A stretch of DNA of 64,000 nucleotides from the NCBI GenBank assembly GCA_044222185.1, contig JBGANV010000010.1, forward strand, positions 128,001 through 192,000, given 5' to 3'. This DNA comes from Planctomycetota bacterium. GTDB lineage: Bacteria; Planctomycetota; GCA-002687715; CAIWVZ01. Every line of letters begins with the position of its first letter. Position 1 is the stretch's first letter. Positions 1 to 64,000 of the stretch are shown piece after piece. The translations under genes and the position numbers were made by a program. The notes beneath the pieces are model-generated. The model saw nothing but the letters and a program-made list of their open reading frames with translations. It had not been told where the DNA came from and made no database searches.

Positions 1-212
1 GAGCCGGTGACGTCGTGACATTCACGCCCCGCGAGAACGCACGGAAGGTTCTGGCGGACATCCTTCAGTCGTCGAAGGCGTATCAACAGGTCCCAAGCTG
101 GCTGGAGCGGAACGAGGAAGCGATGACCGTCAAGGTCCAGCAGCTTCCGACTCGCGAAGAGTTCCCGTTCAAGATCCAGGAACAGCTCATCGTCGAAGGC
201 GCGTCGAAGTAA
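1..212 (+). CDS. rpsD: 30S ribosomal protein S4, C-terminal part (5' end outside window)
   Basis: VPSWL...LPTREE...IQEQLIVE..SK matches the S4 C-terminus; lies immediately upstream of rpoA in alpha-operon order. Confidence 0.92.
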   Translation, partial: AGDVVTFTPRENARKVLADILQSSKAYQQVPSWLERNEEAMTVKVQQLPTREEFPFKIQEQLIVEGASK

Positions 213-245
213 CCCGGAACGTCGACACAGAAGGAATCAACCGAC

Positions 246-1322
246 ATGCGCATTCGCTGGCGGAACCTCGAGCTCCCCACTCGCGTCATCGTCGATCGTG
301 GAACGCTCACCGACACCTACGGGAGCTTCTCGATCGAGCCGTTCGAGCGCGGGTTCGGGCACACGATTGGAAATGGCCTCCGTCGCGTCCTCCTCTCATC
401 GATCGAGGGCACGGCGGTCCGCTGGGTGACGATCAAGGGAGCTCTCCACGAGTTCCAACCCGTCGAAGGGATCGTCGAGGACGTGACGGACATCGTCCTG
501 CAGGTCAAGCAGCTTCGCATCCGCAGCCACTCGGATGGCCCGGTGATGCTGCGCATCCGCAAGTCGGACAAGGGCCCGGTCACCGGCGCGGACATCGTCC
601 CGGAAGGTGACGCCGAGATCGTCAATCCCGAGCTCCACCTCTGCACGCTCTCGCGCAAGATGGACTTCGAGATGGAGATGGAGGCGGCTCGCGGTCGTGG
701 CTACGTGACGGCGGAAGAGAACGAGCTGGGGTCCAGCCGCTATTCCGACCCCCGCACGCGCCGCAGCGCCAAGGACATCGATCAGGAGATCGGCAAGATC
801 TGGGTCGACTCGATCTTCTCGCCGATCCTTCGCGTGAAGTACTCGACGCAGGACACCCGCGTCGGAAAGATCACGGACTACGATCGCCTCGTCCTCGAGA
901 TCTGGACGGATGGTTCCATCCGGCCGGAAGAGGCACTCACCGAGGCCTCGAAGATCTACCGCAAGTGCTTGAACCCGCTCGTGTCGTACGGATCGCTCGG
1001 CAGCGAGATTCCGGCGGCCGACCTCGAGTCGGGCACCGTCATCACGGATGACGCAGCGCCTTCGGCCGATCTGCTCGCCAAGCCGATCGTCGAGCTGGCC
1101 CTGTCGGTCCGTGCGAACAACTGCCTCGAGGCCGAGAAGATCTTCACGGTTGGAGATCTGATCCAGCGCTCCGAGGACGATCTCCTCCAGTTCCGCAACT
1201 TCGGCAAGACGAGCCTCCTCGAGGTTCGCCAGAAGCTTGCGGAGCTCGGGCTGCGTCTGCGCGGGGATACCGGCGAGGAAAGCCTGGAGCCGATCGACCC
1301 GGAAACCACGGCGAACGTCTGA
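246..1322 (+). CDS. rpoA: RNA polymerase alpha subunit
   Basis: EPFERGFGHTIGNGLRRVLLSSIEG, DYDRLVLEIWTDGSI and alpha-CTD LSVRANNCL...NFGKTSL motifs. Confidence 0.99.
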   Translation: MRIRWRNLELPTRVIVDRGTLTDTYGSFSIEPFERGFGHTIGNGLRRVLLSSIEGTAVRWVTIKGALHEFQPVEGIVEDVTDIVLQVKQLRIRSHSDGPVMLRIRKSDKGPVTGADIVPEGDAEIVNPELHLCTLSRKMDFEMEMEAARGRGYVTAEENELGSSRYSDPRTRRSAKDIDQEIGKIWVDSIFSPILRVKYSTQDTRVGKITDYDRLVLEIWTDGSIRPEEALTEASKIYRKCLNPLVSYGSLGSEIPAADLESGTVITDDAAPSADLLAKPIVELALSVRANNCLEAEKIFTVGDLIQRSEDDLLQFRNFGKTSLLEVRQKLAELGLRLRGDTGEESLEPIDPETTANV

Positions 1323-1347
1323 TCGCCTTCGAGACTCGGAGTTTCAC

Positions 1348-1764
1348 ATGCGTCATCGCGTCACTGGTCGTCGGCTTGGGCGGACTTCGGAGCACCGCAA
1401 AGCCCTCGGCATGAACCTGCTCACCAGCCTTCTGCGCCATCACCGCATCATCACGACTCTCGCGAAGGCCAAGGAGTACCGGCCGCACGCGGAGAAGCTC
1501 GTGACGCTCGGCAAGGAAGGCAAGACGATCGTCAACATCCGCCGCGCACTGAAGATCGTCCACGACAAGGACATGGTGAAACACCTGTTCGACGTCGTGG
1601 CGCCGCACTTCAAGGATCGCAAGGGTGGCTACACCCGCATCCTGCGCATGGCGAAGAACCGACTCGGCGACAACGGCCCGCGCGCCGTGCTCGAATTCGT
1701 CGACCTCCCACGCCCGGAAGTGAAGGAGGAGGAGACGGAGACCACGGCCAAGGCCGGCAAGTAG
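1348..1764 (+). CDS. rplQ: 50S ribosomal protein L17
   Basis: MRHRVTGRRLGRTSEHRKAL...TTLAKAKE...GGYTRI...RLGD; start set at ATG 1348 within ORF 1237..1764. Confidence 0.98.
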   Translation: MRHRVTGRRLGRTSEHRKALGMNLLTSLLRHHRIITTLAKAKEYRPHAEKLVTLGKEGKTIVNIRRALKIVHDKDMVKHLFDVVAPHFKDRKGGYTRILRMAKNRLGDNGPRAVLEFVDLPRPEVKEEETETTAKAGK

Positions 1765-1829
1765 TTCGGCCGTCCTTGGACGCGATTCGGGCGCGGTGGC
1801 ACAATGCCGACCGCGCCCGACTTCATTTC

Positions 1830-2063
1830 ATGAGCCACCGCCCAACCATCGCTCGCCTCGGCACGCTCGCGCTGACCGCGCTGACGATTGCCGCGCCCGC
1901 GCTCGCCTCCGACGACGATCTCGTCAAACCGCGCGGCTGGGACCCCAAGCAGTGGGTCGGGTTCTCCGTCTACGCCGTGCTCCTGCTCGGCCTGATCGTG
2001 CTCGCCTGGCGCCTCGCCCGCCCCGACCCCGACGACGGCCCGACGAACCCGCCGACGGGGTGA
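1830..2063 (+). CDS. Small exported/membrane protein (signal peptide + one TM helix), 77 aa
   Basis: LTALTIAAPALA signal-like segment, then hydrophobic WVGFSVYAVLLLGLIVLAW; a TTGGAC-N18-CACAAT promoter-like match at 1776-1805. Confidence 0.6.
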   Translation: MSHRPTIARLGTLALTALTIAAPALASDDDLVKPRGWDPKQWVGFSVYAVLLLGLIVLAWRLARPDPDDGPTNPPTG

Positions 2064-2439
2064 AACGAGCCCGCGGCCGCGCCCATCGCTGGGCCGCGAC
2101 GATCGCGGTGCGATATTCGTCCGGTCGGCGGGCCCCCGCTGCTGAGGCCGAGCCACGACGAGTCTGACCTGTACGAGAGCGACGCCTGCACGCGATGGCT
2201 TGGTCCAGTGGCGACGTCGTGCTGCGGTGGGCCACCAGGAAGATCCTCCACGCCGAGGCGAGGTTTCGTCGCAGAATCAGCCACGAATGCATTCCGGCCC
2301 CTGCCGAGGCTGCTCGGGACCCAGCGCTGAAGGAGACGGCTGCAAAGCCTGATCGCCACGTACACGAGCCGCGGAATTTCGACGCTGGTCGGAACATCCG
2401 CAAGCTTCGCCGCTCTCTCGAGGGCCAAGCGGTCGGACC

Positions 2440-5139
2440 TCACTGCTGCAGTACGCGCTCGAAACGCGTGCGGAGCGGGGAGCTGCGCTCCGGGATCGTC
2501 TGCAGTCCCACGATTGCGGCGCGGCGCATCACATCGGTCCTGCCCGCGATTTCTGCGGCATTGATGAGGGTTGCGATTCTTCCCGGGTCGCGAAATCGCG
2601 CCGCATCGAACGCGCAGACGAGGTTGTCGAGCGCCCGACGGAGGTCCGATCTCGTCGCCGCGAGCGGATCGTGACAAATGAGAGGTATCACGAACGCGCT
2701 GCGCGAACCGTCAGCGTCACGGTCGAGAGGGTCGTCGAGACTCGTCCGGATTCCGCCGGTGGCAGCTTCATGCGCCCAATCGGGCCGAAGCCTCGCGAGG
2801 AGGGCGAAGACGTCCTGCTCCGTCTCGCTTGGCGCTCCGCGCAAGGTCGGCGGGCTCGAGTCGACGAGCGCCAGCCCTTTGCTCCGAAGTTCCTGGGCGC
2901 ACGTTCCGTCGCGGCGCAATTCAGCAACTGCCGCGAGTTGGAAAAGAAGGCGAATCGCGCGTGAGCGGATTGGCTCGTTCGGTTCCGCCCGCACGGCCCT
3001 CTCGTACATAGCGTCCAGACTGCGAAGTACGCGGCGCTCGAGGTCGCCCGGAGCGTCCGCGGCACCGGCCACTCCCGAGGGTCGCGACGTTGCCGCAAGC
3101 CGCACACGGCTCCGCTCGAGGGAAATTGCGTGTTCGAGGTTGTCTGGTCGGTCGGGCTCGCGACCCAGGAGCTCCGTGAGTAGGGGACCAGCCTCCGCGA
3201 TCAGCTTGCGATCGAGCGCGTCGTCCAGCGTTGCCTCTGCGAGGAGCGCGAGGTGATGGCGCGCGAGGTACCTGGCTCGAAGCCCTGAGATCCGACCGGG
3301 CTCGAGTTTCCCGAGTCTGTCCGCCGTGACGCGCATACGGTCGAACAGCCTCTCGGCCTCCTTCCAGTTGCCGTGGATCCGAAGTTCGAGCGTTGCGCAC
3401 CGCTCGTAACTCCACGCGAGATCATCGAGAGCTCGTGCCGTCGGACGTCGCGCGGCCTCGGCTTCGTTTCGACGTAGGACATCGAGGAACAGTGCCTCGC
3501 ACCTGGCTTCGTCACCGCGGTCCCGCGCCACTTCGCCGCGCTTCACCAAGAGCACTGCCGCATCGAGCACATCCTCTTGCGGGGCGTCGGGTCGGGCGGC
3601 AAGTCGGTCGTAGTAAGCCGCGGATTCCCGATAGGCGGTCTCTGCGCCGATCGTCTCCGAAGCTTCCTGCAGACACTCACCCCGGAGGAGGATGGCGGCT
3701 GCGAGTATCCGAATGACGGACCGTTCCTCGGGCGGTGGATCGCGGAACAGAGCAAGCAGCGGCTCGATTCCCTTCAACATTCGCAGCTGTGCCGCGACCG
3801 TTAGTCCAGCATCACGTGCCGCTGCGACCTCACGGATGTAGCCTGGCAGAGCGCTGTAAGCCGTCTCGGCACACATCGCGCTCTGGAGGCGTTCCTCGTT
3901 CCTCTGTCGTTGGAGGTCAAGGATGATGAAGCTCGCCGCAACTGAGATGGCGAACACGGTGAGCATGGCCGCCGCTACCACAGGTCGACGTTGGATCTCG
4001 CGGCGCAAGAGATCCTTGATGCCGGGGCCGCGCACCGAGACCGGTCGCCGTTCGCGAAACCGTCGCAAGTCGTCCGCAAGCTGCGCACAGGTCCGGTAGC
4101 GCCGGTCCGGATTCCGTTCGAGCGCGTGGTTGACGACAGCCTCGAGGTCCGGCGAGATGGTCGGTCGGAGCTCAGCCAGGCGCCGTGTCCTCTGCATCCT
4201 GACGGCATCCACCAGGTCGAACAGTCCGCCATCTTTGAGCCGGTAGGGTGTCGTGCCGGTGAGCAGCTCGAACAGAACGACGCCGAGCGCGTACACGTCG
4301 GCCCGTTCATCGACGCGTCGCCCGCCAATCTGCTCGGGTGCGGCATACGCGACTGTTCCGACGAATGCACTTCCCGCTGACGTTTGGATGAAATCGAGTA
4401 TCGATGGATCGACGGCGGCGGATCCGAAATCGATGATCTTCACCCGTCCTTCGGGATCCACGAGCATGTTCGCGGGTTTGAGGTCTCGATGGATCACGCC
4501 CCTGCCGTGCGCGTAACCAAGCGCGGTGCAGGCCTGCTCGATCAGCAGCACCCGAGCCGCGTCGTCGAGGCCGCGCTCCGTAGCATGCTCGGTGAGAGGC
4601 CGCCCGTTCACGAGTTCCACAGCCACGAAGGAACGGGAAGTTCCCTGGTCGGCTGGACCCTCGTCGAGATAAGCAGCGATGCCGGGGTGCTGCAGCTCTC
4701 GAAGAAGCGCGATCTCACGCTCGAATTTTCGCTGCTGGCGAGGATCGAGCCGGCTGCGTCGCAGGATCTTCATCGCAACGCGCCCGCCAGGTCCCATGGC
4801 TTCGAACACGACCCCGCTGGCACCTTCGCCGAGGCGTCGGACGAGCACATAGGCGCCCACGCGCGTGCCCGGCATGTAGCCGTACGTGGACCCGTCGCTC
4901 GGCGCGGCTTCGTCGCCGCGCAGAAACGCGTCGAACGGTTGCGGCGTGGCGTTCGCTTCGTGGATATCCCGCAGGAGGCGTTCCGTCTCGCACCGGAGCG
5001 ATTGGTCTGCGCCGCAACAGTCGTCGAGCAGCTCCGACCGGTCCTCGGCGCGTACGTGAAGGGCTGCGCGTGCCAAGAGTTCGGCCTCGCGTCGGAGTGT
5101 GTTCTCGTCGTTCACTGGTGAAGGTGTTGGCGCAGCCAT
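2440..5139 (-). CDS. Hanks-type Ser/Thr protein kinase with TM segment and TPR-like helical C-terminus
   Basis: LGEGASGVVF, VAMK, HRDLKPAN, DFG, GTVAYAAPE, DVYALG; TM VVAAAMLTVFAISVAASFIIL; overlaps the end of the ECF sigma gene. Confidence 0.93.
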   Translation of the reverse strand: MAAPTPSPVNDENTLRREAELLARAALHVRAEDRSELLDDCCGADQSLRCETERLLRDIHEANATPQPFDAFLRGDEAAPSDGSTYGYMPGTRVGAYVLVRRLGEGASGVVFEAMGPGGRVAMKILRRSRLDPRQQRKFEREIALLRELQHPGIAAYLDEGPADQGTSRSFVAVELVNGRPLTEHATERGLDDAARVLLIEQACTALGYAHGRGVIHRDLKPANMLVDPEGRVKIIDFGSAAVDPSILDFIQTSAGSAFVGTVAYAAPEQIGGRRVDERADVYALGVVLFELLTGTTPYRLKDGGLFDLVDAVRMQRTRRLAELRPTISPDLEAVVNHALERNPDRRYRTCAQLADDLRRFRERRPVSVRGPGIKDLLRREIQRRPVVAAAMLTVFAISVAASFIILDLQRQRNEERLQSAMCAETAYSALPGYIREVAAARDAGLTVAAQLRMLKGIEPLLALFRDPPPEERSVIRILAAAILLRGECLQEASETIGAETAYRESAAYYDRLAARPDAPQEDVLDAAVLLVKRGEVARDRGDEARCEALFLDVLRRNEAEAARRPTARALDDLAWSYERCATLELRIHGNWKEAERLFDRMRVTADRLGKLEPGRISGLRARYLARHHLALLAEATLDDALDRKLIAEAGPLLTELLGREPDRPDNLEHAISLERSRVRLAATSRPSGVAGAADAPGDLERRVLRSLDAMYERAVRAEPNEPIRSRAIRLLFQLAAVAELRRDGTCAQELRSKGLALVDSSPPTLRGAPSETEQDVFALLARLRPDWAHEAATGGIRTSLDDPLDRDADGSRSAFVIPLICHDPLAATRSDLRRALDNLVCAFDAARFRDPGRIATLINAAEIAGRTDVMRRAAIVGLQTIPERSSPLRTRFERVLQQ

Positions 5140-5657
5140 CCCCGTACGAATCGAATCCGGCGCTCGGCTGTCGCCAGCGAGATCCTGAACACTTGCGCCA
5201 CCTCGGCAACCGTCAAGCCAAGAAAAAAGCGCAGAACGAAAGCGCGCGCGGCCGGCTCGGTCTTCGGGTCGGCCGCGAGTTTGTCGAGGAGCTCATGGAG
5301 ATCGAGTATCTCCGCTCCTTCGACGGCTGGACCATGCGCAATTGGCTCCGCGTCTTCTGAAGTCCTCGACGCCCTCCGCCGGAGCGCCGTCCGTCGCCGC
5401 ACGTGATCGACGACGGCGCAGCGTACCGCCTGGCCAATCAGCGCAATGGCGTGCTCCGGGTCAGGAGGCTCGGGCACTCCGCCCCGCATGAGACGAATGA
5501 GCGCGTTGTGCACCACATCGTCCGTCTGAAGCGAGAACCCGGGAGGGGTGCCCCGGAGCGCCGCGCGAGCGAGGCGCCGGGCCTCCTCGCGGACCTGCCC
5601 GAGCCAGCCGCCGCCCGACAGCCGTGCTCCTGATCTCGCGTGTAACGACTTCGCCAT
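5112..5657 (-). CDS. ECF-type sigma factor (planctomycete kinase-associated type)
   Basis: SLQTDDVVHNALIRL, VDHVRRRTALRR, LRFFLGLTVAEVAQVFRISLATAERR..F.RGWL; start estimated at ATG 5657. Confidence 0.85.
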   Translation of the reverse strand: MAKSLHARSGARLSGGGWLGQVREEARRLARAALRGTPPGFSLQTDDVVHNALIRLMRGGVPEPPDPEHAIALIGQAVRCAVVDHVRRRTALRRRASRTSEDAEPIAHGPAVEGAEILDLHELLDKLAADPKTEPAARAFVLRFFLGLTVAEVAQVFRISLATAERRIRFVRGWLRQHLHQ

Positions 5658-5839
5658 TCGGCCCACACTATATTCGAGTCGAGTGCGCCCCTGCGGAATG
5701 ACAACGCGGGTGAAATGCAGGCGCGGCAGCGGAATCACCGTTACGGCCCTCACACACCGAAGAGTAGGGCCGGCGCCACTTGCCTCGTGGGATTCTCGGG
5801 CTCGGCGTGGCGCCGCTGCCCGCCTCGATGCAAATCCAA

Positions 5840-6805
5840 TCAGAACGGCTTCCCACCATTGGTCGGGAACACATAGATCCCCTCGTTTCGGTAGGAGACA
5901 ACGGTAGCGATGAGGGCCTCCTTGCTGGCTCCGTTCTGTTGAGTCCAACTCACCGTTCCCCAGCACTCCGCGAAGTTCGCCGTCGTCTCATCGCCGGGAA
6001 TCTGGAACTGTATTCCACCGATTGCGTGTGGGAGAACCGTCACCGTGAGGGTCTTGCCGCTGGAGTAGAACGTAGCCGGGTCGGAGAGCCCGGCGGTCGG
6101 ATACTCCGGCGCAACGCTCTCGAGCGCCGGCACCGCCGACGTCGTGAGCAGTGAACCGTCGCGGCCAAAGAGCGAGACGGTCACCGAAAGCGGCTGGTCC
6201 GTGATATTCGTGAGGTATAGGAAGCTCTGGACGCCGTAGTTCCACGCGCTCGCCACGTGAGGGAGAATCGCGGAGCCTTGAGCGGCCGTAGTCTCGATCT
6301 TTACGGTGTCGGCGCGAAGCACTCCGACCCCGCTCGGAGCGTTCGCGACGGTGACGACGAGGTTGCCGCCCGTCGCGTCGACCCATCCCAAGGAGACATA
6401 CGCCCCTCCAACATTTGCCTGTGCGCGAAGCGCCGTCCCAACGAGGACGCCGCCGCATTCGATGAGGTAGAGCGCGTTCGTGGTGCTATTTGCGTGTGCC
6501 GGCCAGCTCGCGAACACCTCGAAGCGGCCGGACTGCGGACCAAATGAGAATGTCGCGACGGCGTCTGCACTCTGAGAGAACTTCGAATCGCCAACGACCC
6601 CGGCCAGGCCGCTTACGCTCCAACTGCCGCGGGGTTCGGCGTACCCTGACGTTCCATTGTCGACGACGACAGCGGTCAGGGCGGTGGCAGCGGCAACGGG
6701 CGCAACACCGGACGACGGGCCGGCGGAGGCGAGCGGCGCGACGTCGATCGTGGACCACGTGAGGAACGGAACGGCGAGCGCGGCAGAGAGTGCGAGACGC
6801 AGCAT
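5840..6805 (-). CDS. Secreted protein with golvesin/xanthan-lyase CBM-like beta domain plus a second beta domain
   Basis: Signal peptide; VVVDN...GSWS...FEVFASWPAHANSTTNALY...YVSLG...ADTVK pattern typical of golvesin-like domains. Confidence 0.65.
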   Translation of the reverse strand: MLRLALSAALAVPFLTWSTIDVAPLASAGPSSGVAPVAAATALTAVVVDNGTSGYAEPRGSWSVSGLAGVVGDSKFSQSADAVATFSFGPQSGRFEVFASWPAHANSTTNALYLIECGGVLVGTALRAQANVGGAYVSLGWVDATGGNLVVTVANAPSGVGVLRADTVKIETTAAQGSAILPHVASAWNYGVQSFLYLTNITDQPLSVTVSLFGRDGSLLTTSAVPALESVAPEYPTAGLSDPATFYSSGKTLTVTVLPHAIGGIQFQIPGDETTANFAECWGTVSWTQQNGASKEALIATVVSYRNEGIYVFPTNGGKPF

Positions 6806-7023
6806 GAGATTCTCCCAATATGGAGCAACGGCAGGTGATTGTCCGCCATGAAGCTCGTAATCGGGTCCGCTTGCCCATCACCAGGTTTCCAGAATTCTGC
6901 GATGGCCCCCGCCGCGGCGCGACCCCGCCCCAGACAGTGCGGTGCGCAAGGGCCCGTCGAGAACCTCACGAAGCGTCGCGTGACCTCGTCCACGGAAGGC
7001 GTGACCGAAGTGGGGAGACGAGG

Positions 7024-8245
7024 ATGTCGATGGGTCGCATCGGGTAAGGCGAAGGTGAGCTGATCGGGGCGACGAGATCGACCCGGACGCCGACCCAATC
7101 GCTCTCCGGCGGGCTGAACGTGTTCCTGCCTCTCACGACTTCGACGCGAACATCGAGGGGCTTGGCACGAGGGCCTACGCTCACTGCAGCAATCGCCCTA
7201 CGCTGCCGCTGGGCCACCCTTTCAGATGGTGTGGACGGCTACTTCGCGTCGATCGGCGCCGAACGTCGATTTGTCCGGCGTTTGGACGACACGATGGCTC
7301 TCGATGCATTCCTCGGGCACGGCGTCAGGGATCCTGCTCCCGACCGCAGCTCGCTCTCGACCGTGCGGCGTCAGCCTCGCGTCGAATTGCTCAACGCCAT
7401 GAGCAGCCTCGTGCTCGACATCCCGGAGAAAGCCGGGCTCTTGAAGTGCTGCGCGCGGGCACTCGGGCATCGACGAAGGGCGCGAATGCGGCGATGAAGG
7501 CGGTCATGCGCCAGGACACCAACGAGAGCCAATTCGGCGACGCGGAATGCCTCGCGAGGGAAGCCCGCGGCGCGGCCCAACTCGGGAAACGCCGGCGCAG
7601 TTCGACCGCAAGGGCACGGGACCGCTCGACCTCGAAGAAAGTCCGGAAAACACCGACGGAACCGATCGCTCGGCTCAGCCACGGGAGCGGCGGGGGAACG
7701 CGCGTCTCATACCAGCCCGAGCCTGCGGTTGACGTCGAGACAGGGGCGATCGTCGCGGCCACCATCGATTTCGCGGACCGGTGCGATGCCGCGACGTCGG
7801 CGACGACGGTGATGGCTCTGATGGGCACGCCCGAGGAAACGGGATTGCCCTGCAGGGAATTCACGGCGATCGCAGACAAGCGCTACGGCGCGGAGACCTC
7901 GTGATCCCTGGTTGTGCGACTATCGGGATTAAGGCCGGCATCGCGGCGCCCGCCGTTCACGGTGAACGGGGGTCGCAAGCGAAACCAGCAATTGCGCACG
8001 GATGCGGAAAGCGAAACGGTCGCCGCCTACGAGGTGGATGAGTGGGACGGCGCCGAAGGGGGCGGGGCGCGACGGTGGAGCAGCCGTTCGCGCGCCTGCT
8101 CGACACAGACGCCAATCGCCGCGCGTAGATCCCATCGCGCGAGGCCAAAGGGGCGAGGAGTCTGCGGAACGTGAGCGGTTTCAAGCATGGCTTGGCGATG
8201 CGGACATCGTGCGGGTTCGGAGCTCCGACACGCCCCTCCGAAGCC
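7024..8245 (+). pseudogene. Decayed IS transposase (IS1182/IS5-like DDE), with multiple frameshifts and stops
   Basis: Fragments in different frames: GHPF, GYFASIGAER...FLG...PDRSSLS, ANAAMKAVMRQDT, AVDVETGAIVA, IADKRYG, VEQPFA, GFKHGLAMR..G.G.P. These match the usual motif order of this transposase family; ends approximate. Confidence 0.8.
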
Positions 8246-8457
8246 CACCGGTCGCGCGTGTCCCTGCTCAGCCTCACCGTGCGCAGGTTCCCGCGCTTGC
8301 TCTTGAAGGAGGCGCACGCGGAGCTCATCTCGAATCGCGCGCGCTCGACCGAGCAGATGGTGGTGCTTGGTGCTCAAGACGCGCGCAACGCCGAGCGGAA
8401 CTGCGGACCGTTCCGCCGGGGGTTAGCGGTCGGTTCGTCGCACCCGCGTGCGGCCCT

Positions 8458-9501
8458 TCAGAACCCGACGAGGAGAACGAGCGAGTTCGTAAGGCGGACG
8501 TTGAGGCCCGGAACGCCTGACGGGACTCCGGCGGGATCCACGATCACGCACTGCACCGCAATGGAGGTGCCCGCGAACGATGGAACCGGTGGGATCGGCA
8601 CCTGGAACGTCGGCGAACCCGTGGCCCAGATCGCCGTCGCGAGCGGCTCTGCGCCACTCGCCCCCAACGTCCCGAGCGACAAAGGGTCGAGCCAATGGCT
8701 GCACGGGCTCGTCGCTCCGAGCGGCGCACCGCCCAGGTTCGATCCGATGGACCAGAACAGCAGGGCCTGGGCGTTCAGGGGGACGGTGGCGCCAGTGCTG
8801 ATGCCGAGGGTCAGGGGCACTCCCAGCAGAGGGCGCCCGCCGGTCGCCGCGAACGGATCCGTGAACGTGAACAGGAGCGGCTGCCACGGCGTTGCGCCGC
8901 CGCACGAGGGGCCGCCCGTTCGAAGCTCCGCCAGTCGTGGTGCGCACGCGGTCCCGTTGAACGAGAACTTGAACCCACCGGTGCCGGGACTCAGTGGGTT
9001 GGGCGAGCCTCCCGTGTAGGGAAGCTGGGTGCTTCCCGACTGCTGCGAGAGCAGGACGCTCGCAGCCACGACGGGCCCGAACGTGGCGTTGAGGTTCGTG
9101 GAGGTCGGCGCGGCTGAGAGCGCGAGGACGTAGGTCGTGCCCGCGACGATCGACACGGGAGGCGTGAGGGTCTTCACCTGCCACCCGTAGCCTGAGGAGT
9201 AGGGACCGCCCGGCGCGCTCGAGAGGGGCGGCACGACCGGGAATCCCGTCAACGGGTTGATCGCGTGCACGGCGACAGCGGTGGACGCGTTCCAACCCGT
9301 GCTCTCGAACACCGAGATCTGATCGACGGTCGCGGTCACCGGGGCCGTGAACCGAATCCGAAGCGGGCTCGCGACCGGGATCAGAAGCTCCCAATCGAAC
9401 GTGTCAGCGGAGCTGTTGAAGCCGAAGCACTGAGCTGGCGGTGTTTGCGCGACTGCGCACGATCCGCAGAGCAGGAGGGCGATGAGCACGCGGCGCGACA
9501 T
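8458..9501 (-). CDS. Secreted beta-rich protein with conserved-looking C-terminal domain
   Basis: MSRRVLIALLLCGSCAVAQ signal peptide; C-terminus ...VPIPPVPSFAGTSIAVQCVIVDP...LTNSLVLLVGF. Confidence 0.8.
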   Translation of the reverse strand: MSRRVLIALLLCGSCAVAQTPPAQCFGFNSSADTFDWELLIPVASPLRIRFTAPVTATVDQISVFESTGWNASTAVAVHAINPLTGFPVVPPLSSAPGGPYSSGYGWQVKTLTPPVSIVAGTTYVLALSAAPTSTNLNATFGPVVAASVLLSQQSGSTQLPYTGGSPNPLSPGTGGFKFSFNGTACAPRLAELRTGGPSCGGATPWQPLLFTFTDPFAATGGRPLLGVPLTLGISTGATVPLNAQALLFWSIGSNLGGAPLGATSPCSHWLDPLSLGTLGASGAEPLATAIWATGSPTFQVPIPPVPSFAGTSIAVQCVIVDPAGVPSGVPGLNVRLTNSLVLLVGF

Positions 9502-9741
9502 GGACACCTCCGGAACGATGCCGTTGCTGGACATCTCGCCGGGGATCGTACCCGACCGTTTGGCCGGCCGGATGCTCCGCACGGCCGGGCCGGTCGTTAC
9601 GCCGTGGCTGGGGGCCGGAGGCGAGGAGCCACCACAGGCGCCGAGACGTCGACCCTGCGCCGACGGGCGTCCTGTGACCCGCGCTTGGGAAGCCCGGCTA
9701 CGATGGCGCGCGGCGCAACCGCGCCAGCGAGACTCCCACGG

Positions 9742-10863
9742 ATGCCGCACCTGTCACGATCGCTCACGCCATCGACACCTGGACGGAATGCGTCGACGGT
9801 GGTTCGTCTCATCGCCACCTGCTGTGTCGCGTCTCTCGTTTCGACGTGTGCGGCTGACAGCGCGCCTGTCGTGACGTTCGATGGCGTCCCTGACATCGAT
9901 GCGAGCTGTTGGGTCGTGTTTCAGGACAGGAGCGACCACTACTGGTTCGGCAGCGACGGGCGCGGCCTCTTCCGTTACGACGGAAAGGCCCTGACGCACT
10001 TCACGACCGCAGACGGCCTGTGCAACGACCACGTTCGCGGGATCCAGCAACACGCATCGGGTGACTTGTTGATCACCACGTTGGGCGGTGTGAGCAGGTT
10101 CGACGGACGGCGGTTCGTGACGCTGCCCGTGGCCGAGATGACGAACCCGACCGACGGATGGGCGCTCGATCCCGATGACGTCTGGCTTCCGTTCCAACCG
10201 ATGCAAAAGGGGCCCTACCGCTACGACGGCAAGACGCTCTACCACCTGCGATTTCCGAAGAGCCCGCGCGAGGACGCCTACTTTGCGAGTTCGCCCAATC
10301 TCTCGTGGAGTCCCTACGAGATCTACTGCGTCTACAAGGACCGGCGGGGGTCCATGTGGTTCGGGACGGCGAATCTCGGCATCTGCCGCTACGACGGGAA
10401 GTCGCACGACTGGATGTACGAGAACCACCTGACGCAGCTCGCCGGCGACCGCATGTTCGGCATCCGCTCCATCATCGAGGATGACGACGGTGCGTTCTGG
10501 TTCTGCAACACCCGCTACCGGTTTCGGATCGGCCCACGCACCGCATCACGGCCTGGTCCCGGATCGATCGAGTACACACGCGAGACGGGCATCGACCTCG
10601 GCGGCGTGGCCGGGAGTGACCAGGAGATCTACTTCCAGTCCGTCGTCATCGGTGAGAACGGTCACCTTTGGATGGCGACGTTCGGTTTCGGCGTCTGGGA
10701 GTTCGACGGAAAGAAGCTCACGCACCATCGGATCGAAGAAGACGGCAAGACCGTGCAGATCGTCTCGATCTCCAAGGACAATCACGGCGAGCTCTGGCTC
10801 GGAACGCACGCCCACGGCGCCTACCGGTTCGATGGCGCCACGTTCAGGAAATTCAGACCTTGA
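9742..10863 (+). CDS. Exported beta-propeller protein (two-component regulator propeller repeats)
   Basis: Repeated D..G..WFG(T/S)...G..RYDGK units (QDRSDHYWFGS, KDRRGSMWFGT, EDDDGAFWF, KDNHGELWLGT); start approximate. Confidence 0.85.
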   Translation: MPHLSRSLTPSTPGRNASTVVRLIATCCVASLVSTCAADSAPVVTFDGVPDIDASCWVVFQDRSDHYWFGSDGRGLFRYDGKALTHFTTADGLCNDHVRGIQQHASGDLLITTLGGVSRFDGRRFVTLPVAEMTNPTDGWALDPDDVWLPFQPMQKGPYRYDGKTLYHLRFPKSPREDAYFASSPNLSWSPYEIYCVYKDRRGSMWFGTANLGICRYDGKSHDWMYENHLTQLAGDRMFGIRSIIEDDDGAFWFCNTRYRFRIGPRTASRPGPGSIEYTRETGIDLGGVAGSDQEIYFQSVVIGENGHLWMATFGFGVWEFDGKKLTHHRIEEDGKTVQIVSISKDNHGELWLGTHAHGAYRFDGATFRKFRP

Positions 10864-11340
10864 GCGTGCCGGCATGTTGCGGGGCGTCGTTCGCGGCGCC
10901 CTCGAGCGCGTCGGATGCAGAGCGCCAGTGCACGGTGTCGGAGGTCATTCCCGGTTCGATACGGGGATCGTGACGTCCACCGCATGCACGTCGAACTGGT
11001 GCGTGATCGAGCCTCCGAGTTTCCAGATCTCCCGGCGCCGGATGCCGCTCGCAGCCTGAGCGTGTAACAGGTGCCCGTGATCCGGTCGCTCGATCCGATC
11101 GCGAGTCTTCCGCGCCTCGAGGATCTGCAGTTGCTGGGGTTTGACCGGCCCGTCCGAGCGTCGAAGTCCGGGAATTCCTCCGACGCACCGGGTTGAGGGA
11201 TGCGCGGCCGCCCGATCCCCAGTTCGATGACGGGGGGAACCCGGGAAGCGCTGCGGAGCCGAACGTCGTGAGACCGTTCCGCGTCGAGGCAAGTCCGTGG
11301 ATCGCTCGTGCGGGGCAGGCGCGCGGCGCCCGCCGCGGCG

Positions 11341-11904
11341 TCACATCCCCACGAACATCCGGTGGATCCGATCGTCGCCCGACAGCTCCGGATGAAACGT
11401 CGTCGCGAGGATCCGGCCCGATCTCACGGCGATGGGCGTGGCGTCGTGCCAGGCGAGGACTTGCACGTCCGGACCGACGCGCGCGAACTTCGGCGCGCGG
11501 ATGAACACGCAGGGAAAGGGCGGGGCGCCGAGGAGTTCGATGGGAGCCTCGGCCGTGAACGAATCCACCTGGCGGCCATAGGCGTTGCGCGACAACACGG
11601 CGTCAAGCAACGCCAGGCGGTTCGGTCGCGTGCCGTCATCGGCACCAAGCAGGATCGCTCCCGCGCAGGTGCCGAAGAGTGCCAGCGATCGCTCGCGCCC
11701 CCGGCGCGTGATCTCGCTCGTGAGGGCGAAGAGATCGAGCAAGTGGCGGATGGTCGTGGACTCGCCGCCGGGGAGGATGAGGTGCGTGAGACCCTGCAGG
11801 TCCGCCGGCCGCCGCACTTCGCGCACGGGGACGCCGAGCCGCGCCATCACTTCGACGTGCGGCTCGAACCCGCCCTGGAGCGCCAGCACTCCCGCGCTCG
11901 TCAT
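11341..11904 (-). CDS. pdxT: Pyridoxal 5'-phosphate synthase glutaminase subunit
   Basis: GVLALQG, ILPGGEST, GTCAGAILL, RNAYGRQVDSF, FIRAP, FHPEL; start ATG overlaps the pdxS stop (TGATG). Confidence 0.97.
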   Translation of the reverse strand: MTSAGVLALQGGFEPHVEVMARLGVPVREVRRPADLQGLTHLILPGGESTTIRHLLDLFALTSEITRRGRERSLALFGTCAGAILLGADDGTRPNRLALLDAVLSRNAYGRQVDSFTAEAPIELLGAPPFPCVFIRAPKFARVGPDVQVLAWHDATPIAVRSGRILATTFHPELSGDDRIHRMFVGM

Positions 11905-12821
11905 CACCAGCCTCGGGATGCGAGACGCTCGCCTTCCGGGATCGTGTTCATGGAGATGCCGGTCATGGCGGCGCCGGCTTCGCGACACGCCTCGGCCACG
12001 ATCGCGGCTTCGCGGTAGCGGGCCGTCGCCTTCACGATCGCCTTGGCGGTGGCGACGGGGTTCGCGGACTTGAAGATGCCCGAGCCGACGAAGACGGCCT
12101 CGGCACCGAGCTGCATCACGAGCGCCGCGTCCGCCGGGGTGGCGACGCCGCCAGCGGCGAAGTTGGGGACCGGCAGCCGGCCGAGCCGCGCCACCTCGCG
12201 CACGAGTTCGAACGGCGCGCGAAGCTCCTTCGCCTGGGCCATCAGCTCCTCGGGGGGCGCCGACGCGATCCGTCGGATCTCGCGGTTGATGAGGCGCAGG
12301 TGGCGAACGGCCTCGACGATGTTGCCCGTGCCGGCCTCGCCCTTGGTGCGGATCATGGCGGCGCCTTCGCCAATGCGACGCAGCGCTTCACCGAGGCACG
12401 TCGCTCCGCAGACGAACGGCACGCGGAAGCCGCTCTTCTCGATGTGATGCTCTTCGTCCGCCGGCGTGAGCACTTCACTCTCGTCGATGAAGTCGACGCC
12501 GAGGTGTTCGAGCACCTGGGCTTCGGCGAAGTGTCCGATGCGCGCCTTCGCCATGACCGGGATGGTGACGATCGCCTTGATCTGTTCGATGCGATCGATG
12601 GCCGCCATGCGGGCGACGCCGCCATCGCGGCGGATGTCGGAGGGGACGCGTTCCAGTGCCATGACGGCCGACGCACCCGCCTCCTCCGCGATCCGCGCCT
12701 CTTCCTGCGTCGTCACGTCCATGATGACGCCGCCGCACAGCATGCGGGCGAGGCCCACCTTCACGTCGTAGGCGGGGACCTTCGCCTCCGCGCCGTTCGT
12801 CGAGTTCTTGCTTCCTGTCAT
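11904..12821 (-). CDS. pdxS: Pyridoxal 5'-phosphate synthase lyase subunit
   Basis: [62 protein letters not shown]. Confidence 0.99.
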
Positions 12822-12845
12822 GAGTGAGCTCCAGTCGCGCCGCGG

Positions 12846-14015
12846 TCAGACGGCGGCCAATGCGGAATCGAGATCGGCGACGAGATCGGCGGGATCCTCC
12901 ACGCCGATCGAGAGCCGCACGAGTTCGTCCGAGATTCCCATGCGCGCGCGCTCGGCCGGAGCGACCGACCGGTGCGAGGTCATCACGGGACGTGTGATCA
13001 ACGTTTCGATGCCTCCCAGGCTCGGACCGACGACGGGGACTCGGAGTCGATCGAGGAACCGCTCGGCCCCATCCGCGCCGCCCGCCACTTCGAACGCGAG
13101 CACGCCGCCGCAGCCCGTGAACAACGATCTCGCGAGCGCCGCGAAGCGATTCGTTTCCAGGCCCGGGTAGTGGACGGAACGTACCTTCGCGTGTCCCGAG
13201 AGGAACGTCGCCACCGTGCGCGCCGCGTCGTTCTGGTGCCGCACGCGAAGGCCCAGCGTCTTCATCCCGCGATAGAGCAGGAAGCACGCGTGTGGATCCA
13301 GGGATCCGCCCAACTGCTCGAGCCGCTTCTTGATTGGCGCGACGACGGCGGCCTTTCCGATGACGGCGCCCGCGACGAGATCGCTGTGACCGTTCAGGTA
13401 TTTCGTCGCCGAATGCAGGATGACGTCATACCCGAGAGCCGCCGGACGGAAGTTCACCGGGCTGAGGAACGTGTTGTCGATCATCGACACCAGTCCGCGA
13501 TCCCTCGCGAACGCCACGACGGCGCGATGGTCGATCAATCGCAGGGTCGGGTTCGTGAGTCCCTCGGTGTAGATGACCTTCGTGTTCGGCTTGACGGCGC
13601 GGGCCCAGCCGGACGGGTCGTCGGCGTCGATGAAATCGTGGGTGACGCCGGCTGCGCGGAGCCCGTCACCGAGGAAACCGTAGGTGCCTCCATACACCGC
13701 GTCCTGGACGAGGACGTGACTGCCCGCCGGCAGGTGAGTGAGGAGCGCCGTCGTGATCGCCGCCATGCCGCTCGACGTCACGACGGCGGCTTCCGCGTCC
13801 TCCAGGTCCGCGAGCTTGCGTGCGAGCACCTCGTGATTCGGCCCGTTGTTGTACCGGGAGTAGCGGAGTTCCTCGCCCGCGCGCCCTCGGTACTCGTACA
13901 CGGTGGATTGGAAGATCGGTACGGATGCCGCACCGCCAATCCGCGGCTCCGGCTCGCCGGCATGGATCACGCGCGTGTCGAAGCGAAAGCGAGCGGCTGG
14001 GTTCGACGGGTTCAT
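12846..14015 (-). CDS. PLP-dependent trans-sulfuration enzyme (cystathionine gamma-synthase/lyase, methionine gamma-lyase family)
   Basis: YSRYNNGPN, SSGMAAI, YGGT, DNTF, HSATKYLNGHSD (PLP lysine), SLGG.ETL, RLSIGVED; start estimated at ATG 14015. Confidence 0.95.
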   Translation of the reverse strand: MNPSNPAARFRFDTRVIHAGEPEPRIGGAASVPIFQSTVYEYRGRAGEELRYSRYNNGPNHEVLARKLADLEDAEAAVVTSSGMAAITTALLTHLPAGSHVLVQDAVYGGTYGFLGDGLRAAGVTHDFIDADDPSGWARAVKPNTKVIYTEGLTNPTLRLIDHRAVVAFARDRGLVSMIDNTFLSPVNFRPAALGYDVILHSATKYLNGHSDLVAGAVIGKAAVVAPIKKRLEQLGGSLDPHACFLLYRGMKTLGLRVRHQNDAARTVATFLSGHAKVRSVHYPGLETNRFAALARSLFTGCGGVLAFEVAGGADGAERFLDRLRVPVVGPSLGGIETLITRPVMTSHRSVAPAERARMGISDELVRLSIGVEDPADLVADLDSALAAV

Positions 14016-14030
14016 CGCGAGTCTCCCAAA

Positions 14031-14110
14031 AGTGCGACATCTTGCATCGAGACAATCGGAGACTATGCTCTGACTTGTCACCTATCAACCGAGTAATTGT
14101 CATGATGACA
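14031..14110. promoter_or_regulatory. Divergent promoter region with GACAA/TTGTC half-sites, a probable MocR-family operator
   Basis: GACAAT (14051-56), TGACTTGTCA (14071-80), ATTGTC (14096-101) and TGTCA-tga-TGACA (14098-110) in an AT-richer 86-bp spacer between divergent genes. Confidence 0.55.
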
Positions 14111-15496
14111 CTCTGGCGACCGGATCTTCGCGGACAACATGGCCCCAAGTACTCCGCCCTGGCGGACGCCATCGCGCTCGACGTGCAGGCGGGGAGGCTC
14201 AAACCGGGCACACGCCTGCCGACGCACAGGGACCTGGCCCGCCGGCTCGGCGTGACGATCGGCACGGTCAGCCGCGGCTACGCGGAAGCCCACCGGCGCG
14301 GGCTCGTCATGGGCGAGGTCGGTCGGGGGACGTTCGTGCGAGCCACGCGGCCCGAACCCGTCGGCTTCGCCCGATCCCACGACCCCGACCCCAACGTCCT
14401 CGAACTGAACTTCAACCTTCCGACCCTCGACATCGTTGTCGACCTCATCAGGGCCGCCCTCGCACGTCTCGCCGAGTCGCCGGATCTGGTCAACGTGCTC
14501 CAATATCAGGCGAATGCCGGATCGTTGCGGCATCGCGAGGTGGCGGCGAGGTGGCTCTCCAGCCGCGGCGTCTCGTGCACGACGGACGAGGTCGTCGTCA
14601 CGAGCGGCGCTCAGCACGCCATGCTCACGGTGTTCTCGGTCGTCGCCGAACCCGGGGACATCGTGCTCGCGGAGAGCGTCACGTTCCCCGGCATGAAGGC
14701 CGTCGCGCGCCTCCTCCGCCTGAACATGGAGCCCGTCGCCATGGACGACGAGGGGATCCGTCCCGACGCGCTCGCCGAGGCGTGTCGAAAGCATCGCCCG
14801 AAGGCGCTCTATGCGACTCCCACGTTCCAGAATCCCACGGGCCGCGTGATGTCCGAAGCGCGTCGTCGCGACATCGCGGAGGTCGCCCGCGCCAACCGCC
14901 TTCCGATCGTGGAGGACGACATCTATGGCTTCCTGCACAGCGGCGCGCTGACGCCGCTCGCGGCGTTGTCCGAGGGCTCGGGGTACTACATCACGAGCTT
15001 CTCCAAATCCGTGGCGCCGGGGCTTCGCCTGGGCTATCTCGTCGGCCCACGCGCGGTCGCGCCTCAGCTTGCTGCGTCCGTGATGACGACGACGCAGGTG
15101 TCGTCGCCGGTCGCCGCCGAGGTCATCACCGGCCTGATCGAGGACGATACGCTCGAGACCCTGTTCCGGCGCCACCGCAAGGAGATCGGCGCACGCCAGG
15201 CGATCGCCCGCGCGCTGCTCGGGCACCACGTTCCCAAGGACAGCCACGCGGAGAGTCCCCACGTCTGGGTGAACCTGCCGGATCCCTGGCGCGTCGAGGA
15301 GTTCGTGGCGCAGGCGCGCGCGCGGGGCGTGGCCCTCGCGTCAGGCGAGGTCTTCGCCGTCGGGCGGGGCGCCGTTCCGCACGGTGTACGCGTGAGCCTG
15401 GGCGCCGTTCGTGAACGCGCTCAACTCGAACGGGCGCTTCGCACCGTCGCCGACATCCTGTCGGAGCAGCCGCGACCCCTCGTCACCGGAATCTGA
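14102..15496 (+). CDS. MocR/GabR-family regulator (GntR wHTH + PLP aminotransferase-like domain), PdxR-like
   Basis: LKPGTRLPTHRDLARRLGVTIGTVSRGY...GRGTFV, then SGAQHA, PTFQNPTG, EDDIY, SFSKSVAPGLRLG. Confidence 0.95.
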   Translation: MMTLWRPDLRGQHGPKYSALADAIALDVQAGRLKPGTRLPTHRDLARRLGVTIGTVSRGYAEAHRRGLVMGEVGRGTFVRATRPEPVGFARSHDPDPNVLELNFNLPTLDIVVDLIRAALARLAESPDLVNVLQYQANAGSLRHREVAARWLSSRGVSCTTDEVVVTSGAQHAMLTVFSVVAEPGDIVLAESVTFPGMKAVARLLRLNMEPVAMDDEGIRPDALAEACRKHRPKALYATPTFQNPTGRVMSEARRRDIAEVARANRLPIVEDDIYGFLHSGALTPLAALSEGSGYYITSFSKSVAPGLRLGYLVGPRAVAPQLAASVMTTTQVSSPVAAEVITGLIEDDTLETLFRRHRKEIGARQAIARALLGHHVPKDSHAESPHVWVNLPDPWRVEEFVAQARARGVALASGEVFAVGRGAVPHGVRVSLGAVRERAQLERALRTVADILSEQPRPLVTGI

Positions 15497-15617
15497 CCCG
15501 GAGCCACGCCGGCCACCGGGCCTGCATCGTTCCGGCCGCGATCAGTTCCGAACGTCCACCGTCATTGCGAAGCTCGGAACGCGTCGCGTAAGCTCCCCTC
15601 CGTCGGCTGGGGCGACT

Positions 15618-18125
15618 ATGTCCGCGAAACGGATCGGGATCATCTACGCGCTGATTGCGCTCGCGTTCTGCGTCCTCATCGGGAGGCTCTTCTACCTCCA
15701 GGTCGTGACGGGCGAGCCGGGCAACGTCGACGAACAACTCGACGAGCCGCACGCGATCGAGATCCCTGCGGCGCGCGGCGCGATCTACGACCGAGACCGG
15801 ATCGTGCTTCGAGCGTCCCGCGACACCTTCGACGTCGACGTCTTCGCAGGTACGTTCCGCGAGACCAACCTGGTGGATGCGTGCGCCGATCTCATGGCGC
15901 TGTTGTCGCCGGGACGGCGCGGCGACGGCCTCACGGCTGCCGAGCGGGCCGACCTCGTCGCGAAACTCCGCACGGCGGACCTTCCGACGATCGAAGCCGT
16001 CCTCGACCTCGACACGACGTCGATCGCGGGGAAGGACCCCGTGGCCATCCGACTCGTGCCGCGGATGGAGCGGCTGGTCGAGCCGGAAGGGTCGCTGATC
16101 CGCCCACGCTCGTTCGGGTGGAATCGGGTGGTCAGTGCCGTCGTGATCCTCTCGAATCCGGACGCTCGCGTTCTCCCGCGCGAGCTGCGCGTCCGCCTCC
16201 GCCAGCCTGGCGAACGCATCGGCGCATGCGCGGGCGTGGCCGCCGCGGACGTCGCCGCCCGCATCCGTGAGGAGGAGCGCGCGCTCGGCCTCGTCGCCGA
16301 CGAATTGGGATTCGGCGACGCGAGGTCCGTGCGTGTCGCCATCGAGCAACTCTGCGATCGCCACGCTCGCCGGGTCGACGAGGAGATCGAGCGACGCCTC
16401 GACGATGCGATCTGCCTGCAGCACTTCGGCTCGTGGAAGCTCGATCCGTCGGTCGTCGGTGAAACCGAATACGCGCGCATGGTTCGCGACGCAGCGACGC
16501 CGTTTCACGCGGACGAGCGCGCGCTGGATGCGCTCGACGCGGTGTCCGCGATCCTCGCCGGAGCCGTCCCCGGGCGGAAGCGACACGTGCCCGACACCAC
16601 GCCTGCGGCTCCGAAGGTCGCCGAATCCTGGGGACTCGTGGACTGCGACTCGCACGCCGTGCGCACGGCCGTGTGCCGAACGATCCGCGCCGCCGGGTTC
16701 GAGCGCGAGCGTTACCTCGACGAGCGGAAGGAGACGCAGGCACGCAACGACCTGGCGTCCTATCGAAGCGACACGCTCGGCTGGGGCGCAAGCTTCGCAT
16801 TGGCCGACGTCATCGACGGAGCCGGCGGATTGCGTCGCATGGGATTCCGTCTGCGGCCAGGCTTCGGCCGCGACCCGACGCGGTTTGCCAGCGGGGAAAG
16901 CCTCGCACTCCTGCTTGGTGGCGTGACGAATCAAGGTTCGCCGCTCGGGACCGGCGTCGAGTTGCGCATGGACGATGTGCTCAGTGGGGACCCGGGCGAG
17001 GCCGAGACGACGGCGGACGGCACCGTCACTCTCAAGCGGCCGGCGCAGCATGGCAACGACGTGCAGTTGACGCTGTCGTATCCGTTGCAGAAGAAGCTCG
17101 AGGGGTTCCTGCACCAGCAGGGTGCCATCGCCGTCGTGGACATCGCGACCGGAGGCATCCTCGCGGCGACCACGTACCCGTTGCCGGTCGACGGGTGGCA
17201 ACGTGCGATCGCGGAGTACGACGAGCTGAAGGCGAAGAAGGCAGAGCTGGGGCTGCCGGTCGATGCCGCGAGCCGATCCGTGCTCGATGCGCTGAACGAG
17301 CGAATCCTCGGGACTGCGGCGATCAACCGTGCCTATGGTTCGCCGGGGTACGTGCCGCCCGGTTCGACGATGAAGGCCGTCACGATCCTGGTCGGACTCG
17401 AGCGGGGCGTGATCACGCCCGAGTCGACGGTCGATTGCAAGCCGCGCCGCACGCTCAACTATGGATGTCACGGGCATGGCATCGTCGACCCGCTGATGGC
17501 GCTGGAGGCCTCGTGCAACGAGTTCTGCTACCAGACGGCGACGAAGCTCGGGCATGCACCGCTCTTCGAGATGTACGACAAGCTCGGGCTGTTCGATCCC
17601 ATCCCCGGGCTGATCCCCGCATCCGAGGGACAGCGCCAGCGGGAGCAGTTGCATGAGCGGCCCGGAGACGTCCGCGCTCTCGCCATCGGTCAGGGAACGC
17701 TGAGTTTCTGGCCGATCCGACTGGCCGGTATCGCGGCGTCGATCGCGTCCGGGCGCGTCGTGCGCCCGCACCTCGTCGTGCCGAAGGACGGCGAGCCGGC
17801 GATCGGCCCTGTGTTCGCTTCGGAGAAGAACCTCGCGCTCATCCGGGCGGGGATGAAGCGCGTCGTGACCGGATCGCGGGGAACGGCGTATCCGCACCGC
17901 AAGGAGCTCATCCCGCTCCAGGTCTCCGGCAAGACGGGGACGGCCGAGTTCACGGACAACACGCCCGTCTACGCGGCGTGGTTCGTGGGATTCGCTCCCG
18001 ACACCAATCCGCGCTACGCCTTCGCCGTGCTCTTCGATCGCACACCCCAGAGCGGTTTCGCGGCATCGCCGACCGCGGCGAAGGTGATCGAGGCCTGCTA
18101 CGAGATCCTGGGAGGGCGGCCGTGA
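15618..18125 (+). CDS. mrdA: Class B penicillin-binding transpeptidase (PBP2/MrdA-like) with a large insertion
   Basis: N-terminal TM + RLFYLQV, PAARGAIYDR, G.E...D..LSG.PG, G.DVQLTL; catalytic motifs GSTMK (SxxK), SCN (SxN), KTGT; coupled to rodA. Confidence 0.85.
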   Translation: MSAKRIGIIYALIALAFCVLIGRLFYLQVVTGEPGNVDEQLDEPHAIEIPAARGAIYDRDRIVLRASRDTFDVDVFAGTFRETNLVDACADLMALLSPGRRGDGLTAAERADLVAKLRTADLPTIEAVLDLDTTSIAGKDPVAIRLVPRMERLVEPEGSLIRPRSFGWNRVVSAVVILSNPDARVLPRELRVRLRQPGERIGACAGVAAADVAARIREEERALGLVADELGFGDARSVRVAIEQLCDRHARRVDEEIERRLDDAICLQHFGSWKLDPSVVGETEYARMVRDAATPFHADERALDALDAVSAILAGAVPGRKRHVPDTTPAAPKVAESWGLVDCDSHAVRTAVCRTIRAAGFERERYLDERKETQARNDLASYRSDTLGWGASFALADVIDGAGGLRRMGFRLRPGFGRDPTRFASGESLALLLGGVTNQGSPLGTGVELRMDDVLSGDPGEAETTADGTVTLKRPAQHGNDVQLTLSYPLQKKLEGFLHQQGAIAVVDIATGGILAATTYPLPVDGWQRAIAEYDELKAKKAELGLPVDAASRSVLDALNERILGTAAINRAYGSPGYVPPGSTMKAVTILVGLERGVITPESTVDCKPRRTLNYGCHGHGIVDPLMALEASCNEFCYQTATKLGHAPLFEMYDKLGLFDPIPGLIPASEGQRQREQLHERPGDVRALAIGQGTLSFWPIRLAGIAASIASGRVVRPHLVVPKDGEPAIGPVFASEKNLALIRAGMKRVVTGSRGTAYPHRKELIPLQVSGKTGTAEFTDNTPVYAAWFVGFAPDTNPRYAFAVLFDRTPQSGFAASPTAAKVIEACYEILGGRP

Positions 18126-19255
18126 TGAAGCGCGTCATCGGCGAAGCTCTCGCTCGCATCGATCGTCCGGTCATCTTCCTCGCTGCGGCGCTCGTGCTCT
18201 TCGGAATCCTCACGATCGCGTCGGCGACGAACGACGGCGAGGGCGACCTCCCCATGCGTCAGGTCCGCGCGCTCGGTGTGGGATTGCTCATCGGCCTTCC
18301 GGCGCTCCTCGTGCCCTACCCCAAGCTCTTGAAGGTGGCGCCTTTCGCTTACGCTGCGCTCGTCGTCGCGCTGGGCCTCGTGCTCGAGATCGGGCCGAAT
18401 CGCTTCGGCGCCCAACGCTGGCTGGTGCTCGGGGGCTTCCAGATCCAACCGTCCGAGCCGCTGAAGCTCGTCCTCATCCTCGTATTGGCGCGCGTGCTTC
18501 GGTTCGGACGCGAGATCGCGCGCGTTCGCGATTGGCTTCCGCTGCTGCTGCTCGTGCTCGTTCCGTTCGGGCTCATCGTGAAGCAGCCGGACCTCGGTAC
18601 GTCGCTGATCTACCTTCCGGTGGGAATGTCGATCCTGTTCGCGGCGGGGATCCCCGCGCGCACACTCGCCATACTGCTGCTCGGCGGCGTCCTCGTCGGC
18701 GCCTTCGCGTTCTTCTTCCTCCTGCACCCCTATCAGAAGGAGCGGATCCGCAGCACGATCTTCCTCGACCGGCTCGCGCCCTATGAAGCCAATCGCGAAG
18801 GGTTTCAGTTGAGGCAGTCGCTCCTCGCCGTGCGGAGCGGGGGAGTGCTGGGACGCGGATGGGGAGCGGGGCCGGTCACGCAATCCGGGAAGCTGCCCGA
18901 GGCGCACAACGATTTCATCTTCGCCGTCATCTGTGAGGAGTTCGGGTTCCTCGGAGCGACGGCGGTCCTCCTGGTGTTCCTCCTCCTGATCCTCGCCATC
19001 GTCCGCGTCGGGCTTCGAACTCGTGATCCTCCGGGACGGGTGATCTGCATCGGCACGGCGGCGTTGGTCGCGGCGCAGGCGGGCGTGCAGGCGGGGGTGT
19101 CGATCGGCGTCGTTCCGACGACCGGAATGCCCCTGCCCTTCGTGTCCTACGGCGGATCGGCCATGGTGACGTTCGTCGTCGCCACCTGTCTGGTGCTCAA
19201 TGTGTCGTGTCACCCGCTCGGTGGGCTCGCGGGCGCTCGTTTCGAGCGCGAGTGA
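18125..19255 (+). CDS. rodA: SEDS peptidoglycan glycosyltransferase RodA/FtsW
   Basis: GAQRWL.LGGFQIQPSE, QPDLGT, LPEAHNDFIF..ICEEFGF, PTTGMPLPFVSYGGS; multiple TM segments. Confidence 0.95.
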   Translation: MKRVIGEALARIDRPVIFLAAALVLFGILTIASATNDGEGDLPMRQVRALGVGLLIGLPALLVPYPKLLKVAPFAYAALVVALGLVLEIGPNRFGAQRWLVLGGFQIQPSEPLKLVLILVLARVLRFGREIARVRDWLPLLLLVLVPFGLIVKQPDLGTSLIYLPVGMSILFAAGIPARTLAILLLGGVLVGAFAFFFLLHPYQKERIRSTIFLDRLAPYEANREGFQLRQSLLAVRSGGVLGRGWGAGPVTQSGKLPEAHNDFIFAVICEEFGFLGATAVLLVFLLLILAIVRVGLRTRDPPGRVICIGTAALVAAQAGVQAGVSIGVVPTTGMPLPFVSYGGSAMVTFVVATCLVLNVSCHPLGGLAGARFERE

Positions 19256-19560
19256 TCGCAGCGCCGCGTTTCACGCGGCCGGATGGCAGGGCTCCGCCCT
19301 GCCGGAACTCGCGACGAAGCTCGTGCGTGGGGGTGTGTGAGGTGGGGCGGGTAGCGGGTTGAGGGGGCAGTGGAGGTCAGGCGAGCCCGGAGGTCTCGCC
19401 GACCGGCCAGGACCCCTCGTCGGACTCGGGGATCCTGGCGCTCCTCGTATTTGGTGAGCTCGGGGACCGTCGGGCTTCGGACGGTGAGGCGGGGAGTGAA
19501 GGCGCTCTGGGCCGGCGGCGGCGCCGGGCGGGGGTACCCGCGTGTTAGCTTCGCGGCCCG

Positions 19561-20640
19561 ATGAACGACGCGCGTCCGAACATCAAAGGCCTCACCGTCG
19601 AGCAGGTCCGTGACCGGCTCGCCGCGTGCGGCGTTCTGGAAGGCGCAGCGCAGCTTCCATACGCCCTCTACCACGGCATTCACCGTGATCGGGGCGAGTC
19701 CATTCCGGGCATCGCCGACGTGGCGCCGCACAAGTTGCGCCTTGCCGATGCCCTGTTCAGCACGCACGCACTGGAACTCGTTTCGATGCGGAAGTCGTGG
19801 GACCAAAGCGCCCGGTACGCGTTTCGGCTTCATGACGGTCCCGTGATCGAGTCCGTGCTGATCCCGCACCACGGGCTGTGGACCGTCTGCGTCTCCAGTC
19901 AGGCTGGCTGCCCGCTCGCCTGCGGGTTCTGTGCAACAGGCATGCTGGGACTGCGCCGAAACCTCGAGGCGTGGGAGATCGTCGACCAGGTGCTGCAGGT
20001 CGGCAGGCAGGCGCAAGTCCGCATCTCCGACATCGTGTTCATGGGGATGGGCGAACCGCTGCTCAACACGGACGCGGTCTATCAGGCAGCGGAGATCCTC
20101 CGAGCCGAGCACGGACTGCAGATCAGCGCACGACGTCTCACGATCTCGACCGCGGGGGTGATACCGGCGATCCACGAGTTCATCGACCGGGAGCTGCCCT
20201 ATCGGCTGGTGTTCTCGCTCGGCTCCGCCGTTCCCGAGAAGCGCCTGCGGCTCATGCCGATCCAGGAGCGGTGGGGGTTCGATGCGTTTCTCGACGCCGT
20301 GCGCCGTTACGAGCGCTACCGCAAGGGCAAGCACGTCACGCTCGAGTACGTCGCCATCCGGAACCTGACCATGGGTGACGACGACGTCGAGGCGATGGCG
20401 CGCCACCTGGTTGGGTTCAAGTTCATCCTGAACGTGATCCCGCTGAACCCCATCGGCAATGAACTGGCGTCGCCAACCATGGAAGAGGTCCGCGAGTGGA
20501 GCCGGAAGCTTCGCCCGCTCGGCTTCCCGGTGAAGATCCGGTACAGCGGGGGGAAGGACCAACTCGGCGGCTGCGGCCAGCTCGGGCGCGAACTTCTCGA
20601 ATCCGGACGGGCGCAGGCCGTCGGGTATCGCCCGGCCTGA
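19561..20640 (+). CDS. rlmN: RlmN/Cfr-family radical SAM RNA methyltransferase
   Basis: IESV, CVSSQAGCPLACGFCATG (CxxxCxxC), FMGMGEPL.N, ISTAG, GCGQL. May be a divergent paralog. Confidence 0.85.
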   Translation: MNDARPNIKGLTVEQVRDRLAACGVLEGAAQLPYALYHGIHRDRGESIPGIADVAPHKLRLADALFSTHALELVSMRKSWDQSARYAFRLHDGPVIESVLIPHHGLWTVCVSSQAGCPLACGFCATGMLGLRRNLEAWEIVDQVLQVGRQAQVRISDIVFMGMGEPLLNTDAVYQAAEILRAEHGLQISARRLTISTAGVIPAIHEFIDRELPYRLVFSLGSAVPEKRLRLMPIQERWGFDAFLDAVRRYERYRKGKHVTLEYVAIRNLTMGDDDVEAMARHLVGFKFILNVIPLNPIGNELASPTMEEVREWSRKLRPLGFPVKIRYSGGKDQLGGCGQLGRELLESGRAQAVGYRPA

Positions 20641-20680
20641 CCAGGCGCGGCAACCGGTCGTTGGGTATCGGCGGTCGGGC

Positions 20681-20708
20681 CCCCTGGGTTTACAAGGAAA
20701 CCCAGGGG
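20681..20708. terminator. Perfect 11-bp hairpin between convergent rlmN and A2M genes
   Basis: CCCCTGGGTTT-ACAAGG-AAACCCAGGGG; no clear U-tract, so function is uncertain. Confidence 0.4.
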
Positions 20709-20917
20709 ACCCATCTGTCACCACCGCCCCGCGGACCCCGAAGGGGATGCGGAGTCACACGCGCGCTCCCTCGCAACTCAGCGTTTTGACTGATCTGTCG
20801 ACGGGACGGGCTCCCGTCACAGTCGACACGTACTCCAATGGTCGGATCCGTCATTTCGTGACGGAAAGTGGGAGAAAAAATGATCCGCGGGGGACATCGG
20901 GGGGAACGGGCCCTCCG

Positions 20918-23900
20918 TTATTTCGAATTTCCGCCCTCCGGACCGTCCTTGACCGTGAATCGGAACGACGACGTCGTCCCGGAGATGGCGGGGGCGTACA
21001 TCGCTTCGCCCCGACCCGGCCGGGCCTTGAGCGTCCCGGGGAGTTCGGCCCGCAGGCGGTACTTCAGCGTGTGGGTCCCCTGCTGGAGCCACGTCACGAA
21101 GAAGGCCGTCTTCGCATCGCGGAACTCCACGTTCGAACAGATGCCTGCGCCGTACTGCGGGCCGGATCTGACCTCGAGCGCCTCGAAGCCGGCTGGTTTC
21201 AGGTCCTCGAAGAGCAGGTAGTCGTAGTCGTTCTTGGCGTCGATCTTGAACCAGACCTCGATGACGTCACCCGAGGCTACGGTTGCGCCGTTGGCGAGCG
21301 GCTCGAAGCTCTCCTGCGTCGTGACGACCGTCCGTCCGTTCTCCGACCTCTCGACGGCCTTCGACGTCACTCTCACGTACGCACGTTCGACGAGCAGGTC
21401 CTCGCCAGCGGCGGCGATGTCCGCCTCCTTCGTGAAGAACGTGGCATCGGCCGAGACGTAGATCCGTCCCTTGCCGTGCGTGCGCACGGTCAGCGTGGCA
21501 TCCCCGGTCGACAACTCACCGGCACCGAAGGACAGGGTGTTCTGGAATGTGAGCAGGTTCTCGCGTCCAACGTGAACCGTGTGCGTCCCTCCGCCCTTCA
21601 GCGACACGGTGACGTCGAGGTCGGGCTCGAGCTGCCCCGAGGCACGAGCGTAACGCACGAGCGCTTCCACGGCCTGCGCCGTGTCACGCGTGTTGAGCCA
21701 TTGGCCGCCACGTCGATTCGTCACGAGCCATTTCACGAGCGGCTCCACCAACTCGTGCTTGGGGTCCACGTCGACGAACGCGTTCAGGACGGCGGCGTTC
21801 GTCTCCACGAGGTTGTTCCACCACCACCACCAGTCGCGGCTCTCGGATTGCCAGTGCGCGGTGCCGCCGTCGCGATCGACCTTGGCGAAGTCGGCGAGAT
21901 TCGAGAGCACCAGTCGCGCGTGTTCGGTGTCCTTGGCGGAAGCGAAGGCGCTCGCGAGCAGCGCCTTGCCGTAGGGGGTCAGGTCATCCCGGTTGGTGTA
22001 GATCCGCGCGAGCAGCGCCGCGTCCGCATGCCGCGCCTTCGCGAGCGCGTACGCGATGTAGGTTGCCACCACGAGCTTTTGCTCCTTGGGGGCCTGCGCG
22101 GCGAGGAACGCCACCGCGCGGTCGATCATCCCCGCGGGAACGGGGAGGTCGGCCTCTCCCGCAGCGACGAGCCCGCAAAGGACGTACGCCGTGAGGTAGG
22201 ACGACGACTGGTCTGCGCGCCACCAGCCGAACCCTCCGTCACCGTTCTGCATGGAGGCAAGCCGCGCCAGTCCATCACGCACGGCCGAGTCGAGTGCGGC
22301 TTGAGTGACGATCGGCTTGTGATCCGTGGCGCGGTCACGCATGCCTCGCGTCTGCCGGGCCTTTGCCACTTCGTCGAGCGTCGTCCCCAGCTCACCCAGC
22401 ACCCGCGACACGGCGACGGCAGGCATGAAGCGGCTCATGGTCTGCTCGGTGCAGCCGTAGGGGTAGTCGATCAGGTAGGGGAGGGCGTCGAGGAGCGTCA
22501 GCGCGAGGCTCGGGTTCAGCGTGACGTCGAGCCGCGTCGTCTCCTGATGCCGCTCGGAAGGGATCGTGAAGGTGAGCGCCTGCTCGGCGTCGCCGCTGAG
22601 CACGGCGTTCCGGGGGATGCGCTTGTCGTGGCCCCATTCGATTGCGGTGAACTCCTTCACCATGGCGTCGCTGTCGTTCAGGCCCAGCGCGGTCACGGTG
22701 ATCTTCGTCCGGCCGGGCTTCTGGACGCCGACGAGCCAGTCGATGCGACGCGCCTCGCCGGGCGGGACGTCCGTCGCCTGCTCCAGCGCGGATTGTGTCG
22801 TCAGCACCTGGCCGTCGAGTTCGATCCGAACGCGAGCCGCCTGCCCGACCGCGGTGCGATTGTTCACGAGCGCTGTCACGGTGATCTGATCGCCCTCGAC
22901 GAAGAAGCGAGGTGCGCGGAGGCGGACCAGGAGATCCTTCGTCGTCTTCGTGTCCGCGGTGATCTCGCCGACCCTGGTGTCGGCCGTCCACGCCCAGACC
23001 TTCGCGCGCCAGGTCGTGAGCGACTCGGGGAACGGCACCTTGACGACGGCGCGGCCGGTCTCGTCCGTCGTCACGTCGGCGGTCCAGAGTGCGGAGTCTC
23101 GGAAATCGCTGCGGACCTTGGGCGCCGGCCCCGCCTGGCCGGGCTCGCGGGCGTTCGAGTCGTCTTCGGAAGAGTCCTGATCCTTCAGCTCGCGGTTGAA
23201 ATGGTCCGCCTTCTCCTCCGCGCGCGCCGCGCTCGTGGGGGCGGGCGCCGCGGCCAGGCCGACGGCGGTCGCCTTGTCATCGCCGGCGAACGAGCCCCGG
23301 CCACCGCCTCGGTCGCCCTTTTCGCCCGCTGGGCGCCCATCGCGGAGGCGGCCGCGGATGTGTTCGAACTCGAGTGCGCCGAAACCGACGCCTTCGAGCA
23401 CGCGGGACGCGATCCCCGGCATGTTCGACCACGCCGGCAGCGCGCCGATGACGTCGTACCGGCCCCATGCGACGTTCCTCACGAGCTCTCCGTCGAAGGC
23501 CGAGCGCGCGGACGAGTTACGCGCGACATCATGCCCGCGGCGCGATCCCCAGAAGAACCGGCGGATGTCCGGCGTAGTGTCCGATTGGATCTCGAGGATC
23601 GACGCGTCGAGCACGGTCACTGCTGCGCGCGCCGACACGGGGTTGCCAGCGTCATCCCGAGTCGTGACGACGAGGTCGCCGGATGCCCCCGGCCGATAGT
23701 CGGGCCGATCGAACGTCGCCGTCACGTTCAGGAACTGCTCGACGGGCGGCACGAAGATCTCCACCTCGTCCTCGAAGTACTCGCCCCCACGTACCGAGGC
23801 GACGTGCACGTGGAAGTTCGGGACGTGCGTGCGCTCGATGGGGATTTCGATCACTGCGAGCTTCCCGTCGAGCTTGACGACGTCGCACTTCAGCATTCGG

Positions 23901-26845
23901 CGCCCGCCATCCATCGACAGAAGAAGCGTGCCGTCGGCGAAGTTCGACGTGACGAGAACCAGGGCCTTCTCGCCGACCTTGAACGTCCGGCGATTGGGAA
24001 TCAGCTCCACATTCTTCATGGCGAAGTCACGGGCACCGAAGCCCGGCTTGTGGACCCACAGTCGGCTCTCCCCGGTGACGAGCTGCTCGAAGCGATCGAG
24101 CGCTTCGAAGGCGATCGCGAAGTTTCCGGGCGCGTCGGCCACCCAACGGAAGAAGGCGCGGCCTTCGTCGTCCGTCTTGACGGCCGTCTCGTGGACTACC
24201 GTCCGGGCCTCGTTGAGACCGCCCTTTTCGTCGAGTGATGCGTCGATGCGGTAGACCCGCACCTTGCCCTCCACGGCGACGGGCGTTCCCGCGGGCAGGC
24301 GGCTGTGGATCTCGCACTCGACGTTCTCGCCCGCGAGATAGAAGTTCTGTTTCGGTGTGACGTCGAGAGAAAGCGCGCGCTTCGTCACCAGCAGCGACCC
24401 GGACCCGTCCAGCGTCCGGCGCGACTCGTCGGTGACTTGCGCTTCGATCAGGAAGCGCGATCCGTCGCCGGGGTTCGCGGCTTCCGTCCCCGTTTCGAAT
24501 CCGATCGGCAGCTTGCCGCTTCCATCGAGGACTCCAGATCCCGAAGCCACGAGTTCGCGTCCCGACTGTTCATGTCGGGGGCGGATCCAGGCGTCGGACC
24601 CAAACAGGTAGTCGTATTCACCGCGGCGACCGAACCATGGCCACCACCCCGTGCGGAACACCTTCCACTCGACGCGCCCGCCCGCGACGGCACCACCGAA
24701 GAAGTACTGGGCTTCGACGGTCGCGTTGACGCGCGTCCCGAATCGCACCTGCTCGGTGGGCAGGCCGACCGTCACTTTGAACTCGGGTTTGAGGTACTCC
24801 TCGACCCGGAAATGGCCCTGCGCCACGTACTCGTTGCCGCGTTGGACCTGCACCACGTAGACGCCGAGCGGTGGCTCCTTGCCGAGGACCAACTCCTGCT
24901 TGAACGCGCCGGATTCATCCGTCCGGAGCTCCTGCTCCATCACATGCTGCCCGTTGGGGGCGTGCACGCTGACCTTGAAGCGCGTGTCTGCGATCGCCGT
25001 GTATTCGTTCCCGTGGCGAGTGCGGATGATCGACGCGAACCGGATCGGATCCTCGGGCCGATACACCGGCCGGTCCGTCATGACGTACGCCGTCGTCGTG
25101 TCCGCGGCTTCGTTCTGCCGGTAGGCGTAGTTCCGGTGAGTGAACGCGCAGCGCTCGCCATCGGCGGCGAACACCTCGATCTGGAACGACTCCCCGGGAC
25201 CGACGGAATGTGCGCGCTCGAAGATCCCGCGCTCGTCCGTAGTGCCCTTCGAGTACCGGACCTTCCATCCGCTGCCAAAGAGTCCACGGCTGTAGTACCG
25301 CTCGCGCACCGCCACGTCGGCGCCGCGGAGCGGGGAACCGGTGACCCGGTCGACGACGAACACGATCGTCCGGTCGTTGTCCTGCTTCGTGATGATCCCG
25401 ACGTCGGAAACCTGGACGAGCGTGTTCCACTGAAGCCCCTCGCCGCGCGCCTCGAGCACGTAGCAGCCCGCGGGCAATCCTGCGATCGCAAGGGCGGTCT
25501 CGCGATCGACGTGACGCCCGTCGTCGCGTGTATCCGCAGTCAGCGTGACCGCTGGGGTCGTGGCCTCGAAGCCGGAAGGGAGCCCCTTGATCACTCCTGA
25601 CGTGGTGCCAAGCCAAAGGTCGTCATCCGACAGGAAACCGTCCGAGAGGTAGATCGACGGCAACTTCACGGGTCGGAGCGTGACGGCAATCGCCTTCATG
25701 TTGCGCGAGTGCGCCGTGAGCTCGAACGGCTTTCCGGGGAGCCTTGGCTCGCCGGCTGCAATCGAGAGCCGCGGGAACGTGATCTGCTCGATGGCCGACT
25801 TCGCATCTCCGATCCACGGCGACTTGGGGAAGTCGGCGACGAGCTTGCGGTACGACGCCACCGCATCGACGAGGAGGCCGAGCGTCTCCTGGGCCTTCGC
25901 GAGGCTGACGAGGATCTCGTCGCCGAGCGCGGACGTCGCGCAGCGCGCGAACGCCTCCGATAGGACCTTCACCGGGTTGCGATCCGCGGGGACCGCGACC
26001 GTCGGCTTGTCGCCGCCGAGCGGCGCGACGAGAATTTCATCGGCAGAGCGGACGTCGCGCGCGGTGGACCGCGTGAACATGCGCAGGCACGCGGCGCCTT
26101 TCATGTATCGCGCGAGTGCTTCCCCGTCCTGGTTGGCGACGGCGACCTGGTGACTGATGGCTCCATCGAACGCGCCGACGATGCGATCGTTCCAAGCGGT
26201 TTCGAGTTTCTGATCCTGCTGGACATCGCCGCTGACGTTGAAGGCGAGTCCGTGGTCCCGGAACGCCTCGAGGACGGAACCCAGCTCGAGGTGAGCGCGG
26301 AGGTGCTCGGCCGAGAGCCCCTTGTCCGTGGCATTCGGAGTCGGAGTGGCATTCGCGACCTGCGCGGCGAAGATCGCAGTCGAGGCCTCCAGATCCGTAC
26401 GAGCGAGGGTCATGTCGTCCGTGACCGCCCACACGTAGGTGCCACCCTGGATGTAGGTTCCCCGCGAGCGCTGCCCGTCCTTCTCGTAGAAATAGTGCGG
26501 CATCGTCGCCGCGATCACGCCCCGCTCGAGCCGCGCGCGGGCCTCGGCGAGAGGTGCCGGCCGCTGCTCGACGAATGCCTTCAGGTGCGCGATTGCCTCG
26601 TCGAACTTCGAAAGGCGCGCGAGACAGACCCCGATGCGGACCTCGACCCGGGGGCGTTCCGCGGCGAACTGCGAATCCTTCGCCGCGCTCCGGTAGTTCT
26701 CGAGCGCCTTCTGGTACTCGTGGTCGCTGAAGGCCTTGTCCGCGACCTTCAAAGGATCGTCCCTGCGGTCGAAGTGCTGGTGTGCTGCCGTGAGAAGTCC
26801 GAGAACGGACGCCAGGACGGCGCCGACGACGAGTTTGCCGAGCAT
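20918..26845 (-). CDS. Bacterial alpha-2-macroglobulin with N-terminal TPR-like region and intact thioester motif
   Basis: Signal/TM; TDRPVYRP, FRVEEY.KPEF, VRSDFRDSALW, FPESLTTWR, PRFFVEGD, DYPYGCTEQ, QNGDGGFGWW, EAMYAP. Confidence 0.95.
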   Translation of the reverse strand: MLGKLVVGAVLASVLGLLTAAHQHFDRRDDPLKVADKAFSDHEYQKALENYRSAAKDSQFAAERPRVEVRIGVCLARLSKFDEAIAHLKAFVEQRPAPLAEARARLERGVIAATMPHYFYEKDGQRSRGTYIQGGTYVWAVTDDMTLARTDLEASTAIFAAQVANATPTPNATDKGLSAEHLRAHLELGSVLEAFRDHGLAFNVSGDVQQDQKLETAWNDRIVGAFDGAISHQVAVANQDGEALARYMKGAACLRMFTRSTARDVRSADEILVAPLGGDKPTVAVPADRNPVKVLSEAFARCATSALGDEILVSLAKAQETLGLLVDAVASYRKLVADFPKSPWIGDAKSAIEQITFPRLSIAAGEPRLPGKPFELTAHSRNMKAIAVTLRPVKLPSIYLSDGFLSDDDLWLGTTSGVIKGLPSGFEATTPAVTLTADTRDDGRHVDRETALAIAGLPAGCYVLEARGEGLQWNTLVQVSDVGIITKQDNDRTIVFVVDRVTGSPLRGADVAVRERYYSRGLFGSGWKVRYSKGTTDERGIFERAHSVGPGESFQIEVFAADGERCAFTHRNYAYRQNEAADTTTAYVMTDRPVYRPEDPIRFASIIRTRHGNEYTAIADTRFKVSVHAPNGQHVMEQELRTDESGAFKQELVLGKEPPLGVYVVQVQRGNEYVAQGHFRVEEYLKPEFKVTVGLPTEQVRFGTRVNATVEAQYFFGGAVAGGRVEWKVFRTGWWPWFGRRGEYDYLFGSDAWIRPRHEQSGRELVASGSGVLDGSGKLPIGFETGTEAANPGDGSRFLIEAQVTDESRRTLDGSGSLLVTKRALSLDVTPKQNFYLAGENVECEIHSRLPAGTPVAVEGKVRVYRIDASLDEKGGLNEARTVVHETAVKTDDEGRAFFRWVADAPGNFAIAFEALDRFEQLVTGESRLWVHKPGFGARDFAMKNVELIPNRRTFKVGEKALVLVTSNFADGTLLLSMDGGRRMLKCDVVKLDGKLAVIEIPIERTHVPNFHVHVASVRGGEYFEDEVEIFVPPVEQFLNVTATFDRPDYRPGASGDLVVTTRDDAGNPVSARAAVTVLDASILEIQSDTTPDIRRFFWGSRRGHDVARNSSARSAFDGELVRNVAWGRYDVIGALPAWSNMPGIASRVLEGVGFGALEFEHIRGRLRDGRPAGEKGDRGGGRGSFAGDDKATAVGLAAAPAPTSAARAEEKADHFNRELKDQDSSEDDSNAREPGQAGPAPKVRSDFRDSALWTADVTTDETGRAVVKVPFPESLTTWRAKVWAWTADTRVGEITADTKTTKDLLVRLRAPRFFVEGDQITVTALVNNRTAVGQAARVRIELDGQVLTTQSALEQATDVPPGEARRIDWLVGVQKPGRTKITVTALGLNDSDAMVKEFTAIEWGHDKRIPRNAVLSGDAEQALTFTIPSERHQETTRLDVTLNPSLALTLLDALPYLIDYPYGCTEQTMSRFMPAVAVSRVLGELGTTLDEVAKARQTRGMRDRATDHKPIVTQAALDSAVRDGLARLASMQNGDGGFGWWRADQSSSYLTAYVLCGLVAAGEADLPVPAGMIDRAVAFLAAQAPKEQKLVVATYIAYALAKARHADAALLARIYTNRDDLTPYGKALLASAFASAKDTEHARLVLSNLADFAKVDRDGGTAHWQSESRDWWWWWNNLVETNAAVLNAFVDVDPKHELVEPLVKWLVTNRRGGQWLNTRDTAQAVEALVRYARASGQLEPDLDVTVSLKGGGTHTVHVGRENLLTFQNTLSFGAGELSTGDATLTVRTHGKGRIYVSADATFFTKEADIAAAGEDLLVERAYVRVTSKAVERSENGRTVVTTQESFEPLANGATVASGDVIEVWFKIDAKNDYDYLLFEDLKPAGFEALEVRSGPQYGAGICSNVEFRDAKTAFFVTWLQQGTHTLKYRLRAELPGTLKARPGRGEAMYAPAISGTTSSFRFTVKDGPEGGNSK

Positions 26846-26921
26846 GTTGACTCCGAGGGCGTGTGAGACGACGGGGTTGGACGCCGCCGACGAACCCGGA
26901 GTTCCGCCGGCGGGGCGCCCC

Positions 26922-27362
26922 TCAAGCGAGCGTCTTCAGGAGTGCGTCGGCCTGGCCGGCCGGGTCCTTCGTTTCGACCGCGGACTCGATCTTCCCGTCG
27001 GGTCCGACGACGTAGGTGATGCGTTTGGCGTAGGTTGCCGTCGCGTCATCGCAGGCTTCGTAGGCGAGTCCCACCTTGCGGTCCGGATCGCAAAGAAGCG
27101 GGTAGGCGAAGCTGAACTTCTCCGCGAAGGCCTTGTTCGCGGCGACGCCGTCGAACGAGACACCGAAGATCAGCACGTTCTTCGAGGTGAATTCGGGGGT
27201 TCTGTCACGGAACCCGCAGCCCTGGCGCGTTCAACCCGGGGTGTCGGCCTTGGGGTAGAACCAAAGCACGAATCGCCTGCCCTTCAGGTCGGCGAGGCGG
27301 ACCCGTTTTCCCGTGTGATCCTGAACGTCGAACGCGGGGGCGGTCGTACCCGGTTTCAGCAT
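26922..27362 (-). CDS. bcp: Peroxiredoxin BCP/PrxQ, probable selenoprotein (UGA at codon 44)
   Basis: Manual translation from ATG 27362: MLKPGTTAPAFDVQDHTGKRVRLADLKGRRFVLWFYPKADTPG-TGA-TRQGCGFRD..., continuing in frame into ORF 26922..27176 (GVSFD...FAYPLLCD...RITYVVGPDGKI). Confidence 0.9.
27197..27215 (-). promoter_or_regulatory. Candidate bacterial SECIS hairpin
   Basis: On the minus strand, GGGUUC-CGUGACA-GAACCC begins 15 nt after the UGA (27233-27231), with a G in the second loop position. Confidence 0.65.
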
Positions 27363-27469
27363 GGCGCCATCTCTCCTGTGACGTGTTCCAGCGGTCGATT
27401 GGGGGGCGCTGCTCTACGCCACGAAGCGTGCGCGTCGCAAGCATCCGGCGTCGCGCCCCTGAACTTCAA

Positions 27470-27497
27470 TTGCCGCATCGCCGACGCCTGGTAGAAT
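27470..27497 (+). promoter_or_regulatory. Sigma70-type promoter for the BMC operon
   Basis: TTGCCG-N16-TAGAAT with an extended -10 TG, ~40 nt upstream of the AldDH start. Confidence 0.5.
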
Positions 27498-27538
27498 CCG
27501 GGCCGTTTCCCGAGCCCCAGCCGCCATGCGGCATCTCC

Positions 27539-29161
27539 ATGATGGATCAGGACTTAGCCTCAATCGCCGAGGCTCGCGCGCTGCTTCGGCGCACCCGCCA
27601 GGCATTCAACCAGTACCGGTCGTTCGACCAGGCTCGGGTCGACCGCATCGTCTACGCGGCGGTCGAAGCCGGCTATCGGGCGTCTGAACGCCTCGCGCAG
27701 GTCGCCGTCGAGGAGACGGGCATCGGCCGTGTCGACGGCAAGACGGCGAAGAACCGCTTCGCGACGCGAGGACTCTGGGCCGCGATCCGCGAACTCCGAA
27801 CCTGCGGAATCCTGAACGAGGATTCCGAGCGAGGCGTCACCGAGGTGGCAGACCCGTTCGGGATCGTCGCCGCGATCATCCCCACGACGAACCCCACGTC
27901 GACCGCGATGTTCAAGGCTCTCATCTGCCTGAAGTCGCGTAATGGAATGGTGGCCTCGCCACACCCGCGGTCCGTTCGGTGCGTGAACGAATCCGTTCGC
28001 GTGATTCACGAGGCCGCCGTCGAGGCAGGCGCGCCCCGCGACATCGTCGCGTGCATGACGAACGTCAGTCTCGAGGGAACCCAGGCGCTCATGCGCCACG
28101 AAGAGACCGACCTCATCCTCGCCACGGGTGGCTCGGGGCTCGTACGGGAAGCCTATTCGTCCGGCAAGCCGGCGTTCGGCGTGGGCCCCGGGAACGTGCC
28201 CGTCTACGTGGACCGTTCCGCCGACATCGCCTATTCGGCGCGCTGCTTCGTCGAGAGTCAGACGTTCGACAACGGCACGATCTGTTCTTCCGAGCAGGCG
28301 ATCGTGTGCGACCGGCCCGTGAGCGACCGGCTCCTGGCAGAGCTTCGCGCACGAAAGTGTCACGTCTGCACTCCTGAAGAGGTCAAGCGGCTCGAAGCCA
28401 TCGCGTTGAAGGGCAAGACGATGAACCCCGACATCGTGGGTCTTCACGCGAACAAGGTCGCGGAAAAGGCCGGGTTCACCGTGCCCGGCGACACGACGGT
28501 GCTGATCGCCCCGACGTCCGGCGTCGGCTTCGCCCATCCGCTCTCACACGAGAAGCTCTGCCCCATGCTGGCCTTCTACGTCGTGGATGGTTGGGAGCAG
28601 GGCTGCCACCTCTGCCTGGACATCCTGGGATTCGGCGGATTGGGACACTCGATCGGCCTTCACTGCGAGGACGAGTCGATCATCCGGCGGTTTGCCCTGG
28701 AGAAGCCCGTCAACCGCATCATTCTGAACAGCCCCACGTCGCAGGGCGCCGTCGGGTTCACGACGCGACTGTTCCCGTCCATGACGCTCGGATGCGGGTC
28801 CTTCGGGGGCAACATCACGTCGGACAACATCGGCCCTCAGCACCTCTTGAACATCAAGCGGCTGGCGCGCGTTCGTCCCGAGTATCGCGACGGAACGATG
28901 ACCGCCGAGTTCCCGCACCTGCCTCCGACTGGCGCGGCGGACCCCGTGACGAGTCCCTGGGACCCCGCCGATCGATTGGTCTCGCGGCCGGAGCCCGACC
29001 CCGCCGCGCCTCCCCGGCCGGCCCTCGCGAATCCGGCTCGCCCCTTTTCGCGCGACGTGCTTGCGGGCATCATTTCCGGACATTTGCGGGAGCGGGGGAG
29101 TCAGTTGGAGGGACGGGTCGATGGTCGTGATCCGCCCCGAAAGGGTCACGGCGGATGTTGA
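27539..29161 (+). CDS. CoA-acylating aldehyde dehydrogenase (EutE/PduP/AdhE-N family) with C-terminal encapsulation peptide
   Basis: IIPTTNPTST, LILATGG, GVGPGN, FDNGTICSSEQ (catalytic Cys), EKLCP, TLGCGSFGGN; Pro-rich linker then amphipathic SRDVLAGIISGHLRE. Confidence 0.93.
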   Translation: MMDQDLASIAEARALLRRTRQAFNQYRSFDQARVDRIVYAAVEAGYRASERLAQVAVEETGIGRVDGKTAKNRFATRGLWAAIRELRTCGILNEDSERGVTEVADPFGIVAAIIPTTNPTSTAMFKALICLKSRNGMVASPHPRSVRCVNESVRVIHEAAVEAGAPRDIVACMTNVSLEGTQALMRHEETDLILATGGSGLVREAYSSGKPAFGVGPGNVPVYVDRSADIAYSARCFVESQTFDNGTICSSEQAIVCDRPVSDRLLAELRARKCHVCTPEEVKRLEAIALKGKTMNPDIVGLHANKVAEKAGFTVPGDTTVLIAPTSGVGFAHPLSHEKLCPMLAFYVVDGWEQGCHLCLDILGFGGLGHSIGLHCEDESIIRRFALEKPVNRIILNSPTSQGAVGFTTRLFPSMTLGCGSFGGNITSDNIGPQHLLNIKRLARVRPEYRDGTMTAEFPHLPPTGAADPVTSPWDPADRLVSRPEPDPAAPPRPALANPARPFSRDVLAGIISGHLRERGSQLEGRVDGRDPPRKGHGGC

Positions 29162-29204
29162 TCGTCGTGCAGACCGGAAGGTTCGAACCGAGGACTGAAG
29201 TTCT

Positions 29205-29498
29205 ATGAGCATGATTGCGCTTGGCATGGTCGAGACCCGCGGTCTCGTGGGTGCCGTCGAAGCCGCGGACGCCATGGTGAAGGCCGCCCAGGTCACGCTG
29301 ATCGGCAAGGAGAAGATCGGTGGCGGTTTCGTCACGGTGATGGTTCGCGGCGAGGTCGGAGCCGTGAAGGCGGCGACCGATGCGGGCGCAGCTGCCGCGA
29401 AGCGTGTCGGCGAGCTCGTTTCGGTCCACGTCATTCCCCGTCCGCACGACCAGGTCGAATCGATCCTTCCGTCCGCGCCGGCCCGCGACGAAGGCTGA
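29205..29498 (+). CDS. BMC hexamer shell protein (BMC-H, PduA/EutM/CcmK family)
   Basis: [24 protein letters not shown]...[19 protein letters not shown]...VHVIPRPH. Confidence 0.98.
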
Positions 29499-29542
29499 TG
29501 GGAGCGCAGGCACTCCTGCCCGCGCACCCGAGTCACTGAATC

Positions 29543-30169
29543 ATGGCCGACATCGAACTCCGCACGTTCGTCTTCCTCGACAGCATGCAGCCGCAGTTCG
29601 CGTCGTTCGTAGGCACGACGTCGCGTGGCTATCTGCCGGTCGAATATCAAGCTGCCTTGTTCGTCGAGATCGCCCCCGGCATCGCGATCAACAAGGTGAC
29701 TGACGTCGCACTGAAGAAGAACGACGTGCAGCCCGGCGTCCAGGTCGTCGAGCGGGCCTATGGTCTGCTCGAGGTCCACGCCGACAGTCAAGCCGAGGTC
29801 ATCTCGGCCGGCGAGAACATCCTCCAATCGCTTGGACTCAAGCGCGAGGATCGTTTGAAGCCCAAGGTGATGTCGTCGCAGATCATCACCAACATCGATC
29901 CTTACCAGGCGCAGCTCATCAACCGCATTCGCTTCGGCAACATGATCCTCGGAGGGGACACGCTGTACATCCTCGAGGTTCATCCCGCTGGATACGCGAC
30001 GGTGGCTGCGAACGAAGCCGAGAAGGCTTCACCCATCAGCCTCATCGAGATGCAGATGTTCGGCGCCTACGGCCGCCTGTATCTCGGGGGGACCGAGGCT
30101 GAGATCGAGGAGGCGGCAGCCGCCGTCCTCCACGCCCTCGATTCGATCGACGGGCGTCCCAACAAGTGA
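29543..30169 (+). CDS. BMC tandem-domain permuted trimer (BMC-Tdp, CcmP/CsoS1D-like)
   Basis: LRTFVFLDSMQPQFASF, EIAPGIAIN, QVVERAYGLLEVH, ANEAEKA, GAYGRLYLGG.EAEI; closely recalls the H. ochraceum BMC-T2 type. Confidence 0.93.
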   Translation: MADIELRTFVFLDSMQPQFASFVGTTSRGYLPVEYQAALFVEIAPGIAINKVTDVALKKNDVQPGVQVVERAYGLLEVHADSQAEVISAGENILQSLGLKREDRLKPKVMSSQIITNIDPYQAQLINRIRFGNMILGGDTLYILEVHPAGYATVAANEAEKASPISLIEMQMFGAYGRLYLGGTEAEIEEAAAAVLHALDSIDGRPNK

Positions 30170-30181
30170 AGGGACGAGAAC

Positions 30182-31705
30182 GTGTTTGTCGGAACAGTCA
30201 GATGTGAGATCGAAGTCGGAAAGGCCTCCCAGGCGTTCCGCGGCTTCCGGCTCCTCCTCGTGGAGCCCGAGCACAAGGTCGATTGGGATGGACCCGTGGT
30301 CGCGGTTGATACGGTGCAGGCCAACGTCGGCGACATGGTCGTCGTCGCGCTCGCACCATTCGGCACGGGCCTCAACATCCCCGCGGATCTTCCGGTCGAG
30401 GCCGCGACGGTCGCGATCGTGAAGTCACTGTCGGGTACGCCGGCCGCTGCGCCGGCCCAGCGTCACGGCACGCCTCCGCCCGCGGCGCCCGCCCGTTCGC
30501 CGGACGGACCGCCGCGTCCGGAGCGCGCACCGGACGCGCCCCGGGGTGAGCGCGAGCCCGCGTTGCCGAGCCACATTCGGGACCTGATGGAAACCGCTCG
30601 GCCCGCCGCGCCACGCGATGCGGACGAGGGCGGTGCGCGGTTCGCCGACGAGGGACCGGGTGGTCCCCGTCGTCGCCGCCGCCGTCGCGGAGGTCGTGGG
30701 GGTCGCGGCCACGAGGACGGGTTCGAAGGCGGGCCCGAGTCCGAGGGCCAGGACGACGTGGCGTTCGCCGAGCCCGCCGACGAGCCGCGGAGCGGCGACG
30801 TACGCGAGCCCGTGGATGCACCGCCGGCCGCATTGCCGCCGCGCGACGATCGCGGTCACGGTCGTCGTGACGACCGCAGGCCACGCGATGATCGCGGCCC
30901 TCGCGAAGACCGTCCGATGCGCGACGATCGCGGCCCGCGTGAAGATCGCCCCATGCGTGAGGATCGCCCGGCACGCGACGAACGCCCCATGCGTGACGAA
31001 CGCCCCATGCGTGACGAACGCCCCATGCGTGACGAACGCCCCATGCGTGACGAACGCCCCCCGCGTGACGAACGCCCCCCGCGTGACGAACGCCCCGCGC
31101 GTGAGGAACGCCCCGCGCGTGAGGAACGCCCCGCGCGTGAGGAACGCCCCGCGCGTGAGGAACGCCCCGCGCGTGAGGAGCGCGGCCCGCGCGACGATCG
31201 CCCCATGCGGGACGACCGTCCAGCGCGCGACGACCGTCATCAAAGGGACGATCGCACGCGGGATGAACCCCGTGGTCCGCGCGAGGATCGCCCGCAACGC
31301 GACGAGCGCGGACCTCGAGAAGACCGGGGCCCGCGCGGCGAGGATCGGCCCCGCCGTGACGACGGTCACCGCCATCACGGCGGACAAGATCGCGGCCCCC
31401 ATGGCGAACCCCGTCCGCCCCGCGAGCCTCGCGAGCCGCTGCGCCCCGAGCGTCGCGAGCCGGCGTCGCCGGTGAGCGAGGCGAAGGCCATCGAGGGTTT
31501 CGACGCGCCCGCCGAACGCAAGCCAGCTCGCCAGGAGCCGTCGGGCGATCGTGGTGCGCGCCGGCCTGCGGGCGAGTCTTCCGCCGTGGTGTGGGACGCG
31601 TCGCCCGGTCCCGTCGGCGGCTTCGAGATCGCCGAGGACGTCGCGCTGACGTCGACCTCCGGCATCAAACGCCCCGTGAAGCGTCGCGGAGGCCTGCGTA
31701 AGTGA
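30182..31705 (+). CDS. BMC vertex protein (BMC-P, EutN/CcmL domain, aa ~1-84) fused to a ~420-aa disordered R/D/E/P-rich tail
   Basis: MFVGTV...RLLLVEP...VVAVDTVQANVGDMVVV...PVEAATVAIV aligns with the EutN/CcmL pattern; the frame stays open without stops through the repeat tail; stop overlaps the next BMC-T start (GTGA). Confidence 0.85.
   Translation: MFVGTVRCEIEVGKASQAFRGFRLLLVEPEHKVDWDGPVVAVDTVQANVGDMVVVALAPFGTGLNIPADLPVEAATVAIVKSLSGTPAAAPAQRHGTPPPAAPARSPDGPPRPERAPDAPRGEREPALPSHIRDLMETARPAAPRDADEGGARFADEGPGGPRRRRRRRGGRGGRGHEDGFEGGPESEGQDDVAFAEPADEPRSGDVREPVDAPPAALPPRDDRGHGRRDDRRPRDDRGPREDRPMRDDRGPREDRPMREDRPARDERPMRDERPMRDERPMRDERPMRDERPPRDERPPRDERPAREERPAREERPAREERPAREERPAREERGPRDDRPMRDDRPARDDRHQRDDRTRDEPRGPREDRPQRDERGPREDRGPRGEDRPRRDDGHRHHGGQDRGPHGEPRPPREPREPLRPERREPASPVSEAKAIEGFDAPAERKPARQEPSGDRGARRPAGESSAVVWDASPGPVGGFEIAEDVALTSTSGIKRPVKRRGGLRK
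30866..31255 (+). repeat. In-frame 18-bp tandem repeat (~21-22 units) encoding R(D/E)(D/E)Rxx
   Basis: Units such as cgtgacgaacgccccatg (RDERPM x4), RDERPP x2 and cgtgaggaacgccccgcg (REERPA x4), more degenerate toward the edges. Confidence 0.95.
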
Positions 31706-32304
31706 GATCGGCGACGGGCAGCGGATCGAGCCCACTCGGCGCCGTCGAGTGGGACAGCGTGGCGCGCGGGATCCAATCCGCCGATGCCCTGCTGAAGGCC
31801 GCGCCCGTCACGCCCCTTCTCATGCGACCGATCACGCCTGGGCGCTACCTGGCGCTCTTCACCGGCGAGGTCGAGGCCGTGCGTGCGTCCGTGGCGCGCG
31901 CCCTCGAGACCGGTGGCGAAAGCGTGATCGACCACCTCGTCCTGCCGAATCCGCACTCCGGGTTGTGGCTCGCGCTCGGTGCCCGCGGGCAGGATGGCGC
32001 GTTGTCGGCCGTCGGCGTGATCGAAACGCTCACGGTCTGCTCGCTGATCCTCGCCGCCGACACCGCGGCGAAGACCGGCGAGGTTCGCCTCCATGAAATC
32101 CGCCTCGCCATGGGCCTGGGCGGCAAGGCCTTCGTCGTGCTCACCGGCGAGGTCTCCAACGTCGAGGCGGCCGTTCAGCGCGGGGCCGACCTCGCGCGAG
32201 CGCGAGGATTCCTGTTGAGCTCGGTCGTGATTCCCAATCCGGATCCCACGACCGTCGACTTCCTGTCTCGGCCGCCGTCACCCTTCCGTGACTTCGTGGT
32301 CTGA
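31702..32304 (+). CDS. BMC tandem-domain trimer (BMC-Ts, PduT / H. ochraceum T1-like)
   Basis: LGAVEWDSVARGIQSADALLKAA...GRYLALFTGEVEAV, then ETLTVCSLILAAD.AAK...IRLAMGLGGKAFVVLTGEVSNVEAAV...VIPNP. Confidence 0.92.
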   Translation: MRSATGSGSSPLGAVEWDSVARGIQSADALLKAAPVTPLLMRPITPGRYLALFTGEVEAVRASVARALETGGESVIDHLVLPNPHSGLWLALGARGQDGALSAVGVIETLTVCSLILAADTAAKTGEVRLHEIRLAMGLGGKAFVVLTGEVSNVEAAVQRGADLARARGFLLSSVVIPNPDPTTVDFLSRPPSPFRDFVV

Positions 32305-32338
32305 GCCAAACGAAACCACCATCGCAGAGGGTCAACGC

Positions 32339-32635
32339 ATGCCGCGCGGCTTCGACATCTTCAAGAAACCCGAGACGCCGAAGGAAGTGCCCGAGTCGGC
32401 TCCGAAGGAGACCTACTCCTGGTTCGGGCCGCCCGACACGACGGAACGGTTCCGATTCGCGATCGTTCGCGAGTCAGGCGACCAGGTCTCCCTGCAACCG
32501 GGGATGGTCAAGTTCAAGAAGGGCCTGACCTGCCTCCGCTGGAGCGCGGCCGAGGCCGGCGAGTCCGAGCTCTACATGGTCTTGAAGACGACGCCGACGC
32601 GCATCGACCTCCAGCGCGCGAAGAAGAAGGCCTGA
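32339..32635 (+). CDS. Small hypothetical protein, last gene of the BMC operon
   Basis: 98-aa ORF 34 bp after BMC-T, GAGG upstream, high-GC3 codon usage. Confidence 0.7.
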   Translation: MPRGFDIFKKPETPKEVPESAPKETYSWFGPPDTTERFRFAIVRESGDQVSLQPGMVKFKKGLTCLRWSAAEAGESELYMVLKTTPTRIDLQRAKKKA

Positions 32636-32669
32636 TCGCGCGTGCGGCGCGCCGCCTGCGCGCCGCCGC

Positions 32670-33095
32670 TCAGAGCGCCGCCCGCACCTGGTCGTAGCTC
32701 TTTCCGTCGCGTGCGATCGGCAGATCGCACTGCGCCCAGCCCTTGGCCACGCCGAAGGGGCCGCGCATTCCGTTGAAGCCACCGGCGACGTTCGACAGGT
32801 CCGTGAAACCCTCGGCGGCGAGGATGGTGCACGCCTGCCGGCTCCGTCCGCCGGACGCGCAACCCACGACGAGCTTCTGCGCCTTCGCGAACACTCGCGT
32901 GATGACCGGCACGAAATCCGGATTGGGGGCCATCCGCCCCATGGCGTCGAACTCGGCCAGGGGGACGTTGACGGCTCGCGGTGGGTGTCCCTGGGCGAAT
33001 TCCGCCGAGCTGCGGACATCCAGGTAGATGGCGGTCGGATCGTCGGTGAGCAGCGCGTGCGCCTCCGGCGGCGTCAGGTCCTTCGGTGCTTGCAT
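32670..33095 (-). CDS. Single-domain rhodanese (sulfurtransferase)
   Basis: YLDVRSSAEFAQGHPPRAVNVP, active-site loop GCASGGRS, NVAGGF...W; start estimated at ATG 33095. Confidence 0.9.
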   Translation of the reverse strand: MQAPKDLTPPEAHALLTDDPTAIYLDVRSSAEFAQGHPPRAVNVPLAEFDAMGRMAPNPDFVPVITRVFAKAQKLVVGCASGGRSRQACTILAAEGFTDLSNVAGGFNGMRGPFGVAKGWAQCDLPIARDGKSYDQVRAAL

Positions 33096-33273
33096 GGTCG
33101 CGAATCCTTGGGAGGCCGGATGATACGCGCACGTACCCAGGATCACAGCGCGGCGTTGGCGCGGGCTGCGTCCGGCGGTGCTGCGGTAGAGTCGCTGACT
33201 CCCAAGGATTTGCGACACGGGACGTGGAACTCGGGAACGCACGTGCGGAACCCGCGTCCAAGGAGCCGTCAGA

Positions 33274-33879
33274 GTGTCTTCTTCTGAGCCGAAAACCGAC
33301 TGGCAACTGATCAAACGGGTCGTCGATGACGGTGATCTCACCGCCTTCGACGCACTGGTCGATCGTTACCAGGACCGGATCTTCGGTGTGATCTCGAGGC
33401 TCGTCTCCGACGTGGAGCGAGGGCGGGATCTCACGCAGGAGACATTCCTCAAGGCATTCAGAGGTTTGCGGGGCTTCACGGGAGACGCTGCCTTCTATAC
33501 CTGGCTCTATCGCATCGCTCGGAACGTCGTCACCTCGGCCGGCCGATACGATCGTGCTCGCCCGGTGGTGGCCGTCTCCCTGGATGCGCCCACATCGAGC
33601 GGACGTGAAGACAGCGCCCGGATCGACCCGCCCGCGACCGGAGGCGACCCGGTGGAGAGACTGCTCGAAGACGAACGACGCGCGATGGTCCTGGCGGCCG
33701 TGGCCGAACTCCAGCTCGACTTTCGCGAGGTGCTGGTCCTGCGTGACTTCGAAGACCGCTCATACGAGGAGATCGCCGAGCTGCTCGAGATCCCGGTGGG
33801 GACCGTGCGCTCGAGGCTCCACCGCGCACGCGCCGACCTGAAGGAGCGACTGCGTCCGCTGCTTGCAAACCCACGATGA
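33274..33879 (+). CDS. ECF sigma factor (RpoE/SigW-like)
   Basis: AFDALVDRYQ, DLTQETFLKAF, FYTWLYRIARN, SYEEIAELLEIPVGTVRSRLHRAR. Confidence 0.95.
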   Translation: MSSSEPKTDWQLIKRVVDDGDLTAFDALVDRYQDRIFGVISRLVSDVERGRDLTQETFLKAFRGLRGFTGDAAFYTWLYRIARNVVTSAGRYDRARPVVAVSLDAPTSSGREDSARIDPPATGGDPVERLLEDERRAMVLAAVAELQLDFREVLVLRDFEDRSYEEIAELLEIPVGTVRSRLHRARADLKERLRPLLANPR

Positions 33880-35666
33880 CGTTCATGACACACGACTGCA
33901 CAAGAATTCGCGAGTGCTTGCAAGACGCGCTCGACGACCGCCTCGACCGCGAAGCGCGCGCCGACTTCGAGCGGCACGTCGCACATTGCGTCGGGTGTGC
34001 GAGCGAGTGGGATGGGTTCCGCTCCATGCGTGCCACCATGCGCGCGCTCGGCCTGCCGAAAGCGCCCGCGGGTCTGCGCGAATCGATCGCGTCCGCCGTG
34101 CGAGCGGAGATCTCGGGTGATCTACCGCGACCCCGGCAGTCGGCGAAAGTCCACCGATTCCTTCAGTGGTCGCGTCACTTCGCGGTCGCAGCGTCGGTGA
34201 TCCTCGTCGTCACACTCGGTTGGATCGCCGTCGAGCAGCGTCGGCAGGAGGCGACGGGTCCGGCTGCGACGAGCGAAGGGCTGGCGGTCGCCGAGAAGTC
34301 TGTCGCCCCAATCGACAAGTCGAAAGCAAGGAGCCTCGAGGCCAAGCCAGACGAGGAATTGCGTAAGGCACCCGCGAAACCGAGCGCGCCGGTGGTCGAT
34401 GCCGGACCGGCCGCAACACCGACCGCTCAGCCGAAACGAGGCGAGCCCGAGGGCGAAGCAGTCCTGGTACTCAAGAATCCGAATGGCTCGGGCGTGGAGG
34501 ACCGCCTCGGCGCAAAGGACAAGTCGGCGGCCGGCGACACTTCCTCCGGTGAGTTCAACGCTCCTGCGGCGGAAGGCGCCGCACCGCCGGCCCAGGTCCT
34601 CTCCGGACGCGACCCGTGGAGGGACGTGTCGGGGGGCGATCTTCCGAATCTGGCGGGTCTCCATTTCGACCGAAAAGAAGATGCGTCGGTCGCGATGTTC
34701 CTCACGAGCCTGGACCTGAACGTGCACGAGTTCGCCGTCCAGGTCCCGCTCAACGTTCAGACGACGGTCGACGCGTTCACGGTCGACCTGGACGAAGCGC
34801 TCGACCACCTGAGCGATCACGTCTCCGCCGCCGCGCCCGCGGAGCGCGCGAAGACTCGGGGCTCGACTTCCGGCCCTGGCGGCGAAGTCGTGCGCCGCAG
34901 CCCGGCGGAGCCCCGCAGTGCCCCGGGCGTGGGCGGACCCGAGGGCAAGTCGCCGTCGAAGGGAGACAAAGGCGTCGGCTCTCCGCGTGGCCTCGCACCC
35001 GGCGCTGCAGCGCCGGGTGGTGGCGGCGGCACCGCCAAGTCCAATCCGTCTCCGTCGCGCGGCGGCCGTGCGTCCCCGCAGGCGGGTGGCGCGAGGAACG
35101 AGCCGCAGCCGGACCCCAAGCCTGATGCGGATCGGTCCGTCGTCACGGCTGGCCTGGCTCCGAGCCGCGACGACGGCATGACGCCGGGCCCCGAGATTGC
35201 GCCGGCGTTCTACCTCGTCACGGGCGCTCAGGCGATCGCCAAGGTCGGCCGCCTCCTCGAGCGGAACGGCTTCCGCGCTCGCGAGATCCAACTCCGAACG
35301 ATCGACGGTGGGGCACCGTCTGCCGAGTCGAGAATGAAGAAGTCGAGCGAGGTCGGATTCCAGGTCGTGCGTGCGGCCGATGCGGCGGGGTTGGCGCCCG
35401 GGAAGAAGTACCGCGTGGTCGAGCTCGATCTACAGCGGTCGCAGGTGAATCCGTTCATCGGGGACCTGGAATCCGTTGAAGGGATCCGCCTCGCGCCCGT
35501 GGGACGTCGTGTCGACCCCGCCGCGCCGACGGACCCGGAGCCCACCGACGCTCGCCGCGCTGCTCCGGATGCGGCGCGCCACGCGAAGGCCGACGATCCT
35601 GAACGCACCGCCACTCAGGCGACACCCGCCACGACGACGCTTCGGCTGGTCATTCTCGAGCCCTGA
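33876..35666 (+). CDS. Zinc-binding anti-sigma factor (zf-HC2) with TM helix and long low-complexity extracytoplasmic region
   Basis: C...D..LD......HVAHCVGC (HxxxCxxC), TM FAVAASVILVVTLGWIAV; ATGA overlap with the sigma gene. Confidence 0.88.
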   Translation: MTFMTHDCTRIRECLQDALDDRLDREARADFERHVAHCVGCASEWDGFRSMRATMRALGLPKAPAGLRESIASAVRAEISGDLPRPRQSAKVHRFLQWSRHFAVAASVILVVTLGWIAVEQRRQEATGPAATSEGLAVAEKSVAPIDKSKARSLEAKPDEELRKAPAKPSAPVVDAGPAATPTAQPKRGEPEGEAVLVLKNPNGSGVEDRLGAKDKSAAGDTSSGEFNAPAAEGAAPPAQVLSGRDPWRDVSGGDLPNLAGLHFDRKEDASVAMFLTSLDLNVHEFAVQVPLNVQTTVDAFTVDLDEALDHLSDHVSAAAPAERAKTRGSTSGPGGEVVRRSPAEPRSAPGVGGPEGKSPSKGDKGVGSPRGLAPGAAAPGGGGGTAKSNPSPSRGGRASPQAGGARNEPQPDPKPDADRSVVTAGLAPSRDDGMTPGPEIAPAFYLVTGAQAIAKVGRLLERNGFRAREIQLRTIDGGAPSAESRMKKSSEVGFQVVRAADAAGLAPGKKYRVVELDLQRSQVNPFIGDLESVEGIRLAPVGRRVDPAAPTDPEPTDARRAAPDAARHAKADDPERTATQATPATTTLRLVILEP

Positions 35667-35917
35667 CGGCGCCCTCCGTTGCGTGAAGGGGTTCGGCCCG
35701 CACCCCTCGGGGCTATCATCCGCCCGTGTCTCCGTACCCGTCGAAGGCAGTTCGGCAGAAAAGTTCTCAGGCCGGCGGGGCTCTTTGCCGAAATGAAACG
35801 GTGCATTCGGGAAAAGGGGCCCCCGCCGAGGCGCCGGACCGGTCGCGTGTCGATCGGGAGGCGCACACGGTGACTGGGCCGTGCCACCGTGCCGCCCGTC
35901 AACCGAGGACATAGGCG

Positions 35918-36559
35918 ATGAAACGAAGTCCAGCCGACGAAACCCAAACCCAGACCGAACCGATCCTCGAGACCCGTACGATCACCGAAGAAATCGGTGC
36001 GGACGCGCGTGCTCTCATCCGTCAGCGCCGAGGCGCGGAAGTCCGACGCAAGTACGACTTCTCGGTGATCCGCACTCTTCGCCATCAGAAGGGCCTGACC
36101 ATCGAGAAGTTCGCGAAGGTCTGCGGGTTGTCCTACGCGCCGATCTCGCGCATCGAGACCAACCTGATCAAGCCCAACCTCGACACGCTCGACAAGATCG
36201 CCGAGGGCCTTGGGATCACGACCCACAGCCTGGTCGCGCTTGCCGAGAAGCGAGAGGCCGAGCTTCAGCGCACGGCTGAGCGCAGGGTCGGCGGATTTAC
36301 CTTCCGCACCGTGTCCTACGAGGGCATCGAGATCCAACACGCCTCGGCGAAGAAGGGCACGGCGACGGTCGACACGGAGTTCCAGGGGCAGAACGTCGCC
36401 TCGGTCGTCGTGAAGTCCGGCCTCCTTCAGATCCGCCTGAACGACAAGCAATACAAGCTTGCCGCCGGCGAGTCGCTGCACTTCGAGGGGTCGTGCAACC
36501 ACCGCCTCACCGCGCTCGAGGACGTCGAGCTCATGTTCGTCCTCCACCCGCGCCGGTGA
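35918..36559 (+). CDS. XRE-family HTH regulator with C-terminal cupin domain
   Basis: IRTLRHQKGLTIEKFAKVCGLSYAPISRIETN...PNLDTLDKIA; cupin V.SG.L...L.AGESLHF....H. Confidence 0.9.
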   Translation: MKRSPADETQTQTEPILETRTITEEIGADARALIRQRRGAEVRRKYDFSVIRTLRHQKGLTIEKFAKVCGLSYAPISRIETNLIKPNLDTLDKIAEGLGITTHSLVALAEKREAELQRTAERRVGGFTFRTVSYEGIEIQHASAKKGTATVDTEFQGQNVASVVVKSGLLQIRLNDKQYKLAAGESLHFEGSCNHRLTALEDVELMFVLHPRR

Positions 36560-36592
36560 TCCCGATCGGAGCCGCCGCCCGCGGCTCCGGCG

Positions 36593-37960
36593 TCACTTCT
36601 TCGCCGGCGGGGCGACGTCCATCGCCAGGCGGAAGCCGACGTCGCGCGAGCGTTCGAACAGCCCGCGCTTGAACCAGACCCAGCCGTTCGACACGTCTTC
36701 CTTGGCGCTGACGAACGAGCCGCCGCGGACCACGATGCCGTGGTCGTCGATCTTCGCCGGGTCGACGTCCTTGCCCTGGTCGTACGTCGCAGCGTATTCG
36801 GCGACGTTGCCCGCCAGATCGAGGTGTCCGAACGGCCCTCGCCCCGAAGGGAAGCTGCCGACCGGCACCGCATCGCCGACCTTGCGTTCGACGTCGTTGC
36901 ACGCGTCCGCCTGCCACGCGTCGCCCCACGGGTAGGGCTTGCCTTCCTTGCCCCCGGCGGCGGCGCACCACTCGGCTTCCGTGGGGATCCGCGCGCCCTT
37001 CGACTCGGCGAACGCAAATGCCGACACGAGAGTCACGCAGCAGATCGGCTTGCGTGCCATCTCCTCCGGAAGCTCGTTGCCCACGGCGGGATCCTTCACA
37101 GGCCATAGCGGCTGGTTGGTTGCCGTGTCGAGCGGCAGGTGTTTCTTCTTGCCGGCCTCGTCCAGCGTCTTCCACCACTCGAAATACTCTGCGTGCGTGA
37201 CTTCACGGAGTCCGATGTACACGTCCTTTGGAAGCGTCGTCGCGCGTCGGCCCTTGCGGCGCTGTTCCGTCCCGAACCCGGCGGTACCGAGCATCCAGTA
37301 GGCTCCGGCCGGGACCCGAGCGAACCCGGGGGGAGCGCCTCGCTGGTATTGCATCACCGGGTCTTTCGCGATCGCGAGATCCCAGCGCGCCCGGTCGAGC
37401 CCGTCCCACGCCTTGCGGAACGTTTCGGCGGCGGGGAAGAGATCCGCCAGCGTGGCATTCCAGATTTCATGAACGGGCTTCTCGCTGCCGAGCTCGCCCA
37501 GGACGGCCTGCGCCAGGGGCTTGGGCTCGAGCGCCGCGGCCTCCAGCGCGACCTCGTTCGCGACGGTCGCGAGCCGGGTCGTGAGGTAGGGCTCGAGGAG
37601 CTGCAGCTCCGGGTTCTCGATCTTCTTGAACGCGACCGGGCCGTCCTTCTTGAGCGCGGCAGCCAGTTGCTGGCGCACCGTCGGACCCTTCTTTTGGATC
37701 GCGACCTTCGCCGGGCCGGAAACCGGTTCGAGAACGCGCGCGAGTTCCGCCGTCCAGACCTGAGTCTGATCGGCGCGCGCCTCGGCGACGATCTTCTCGA
37801 CTTTCGTGTAGAGGCTTCGCGCGTCGCGCTGCGCGTCGTCGAATGCCTTCGTCGCCGCGTCCAGTGCCGCCTGCTTCTGCGCGACGTTGTCCCCAGGCTT
37901 CTGGGACAGCGCAGGAATTGCGAGTGCGGCCACGAACGTCCAGATCGCCAGTTGTCGCAT
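36593..37960 (-). CDS. Secreted FGE-sulfatase (SUMF1) domain protein
   Basis: Signal peptide, helical N-region, EVTHAEY, RIPTEAEW..AA.G...YPWG, PFG..DLAGNVAE, RGGSF, GFR. Confidence 0.88.
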   Translation of the reverse strand: MRQLAIWTFVAALAIPALSQKPGDNVAQKQAALDAATKAFDDAQRDARSLYTKVEKIVAEARADQTQVWTAELARVLEPVSGPAKVAIQKKGPTVRQQLAAALKKDGPVAFKKIENPELQLLEPYLTTRLATVANEVALEAAALEPKPLAQAVLGELGSEKPVHEIWNATLADLFPAAETFRKAWDGLDRARWDLAIAKDPVMQYQRGAPPGFARVPAGAYWMLGTAGFGTEQRRKGRRATTLPKDVYIGLREVTHAEYFEWWKTLDEAGKKKHLPLDTATNQPLWPVKDPAVGNELPEEMARKPICCVTLVSAFAFAESKGARIPTEAEWCAAAGGKEGKPYPWGDAWQADACNDVERKVGDAVPVGSFPSGRGPFGHLDLAGNVAEYAATYDQGKDVDPAKIDDHGIVVRGGSFVSAKEDVSNGWVWFKRGLFERSRDVGFRLAMDVAPPAKK

Positions 37961-38056
37961 GAAGTTCCCCGTCGTGGCCGGGATGCTACCACGGAGGCCC
38001 CGATCTCCGGCCTCGCCGGGTTGAACGATCGCGCGCTGGCGCGGATCCTGCCGGCC

Positions 38057-38302
38057 ATGGGGAAACCGAAACGCCCGGCGCCAGCGCCCGACGCGCCGCG
38101 CTTTACGGGCAAGGATCTCATCGGTGAGATGCTCGACCGGGATCCGCGCGTCGAAGCGGTCCTCCTGGAGTACGGACTTCCGTGCCAGTCATGCGTCGTC
38201 AAGGACTACGAAACGCTGGAGCAGGGGTGCATCCCGCTGGGGCTCAAGGCCCCGGAGATCCTGGCACGTCTGAACGCGCTGCCAGCGAGCCCCACGGGCT
38301 GA
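38057..38302 (+). CDS. DUF1858-like small CxxC redox domain protein
   Basis: FTGKDLIGEMLDRDPRVEAVLLEYGLPCQSC....ETLEQGC...GL...EILARLN pattern; embedded at the end of ORF 37139..38302. Confidence 0.75.
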   Translation: MGKPKRPAPAPDAPRFTGKDLIGEMLDRDPRVEAVLLEYGLPCQSCVVKDYETLEQGCIPLGLKAPEILARLNALPASPTG

Positions 38303-40350
38303 CCTCGGCCTTCCTCCGGCCGATCGCGGATGTGCGCGGCGTGGGCCCCGCTCGCCTCGAGCGACTGACCTCCCGCGGAATCGTCACCGTCCTGGACCTG
38401 CTCCTCCACGCGCCGACGCGATATCGCACGGCCCCTCGGCTTTGGAATGGCGAACCGTTCGAGGCCGGCGTCGAGTGGACGATTCGCGGTCTCGTCGCCT
38501 CGGCCCGTCGCGTGCGCCAGCGTCGCGGCGGCACGTTCCTCGACCTGCGACTGAAGACCGACCACGGTCTCGTTCGCGCCTGCTTCTACAACCGCGGCTG
38601 GTTGAAGCACCGTGTCGGCGCGGGCGATTCCGCGATGGTCGCCGGACGTCTCACGTCGGGAGAAGCGCCCATGCTCGCCGGCACCGACCTGTGGGTTGGC
38701 ATCCCCGATGCGGACGTGCCCTCGGTGCTCGCCGAACTCCGCCCCGTTCATCCGTCGGTACCGGGCGTCCCAGAGGGCACGATCCAGAACCTCGTGAGCG
38801 AGGCGCTGGGGCTGATCGCAGGCGAGCGCGATCCCGTCGACGGACTCGGGGCACTCGACCTCGATCTGCCCGGCCTCGAGGCTGCGCTGCGGGCCGTGCA
38901 TCAGCCGGCGACGCGCGAGGATGCCGAGAGGGGAGGGGCGCGTCTTCTGTTCGACCGGCTCCTCGCGACGACCCTCTCGGCTCGGACCGCATTTGCCGCG
39001 CGCCCCGCGGCGTCGCCGATTCGCGCCGAACCTCGAATACGCGCGCGCATCCAGGGTCGATTTCCATTCCGCTTGACGCCCGAGCAGCAGACCGCCCTCG
39101 ACGAGATCCTCGCCGACATGGAGAAACCGATCGCCATGCGGAGGCTTCTTCTCGGTGACGTCGGCAGCGGCAAGACGGCCGTCGCGACCGGTGCACTTCT
39201 CGCGGCGATCGCAGCGGGATTCCAGGGGTTGCTCGTAGCGCCGACCGAGCTCCTGGCGTCGCAGCATCACGCCACGCTCACGGCGTGGCTGGCCGGCTCT
39301 CGTGTCCGCCTCGGGTTCCTGTCGGCGCGCGATGGTCGGCCGGCGATGCGCGCGGTGAAGGAGCGGATTCGTCGTGGGGACGTGGACCTCGTGATCGGCA
39401 CGCACGCGGCGCTTGCCGCCGACGTCGAATTCCCGAGGCTCGGCCTGGGTGTCGTCGACGAGCAGCATCGATTCGGGGTGATGCAGCGTCTCGCGGCGCG
39501 GCGCAAGGGCGCCGAACCGCACCTCCTCGCCATGAGCGCGACACCGATCCCGCGATCCCTCTGCCTCGCGCTTTTCGGCGAGCTCGCGATCACGAGGATC
39601 GGTGCCCGGCCGGCCGGCCGGCAGACGCCGCCGACGTTCGTCAGCGAACGCGGGGACGCGTACGCGGACCTTCGGAGTGCGATCGCTCGCGGAGAGCGGG
39701 CCTTCGTGGTGTTCCCCTCGATTGCATCCAAGGACATACCGGCGGTCGAGCGGGCGGGGCGCGCGCTGCTCCGACCGGGCGCGCCCTTGTCCGGGCTCCG
39801 GGTCGCCTTCCTTCATGGGGGGATGGATGCGGCCGCGCAGCTCTCCGAATTCGGTCGATTTCAACGCGGCGACGCGCACGTCCTGGTCGCGACGGTGATC
39901 GTGGAGGTCGGCGTCGACGTTCCCGAAGCAACCATCATGATCGTCGAGGGCGCCGACTCCTTCGGGCTCGCGAGCCTCCACCAGCTTCGGGGGCGCGTCG
40001 GTCGCGGAGCCATGCCAGCACGCGTGCATCTTCTTCCGTCGAAGCGCACCGACGCGACGTCACCGACCGCGGCACGGCTCTCGATGCTGGCGCGCGAGAA
40101 GGATGGCTTCCGGATCGCCGAGGCGGACCTCCTCATGCGCGGCCCGGGGGATTGGTGCGGCCTGCGCCAGCACGGATTCGGGGGAGAGCTGCCGCTGGCG
40201 GCAGGTCGCGATGCGGGAATCCTCGACGCGGTCGCGCGCGCGGCCGGAGCCATGATTGCGAGAGGGTATGATCCCGCCGGCCACCCGTATCTGTCGGCGC
40301 TCGCGTCCGCCATCGGCGGATTGCGATTCGAGCCGCGCGACGCGGTGTGA
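38299..40350 (+). CDS. recG: ATP-dependent DNA helicase RecG
   Basis: GVGP...L...GI.TV.DLL.H.P.RY, LLGDVGSGKT, APTELLASQH, DEQHRFGV.QR, MSATPIPRSL, QLRGRVGRG, DGFRIAEADL..RGPG; start uncertain (CTG 38299 overlapping the upstream stop). Confidence 0.95.
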   Translation: MTSAFLRPIADVRGVGPARLERLTSRGIVTVLDLLLHAPTRYRTAPRLWNGEPFEAGVEWTIRGLVASARRVRQRRGGTFLDLRLKTDHGLVRACFYNRGWLKHRVGAGDSAMVAGRLTSGEAPMLAGTDLWVGIPDADVPSVLAELRPVHPSVPGVPEGTIQNLVSEALGLIAGERDPVDGLGALDLDLPGLEAALRAVHQPATREDAERGGARLLFDRLLATTLSARTAFAARPAASPIRAEPRIRARIQGRFPFRLTPEQQTALDEILADMEKPIAMRRLLLGDVGSGKTAVATGALLAAIAAGFQGLLVAPTELLASQHHATLTAWLAGSRVRLGFLSARDGRPAMRAVKERIRRGDVDLVIGTHAALAADVEFPRLGLGVVDEQHRFGVMQRLAARRKGAEPHLLAMSATPIPRSLCLALFGELAITRIGARPAGRQTPPTFVSERGDAYADLRSAIARGERAFVVFPSIASKDIPAVERAGRALLRPGAPLSGLRVAFLHGGMDAAAQLSEFGRFQRGDAHVLVATVIVEVGVDVPEATIMIVEGADSFGLASLHQLRGRVGRGAMPARVHLLPSKRTDATSPTAARLSMLAREKDGFRIAEADLLMRGPGDWCGLRQHGFGGELPLAAGRDAGILDAVARAAGAMIARGYDPAGHPYLSALASAIGGLRFEPRDAV

Positions 40351-40868
40351 TGGAGATCTCCGTGATCAAGAGTGTCAGCCTTGCAGCCGCCGTCGCCGCG
40401 GTCGTCGCGTCCGCGTTTCTCGCAGGGTGCTCGGACGAGCCACCTTCGCTCGTCAGCCGGGAGGACGTGATCTCCAAGGCTCGCGCGTTCAACGACGCCT
40501 GGGTTCGCGGTGACGTGACGGCGCTCATTCCGCAGTGCCGCCTGCCATTCCGCTACAAAGACAAGAAGCGGGTCTGGGCCTCGGAGGACGACCTGAAACT
40601 GAACCTGCAGAAGGAAGTCGTGCGGACGCAGCACCTCCTGAAGGGGTTGGATCAGTTCGAGGCGTTCTCGCGCCAGGACCTGATGGACGGCAAATGGCCA
40701 CGAGCGCGCGAGATCGACGCGGCGAAGCGCGAGACCGAGATCCGGGAGATCGGCGTGGAAGTGGGCGGGTGGATCGTGCGCGTCTTCGCCGAGGGCAAGC
40801 CGGGTTACACGATCGTCTTCAACGCGGACGGGGTGTCACAGGTTCGGGCCCAGGTCGTCGACATTTGA
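40347..40868 (+). CDS. Hypothetical lipoprotein
   Basis: Hydrophobic stretch ending in lipobox FLAGC; GTGA overlap with the recG stop. Confidence 0.75.
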   Translation: MMEISVIKSVSLAAAVAAVVASAFLAGCSDEPPSLVSREDVISKARAFNDAWVRGDVTALIPQCRLPFRYKDKKRVWASEDDLKLNLQKEVVRTQHLLKGLDQFEAFSRQDLMDGKWPRAREIDAAKRETEIREIGVEVGGWIVRVFAEGKPGYTIVFNADGVSQVRAQVVDI

Positions 40869-41303
40869 GGGACCGCGGGATTCGCGACCGTTGGCGTCAG
40901 TGCGGTCTGCCCGCTCGCGCCGCGTCGTGCGATGCCGCAGGGTGGGTCGCGACGCGGCGTTCGGATGGCTTCCGCAGATCGAATTTGGACCGGCCGCTCG
41001 TCCCGCGCTGCGAACCCCTGATGCTGTCGCGGTGCGCCCCGTCTTGATGCCCTGCAGTACGAGCGACGCGCCCTGGAGTGAGCGCTTGCATACGCGCGCG
41101 ATCACCGATGGTGCGAGCGTCGCCGACGACACACGGAGTTGTTGAACCCGAAGGTTCGGCTCGCGATCGGTCGACCGCAGCGAGCCGGGCTCTGGCCCTC
41201 CGCGACGCGACGTCGCCGGAGTGCGGATGAAACCGCCCACTGGGGAACGGCTCGCCCTCCCGCGAAGCGCCGCAGACGCGACGGCTGGCGGAGACGACGA
41301 TGC

Positions 41304-41340
41304 AAAAAAAGAGCGCGTGACCCTTTGCAGGACCACGCGC
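41304..41340 (-). terminator. Intrinsic terminator for the Clp-like gene
   Basis: Minus strand GCGCGTG-N14-CACGCGC followed by TCTTTTTTT, ~90 nt after the stop at 41429. Confidence 0.65.
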
Positions 41341-41428
41341 CCACCTCCGTCCTGGAGTTCTTGCTCCGACCGCGGTCTCCCACGGTCGGTTTTCTCGCCG
41401 GAGGCCTGAAACTCCGGCGCGAATGCGT

Positions 41429-42796
41429 TCACGGATTCGTCGCGGGGACGACCTCCTCGACTTCCGCGTTGACCGGCGTTGCGCACGGTTCGAAGGAGAA
41501 TTCCTTGTTCTTCGAACGGACGCGCACGGACATGCCTTCGTTGACTCGACGCTCGAGAAGTAGGTCCGTCAGCGGGGTCTCGATCTCGCGCTTGATGGTG
41601 CGCTTCAGCTCGCGACCGCCGCACTCCTTCTTCCAGCCGAGGTCGACGATGGCGCGCTTGACGTTCTGGTCGTAGATGACCTCGATGCCCGCGCGCTTTG
41701 CGATCTGGGCCAGATCCTTCAGCATGAGGTCCGCGATGCGGATGCTGTCATTTCGTGAGAGCGTGTTGAACACGAGGACGTCGTCGAGGCGGTTCAGGAA
41801 CTCCGGCCGGAACGCCTTCTTCAGCGCTTCGTGGATCTCCTGCGTCATCTGCTCGAAGGGCACCTCTTCACGCTTGAGTGAATCGAACCCGATCGCGCCG
41901 CGTGCCTGCTCGACCTCGCGTACGCCCAGGTTGCTCGTCATGAGGACCAGTGCGTTGCGGAACGAAACCTTGAAGCCCTTCGAGTCGGTCACCGTGCCTT
42001 CGTCCAGGAGCTGGAGAAGGATGTGGTGCATCTTCGTGTGAGCTTTCTCGATCTCGTCGAAGAGAACGATGAACTCGTCGAGCTCCTTGGCGGCCTCCGT
42101 CAGGTATCCGCCCTCGTTGTGACCGATGTACCCCGGCGGGGCGCCGATGAGTTTCGCGTACTCGTGCGGCAGCGCGTACTCCGAGCAGTCCACTCGGATG
42201 AGGCGCGACTGAGACCCGTAGAGGTACTCCGCCATCGCCTTCGCCAGCTCGGTCTTCCCCACGCCCACGTGCCCGACGAAGAGGAATGCACCGACGGGGC
42301 GGCGCGGATCGCGGAGGCCGACGCCCGCCTTCTTCACCGCCCGCGAGACGATGTCGATGGCGTGCTCCTGCCCGATCACGCGCTTCTTCAGCTCGTTGTC
42401 GAGCGTCATGAGCTTGTCGAGCTGCTCCTCCGTCAGTCTCGGTCGCGGCGGGAGCTGGCTTCCGGCTTCCGTCTTGCCGTTGCCGGCTCCGGGAACCGGC
42501 ACCGAGACCTGGTGGATCTCGAATGCCGGGTTCACCTCGACGCAGAGAAGGTAGAGGAGTTCGACGAGGTCCTGTCCCGTTGCAGATCGGGATGGGCGGT
42601 CGACCCGCCCTTCGAGGTCAGGGTTGTGCTCGAGCACTGCCACCCGCACCACGTGCCGCTGAAACGCGGCCTTGTTGGACATCGTCGCGTTCTCGAGGAC
42701 CCGCTTGGCTTCCTCATCCGCGAAGACTCGGATCCGGACGAACTCGTCCAGAGCCTCGCAATACTTCAATACGAGGTTGAATTCGGCACGCATCAT
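41429..42796 (-). CDS. Clp/Hsp100-like ATPase with only the second (D2) AAA+ module and an unrecognised N-domain
   Basis: RVIGQEHA, GHVGVGKTELAK, LIGAPPGYIG, LFDEIEKAH, MTSNLG, AIGF, FRPEFLNRLD, GRELKR; start estimated at ATG 42796. Confidence 0.88.
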   Translation of the reverse strand: MMRAEFNLVLKYCEALDEFVRIRVFADEEAKRVLENATMSNKAAFQRHVVRVAVLEHNPDLEGRVDRPSRSATGQDLVELLYLLCVEVNPAFEIHQVSVPVPGAGNGKTEAGSQLPPRPRLTEEQLDKLMTLDNELKKRVIGQEHAIDIVSRAVKKAGVGLRDPRRPVGAFLFVGHVGVGKTELAKAMAEYLYGSQSRLIRVDCSEYALPHEYAKLIGAPPGYIGHNEGGYLTEAAKELDEFIVLFDEIEKAHTKMHHILLQLLDEGTVTDSKGFKVSFRNALVLMTSNLGVREVEQARGAIGFDSLKREEVPFEQMTQEIHEALKKAFRPEFLNRLDDVLVFNTLSRNDSIRIADLMLKDLAQIAKRAGIEVIYDQNVKRAIVDLGWKKECGGRELKRTIKREIETPLTDLLLERRVNEGMSVRVRSKNKEFSFEPCATPVNAEVEEVVPATNP

Positions 42797-43057
42797 CGTC
42801 GTGACCGCCCCCCAACGCCTGGCTTCGAACTGTTTCCACTCCGCGACGACCGGGACTTCCGACGACCGGTCCCGCGGACGCTTCTTTCTTTCGGCCGTTT
42901 CCGGCCCGGACAAAAGACGGCCGCCGTGATTCACGCCAGACCGTCGGCTTCCGCGACAGGGCATGGGAGCTTCGTTCCTGACGCCTCGCAGTTTGACTCC
43001 GTGCGTGCGGAGCGCGTACGATCGCGCCTCGATCGAATGCCATGAATCTCCCCACGC

Positions 43058-44182
43058 ATGCTGCAACCAGGTAGTCCTGACGACGTTCGCTTCGCGGCGC
43101 GGATGGTCGTCGACGGCATCCTCCCGGAAGAGACGATCCGCGCCGTGCTGGCGAAGCAGAAAGAGCTCCGCGAGCGCGGGAAACCGCTTTCGGTCCCGGA
43201 GATCTGCCTCCGAAAGGGTTGGCTCACGCCTTCGGAAGTCAGGTGGTTCGCATCCGGCGACGTAGTGCCCGCTGATCTACTGCCGGGCCTTCAGCTCGGT
43301 GAGCGCCTCGGCATCGGCGGCATGAGTTCCGTCTTTCGAGCGATCGACACCACCTCGCGGGCGCCGGTCGCGGTGAAGATCCTCCTCCCGCGGCTCGCGC
43401 GCGATCCGAATGCCCGCAAGCGCTTCGAGATGGAGGCCGACATGCTGTGTCGCCTCCGACATCCGAACCTCGTTCAGGGCTTCTATCGGTACTCACACGA
43501 GAATCTTCACTACCTCGTGATGGAACTCGTCGACGGCGGAACGGCCCTCGACCGCCTCGACAAATCGGGCCCCTTCGGCGAATCGGATGCGCTCGCGTTG
43601 ATCCGTCAGGCGGCGCAGGCGTTGCAGTACATGCACCAGCAGGGCCTCGTCCATCGGGACGTCAAGCCAGGCAACGTCCTGCTCGGGCCGGGCGGCGTCG
43701 CGAAGCTGTGCGACCTCGGAGTGGCGGTGGCCGCAGGCGACGTCGCGGATTCGTCGACGACCTCTGGGACCGTGCACTACCTTGCGCCGGAACAGGCGAG
43801 CGGCGAAGCGACGCTCGATACTCGCGCGGATATCTACGCGCTCGGCGTGACGTTGTTCCAGCTCACGATGGGGAAGCTGCCCTTCGAGGGGAATTCAGAC
43901 GAGGAACAGCTCTCCAAGCGTGTGTTCGAGGAGCTCCGGGCGAAGGAACTGAAAGGGCTCGGGGTCTCGCATCACCTGCACTACTTCATCAAGAAGATGA
44001 TGGCTCGAGAGCGTGAGTTCCGGTACCAGACTCCGGGCGAACTCATCGCGGACATCGAGGAGACGATTGCTGGCCACGACACCGTTCGGGGCCCGGCACC
44101 ATCCCGTCCGCGGATCACGTCCAAGTCCGGCGGGCCGGGTCCGGCAAACGGGCGGCCGTCCGGCGACCGCCGACGCGGTTGA
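43058..44182 (+). CDS. Cytoplasmic Ser/Thr protein kinase
   Basis: LGIGGMSSVF, VAVK, HRDVKPGN, DLG, GTVHYLAPE, DIYALG; short helical N-domain, no TM. Confidence 0.93.
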   Translation: MLQPGSPDDVRFAARMVVDGILPEETIRAVLAKQKELRERGKPLSVPEICLRKGWLTPSEVRWFASGDVVPADLLPGLQLGERLGIGGMSSVFRAIDTTSRAPVAVKILLPRLARDPNARKRFEMEADMLCRLRHPNLVQGFYRYSHENLHYLVMELVDGGTALDRLDKSGPFGESDALALIRQAAQALQYMHQQGLVHRDVKPGNVLLGPGGVAKLCDLGVAVAAGDVADSSTTSGTVHYLAPEQASGEATLDTRADIYALGVTLFQLTMGKLPFEGNSDEEQLSKRVFEELRAKELKGLGVSHHLHYFIKKMMAREREFRYQTPGELIADIEETIAGHDTVRGPAPSRPRITSKSGGPGPANGRPSGDRRRG

Positions 44183-45444
44183 GGAGGGGATTCACTGTGT
44201 CGACCTCGATGCTCGCGCGCGCCTGCGGATTGGCCGTTCTCCTTCTCGCGTCCCTGGCGCTTCGTGGCCAGGAGAGCCGACCGGTCGACCAGAACGATGC
44301 CGCCGCGCTTCATGCGGAGGGTGTTCGCAAGGCCGAAGCGGGTGAGATCGACGCGGCGCTCGGGATCCTCGAACGCGCGCGATCGCTGGACCCGAAGAGC
44401 CGCGAAACGACGTTGAGCCTCGCTCGTGTCATCGCCCGCCGCGGCCAGATCCGTTTCGAACAGGCCGACTACGCCGGAGCCCAGGCAGATCTCGAGCGAT
44501 CGCTCGGATTGGTGCCCGCCGAAGCCGTGACTCGTGTCCAGCTCGCCATCGTGCTTCGCGCCAAGGGTGACATCATCCACGCGCGCAGGGAGATCGAGCG
44601 CGCCATCGCCGATGGCCCTGCGCTGCCCTCCGGCTTCGAGGAATTGGGTCGGATCGCGTACGAGGACGACGAGCTCGGTGAGTCCCTCGACTCACTCGAC
44701 ACGGCGCTGAAGCTCGACACCAGGCCAACCTCGGCATTGAAGGAGTTCCGCGCGAAGGTGAGCCGCGAGTGGGAGGTCGAGAAGAACTTTTTTCGCACCG
44801 AGCGGGGCGCGTTCATCGTCAAGTTCGACGACCAGACCTTCAAGCAGATTGGCGATGCGGTGCTCGACCTGCTCGATGCCGCGGAGATGAAGGCTCGTCA
44901 GACGCTCGGGCACGTCCCGCCCCGGCGAGTCTCCCTCGTCCTCTACACCGGCGGAGACTTCGCGTCCGTGACCGGCGCCCACCAATGGACCGCGGGCCTG
45001 TTCGACGGCAAGATCCGCCTTCCCGTCCGGAACTTCTCCGCCGCACGCGAACAGATCGGCCGCACGCTCGTCCACGAGTACACGCACCTCGTCGTTCGCG
45101 ACCTGACGCGGCACTGTCCGGTCTGGCTGAACGAGGGGCTCGCCCAGGTCGCGGAAGGGCGCGAGGTGCCTGTCGTCAAACCCATGCTGAAGGCGGCCCG
45201 GGATCTCCCACACGTGGCCGAGCTGCCGGCCAGCTGGATGAGCATCCGCGAGGTCGACCGTGTGCATCTGCTCTACGCGCACGCGCTGGGCTTCACGTCG
45301 TACCTCGTCGAGCGGTACGGCTACCGGACCATCCGTGCCGTCTTGGAGAAGCTCCAGGGGAAGGCGTCGTTCGGCGACGTCTTCGCTGGCGAGTTCGGCA
45401 AGTCCCTCGTCGAGGTCGAGGACGACTGGCGGCGCGACCTCTGA
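44179..45444 (+). CDS. Exported TPR + gluzincin (peptidase MA-like) metallopeptidase
   Basis: Signal peptide, TPR repeats, HEYTH + P.WLNEGLA motif. Confidence 0.85.
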   Translation: MRRGFTVSTSMLARACGLAVLLLASLALRGQESRPVDQNDAAALHAEGVRKAEAGEIDAALGILERARSLDPKSRETTLSLARVIARRGQIRFEQADYAGAQADLERSLGLVPAEAVTRVQLAIVLRAKGDIIHARREIERAIADGPALPSGFEELGRIAYEDDELGESLDSLDTALKLDTRPTSALKEFRAKVSREWEVEKNFFRTERGAFIVKFDDQTFKQIGDAVLDLLDAAEMKARQTLGHVPPRRVSLVLYTGGDFASVTGAHQWTAGLFDGKIRLPVRNFSAAREQIGRTLVHEYTHLVVRDLTRHCPVWLNEGLAQVAEGREVPVVKPMLKAARDLPHVAELPASWMSIREVDRVHLLYAHALGFTSYLVERYGYRTIRAVLEKLQGKASFGDVFAGEFGKSLVEVEDDWRRDL

Positions 45445-45497
45445 CTCTCGGGCTGCGCGCGCGGTAGCATGTCGCGGCCTCGACCGGCCGCACCCCC

Positions 45498-46769
45498 ATG
45501 CCCATTCGTCGCGACCTTTGGACTCTGGCGCTCGTCGGACTCGTGTTGTTCGCTGCTGCCGTCGTCATGCGGAGCGGCGGCGGTGCCGCGGTCACCCAGA
45601 AGCCGGATGGCGTCCGGGAGACACGCGGTGATCGCCCAGTCGAAGCGCTGCCCGCGGACCCGCGACGCCCGTCCGATCTCCCGCGTCACCGGCCGTTCGA
45701 GGCGCGCGCGAACCCGCCGCCGAGCTCGGCTGATGCGGGCATCGCCGAGGGCATCGCCGTGCGCGTCGTGGACTCGACCGACAATCCACGCGCTGCAACC
45801 ACCATCGAGCTGCGTGCCGCCGCGCCTGGCGGCGGCGCCGGCGCGATCATCGGTGATCCCGTCGTCACCGATTCTCGGGGCCTCGCATCCGTCCTGATTC
45901 CTCTGCCGAGTCGGAAGCGGGAACTCGTGCTCACGACGGGCCTGCTGCTCGAGGAGCCGCTCGCGATCGCCGTCTCACCGTCGGCGGCGCAGCCGATCCT
46001 CCTTCGCACGCCCGAGGTCGGCGCGGTCGAGATCCGATTGGTCGACGAGAACGGTGCCGTATTCGCCGCGAACGCCGAGGCGTGGATCCTGCTCGGGACG
46101 AACGATCCTCCGGCGGATCCGGTGGTGCGACAGCGCCACCGCCGGCCGTTCATTGCAGGCGTAGCGCGTTTCGAGGGAGTCGAGGCGGGTACCGTCGTCC
46201 TCGTCGAGGCTCGTTTCGACGACGCGGCGCTGGTCACGATCCCGCGCCTCATCGAGGGACCGTCGGCCGAAGGAGCCACTTCGACAGTCACGCTGGCTGC
46301 ACGCCGCCGTGACATGGCTGCGGCCTCGGGACACTCGGTGGCCGACGATGGCGGCGTGTCGCGACCGGGCATCAAGCGCCATTCCGCCGTTCAGGGCCCG
46401 GCCGCGGCGGGAGGCTCGGCCCCGGCCGCCGCGTCGGCCCTCGCCGTCACCCTGAAGCCATACGAGGCCCTGCCACACTGGCCGCTCTCGATCCAGTTGG
46501 AACTCACCACTCCCACGGGCGGTGCCGTGGTGGACGCACGCGTGGATGCGAAGGGGAAGGCCGCGCTCGTCGCGCCCGCCGGGCGGTACGAGATCCGGAT
46601 GCGTTTGTTCAGGGCGGCACCGGATGGTTGGACCTCCGTCGAGCTTCGGGGCGAGAGTGCCGCGCCGCTGCGCACGGAGATTCGCAGCGGCACGGTTGCG
46701 AGTCAGGTCATCGACCTGGACTCTGACGCGATCGCAGCCGCAGTGGCGCGGCTGGTGACCGACGGGTGA
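45498..46769 (+). CDS. Membrane-anchored hypothetical protein with carboxypeptidase-regulatory-like beta domains
   Basis: N-terminal TM; VRVVD, TDSRG, IRLVDENG, VDAKG...APAGRYEI patterns. Confidence 0.6.
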   Translation: MPIRRDLWTLALVGLVLFAAAVVMRSGGGAAVTQKPDGVRETRGDRPVEALPADPRRPSDLPRHRPFEARANPPPSSADAGIAEGIAVRVVDSTDNPRAATTIELRAAAPGGGAGAIIGDPVVTDSRGLASVLIPLPSRKRELVLTTGLLLEEPLAIAVSPSAAQPILLRTPEVGAVEIRLVDENGAVFAANAEAWILLGTNDPPADPVVRQRHRRPFIAGVARFEGVEAGTVVLVEARFDDAALVTIPRLIEGPSAEGATSTVTLAARRRDMAAASGHSVADDGGVSRPGIKRHSAVQGPAAAGGSAPAAASALAVTLKPYEALPHWPLSIQLELTTPTGGAVVDARVDAKGKAALVAPAGRYEIRMRLFRAAPDGWTSVELRGESAAPLRTEIRSGTVASQVIDLDSDAIAAAVARLVTDG

Positions 46770-46802
46770 GCAAGGCTCCGTCCGTCGATCCGCTGTCGCG
46801 GT

Positions 46803-47048
46803 TCAGTTGGGCACGGTCTGGGTGGTGCTCCAGATGAGCGTGTCTCCGCAGTATGCGTAGATGTAGACCTTCGACCCGTAGTCCATGGGTTCTGCCGTGA
46901 AGTCCTCACTCCCGGGCACGGTGGCGAATCTCGTTGTGGTCGCCGAGTACATCACGACGACGAGCTTGACCGGGTTGCAATCCGCCGAAGTGACCGACAC
47001 CGTCATCGTGTGCGCGTTCCAAGTGACGTTGATTACTGGATTCGCCAT
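46803..47048 (-). CDS. Small beta-rich hypothetical protein, 81 aa
   Basis: Strong RBS AGGAGG upstream of the ATG; alternating beta-strand composition, two Cys. Confidence 0.65.
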   Translation of the reverse strand: MANPVINVTWNAHTMTVSVTSADCNPVKLVVVMYSATTTRFATVPGSEDFTAEPMDYGSKVYIYAYCGDTLIWSTTQTVPN

Positions 47049-47309
47049 CCCGCACCTCCTGTCCAGGAGGATCGATGAGGCTCACTCCAATCTGATGCAC
47101 CGGATTCCGATACCGAGCGCCTGACAGGGTAGAGGACGGGGCCTGCGGGTCTGTTACGCACTGAGCTGAACGCGCCGCTGCTACGCCCGAACGCGAGTCG
47201 ACAGGATGCGAGTGAGGGTGTTTCGATCCCCCTTCGCCGACGAGAATAGGCGACTTCCCCGGCGACTGTCAACACACGAGCACGATCGGCGGGGCTGGCC
47301 CCGCCAGCC

Positions 47310-48746
47310 TCATTGGATCCGGAATGCCGTCGGTGCGGACAAGCCGAACGTAGGCCCGAGCTGGATCGCCTGGGCGTATATCGTCATGGCCGCGGTACTC
47401 GCGGGGATCACGAACGGCGTCGTATTCGCCGTGCCATTTGCGTCCGAAGCTCCGGTGCGGAGTAGCGTTGCGAACGGCTCTTGGAGTGTCACGAGAAGCA
47501 GCGCGTCGAACGGGCTGATGATCAAGTTGTTGTATCCACCCGTTCCAACGACATATCCGGTGCCACCAGAGAGCGTCGTTCCGAAGAGGACCCCGGCGTA
47601 ACGGTTCGAGCCTCCCGACAAGTTGCGCACGGAGAATGACAGGCTCTGGCCCTGGTTGATGATGCCCGTCGACGCGTTCGGACCGTTGGCATCGACCGTG
47701 ATCGCCGAGCCCGTCGGAAGTGTTGCGGTCGATATCGCCAACGCGTCCATGGCTACCTGGTTGGCGGAGTTTCCGGCCGTCGTGAGCTTGCCGCAGGTGG
47801 TGCACGTACCCTGCACGGCGGCCCAGACGTAGGTATTTCCAGCCGGGTTGGACGCCGGGTGCGTGCACAGGACGTTCTCGTCCGAGTACGCATGGAAGAC
47901 GATGTGCGGCCGGAATCCGCCGTTCCAGACGTGCAGCGGGTCCCAGTTGTTGACGGCCGGCGGCGAACCCGGTTGGAGGTCGAAATCACGAACCTCCGTC
48001 AGCGTGTAGCCCGTGAACACGGCATTCGTGACGACGGAGAGGTCCGATGCCCGGTACACGAGGACGGCCGGGATTGCGCCATAGGGCTGGCGGATTGCGA
48101 AGATGTCCGCGCCGTTCCAGCCGCCCGCGAGAGTGCCGGGACCGCCGGTCAGCGGGTTGATCACGTTCGTCGCCGTGCCCGTGCCGAAGAAGCTCACGAG
48201 CGCCGTTCCGTCGGGCATCTCGGCATAGCCGTCCACGTTCAACGCCTGCCCGGATGCGCCCATGGCCTGCTGTAGTTGGGCCCGCGAGAGCACGGTCGTC
48301 CACGTTCCCTGCCCCGTGAGCCGGATGACGTCGCCACTCGTGATGACGGCCTGGCTGAATTGGTTCAGGAGGTCGTAGGCCAGAGAGATCCGGAAGTCGA
48401 ACGGCGTCGGCGCGAGTTGCGTGTTCGTCCACACGAGGTGCATCGCGTCGATGTTCACCCAGTCGTTCGGCACCAGATCGCCGTCGCGGTCCCCCAGGAT
48501 GGCGCCGAACGCCTCGGCGCTGTACAGCGACTTGATGCCGTTCGACCAGCCCTGCGTGTACGTGAGGATTTCGCCCGTCGTCAGTGCGGGGTTCCCGGGG
48601 CAACCGATGGAGGTCACTCCCGTGTTCTGGAGGGCGTCGAGGGACTGGAAGATCGTCCCGCCTGCGTACTGCGCCGATGCGACTGGATCTACGCAAGCGA
48701 TGGCGAGAATGAGCAGAGCGATGCGAGCAGCGGTGTTGGTTGTCAT
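47310..48746 (-). CDS. Secreted protein with repeated D(I/V)D(A/G)-type motifs and conserved-looking C-terminal domain
   Basis: MTTNTAARIALLILAIACVDPVASAQ signal peptide with GAGG RBS; NIDAM, NVDGY, MDAL repeats; ends IYAQAIQLGPTFGLSAP. Confidence 0.8.
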   Translation of the reverse strand: MTTNTAARIALLILAIACVDPVASAQYAGGTIFQSLDALQNTGVTSIGCPGNPALTTGEILTYTQGWSNGIKSLYSAEAFGAILGDRDGDLVPNDWVNIDAMHLVWTNTQLAPTPFDFRISLAYDLLNQFSQAVITSGDVIRLTGQGTWTTVLSRAQLQQAMGASGQALNVDGYAEMPDGTALVSFFGTGTATNVINPLTGGPGTLAGGWNGADIFAIRQPYGAIPAVLVYRASDLSVVTNAVFTGYTLTEVRDFDLQPGSPPAVNNWDPLHVWNGGFRPHIVFHAYSDENVLCTHPASNPAGNTYVWAAVQGTCTTCGKLTTAGNSANQVAMDALAISTATLPTGSAITVDANGPNASTGIINQGQSLSFSVRNLSGGSNRYAGVLFGTTLSGGTGYVVGTGGYNNLIISPFDALLLVTLQEPFATLLRTGASDANGTANTTPFVIPASTAAMTIYAQAIQLGPTFGLSAPTAFRIQ

Positions 48747-48934
48747 TCGATCACCTCGAGCCCGGGTCCTGGTCAGCCGCTCGGGGGCCGGCGCCGAGGG
48801 AAGGGCAGTCCGGCCGGGCGGGACAGGCGGCGAGCATAACGATCGCGTCGAAGTGGACCAAAGCCGCCTGCGGCCGCGGCAGCGCGCGCTTGTGCCGCAT
48901 TCGTCCGGCGGCGATCCTTGCGCTCCCATGGGAT

Positions 48935-50152
48935 TTGCAGAGATCTCGTGACGCCGCCCGTCGCAAGATCCAGTGCCCCCAGAGCCTTTCGGGAGATTCC
49001 ACCACGAAACGAAAAGTCGCATTCATCACGGATACGACGACTCACGCTGGACCGGATCGCCAGGTCCTGCACCTCGTCCGGCGCATGGACCTGGATCGGT
49101 TCGCCCCGCTGGTGGCCTGTCTCCACGACCCCGGTCCGATCGCGGAGAAGATCCAGCACGCCGGTACGACCGTCATCGGATTGGACCTTCCGTCGGATGC
49201 CGGAGGCCAGGGCCGCGTCGCACGCTTCCTGGCGTTCAACCGGCTGCTGCGACTCCTGCGACGGTTCGCCCCCGACATCGTCGTCGTCGCGGGCGAGGCG
49301 TTTCAGGCCCTGGGACGGGTGGCGGCACGAATCGCCGGAGTTCCCATCATCGTCGGGACGCACCGTCGCCATCGAGGCGGTGCCTGGCGACCCGGATTCC
49401 TGGACCGCCACGGAGCGAAAGCCGTCGACGCGATCGTCGCGCCCACGCGGGCGCTCGCGGACGAGGCGGTGAGGCTCGAAGGTGTCTCGGTCGATCGTGT
49501 CCACGTGATCCCAAACGTGGTCGAGTTCGCCGAGGTGCGGGGCAAGGAGCGAGCCGAGGATCTTCTCGAGCCCAAGTTCCGGGCTGCGGTGCTCACGCGG
49601 CTCGAGGCGGGGCGTGGCATCGACACGATCATCGAGGCGGCCGCGTTCGTCCGCGACCAGGTCCCGGAACTCGAGTGGATCGTCTGCGGCACCGGAGCCG
49701 ACCCGATTCCGTTCCTGCGGGCGGCGCAGCGTCGCGGCGTCGAGGCACAGGTCAAGTTTCCCGGCGAGCGCGACCACATCGGGGAATTCCTCGCGGGGAT
49801 CGACCTCCTGGTCGCGCCCGCGGACTGCGGCGGGCAGAGCGTCGCCGTCCTGGAGGCGTTGGCCGCGGGCGTGCCGGTCCTCGCTGCCAGGAACCCGAGT
49901 CTGGCGGAGACGGTCGACGCCGATGCAATCGCGTACTTCGAACCTGGCGACGCGAAGGGCCTCGCAGCTGAAGCCACGCGGCTGTTCACCGATCATGCGG
50001 CCCGCGCGCGACTTGCGGCGGCGGGACGACGGACATCCGCGAGGTTTCGCCTGGAGGCTTCCGTGATCGCCTGGCACGACCTGTTCGCGGCCCTCGCATC
50101 TGCCGCGCTGGCGCGCGCGGGCCTTGGGAGCGAATCGACGGGGCGCACGTAA
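48935..50152 (+). CDS. GT-B glycosyltransferase, family 4
   Basis: KVAFIT...GPDRQVLHL...LD..RF, AARIAGVP, VHVIPN, FPGERD, VLEALAAGVPVLA; start uncertain. Confidence 0.85.
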   Translation: MQRSRDAARRKIQCPQSLSGDSTTKRKVAFITDTTTHAGPDRQVLHLVRRMDLDRFAPLVACLHDPGPIAEKIQHAGTTVIGLDLPSDAGGQGRVARFLAFNRLLRLLRRFAPDIVVVAGEAFQALGRVAARIAGVPIIVGTHRRHRGGAWRPGFLDRHGAKAVDAIVAPTRALADEAVRLEGVSVDRVHVIPNVVEFAEVRGKERAEDLLEPKFRAAVLTRLEAGRGIDTIIEAAAFVRDQVPELEWIVCGTGADPIPFLRAAQRRGVEAQVKFPGERDHIGEFLAGIDLLVAPADCGGQSVAVLEALAAGVPVLAARNPSLAETVDADAIAYFEPGDAKGLAAEATRLFTDHAARARLAAAGRRTSARFRLEASVIAWHDLFAALASAALARAGLGSESTGRT

Positions 50153-50155
50153 CGG

Positions 50156-51376
50156 ATGGCTGCGAGGATTCAGCCCATGACCAAACCCACGATGAGTGCG
50201 CTGGTGCTCTCCGCGTTCTTCGCTTTGGCCTTCGCGTCGGTGGCCCAGGACACCACGGCCCCGACGCCCACCGCCCAACGACCGGTTCTCGGCGTCGAAA
50301 TCGTGTCGGGCGAGGGCGACGGAGTGGTCGTCGAAGTGGTCCGCCCGGGAACGCCCGCGGAAAAGGCGGGCGTGAAGTCCGGTGACCACATCGTGAAGTT
50401 CGGTGACGTGGCCGTCGACTCGGACGACGCACTCATCACGGCGTTGACGCACACCAAGCCCGGCGCCACCGTCAAGCTCGGCATCGAGCGGGACGGCAAG
50501 CCGCTCACGCTCGGGGTGACGTTCCCCGGAGGCGACTCGGCTGCGCTGGGTGGCACGAAGATCGGCGAAGCTCGCACGGCGAAGACCCCCGAGCATTCAT
50601 TTACCTGGGTCACCCCGGAAGACGGCGCGACGGGCGCCAAGCCGGCCGAGCGCACGTTCAAGTTGCTGACCCCGAGCGACGGCCCGGCCGTCGTCGTGAA
50701 GTCCGACGACGAGAGTCTGCGCAAGGCCGTGGACTCGCTCGAGAAGGCGCTCGCGATCCTGGACGGAAAGGGTGGCCCTGCGCAGGTCGCGAAGGCGCGC
50801 GAGGTCGTCTCGCAAGCGCTCGACTCGGTCCGCGCGGCGCGCAAGGCTATGACCACGTTCGGGCCTGGCCAGGTCGTGCACGTCTCACCGTCGGGCCCGG
50901 CCGCCCCTCCGGTGCCCGCCACGCCGCCGTCACGTCACGGCGACGTCCGCGTCCACGACGATGACGACGACGATGGCGATACGGAAGTGGATCCGTCGAA
51001 GGTCGACGCGAAGGTCAGAAGCCTGATCGAGCACGGCAAGTCCGCGGCCGACGTGGAGGCAGAACTCCGCAAGATGTTCCCGGGTGCGAAGGTCAAGGTG
51101 GCGGTCGACGGGTCGAGCGACCACGCGGAGGCGCACGATTCGCACTCCTCGTCGGATTCGTCGTCGTCGAGCTCGCACGAGGAGTCCTCGTCCAAGTCGC
51201 CCAAGCCCCGCAAGGCCAAGCTCAAGATCGCGACGCCCGCGCCGCCTGCGGCCGATCCAGCCACGCCGGTCGCGCCGGATGCGCCGCCGACCCCGGCTCC
51301 CTCCGCGCCGAAGCCCGCGAAGGCCGCGACGACCATCGAGAAGGTCATGAAGCCGAGCGAGAAAGAGGACGGCTGA
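50156..51376 (+). CDS. Secreted PDZ-domain protein with low-complexity Ser/Asp/Pro regions
   Basis: Signal peptide; LGVEI...VVVEVVRPGTPAEKAGVKSGDHI...PGATVKLGIERDG. Confidence 0.85.
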   Translation: MAARIQPMTKPTMSALVLSAFFALAFASVAQDTTAPTPTAQRPVLGVEIVSGEGDGVVVEVVRPGTPAEKAGVKSGDHIVKFGDVAVDSDDALITALTHTKPGATVKLGIERDGKPLTLGVTFPGGDSAALGGTKIGEARTAKTPEHSFTWVTPEDGATGAKPAERTFKLLTPSDGPAVVVKSDDESLRKAVDSLEKALAILDGKGGPAQVAKAREVVSQALDSVRAARKAMTTFGPGQVVHVSPSGPAAPPVPATPPSRHGDVRVHDDDDDDGDTEVDPSKVDAKVRSLIEHGKSAADVEAELRKMFPGAKVKVAVDGSSDHAEAHDSHSSSDSSSSSSHEESSSKSPKPRKAKLKIATPAPPAADPATPVAPDAPPTPAPSAPKPAKAATTIEKVMKPSEKEDG

Positions 51377-51421
51377 CACGCCGCTCGGGCGCGCATCCAA
51401 CTGATAGGATCGCGCGCCCCA

Positions 51422-54400
51422 ATGAAACCCGCGCGCGATGGAAGTCGATCGACCTGGCGGCTCCGGGTCGACACGGGCGGCACCTTCACCGACTGCCTCG
51501 CGGTGGCGCCCGACGGAACGGTGCGCCGCGCCAAGGTGCTCAGCAGTGCCACTCTTCGAGCCTCCGTCACCCGCGTCGACGGCTGTGACCTCGACGTCGC
51601 CGTCGATCCTGAATTGCCGGACGGCTTCTTCGTCGGCGCCCGCATTCGCGCGCTGGGCACTCCCGCCGGGGACGTTCCGGCCCCGCGCGTAATCGCCTAT
51701 GACGCGGCGCGCCGGCGGCTTCGGCTCGATCGCACGCTCGGCGTCTCGTCGACCGATGCCATCGTCGAGATCGCCTCGGACGAGGAGGCCCCCGTCCTCG
51801 CGGCCCGTGTGGTCACCAGGACGCCGATGGGCGACCCACTGCCGCGCCTCGAGATGCGGCTCGCGACGACGCGCGGAACGAACGCGTTGCTCGAACACCG
51901 CGTCGCGAAGACGGTCCTCTTCGTCACGCGCGGGTTTCGCGACCTCTTGCGCATCGGTACGCAGCAGCGCCCCGACCTGTTCGTGCTCGACATCAGGCGA
52001 CCGGAGCCGCTGACCGAGTCCATCGCCGAGGTCGACGAGCGGGTGGATGCCGCAGGGACGATCCTGCAGCCGTTGGATGTGGCGACGATCGATCCCGCCG
52101 CACGCGCCGCACTCGCGCGCGGCGTCCGGGTCGCCGCGGTTGCTCTGCTCCACGCCTGGATCAACCCCGAGCACGAGCGCCGGCTCGCAGAACGTCTGCG
52201 CGGGCTCGGATTCACGCACGTGTCCGTCTCGCACGAGCTCGCGCCATTCATCCAGTTGCTGCCGCGGGCACAGACGACGGTGGTCGACGCCTGCCTGAAT
52301 CCGATCGTGCGCGACTACCTGGAGAGCATCCGGTTCTCGCTTGGCGACTCGAACCTCCTCGTCATGACGAGCGCGGGCGGCCTCGTGAGCGCGGGCGCGT
52401 TTGCGCCAAAGGACAGCCTCCTGTCGGGGCCGGCCGGCGGGGTCGTCGGTGCGCGAGCGGCGGGGCGAGCGGCCGGGTTCGAGCGGATCATCGGATTCGA
52501 CATGGGCGGCACGAGTACGGACGTCGCGCGCATCGACGGCGACTTCGAGTATCAATTCGAGCATTCCGTTGCGGGGATCACGCTCGTCGCGCCAGCGCTC
52601 GCCATCGAGAGCGTGGCGGCGGGCGGTGGTTCCATTTGCGACGTGCAAGAGGGGCGCCTCGTCGTCGGACCTCGAAGCGCGGGCGCATCACCCGGCCCGG
52701 CCTGCTATGGCGCTGGCGGCCCGTTGACAGTCACCGACGTCAACCTGCTGCTCGGACGACTGGACCCCGCGAGCTTCTCCGTGCCCGTCGATCGGATCGC
52801 CGCCGAGGAGGCGGCTCGTGGCGCCGCGGGGCGATTCGCCAGTGAATTCGGCCGACCGACCGAGGCGGACGTCCTTCTCGAGGGGTTCCTGGAAATCGCG
52901 AACGAGCGGATGGCCGAAGCGATCCGCGACGTTTCACTCCGGCGGGGATACGACCCACGAGGCTACGCTCTGCTCGCGTTCGGAGGAGCGGGCGGCCAGC
53001 ATGCCTGCGCCGTGGCGGAGCGACTCGGGATCGCGACCGTGGTCGTGCCGCCGGATGCGGGGCTCCTCAGCGCCCGAGGCCTGGGTCAGGCCGCCATCGA
53101 GAGATTCGCCGAACGCCAGGTGCTGCGGCGCCTCGACGAACTGGGCGATGCGCTCACGGGCCTGCTCGATTCGCTCGCAAGCGAAGCTCTCACGGCACTG
53201 GGGAACGAGACCGTGCGCGGCCCCTTGCCGACGATCCGGCGTCGAGTCGCCGAGTTGCGATTCGCGGGCCAGGACTCCGTCGTCGCCGTCGAGATGGGCG
53301 AACCCGCGCGACTGCGCGCCGAGTTCGAGGAGCGCCATCAGACACTCTTCGGCCACTGCCCCCGTGATCGCGCCGTGGAACTGGTGTCGCTCCGCGTCGT
53401 GGCTTCCGCCGAGCCGAGCGACGAGGTCGGAGACGCGGCTTCGGTGACCGGCGGTGTGCGCGCCGGAAAAACGGTCCGTCTGCGCGCCCGCGGTGCGTGG
53501 GTGGATGCGTCCGTGCATGCGCGTGATGCTCTGCGCGCTGGCGACGTCGTCGCCGGTCCGGCCGTCGTGAGCGAGGCCCACGGTGCGACCGTCGTCGAGC
53601 CTGGGTGGCGACTACGCGTGGTCGCGTCCGGCGCGCTCGTCGTCGAGGCCGTCGGCGCGACCGTGAGACTCGACCCGGCGATCAGGGATCAGGCCATCGA
53701 GCGCGAGCTCTTCACGAGCCGGTTTCGCGCCATCGCCCTCGAGATGGGGGAGACGCTGCGCCGCACGGCGGTGTCGACGAACATCAAGGAGCGGCTGGAC
53801 TTCTCCTGCGCGGTTCTCGATCCGGCCGGCAGGCTCGTCGTCAACGCGCCGCACATCCCCGTGCACCTGGGTGCGCTCGGCCTCTGCGTGCGCGAGTTGA
53901 TGCGGACGCGTCCGATCGAGCCGGGTGACGTGTGGGTGACCAACCACCCTGGTTTCGGTGGATCCCATCTGCCCGACGTGACCGTCATCACTCCCGTGCA
54001 TTCCGGCGACGGGAATCTCGCAGGCTTCGTCGCCAGCCGGGCGCACCACGCCGAGATCGGCGGTGCGACCCCGGGCTCCATGCCTCCCGAGGCTCGCCGG
54101 CTCGTGGACGAAGCCGTCGTCCTGGCGCCCGTCCGGATCGTCCGTGCCGGTCGGTGGTGCGGTGACGACGTTCGTGCACTGCTCTCGGCCGCGCCCCACC
54201 CTTCGCGGTGTGTGGACGACAACATGGCGGACCTGGACGCGGCCGTGGCTGCGAATCGTCGCGGTGCCGCGCAGCTCATCGGCCTCGTCGAAGCGCACGG
54301 GCTGTCTCGGGTCCACGGGCAGATGGCAGCGCTTGCGGACTACGCGGCCGATCGCGTGCGTGCCGCGCTGCGACGCCGCGGCCCGGGTCGATTCGAAGCC

Positions 54401-55252
54401 CTCGAACGGCTCGACGACGGCTGGGTGATTCGTGTGGCGATCACCATCGGCGACGGTGACGCGACGGTCGACTTCACGGGAACGTCGCCCGTGCATCCCG
54501 GCAACCTCAACGCCACGCCCGCGATCGTCCAGAGCTGCGTGGTCTACGTCGTCCGTCTGCTCGTTGCCGAGCCGCTTCCGCTGAATGAAGGGCTGCTGAG
54601 GCCGATCACGATCGTCCTGCCGGAGTGCTTCTTGAACCCGGCGTTCCCGACGGATCCTGCGTCGGCCCCGGCCGTCGTCGGAGGCAACACGGAGACGAGC
54701 CAGAGGGTCGTCGATGCGCTGCTCTCAGCCCTCGGACTTTGCGCCGGGAGCCAGGGGACGATGAACAACGTGACGTTCGGCACGGCGTCCCGCAGCTATT
54801 ACGAGACGGTGTGCGGGGGTGCCGGCGCCGGCCCCGGGTTCGCGGGTGAGAGCGGGGTCCACACGCACATGACGAACACTCGCATCACGGATCCCGAGAC
54901 TCTCGAGCACCGGTATCCGGTGCGGATCGACGAATTCTCGCTGCGCCGGGGCTCCGGGGGGCGCGGAACGTGGCGCGGTGGCGACGGTGTGCGCCGCGCG
55001 TATCGGTTCCTCGACCGGATGATGCTCTCGATCGTCAGCCAGCACCGGACGGCCGGTCCGAGCGGGCTCGAGGGAGGGGAGGCCGGTGCACCGGGCCGGC
55101 AGTGTGTCATCCGCGTCGACGGCAGATCCTTCGACCTTCCGGCCATCGGCGGGTGTGAAGTCGGGCCCGGTGACCGCCTGGTCCTCGAGACGCCGGGCGG
55201 CGGCGGATTCGGAACCCCTGCGTCGTCGACTTCGTTTTTGGCCGCGCGCTGA
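51422..55252 (+). CDS. oplA: ATP-dependent 5-oxoprolinase (fused hydantoinase A/B)
   Basis: VDTGGTFTD, TTRGTNALLE, LSGPAGG, FDMGGTSTDV, AAGGGS, NIKERLDFSCA, HIPVHLG, SHLPD, QGTMNN, ETPGGGG. Confidence 0.93.
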   Translation: MKPARDGSRSTWRLRVDTGGTFTDCLAVAPDGTVRRAKVLSSATLRASVTRVDGCDLDVAVDPELPDGFFVGARIRALGTPAGDVPAPRVIAYDAARRRLRLDRTLGVSSTDAIVEIASDEEAPVLAARVVTRTPMGDPLPRLEMRLATTRGTNALLEHRVAKTVLFVTRGFRDLLRIGTQQRPDLFVLDIRRPEPLTESIAEVDERVDAAGTILQPLDVATIDPAARAALARGVRVAAVALLHAWINPEHERRLAERLRGLGFTHVSVSHELAPFIQLLPRAQTTVVDACLNPIVRDYLESIRFSLGDSNLLVMTSAGGLVSAGAFAPKDSLLSGPAGGVVGARAAGRAAGFERIIGFDMGGTSTDVARIDGDFEYQFEHSVAGITLVAPALAIESVAAGGGSICDVQEGRLVVGPRSAGASPGPACYGAGGPLTVTDVNLLLGRLDPASFSVPVDRIAAEEAARGAAGRFASEFGRPTEADVLLEGFLEIANERMAEAIRDVSLRRGYDPRGYALLAFGGAGGQHACAVAERLGIATVVVPPDAGLLSARGLGQAAIERFAERQVLRRLDELGDALTGLLDSLASEALTALGNETVRGPLPTIRRRVAELRFAGQDSVVAVEMGEPARLRAEFEERHQTLFGHCPRDRAVELVSLRVVASAEPSDEVGDAASVTGGVRAGKTVRLRARGAWVDASVHARDALRAGDVVAGPAVVSEAHGATVVEPGWRLRVVASGALVVEAVGATVRLDPAIRDQAIERELFTSRFRAIALEMGETLRRTAVSTNIKERLDFSCAVLDPAGRLVVNAPHIPVHLGALGLCVRELMRTRPIEPGDVWVTNHPGFGGSHLPDVTVITPVHSGDGNLAGFVASRAHHAEIGGATPGSMPPEARRLVDEAVVLAPVRIVRAGRWCGDDVRALLSAAPHPSRCVDDNMADLDAAVAANRRGAAQLIGLVEAHGLSRVHGQMAALADYAADRVRAALRRRGPGRFEALERLDDGWVIRVAITIGDGDATVDFTGTSPVHPGNLNATPAIVQSCVVYVVRLLVAEPLPLNEGLLRPITIVLPECFLNPAFPTDPASAPAVVGGNTETSQRVVDALLSALGLCAGSQGTMNNVTFGTASRSYYETVCGGAGAGPGFAGESGVHTHMTNTRITDPETLEHRYPVRIDEFSLRRGSGGRGTWRGGDGVRRAYRFLDRMMLSIVSQHRTAGPSGLEGGEAGAPGRQCVIRVDGRSFDLPAIGGCEVGPGDRLVLETPGGGGFGTPASSTSFLAAR

Positions 55253-55409
55253 CACCTTCGCCGCGTTTCCGGCCGGTGGGGCTCACCCTGGGCGGGCGAA
55301 GGGGATAAGCTCCCGCCGGCAGGGCGACCCGTCCCCAATCGGGTGCCCTCCGACGAAGTAGGTGAGACGCGACGCCCAAGCCCGGTGGCGTCGGGAGTTT
55401 GCCGTGCCC

Positions 55410-58097
55410 ATGTCCAAGTCCGACCGCCTGATCCTCCTGTTCTCCGAAGTCGACCGTCACGACGCCGCCATCGTCGGTGGAAAAGGCGCCTCCCTCGGCG
55501 AGATGTACCGCCAGCTCGTCCCGAAGGGCGTCCGCATCCCCAACGGGTTCGTGACCACGGCCCGCGCCTTTCGCGAGTTCGTGAACGGGACGGTGCCCTC
55601 GGGAGCATGGACCGAGATCCGCGACCTGGAAGCCGTTCCCGGATTGCGCTCCCGGGCCGCCCGGGCCGAGACGCTCGCCGAAGCGTTGCGCGTCTGCTTC
55701 AAGGACGCCTCCGGCGACGACCAGGTCGAGATGCACGCGCGCACGGCCCTCGCACGGACGTTCGTGATGACGGCGCCGATCCCCGCCGAGATTCGCGAGT
55801 CGATCGAGGATGCCTACGGCGCGTTGTGCACCGAGTATCAGAAGCGCGACATCGACGTCGCCGTGCGATCGTCCGCCACCTGCGAGGATTCGGAGGACGC
55901 GTCATTCGCCGGGCAGTGCGAGTCCTACCTGAACATCCATGGCGCCGACCAGGTCACGGCGCATTGGAAGAAGTGCGTCGCGAGCCTCTTCACGGAACGC
56001 GCCGTCGGGTACCAGTTGAAGAAGGGGCTGGATCCGTTGGGCTCGGCCCTCTCCGTCGTCGTCATGAAGATGGTGCGTTCGGACCTCGCGACGTCCGGCG
56101 TGATGTTCACGCTCGATCCGGATTCGGGACACCGCGGCGTGATCCACTTGAGCTCGTCCTACGGGCTCGGGGAACTCGTCGTACAGGGCAGCGTCTCGCC
56201 CGACACGTTCGTCATCTGGAAGCACGGGCTCCGCCACGGCAAGTCGTCCGTCGTCCATCGCACGATCGGTGCGAAGGACCGGAAGATGGTCTACTCCATG
56301 CAGGGTGGAACCACGACGGAGAGCGTCAACGTGCAGGCGAGCCGGCGGCGCACGCTCTCCCTCACTCGCGACGAGGTGCTCGACCTGGGCCGCATGGCCC
56401 TGGCCATCGAGGAACACTACGGCCAGCCCATGGACATCGAATGGGCCAAGGATGGCCGGACGGGCGACCTCTTCATCGTCCAGGCTCGCCCCGAGACGGT
56501 TCACGTCAAGCGTCGGCAGAACAGCCTCGAGCGATACGTCATCGACCAACCGATGGCGGCCGCGCTGAAGGTCCAGAAGAAGGTGTTGTGCACGGGTCAG
56601 GCCGTCGGAACCCGCGTCGGCAGCGGGCGCGTGCGCCTCTACCGCTCGTACGAAGAGGTCATCCTCAAGAAGCGCGCGCTCCGCAACATGCTCGCCGAAG
56701 GTCGCAGCCTGGAGGACATCGAGCCTGAACAACGCGTGTTCGACCCGGGCGACGTGCTCGTCACCGAGATGACGACGCCGGACTGGGAGCCCATGATGAA
56801 GGAGGCATCCCTCATCGTGACGGAGAAGGGCGGACGGACGTCCCACGCGGCGATCATCGCCCGCGAGTTCGGCATCCCCGCGATCGTCGCCTGCGAAGGC
56901 GCGACGAAGGTGCTGAAGCCCCTCAGCGAAGTGACGGGCTCGTGCGCCGAGGGCGACATGGCGTTCGTCTACCCGGGCATCATCCCGCACAAGGTCGAGA
57001 CGGTGGAATTCGACGACTCCGCCGCGTTGAAGACGAAGGTCAAATTGAACGTCGGGTTCCCGTCGAAGGCGCTCATCGACGCCATGCTGCCGTCGGATGG
57101 CGTGGGCCTCGCGCGCATCGAATTCATCCTCACGTCCGAGGTCGGCATCCACCCGCTCGCGCTCCTCTACCGAGACGAGCTCCGCGACTTCGCCGAGACG
57201 GGGAACGTGGCGCAAGAGCTGCTGCCGTTCGCCGACCGGATCCGCAAGGAGCCGCATGAGGAGCTGATCGGCCTCATCGGCGCCATCGACCGTCGCACGG
57301 GCGGCTACGCGGACAAACGCCACTTCTTCGTCGACGGCCTGAAGTACGGCGTGGGCCTGATCTGCGCCGCCTTCCACCCGCGTCCCGTTCTCGTGCGACT
57401 CTCGGACCTGAAGTCGAACGAATATCGCGAGCTGCTCGGCGGCCGACTCTTCGAGCCGCACGAGGAAAACCCCATGATCGCCTGGCGCGGCGCCTCGCGT
57501 TACGTCGATCCGCGGTTCCTGCCCGCCTTCGAGATGGAGTGCGACGCGCTGCGCGCCGTGCGGCGCGAGATGGGCCTCGACAACCTGCAGATCATGGTGC
57601 CGTTCTGCCGGACGCCCGAGGAAGGCAAGGCCGTGCGCCAGCTCCTCGACGATCGCGGGCTCGCCGCGGAGACGGGCGTGCCGCTCTACCTCATGGTCGA
57701 GCTGCCGTCGAACGTCATCGAGGCCGACCGCTTCATCGACGAGATGCATCTGAACGGCGGATCCATCGGATCGAACGACCTCGTCCAGACCGTCTACGCC
57801 GTGTCACGCGACGACCTCGAGCATTACTCGCACCCGGTCGATGCGCGTTCATCGGCCGTGAAGTCGATGATCCGGATGGCGGTGAAGGCGTTCAAAGACA
57901 AGGGACTCGAGATCGGCATCTGCGGACAGGCGCCCTCCGACTTCCCCGACGAGGTTCCGGCGTTCCTCGTGGATTGCGGGATCACGTCCATGTCGGTGAC
58001 GCCCGACACGGTGATTCGCGTGCGCGCCGCCGTGGCGAAGGCCGAGGCTCTGCTCGGGCGCAAGACCGAACAGCCGGCTGCGACCCGGGCGCGCTGA
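55410..58097 (+). CDS. ppsA: Phosphoenolpyruvate synthase (pyruvate, water dikinase)
   Basis: VGGKGASLGEM, VAVRSSAT.ED, DIEWAKDG, QARPETV, GGRTSHAAI (phospho-His), EENPM, SIGSNDL, ICGQAPSD. Confidence 0.96.
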   Translation: MSKSDRLILLFSEVDRHDAAIVGGKGASLGEMYRQLVPKGVRIPNGFVTTARAFREFVNGTVPSGAWTEIRDLEAVPGLRSRAARAETLAEALRVCFKDASGDDQVEMHARTALARTFVMTAPIPAEIRESIEDAYGALCTEYQKRDIDVAVRSSATCEDSEDASFAGQCESYLNIHGADQVTAHWKKCVASLFTERAVGYQLKKGLDPLGSALSVVVMKMVRSDLATSGVMFTLDPDSGHRGVIHLSSSYGLGELVVQGSVSPDTFVIWKHGLRHGKSSVVHRTIGAKDRKMVYSMQGGTTTESVNVQASRRRTLSLTRDEVLDLGRMALAIEEHYGQPMDIEWAKDGRTGDLFIVQARPETVHVKRRQNSLERYVIDQPMAAALKVQKKVLCTGQAVGTRVGSGRVRLYRSYEEVILKKRALRNMLAEGRSLEDIEPEQRVFDPGDVLVTEMTTPDWEPMMKEASLIVTEKGGRTSHAAIIAREFGIPAIVACEGATKVLKPLSEVTGSCAEGDMAFVYPGIIPHKVETVEFDDSAALKTKVKLNVGFPSKALIDAMLPSDGVGLARIEFILTSEVGIHPLALLYRDELRDFAETGNVAQELLPFADRIRKEPHEELIGLIGAIDRRTGGYADKRHFFVDGLKYGVGLICAAFHPRPVLVRLSDLKSNEYRELLGGRLFEPHEENPMIAWRGASRYVDPRFLPAFEMECDALRAVRREMGLDNLQIMVPFCRTPEEGKAVRQLLDDRGLAAETGVPLYLMVELPSNVIEADRFIDEMHLNGGSIGSNDLVQTVYAVSRDDLEHYSHPVDARSSAVKSMIRMAVKAFKDKGLEIGICGQAPSDFPDEVPAFLVDCGITSMSVTPDTVIRVRAAVAKAEALLGRKTEQPAATRAR

Positions 58098-58180
58098 CCG
58101 CGCGGGCGTCGATTGGTGGCCGGTGCGCGATCACGGGGGCGCGGCTGATCATCGAAAGGTCCGTGGCGTTGCGACGCACG

Positions 58181-58555
58181 CCGGACCGGACTCCTCGGCT
58201 GCGCCTCGGTAGTCCGGCGATCCTGCCGGTCGCGTTCGAGCTTCGCTCGAAGTCGACGCGGCGCTCCTCGCCCGCGATCGCGCGTCTACGGCGTTCCGAT
58301 CAGCGTTCGAGCGGGGCTGCGCGTCGGAGCGCCGATTCTCCGACGTCTCGTCGGGAATCGGCCGGATCGCCGCGCGTCCCGCGCGGTCCGGGGCGTGTCG
58401 ATGGGGGCGGGGCATTCGAGGACTGATGTCGGCATGATCTTCGAACGCGCCGGGGCGAGGGATGTCGGCCGGACCGGACTCCTCGGCTTCGCCGCGGTAG
58501 TCCGGCGATCCTGCCGGTCGCGTTCGAGCTTCGCTCGAAGTCGACGCGGCGCTCC
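58181..58555. repeat. Two 87-bp direct repeats (58181-58267 and 58469-58555), each with internal palindromes
   Basis: Copies differ at two positions; each contains CCGGACT...AGTCCGG and TTCGAGC-TTC-GCTCGAA. Confidence 0.9.
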
Positions 58556-58644
58556 GGGGCGACTTCGACGGAGATTTGCCGATCACCGGTCCTCGGCTGA
58601 TCAGAACCGGAGTCTTCTTGGGGAGGGGCCGATAGCTCCGCCCC

Positions 58645-61146
58645 GTGGAGATTCTCGTGGGACGTCTCAGTCTGGTCCTGATCGTCGCGTTCGCGGCAGC
58701 GTTCTCGTCCAATTCGCAAGTCACGCTCACTCCGAACGTGCCGGTCGCTGTCGCACCGACGACCGGGACGTCGACGGCTGCATTCCAATTCACGCCGGTC
58801 ACGGGCGTGTTCAACGTGATCGGTCTGGCGAGCTCCGCCGGCAGCGGCCTGTCTCTGCAGTCCGGCATCACCTTCGTGGGGAACTCCGCCCCGGCTCCCT
58901 TGACGAATTTCCTCATCGCGCCTCCTTTTGCCTCACCGTCCCTCGCGGCCAATCTCACCGTGACGGCCACGGGCGGTGGCACAGCCGAGCACGCCACCCC
59001 GCAGGCCGGTTCGATCAACTCGATCGTCCAGGCGACGCTCGGGGCTGGGTACGCGCTGAAGCTCGTGAACTTCGGCCTGAGCTCGGGCCAGGCCGGGCTC
59101 TACGAGATCGTCGTGGCCGGAGACTCCTCCCTGCGGTGGTACCTCTTCAGCTTCGCTTCGCTCGGGGCTTGGGGCGTTCCCTCACAAGCCACGGCGACCG
59201 GAACCGGCACCGCCGGCGCCGGGCCGATCGCGCTCGCAAACGGCAGCTACGTCATGGTCGTCACGAGGGACGGTGGGGCGCCAGCGACGGACCTGCCATT
59301 CGCAATGCGCGTGGCGACGACCTCCACGCACCTGACGCTGAGTGGCCCCGGCGCGTCGCTCTCCGGCCTCCTCAACGCGAACTATGAATTCACGTCGAAC
59401 CCGACGGTGAACCGGTGGAACGCCGTCGGCGTCGACGGCGCCCTCCAGAACGTCAACACGCTCTACGCTGGCCCCGCGGTTTCCGCGTCCGGCGTGTCCT
59501 TCGCCTACGTCGTGGCGAACGGTCACCAGGCGACCATCCTGCCGACGGAGGGCCTGCTCGAGCACAGCGGCACGTCGGGCGGGACGCTGAAGCAGGCCAC
59601 GATCCAGACGGTGACCGTGGGGACACCCGTCTCGTCGTCGGCCAACTCCCAGACGTTCCACGTCTTCGAGTTCCAGGTCGCGAGCGCCGGTTTCTTCAAC
59701 GTGGGTGTCACGGGCCCGGGCAGCCTGGGCTGGGCCCTCTTCCCGGCCAATGGCAGCGCGGCCTGGCGCCCGAAGAGCTCGTCGCTCGGGTCGGGGTTCC
59801 TCGGGACGACGATGAACTCCGTTTCGCTGGCGGCCGGATGGCATGCGATCGTCGTCTCGGGCACCGGCAGCGTAGTCCTCCCAGGCACGATGACGTGTTC
59901 GATCACGCAGGTCCCGAACAACCCGGTCCCGACGCTCGGCTCGATTTCGCCCACCTCCGCGACGGCCGGCGGCTCGGCGTTCACGCTCACCGCCAACGGC
60001 ACGCAGTTCGTCAGCGGCGCCTCCGAGGTCCGCTGGAACGGGACCGCCCTCGCGACGACGTTCGTCAGCGCGACTCAACTGACGGCAGCCGTTCCGGCGT
60101 CGCTGATCGCGCAAGGCGGCACGGCGAGCGTGACGGTCGTGACGGCCGTGCCCGGCGGCGGGACCTCGAGCGCGAAGTCCTTCGCGGTGATGAACGTGGT
60201 GCCCTCGCTGACGTCGATCTCGCCGTCGTCCGTGATCGCCGGCAACGCGGGGTTCACGCTGACGATCAACGGCACGGGCTTCGGGGCCAACGCGTCGGCG
60301 TTCGTCGAGGCGACGGCCCTCGCGACGACCGTCGTGAGCCCGACCCAGATCACCGCACTCGTGCCGTCGACGGCGATCCGGTCCGCGGGCACGGCGCAGG
60401 TGCGCGTGTCGAATCCGGCGCCCGGCGGCGGGACTTCCGCGCCCTTGACGATGACGATTCGTCCGCCCGTCATCACGCAGCTCGGCACGTCGAGCATCCC
60501 CGTGCTCAGCGCGACGTCGGCGCCGATCAACGTCCTCGTCAACGGCACGGACTTCCTGCCGAACCTGCACGTCTATGCCGACGCGACCATCCTGCCGAGG
60601 TCGTTCCTCAGCAGTTCGCTCGTTCAGGTGACGATCGGTCCGTCGGTCGCGGGCGCGCTGCGCCGCGGAGGACTGGCGATCACCATCGAGAACGGCCACT
60701 TCGCGGTTTCCAACGCCATGCCGATCTCCGTCGGCGGAGGAAGCAACGTCGGCACGATCGTGCGGCATCCGTTGATCCCCCTCACAAACGAGCCGTTCAC
60801 GATCGCGCTCGAAGGCGGGGCCGCGAACGCGCCCCTCGTCCTCATCGTCGACCTGCAGACGCCGGCGCCCATCTACCCGTTCCCGGACGCGACGGGCAAC
60901 CTCGTGCTTTCCGTGAGGCCTTTCGCGGTCGGACAACCCGGGTGGGTTCCGCTCGTCGACAGCATCGGACTGTTCGGCGCGCCCCAAGGACCAACCTATG
61001 ACGCGTCCGGGCGGCTCGACTTCGCCGGGCTCGCGGCGCCACCGATTCCGTTCGGCGTGACGTTCACGGTGCAGGCGGGCTACCTCGATCCTGCGGCGCC
61101 GCTGGGCTTCCGCACGACCTGGCCGAGCTACCCGCTGCAGCTCTGA
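58645..61146 (+). CDS. Secreted/surface protein with IPT/TIG Ig-like repeats and conserved-looking C-terminal domain
   Basis: Signal peptide; NPVPTLGSISP...FTLT.NGT.F...TTFVSATQLTA.VP...GGGTS repeated 2-3 times. Confidence 0.88.
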   Translation: MEILVGRLSLVLIVAFAAAFSSNSQVTLTPNVPVAVAPTTGTSTAAFQFTPVTGVFNVIGLASSAGSGLSLQSGITFVGNSAPAPLTNFLIAPPFASPSLAANLTVTATGGGTAEHATPQAGSINSIVQATLGAGYALKLVNFGLSSGQAGLYEIVVAGDSSLRWYLFSFASLGAWGVPSQATATGTGTAGAGPIALANGSYVMVVTRDGGAPATDLPFAMRVATTSTHLTLSGPGASLSGLLNANYEFTSNPTVNRWNAVGVDGALQNVNTLYAGPAVSASGVSFAYVVANGHQATILPTEGLLEHSGTSGGTLKQATIQTVTVGTPVSSSANSQTFHVFEFQVASAGFFNVGVTGPGSLGWALFPANGSAAWRPKSSSLGSGFLGTTMNSVSLAAGWHAIVVSGTGSVVLPGTMTCSITQVPNNPVPTLGSISPTSATAGGSAFTLTANGTQFVSGASEVRWNGTALATTFVSATQLTAAVPASLIAQGGTASVTVVTAVPGGGTSSAKSFAVMNVVPSLTSISPSSVIAGNAGFTLTINGTGFGANASAFVEATALATTVVSPTQITALVPSTAIRSAGTAQVRVSNPAPGGGTSAPLTMTIRPPVITQLGTSSIPVLSATSAPINVLVNGTDFLPNLHVYADATILPRSFLSSSLVQVTIGPSVAGALRRGGLAITIENGHFAVSNAMPISVGGGSNVGTIVRHPLIPLTNEPFTIALEGGAANAPLVLIVDLQTPAPIYPFPDATGNLVLSVRPFAVGQPGWVPLVDSIGLFGAPQGPTYDASGRLDFAGLAAPPIPFGVTFTVQAGYLDPAAPLGFRTTWPSYPLQL

Positions 61147-61210
61147 CCCGCGACGAGCCCCGCGAGTACGATGGGCGTGCGTCGCCCGGATCGGTCGGTG
61201 CAGGAACTCG

Positions 61211-61861
61211 ATGAACTCTCCCACATCGGATGATTCGAAGGTCATGGCGGCGCTGTTCACGCGCGCTGCCGCGGGGGAGAAGTCCGCCACGGCGCACCTC
61301 CTCGAGATGCACCGCGAGCGCCTGCGCCGCATGGTCGAGATCCGCCTCGACCGCAGGTTGCGGGCACGAGTCGATGCGTCCGACGTCCTGCAGGACGTGA
61401 GTCTCGAGGCGACGCGCCGACTGCCGCGCTACCTGGAGGAACGGCCCATGCCGCTCTTCCTCTGGCTGCGATTCCTCACCGGGCAGCGGCTCGCGAAGCT
61501 CCATCGCGACCATTTGCGGACCGGGCGGCGCGACCCTCGACGGGAAGCCTCGCACGTGCCCTGGTTCGCGCCTTCGTCCGTCGACTGCCTCGCGGCGAGC
61601 CTCGCGGCCGGCGGCGAGAGCCCGAGCCAGGCGGCGGCGCACGAGGAACAGCGGCGACTCGTGGAGCGCGGGCTCGAGCAGCTCGACCCTCAAGATCGCG
61701 AGATCATCAGCCTGCGGCATTACGAGCAGCTCTCGAACGTCGAAGTCGCCCGCGAGCTCGGCCTGGAGACGTCGGCCGCGAGCAAGCGCTACCTGCGGGC
61801 GATCCGGCGCCTGCGCGAGATCCTGGACGGCGGCTCCACGCACGGGGGCGCCACGCCGTGA
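61211..61861 (+). CDS. ECF sigma factor, planctomycete-type
   Basis: RLDRRLRARVDASDVLQD, WLRFL, RRDPRRE, SPSQAA, REIISLRHYEQLSN.EVA..LG....AASKRYLRA. Confidence 0.92.
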   Translation: MNSPTSDDSKVMAALFTRAAAGEKSATAHLLEMHRERLRRMVEIRLDRRLRARVDASDVLQDVSLEATRRLPRYLEERPMPLFLWLRFLTGQRLAKLHRDHLRTGRRDPRREASHVPWFAPSSVDCLAASLAAGGESPSQAAAHEEQRRLVERGLEQLDPQDREIISLRHYEQLSNVEVARELGLETSAASKRYLRAIRRLREILDGGSTHGGATP

Positions 61862-64000
61862 GCGAAGAGGTCGACGACTCCGAGCTCGACACGATCGTGG
61901 AGTCGTTCGTCGCGTGCTGCCGCCGCGGCGAAAACCCCGAGCCATCCGCGTGGGTCGAACGGTTCCCGCGGTTCGCCGACGAGTTGCGGGGGATTCTCGC
62001 GACGATCCATCAGATCGAGACCGGCGGTCCGAAGCGGACGCCGGACCCGGCGGACGTCGCGTCCGACCTGGCTCCCATGCCCGATCGCATCGGCGACTTC
62101 CAGATCGTGCGTCAGATCGGACGCGGCGGCATGGGCGTCGTCTTCGAGGCGATCGAGGATCCCATCGGTCGTCGGGTGGCGCTCAAGGTCCTTCCGGCCC
62201 TGAGCCTCGGAACGCCCAACCAACGTGCGCGATTCAACCGAGAGGCCGAGGTGGCGTCGCGCCTCGAGCACCCGGGGATCTGCGCCGTGTACCGCGCGGG
62301 AATCCACGACGGGATTCCGTTCCTCGCCATGCGCTTCGTCGAGGGCGAGACTCTGGCGCACGTGCTGCATCGGGCGCGCGCGGGCGGGCGCAAGCCCACG
62401 ACCGGCGACGAACTATCCGCCATCTTCATCATGATCGAGCGGGTCGCGCGCGCTCTGTCGCACGCGCACGATGCGGGCGTCGTCCACCGCGACGTGAAGC
62501 CGTCGAACATCATGATCGATCCGCGCGTCGGGCCCGTCGTCCTCGACTTCGGCCTCGCGCGCGCCGCATCCGGCGACGTGACGCTGACGGACACGGGCGG
62601 GCTGTGCGGCACGCCGCACTACCTCGCGCCCGAGGTCTTGCGCGCGGGCCGGTCGGGAGCCGACCCCTCGCTCGACGTCTATGGCCTCGGCGCCGTGCTC
62701 TTCGAGTGTCTCACACTCCGCTGCCCGTTCGACGCTCCGACGCCGCACGCGCTCTACCGTTCGATCCTCGAAGACGAGACGCCCGATCCCCGCGCGCTCA
62801 ATCCGGCCATCGGTCGCGATGCCATGGCGGTCACCTCGACGGCGCTCGAGAAAGAGCCCTCGCGACGCTACCGGAGCGCGGCGGCATTCGCCGACGACCT
62901 GCGCGCTCTCGCCGAGCACAGGCCCGTGGCCGTGCAACCGCCGTCGCGCCTCGGGCGCATCGCGCGGTGGATGCGCCGAGAGCCGGTGAAGGCGGCGCTC
63001 GTCGCGGCACTCGCCGTCGCGGGACTCGCGCTCGCGGGTGTGGGCGGGTTCCTCCTCGCCAATGCATCGGAGATCCGCCGCGCCAAGGACATCGGCGCCC
63101 GCGAGCGCGTCGAAGCGGCACTCGTCGCCGGGTTCATGGATCTCGGACGGGAAGGCGGCGGGTCCGCAGTCGGTTTCGGTCGGGCGCTCGCCGAGGATCC
63201 GTCGTGTGCGGAGGCCGTCGCCGGGCTCGCGCTCGACGACCTGTACGACAAGCGCCCTGCGGATGCCATCGCGGAGCTGGAGCGGCATCCGGAACTGCAA
63301 GCGGCGCGTCCCGTGCTCGGGCTCATCCGCAGCACGGCGCTGCGGCGCCTCGGGCGCGCGGACGAGGCCACACGCGTCGCCGAGGCCGTGCCCGCGCCGA
63401 CGTCCGTCTTCGATTGGTTCGTTCGCGGACTCCAGGAGATGGACGCCGGCATGAACGGTGACCGCGATGCGTTCGTGCACGCACGCGACAGCCTCCGTCG
63501 CGCGGTGCTGATGAGTCCGACCGCGCGGCCGTTCCAGCTGGGCGTCCTCGCGCAGGCTGCGATGTATTGCGGCGACGGCGTCGTCGCAGCCGATGCGTCG
63601 GCGGCGCTCGTCGACCTCTGGCCGCAGGAGGCTGCCTCCTGGGTGTGGCGCGCGATCGCGCTTCAGCAGACTGACGTGGTCGAGGCCGAGTCGGCGTGCC
63701 GCAGGGCGTTGCAGATGGACCCCGCGCTCGATCGCCCGCGCGAACTCCTCGTCGAACTGCTGGGTCGCCGGGAGGCGTGGGACGAGGCCGCGAAGGTCGT
63801 TCGTGAGAGACCGGGCGCGCAGCCGAGCCCGTCGATCGAGGCGAGCGCCGCGTTCTTCGAGGGCGCCGCGTTGTGGGCCAAGGGCGATTTCGACGGCGCG
63901 CGCGAGCGCTTCGTCACGGCGACGACGCGCATGCCCGGTGATGCGCGCAACTGGGTGTGGCTCGGGGACTCCTACAACCGACTGCGGCGCTTCCGCGACG
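61858..64000 (+). CDS. Ser/Thr kinase with TM and TPR region (runs off the window end; absent from the ORF track)
   Basis: GTG 61858 overlapping the sigma stop; IGRGGMGVVF, VALKVL, HRDVKPSN, DFGLA, GTPHYLAPE, DVYGLG, then a TM and TPR-like helices. Confidence 0.92.
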   Translation, partial: MSEEVDDSELDTIVESFVACCRRGENPEPSAWVERFPRFADELRGILATIHQIETGGPKRTPDPADVASDLAPMPDRIGDFQIVRQIGRGGMGVVFEAIEDPIGRRVALKVLPALSLGTPNQRARFNREAEVASRLEHPGICAVYRAGIHDGIPFLAMRFVEGETLAHVLHRARAGGRKPTTGDELSAIFIMIERVARALSHAHDAGVVHRDVKPSNIMIDPRVGPVVLDFGLARAASGDVTLTDTGGLCGTPHYLAPEVLRAGRSGADPSLDVYGLGAVLFECLTLRCPFDAPTPHALYRSILEDETPDPRALNPAIGRDAMAVTSTALEKEPSRRYRSAAAFADDLRALAEHRPVAVQPPSRLGRIARWMRREPVKAALVAALAVAGLALAGVGGFLLANASEIRRAKDIGARERVEAALVAGFMDLGREGGGSAVGFGRALAEDPSCAEAVAGLALDDLYDKRPADAIAELERHPELQAARPVLGLIRSTALRRLGRADEATRVAEAVPAPTSVFDWFVRGLQEMDAGMNGDRDAFVHARDSLRRAVLMSPTARPFQLGVLAQAAMYCGDGVVAADASAALVDLWPQEAASWVWRAIALQQTDVVEAESACRRALQMDPALDRPRELLVELLGRREAWDEAAKVVRERPGAQPSPSIEASAAFFEGAALWAKGDFDGARERFVTATTRMPGDARNWVWLGDSYNRLRRFRD

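What the first reader, a model, noticed from the sequence alone, without database searches (positions are those of the whole stretch)
30182..31705. Microcompartment vertex protein carrying a ~420-aa mixed-charge disordered tail
Seen: an EutN/CcmL (BMC-P) domain of ~84 aa continues in frame into a Pro-rich linker, an RRRRRRRGGRGGRG patch, an acidic block, ~22 R(D/E)(D/E)Rxx repeats and a basic end (KRPVKRRGGLRK). Known: BMC-P proteins are normally ~90-100 aa pentamers capping 12 vertices, and C-terminal tags on them are accessible from outside the shell. Arg-rich/RGG and alternating-charge regions of this type occur in RNase E, Rho and DEAD-box helicase tails that bind RNA or drive condensates. 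Inference: each shell could display up to 60 such tails and so cluster by phase separation, tether to RNA or nucleoid, or be positioned without a McdAB-type system (none is seen here). It is the only BMC-P in the operon.
Basis: partly seen in the sequence, partly recalled or inferred. Interest (0 to 1): 0.88.

Follow-up and report, generated by a model that had tools for sequence, protein, structure and literature searches.

The report
Microcompartment vertex protein with disordered tail
A planctomycete protein that should cap the corners of a protein-shelled metabolic organelle carries a conserved, very long floppy tail ending in a tryptophan motif and an arginine cluster, which probably ties the organelle to nucleic acid or to other cell structures.

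Summary

It is not an artefact. A contig from another study spans the domain/tail junction. Tailed orthologues sit in the same gene order in four families of one Planctomycetota order.

New points:
- The spacer varies from 119 to 423 aa. In 18 of 24 complete sequences it ends in phi-[V/I]-W-[D/E] and then a polybasic C-terminus.
- The genome has three more, canonical BMC-P genes at a second conserved locus. That locus also holds deoxyribose-phosphate aldolase and RpiB (both with encapsulation-peptide-like N-termini), a nucleoside phosphorylase and a nuclease. The organelle is therefore SPU/HO-like and the tailed protein is a fourth pentamer.
- No ParA gene lies nearby.
- A 2025 preprint reports Lys/Arg-rich disordered regions on pentamers of archaeal SPU compartments that bind DNA/RNA, and says this is not seen in bacteria.

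Best reading (about 0.45): an external leash that binds nucleic acid or the nucleoid. The Trp-acidic motif resembles the McdB shell-docking motif. This is a new bacterial variant of a recently described kind. The repeat number is unverified.

The parts
27539..29161 (+). Acylating acetaldehyde-dehydrogenase-like AldDh with a C-terminal extension that holds an amphipathic, encapsulation-peptide-like stretch (SRDVLAGIISGHLRE)
   Evidence: PF00171 at 76.8 bits. The best NCBIfam model is TIGR02518 at 549.5 bits, below its cut-off of 620.1. The start at MMDQD was chosen by eye. Calling the stretch peptide-like is my reading of the sequence.
29205..29498 (+). BMC-H hexamer shell protein
   Evidence: PF00936 at 100.7 bits. 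Matches PDB PduA/EutM/HO-5815 at E 1e-33 to 1e-41.
29543..30169 (+). BMC-T of the permuted double-stacking type (CcmP / CsoS1D / HO-5816-like)
   Evidence: PDB 5v76 at E 3.7e-76 and 5v74 HO-5816 at 6.9e-73. The Pfam hit is weak, as expected for a permuted domain.
30182..30433 (+). BMC-P (EutN/CcmL) domain, aa 1-84; a divergent clade
   Evidence: PF03319 at 30.8 bits against a cut-off of 25. Best PDB match is HO BMC-P 5v74, E 0.02. Four copies are modelled as self-associating: score 0.70 against a best control of 0.03.
30434..30667 (+). Pro/Ala-rich linker, aa 85-162, with a short amphipathic helix (aa 129-139, nt 30566-30598: PSHIRDLMETA) conserved within family f1
   Evidence: AlphaFold2 helix at 130-138, pLDDT block means 57-68. 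The equivalent stretch is PEHVRAII in G001/G003 and PRHIRSLMEE in P0018.
30668..30709 (+). Arg-rich RGG-like patch, RRRRRRRGGRGGRG (aa 163-176)
   Evidence: Similar R/G-rich or K-rich patches occur in all 22 tails of 90 aa or more, each with a 12-residue window of net charge +5 to +9.
30713..30817 (+). Acidic block (aa 178-212)
30842..31363 (+). R(D/E)(D/E)Rxx hexapeptide repeats (aa 221-394): charge-mixed, Pro-punctuated spacer encoded by an 18-bp tandem repeat
   Evidence: 26 hexads, 22 contiguous. TRF period 18, 15.2 copies, 88% matches. Kappa about 0.003. The copy number has no independent confirmation.
31583..31600 (+). Trp-acidic motif AVVWDA (aa 468-473); W471 is the only Trp of the tail
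   Evidence: V470 and W471 are invariant in 12 of 12 aligned sequences. The motif phi-[V/I]-W-[D/E] is present in 18 of 24 complete sequences.
31667..31705 (+). Polybasic C-terminus KRPVKRRGGLRK (aa 496-507) and stop codon
   Evidence: R501 and R502 are invariant. There are 6-8 K/R in the last 12 residues in 18 of 24 sequences. The W-motif plus basic-end module is unique in the genome: 1 of 45,997 open frames of 80 aa or more.
31702..32304 (+). BMC-T of the PduT-like single-layer type (two PF00936 domains)
   Evidence: PF00936 at 139.1 bits, 2 stretches. PDB 3nwg at 2.7e-46 and PduT at 4.7e-30.
32339..32635 (+). Conserved small protein of unknown family (98 aa from MPRG), predicted beta-barrel. 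Present next to BMC-T in families f1 and f3, not found in the f2 and f4 loci.
   Evidence: Alignment A2 has 19 invariant columns. AlphaFold2 pLDDT 75.8. Weak PilZ-like fold matches, best E 4.8e-3. No Pfam or NCBIfam family. Synteny.

Best explanation
The gene encodes a fourth, divergent pentameric vertex protein (BMC-P) of a two-locus, SPU/HO-like metabolosome. In that organelle deoxyribose-5-phosphate aldolase makes acetaldehyde and the acylating AldDh converts it to acetyl-CoA.

The C-terminus of BMC-P lies on the cytosolic face in solved and engineered shells. Here it continues into a disordered leash. Its middle is a lineage-variable, charge-mixed, proline-punctuated spacer of 119-423 aa. 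Its conserved working parts are at least one strongly basic patch (here R7GGRGGRG), a Trp-acidic motif (phi-V/I-W-D/E) and a polybasic C-terminus.

I propose that the tail stands out from the vertices and ties the organelle to a polyanion, most likely nucleic acid (nucleoid DNA or RNA). This would hold the compartment at its substrate source and/or secure its spacing and inheritance without a separate adaptor. The Trp-acidic motif would act as a second docking site, on shell surfaces or on a partner, as it does in McdB.

Shown here: the ORF, the domain, the lack of predicted structure, conservation of the fusion and of the two terminal motifs, the gene context, and the modelled self-association of the domain.

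Inferred: outward orientation, nucleic-acid binding, and the purpose.
For: The fusion is real and conserved.
- The independent contig described in the observation check spans the junction.
- Orthologues lie in the same gene order, AldDh / BMC-H / BMC-T(dp) / BMC-P-tail / BMC-T(s).
- At E <= 1e-10 the domain is found in 11 of 23 genomes of the order: f1 4 of 4 besides G000, f3 6 of 8.
- More divergent tailed forms were read in f2 (4 loci) and f4 (1 locus).

Spacer-plus-terminal-motif architecture.
- Of 24 complete sequences, 18 have phi-[V/I]-W-[D/E] 19-36 residues from the end and 6-8 K/R in the last 12. Their tails run from 119 to 423 aa.
- V470, W471, R501 and R502 are invariant in an otherwise unalignable region.

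Disorder. Hydrophobic residues make up 8% of the tail.

Outward orientation. C-terminal Strep tags on HO BMC-P allow shell pull-down (PMC10853475, passages). Tagged pentamers also work for a beta-carboxysome shell (PMC6056538, passages).

Basic patches. All 22 tails of 90 aa or more have a 12-residue window of net charge +5 to +9. Some relatives carry Lys/Ala/Pro-rich runs instead of Arg/Gly (L014, L015, P0011). By recall, these resemble histone H1.

Precedent. Lys/Arg-rich IDRs of 36-137 aa are fused to pentamer AMC-P2 in 58 of 66 Hodarchaeales SPU-type operons. [quoted passage not shown]

Same metabolism here. The satellite locus holds these genes:
- deoC (TIGR00126, 274.8 bits against a cut-off of 117.3);
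- RpiB and a PNP/UDP-family phosphorylase;
- three canonical BMC-P genes and a bifunctional-nuclease-domain gene.
This locus is syntenic in 5 of 5 relatives examined.

Resemblance to McdB. Alpha-McdBs are disordered and of biased composition, and end in V(I)WPD. Their Trp is needed for carboxysome association (PMC8359340 and PMC11321042, passages).

The domain can still oligomerise in a model. Score 0.70 against a best control of 0.03. That mark was reached by 20 of 30 proteins solved as pairs of one chain and by 1 of 23 solved as single chains. The runs agree in at least 94% of contacts, and partner pLDDT is at least 86. BMC-P pentamers are solved, so this pass may reflect likeness only.
Against: - No binding has been measured for this protein.
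- The tail is net neutral (+0.007 per residue), unlike the positively charged archaeal IDRs. Its acidic residues could mask the basic patches.
- In family f2 the C-terminus is acidic, with the Trp 6-10 residues from the end and the basic patch upstream. The order of modules is therefore not fixed.
- One relative in another family of the phylum has only a 33-aa tail and another has none.
- Two database proteins (P0004, 85 aa; P0005, 130 aa, no Trp) may be short forms or fragments. I could not tell which.
- The likeness to McdB rests on 3-4 residues and could be convergence or chance.
- Outward orientation is taken from other shells, not from this one.
- The BMC-P domain is divergent (30.8 bits; PDB E 0.02) and folded poorly as a monomer.
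- Three canonical pentamer genes exist, so it is not shown that the tailed protein enters shells at all.
- A short amphipathic helix in the f1 tails looks like an encapsulation peptide. That would fit a luminal role better.
Confidence: 0.45

Rival explanations
1. Built-in McdB. The tail is a positioning adaptor fused to the shell. Its polybasic end stimulates a ParA-type ATPase on the nucleoid (encoded elsewhere), and the Trp-acidic motif docks on shell hexamers. Compartments would then be spaced by a Brownian-ratchet mechanism, as carboxysomes are.
For: The tail meets the McdB features listed in PMC8359340: disorder, low hydrophobicity, biased composition, a charged terminal region and an invariant Trp with acidic neighbours. 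The motif phi-V/I-W-D resembles alpha-McdB V(I)WPD. Orphan McdBs without an adjacent McdA exist. The genome encodes ParA/MinD-family proteins elsewhere.
Against: No ParA-family gene lies near the main or the satellite locus in this genome or near the main locus in 5 relatives. The basic region is C-terminal, not N-terminal. In f1, f3 and f4 the Trp lies 19-36 residues from the end. A covalently anchored adaptor would not need a shell-docking motif. No homology can be shown over so few residues.
Confidence: 0.15
2. Inter-shell glue or assembly hub. Five tails per pentamer act as multivalent linkers, either Trp-acidic motif to shell surface in trans or basic patch to acidic patch. They would cluster compartments, or nucleate or cement vertices.
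For: The McdB Trp motif binds shells and correlates with condensate formation (PMC11321042). The first third of the tail has blocky charges: an R patch of +8 followed by an acidic block. A relative with only a 33-aa tail still has a Trp and a basic end, which could reach only neighbouring hexamers.
Against: The longest part of the tail is charge-mixed (kappa about 0.003) and proline-rich, which disfavours self-association. Spacer length and composition are not conserved. There are no data on clustering.
Confidence: 0.15
3. Luminal scaffold. The tail lies inside and organises cargo, CsoS2/CcmN-like, through its amphipathic helix and charged repeats.
For: The f1 tails hold a short amphipathic helix (aa 129-139). 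It resembles the N-terminal encapsulation-peptide-like helices of the DERA and RpiB genes of the satellite locus. Repetitive disordered scaffolds are known in carboxysomes (recalled).
Against: C-terminal tags on BMC-P are reachable from outside closed shells. The helix is confined to family f1, whereas the Trp motif and basic end are the conserved parts. The cargo proteins carry their own peptides.
Confidence: 0.08
4. Passive brush or regulator. The tail mainly acts sterically as an entropic bristle. It would keep compartments soluble or apart, or the tailed paralogue would regulate capping rather than bind anything specific.
For: The spacer is a charge-mixed, Pro-rich polyampholyte of variable length. 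It is a fourth paralogue beside a full BMC-P triplet.
Against: This does not explain the invariant Trp motif and the polybasic end, which are kept across families while the spacer changes.
Confidence: 0.1
5. Artefact: a frameshift, a mis-assembly, or a wrong frame read through GC-rich repeats.
For: GC at codon position 3 is lower in the tail (0.73) than in neighbouring genes (0.80-0.86). Other long 'BMC-P' proteins in the database look like frame-shifted gene calls (my reading of 5 of the 11 hits). The repeat region is not covered by independent contigs.
Against: The independent contig in the observation check spans the junction. At least 18 orthologues keep an open frame that ends in the same motif directly before the next gene. 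Asp/Glu make up 24% of the tail, which is unusual for a wrong frame in GC-rich DNA. The odd codon-position profile follows from the R/D/E/P/G/A composition.
Confidence: 0.02

Closest known systems
AMC-P2 pentamer-IDR fusion of Hodarchaeales (Asgard) microcompartments (preprint PMC12747264, 2025; abstract and passages read)
   Same: It is a PF03319 vertex pentamer of a deoxyribose-phosphate (SPU-type) compartment fused to a disordered region rich in basic residues, in a system with several pentamer paralogues. The authors report that the IDR binds DNA and RNA.
   Different: The archaeal IDRs are 36-137 aa and net positive. This tail is 423 aa and net neutral, with tandem R(D/E)(D/E)Rxx repeats, an invariant Trp-acidic motif and a polybasic C-terminus. 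Here the tailed protein is a fourth pentamer beside a canonical triplet.
McdB, the carboxysome positioning adaptor (PMC8359340, PMC11321042; passages read)
   Same: Disordered, low in hydrophobic residues, of biased and repetitive composition, with a charged terminal region and an invariant Trp with acidic neighbours (alpha-McdB: V(I)WPD; here phi-V/I-W-D/E).
   Different: McdB is a free protein of 51-169 aa, usually encoded next to McdA. It has its basic region at the N-terminus and the Trp within the last few residues. Here the module is fused to a shell protein, no ParA gene is adjacent, the basic cluster is C-terminal and the Trp lies 36 residues from the end.
Canonical BMC-P (HO BMC-P in PDB 5v74, CcmL, EutN, CsoS4)
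   Same: A PF03319 domain above the cut-off, encoded among BMC-H/T genes, with modelled self-association.
   Different: Canonical proteins are about 90-110 aa. This one is 507 aa, and its domain belongs to a small divergent clade: 14 representative clusters at E <= 1e-10 among 1.84 billion. It lacks the usual G-x-V-W-A-T-K start; that motif is recalled, but it is seen in the three satellite paralogues.
SPU and HO metabolosomes of the Sutter et al. 2021 catalogue (PMC8217296; passages read, supplements closed)
   Same: AldDh with a C-terminal peptide, a BMC-P triplet, DERA (pfam01791) with an N-terminal EP-like extension, an RpiB-type pfam02502 enzyme, and BMC-T(dp) shell proteins. The genes are split between a main and a satellite locus.
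   Different: None of the passages I read mentions a tailed pentamer; only BMC-H extensions of up to 200 residues are mentioned. I could not tell which catalogue type this locus falls under without Supplementary Data 2.

Membership tests
BMC-P (PF03319, EutN/CcmL vertex pentamer) | Match to PF03319 at or above the gathering score | tested here: met
   30.8 bits against a cut-off of 25, aa 1-80 covering profile positions 1-82 of 83; 32.1 bits in the genome search.
BMC-P (PF03319, EutN/CcmL vertex pentamer) | Encoded with BMC-H/BMC-T shell genes and cargo | tested here: met
   It sits between BMC-T(dp) and BMC-T(s), downstream of AldDh and BMC-H. The same order is seen in relatives.
BMC-P (PF03319, EutN/CcmL vertex pentamer) | Forms a cyclic pentamer that caps shell vertices | tested here: inconclusive
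   Four copies of aa 1-90 are modelled as associating: score 0.70, best control 0.03. The mark was reached by 20 of 30 solved one-chain pairs and 1 of 23 single chains. Contacts agree at 94% or more; pLDDT is 86 or more. Five copies could not be sent, and the pass may come from likeness to solved pentamers. Incorporation into a shell is not testable here.
BMC-P (PF03319, EutN/CcmL vertex pentamer) | Single-domain protein of about 90-110 aa | tested here: not met
   507 aa, of which 423 lie beyond the domain.
McdB | Intrinsic disorder, low hydrophobicity, biased composition | tested here: met
   Low pLDDT and no predicted secondary structure apart from one helix. Hydrophobic residues 8%; R, P, D, E and G together make up 74%.
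McdB | Invariant Trp within the last few residues, with acidic neighbours | tested here: inconclusive
   A Trp-acidic motif is invariant in 12 of 12 aligned sequences. It lies 19-36 residues from the end in 18 sequences and 6-10 from the end in the 4 f2 sequences.
McdB | Conserved charged N-terminus; free-standing small protein | tested here: not met
   The basic cluster is C-terminal, and the region is fused to a BMC-P domain.
McdB | Cognate McdA (ParA-type ATPase), usually adjacent | tested here: not met
   No PF01656 or PF13614 hit on the window's contig or near the satellite locus. None lies near the main locus in 5 relatives. Orphan McdBs are known, so this alone does not exclude the function.
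SPU-type (sugar-phosphate utilisation) metabolosome | Deoxyribose-phosphate aldolase (pfam01791) signature enzyme, RpiB-type pfam02502 and AldDh, encoded with shell genes | tested here: met
   TIGR00126 at 274.8 bits against 117.3, and PF01791 at 44 bits. PF02502 at 162.6 bits. Both lie between the three BMC-P genes of the satellite locus. AldDh is in the window. The subtype could not be assigned because the supplements are closed.
Pentamer-IDR fusion that binds nucleic acid (as AMC-P2) | Disordered region fused to the pentamer of an SPU-type compartment | tested here: met
Pentamer-IDR fusion that binds nucleic acid (as AMC-P2) | Net positive, Lys/Arg-rich IDR | tested here: not met
   Net charge per residue is +0.007, with 103 basic and 100 acidic residues. 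Only local patches are strongly basic.
Pentamer-IDR fusion that binds nucleic acid (as AMC-P2) | Binds DNA/RNA | not testable with these tools
   Needs a binding assay.

The most novel reading that the evidence does not exclude
The vertex protein is a self-contained organiser of the outside of the organelle. It would be a shell subunit with a fused McdB-like adaptor whose arginine patches hold nucleic acid or the nucleoid. It might also recruit the acidic-tailed bifunctional nuclease encoded beside the pentamer triplet, while the Trp-acidic motif docks back onto shell hexamers. The surface of an SPU-type compartment would then be a capture-and-dismantling station for nucleic acid that feeds deoxyribose phosphate to the lumen. 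The same tether would provide positioning and inheritance without a dedicated ParA/McdB pair.
Probability: 0.12. Interest if true: 0.85.

Novelty: new variant of a known kind. Interest (0 to 1): 0.68.

Why it matters
Shell proteins of bacterial microcompartments are usually treated as compact tiles, and how catabolic compartments are positioned or linked to the rest of the cell is largely open.

This clade shows that bacteria also build vertex pentamers with long external disordered tails. A 2025 preprint described that feature for archaeal compartments only, and stated that it is not seen in bacteria.

The tails pair a fast-evolving spacer with two conserved short motifs. One of these resembles the tryptophan motif that docks McdB onto carboxysomes. 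That gives a directly testable link between shell architecture, nucleic-acid binding and organelle positioning. It also offers a natural template for displaying long linkers on engineered shells.

Separately, the 'orphan' AldDh shell operon turns out to be half of a two-locus deoxyribose-phosphate compartment.

Tried and rejected
Searches that gave nothing or only leads
- PDB search with the full-length protein: no match at E <= 0.01.
- Word-indexed search for long relatives of the f4-type domain: only the query itself.
- Search for long relatives (192-2000 aa) of a canonical satellite BMC-P: 11 proteins at E <= 1e-5. I read the 5 that carry PF03319 alone. They look like frame-shifted or fused gene calls, not real tails. 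The other 6 carry a second Pfam domain and were not read.
- ESM Atlas look-ups for the tailed protein and the small ORF: best scores 0.75 and 0.76, below the level at which a hit means anything.
- Rfam on 26800-33500: nothing.
- NCBIfam: no family for the tailed protein, the small ORF or the nuclease-domain protein.

Ideas tested and weakened
- The small ORF 32339-32635 as the tail's partner. It accompanies the VWD...RRRR type in f1 and f3, but it was not found in the f4 locus, which has the same type of end, nor in the 4 f2 loci. I dropped the idea and did not test binding.
- The terminal module as a general targeting signal. It occurs once among 45,997 open frames; my first, too-strict pattern found none.
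- AlphaFold2 of the full length gave a poor model even for the domain (mean pLDDT 44.9). I use it only as a sign of disorder in the tail.

Read mapping
- Contigs of runs X2, X5 and X7 leave 30972-31172 uncovered, so the repeat number is untested.
- One X2 contig shows a joint that skips 441 bases (30404 to 30846), with only 23 letters on its shorter side. I take it as a repeat or foreign-organism artefact.
- One metatranscriptome contig (X20, 175 nt, 31238-31412, no differences) is at most a weak hint of expression.

Sequences left out of the table
- Truncated loci L012, L014 and L016 (contig ends).
- Fragments, or possible fragments, P0002, P0004, P0005, P0015 and P0018.
- P0001, P0014 and P0020, which duplicate L010, L017 and L020.
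- P0016, P0017 and P0019 (934-4774 aa, many short stretches; not inspected).
- P0021.

Literature
- Searches for a tailed BMC-P in print were. Only the archaeal preprint came up.
- Supplementary Data 2 of PMC8217296, which may list these loci and any extensions, was closed.
- PMC9239181 (AlgP and polyphosphate-granule spacing) was seen only as a search listing.


Full report
**What is there**

ORF 30182-31705 (+) starts with GTG and encodes 507 aa. Its start lies about 10 nt after an AGGGA, and its stop overlaps a GTG of the next gene.

Residues 1-80 match PF03319 (EutN/CcmL, BMC-P) at 30.8 bits against a cut-off of 25. The best solved relative is the Haliangium ochraceum (HO) shell pentamer, 5v74, at only E 0.02. 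The domain is therefore divergent.

- a Pro/Ala-rich linker;
- RRRRRRRGGRGGRG at aa 163-176;
- an acidic block at aa 178-212;
- 26 R[DE][DE]R hexads, 22 of them contiguous, encoded by an 18-bp tandem repeat;
- the C-terminal end KRPVKRRGGLRK.

The tail has 103 basic and 100 acidic residues, 70 Pro, 43 Gly, 8% hydrophobic residues and a single Trp. AlphaFold2 on a 12-row alignment gives pLDDT below 50 for 404 of 507 residues. The only element in the tail is a helix at 130-138. The domain itself was also poorly modelled there, so I take that run only as a sign of disorder in the tail.

**Is it real?**

A Logan contig of 828 nt from a run of a different study (X2) covers 30014-30841 with three differences. 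It joins the end of the upstream gene, the BMC-P domain and the first 220 residues of the protein. No contig of the four runs laid covers 30972-31172, so the number of repeats rests on this assembly alone.

The strongest support is comparative.
- The domain finds orthologues in 22 of 41 related genomes at E <= 0.001.
- At E <= 1e-10 it is found in 11 of the 23 genomes held for the order: f1 4 of 4 besides this genome, f3 6 of 8.
- In each genome where the contig allows, the open frame runs on for 200-370 residues.
- A scan of 1.84 billion representatives found only 20 proteins at E <= 0.001 and 14 at E <= 1e-10. Most of the complete ones are 203-355 aa.
- Record titles of six matching public contigs name Planctomycetota or planctomycete MAGs, except one labelled 'uncultured bacterium'.

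This window's tail is the longest seen.

**What is conserved**

The repeats are not conserved. Relatives have other repeats (GNEQRP-type, RGG-type) or Lys/Ala/Pro-rich runs. What is kept is the end.

In an alignment of 12 full-length proteins the tail is unalignable except for V470, W471, R501 and R502, which are invariant. The 24 complete sequences tabulated fall into four groups:
- 18 sequences (9 from genomes of families f1, f3 and f4; 9 from metagenomes): phi-[V/I]-W-[D/E] lies 19-36 residues from the C-terminus, the last 12 residues hold 6-8 K/R, and the tails are 119-423 aa long.
- 4 sequences (family f2): tails of 91-120 aa with a Lys-rich patch, a DLF motif, and phi-W-[G/K]-[D/E] lying 6-10 residues from an acidic end.
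- 1 sequence from another family of the phylum: a 33-aa tail with a Trp and a KGRR end.
- 1 sequence from another family of the phylum: no tail.

The rows I left out (truncated loci, fragments, duplicates, three uninspected long low-complexity hits) are listed under Tried and rejected. Two of them, P0004 at 85 aa and P0005 at 130 aa without a Trp, might be genuine short forms.

All 22 tails of 90 aa or more contain a 12-residue window of net charge +5 to +9. The Trp-motif-plus-basic-end module occurs once among 45,997 open frames of this genome, so it is not a shared targeting tag.

**Context**

The window's operon reads as follows:
- AldDh, acylating acetaldehyde-dehydrogenase-like;
- BMC-H;
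- a permuted double-layer BMC-T, 5v76 at E 3.7e-76;
- the tailed BMC-P;
- a PduT-like BMC-T;
- a small conserved protein of unknown family.

It is followed by a rhodanese gene on the other strand, an ECF sigma factor, an anti-sigma factor and an HTH-cupin regulator. The order from AldDh to BMC-T recurs in families f1, f2, f3 and f4, and in two more families of the phylum.

All four PF00936 matches of the genome lie in this operon. PF03319 has three more, canonical matches on contig C1. That second locus reads, on one strand:
- a bifunctional-nuclease-domain protein;
- BMC-P;
- RpiB;
- BMC-P;
- BMC-P;
- deoxyribose-phosphate aldolase (TIGR00126, 274.8 bits against a cut-off of 117.3);
- a PNP/UDP-family phosphorylase.

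The locus is syntenic in 5 of 5 relatives examined.

The aldolase and RpiB begin with amphipathic, encapsulation-peptide-like helices here and in 4 of 4 relatives each (this is my reading). The organelle is thus an SPU/HO-like compartment: the aldolase makes acetaldehyde from deoxyribose-5-phosphate, and AldDh turns it into acetyl-CoA. This agrees with the description of SPU and HO loci in PMC8217296 (passages). The tailed protein is a fourth pentamer beside the 'BMC-P triplet'.

**Mechanism**

A Strep tag on the C-terminus of HO BMC-P allows closed shells to be pulled down (PMC10853475; see also PMC6056538). A C-terminal extension should therefore point outwards.

The repeat block is almost perfectly charge-mixed (kappa about 0.003 by my script) and has a proline in most hexads. 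That suggests an expanded spacer rather than a sticky, self-associating segment. The architecture is a variable leash with conserved ends, which is typical of a tether that presents short binding motifs.

Two lines of evidence suggest what it binds.
- A November 2025 preprint (PMC12747264; abstract and passages) reports that in 58 of 66 Hodarchaeales SPU-type operons the pentamer AMC-P2 is fused to a Lys/Arg-rich IDR of 36-137 aa. [quoted passage not shown] The metabolism is the same here, and every tail has a strongly basic patch.
- McdB proteins, which dock onto carboxysomes, are disordered and compositionally biased. They carry an invariant C-terminal Trp (alpha type: V(I)WPD) that is needed for shell association (PMC8359340, PMC11321042). 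The phi-V/I-W-D/E motif here is close to that.

I therefore favour an external leash that binds nucleic acid or the nucleoid through its basic patches. The Trp-acidic motif would be a second docking site, on shell surfaces or on a partner.

No ParA-family gene lies near either locus in this genome, or near the main locus in five relatives. A classical McdAB-type mechanism is therefore a rival, not the main reading.

**Evidence against**

- The tail is net neutral, unlike the archaeal IDRs.
- The order of the modules differs in family f2.
- The likeness to McdB rests on a few residues.
- Orientation is inferred from other shells.
- It is not shown that the tailed paralogue enters shells. Four copies of its domain are modelled as associating: score 0.70, best control 0.03. 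The mark was reached by 20 of 30 solved one-chain pairs and 1 of 23 single chains. Contacts agree at 94% or more, and pLDDT is 86 or more. This pass may simply reflect likeness to solved pentamers.
- A short amphipathic helix in the f1 tails (aa 129-139) resembles the cargo peptides and remains unexplained.

**Novelty and verdict**

Five literature searches found no description of a tailed bacterial BMC-P. The passages I read of the BMC catalogue mention extensions only for BMC-H, and its supplements were closed.

A search for long relatives of a canonical pentamer gave 11 proteins. The five I read look like frame-shifted gene calls.

The finding is a bacterial, much longer and compositionally different variant of the pentamer-IDR fusion just described in archaea. 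It has conserved terminal motifs that make its function testable.

Interest 0.68. Confidence in the main reading 0.45.

Noticed in passing
L035 (G000:C1:1519000-1538900), about 8940-13958, minus strand: Second conserved locus of the same organelle: nuclease-domain protein, three canonical BMC-P genes, RpiB, deoxyribose-phosphate aldolase and a PNP/UDP-family phosphorylase. It supplies the 'missing' signature enzyme of the window's operon and is syntenic in 5 of 5 relatives.
   Followed up: yes
L035 13392-13958 (-) and orthologues in L043-L047: The bifunctional-nuclease-domain protein next to the pentamer triplet ends in an acidic tail. The five orthologues have 10-34 D/E in their last 45 residues, and this genome's copy also ends in an acidic run. 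It could pair electrostatically with the basic patches of the tailed pentamer; this is untested.
   Followed up: partly
window 32339-32635 (+): Conserved small protein after BMC-T: predicted six-stranded beta-barrel with weak PilZ-like fold matches (best E 4.8e-3), and I saw no conserved RxxxR motif in the alignment. Present in f1 and f3 loci, not found in f2 and f4 loci.
   Followed up: partly
window 33274-36559 (+): ECF sigma factor, zf-HC2 anti-sigma factor and an HTH-cupin regulator follow the shell operon. The sigma factor and the HTH-cupin gene recur next to it in several families, so they are likely regulators of the organelle.
   Followed up: partly
L035 9769-10629 (-) and 11197-12048 (-); L043-L047: The aldolase and RpiB start with amphipathic helices followed by linkers, which look like encapsulation peptides. 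The same holds in 4 of 4 relatives each.
   Followed up: partly
L014, L015, L019, P0011 (relatives' tails): In one genus of family f3 the spacer is Lys/Ala/Pro-rich (AAPAK and AKKA-type runs), histone-H1-like by recall, instead of Arg/Asp/Glu repeats.
   Followed up: no
window 31238-31412: A metatranscriptome contig (run X20, 175 nt, no differences) lies on the distal part of the tail. It is at most a weak hint of expression.
   Followed up: no
window 20918-26845 (-): A 1975-aa bacterial alpha-2-macroglobulin gene (MG2, A2M, TED and bMG10 domains) lies directly upstream on the other strand. The long plus-strand ORFs over it have no family.
   Followed up: no
window 26922-27176 (-): An 84-aa ORF lies between the macroglobulin gene and AldDh. 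I did not check this.
   Followed up: no
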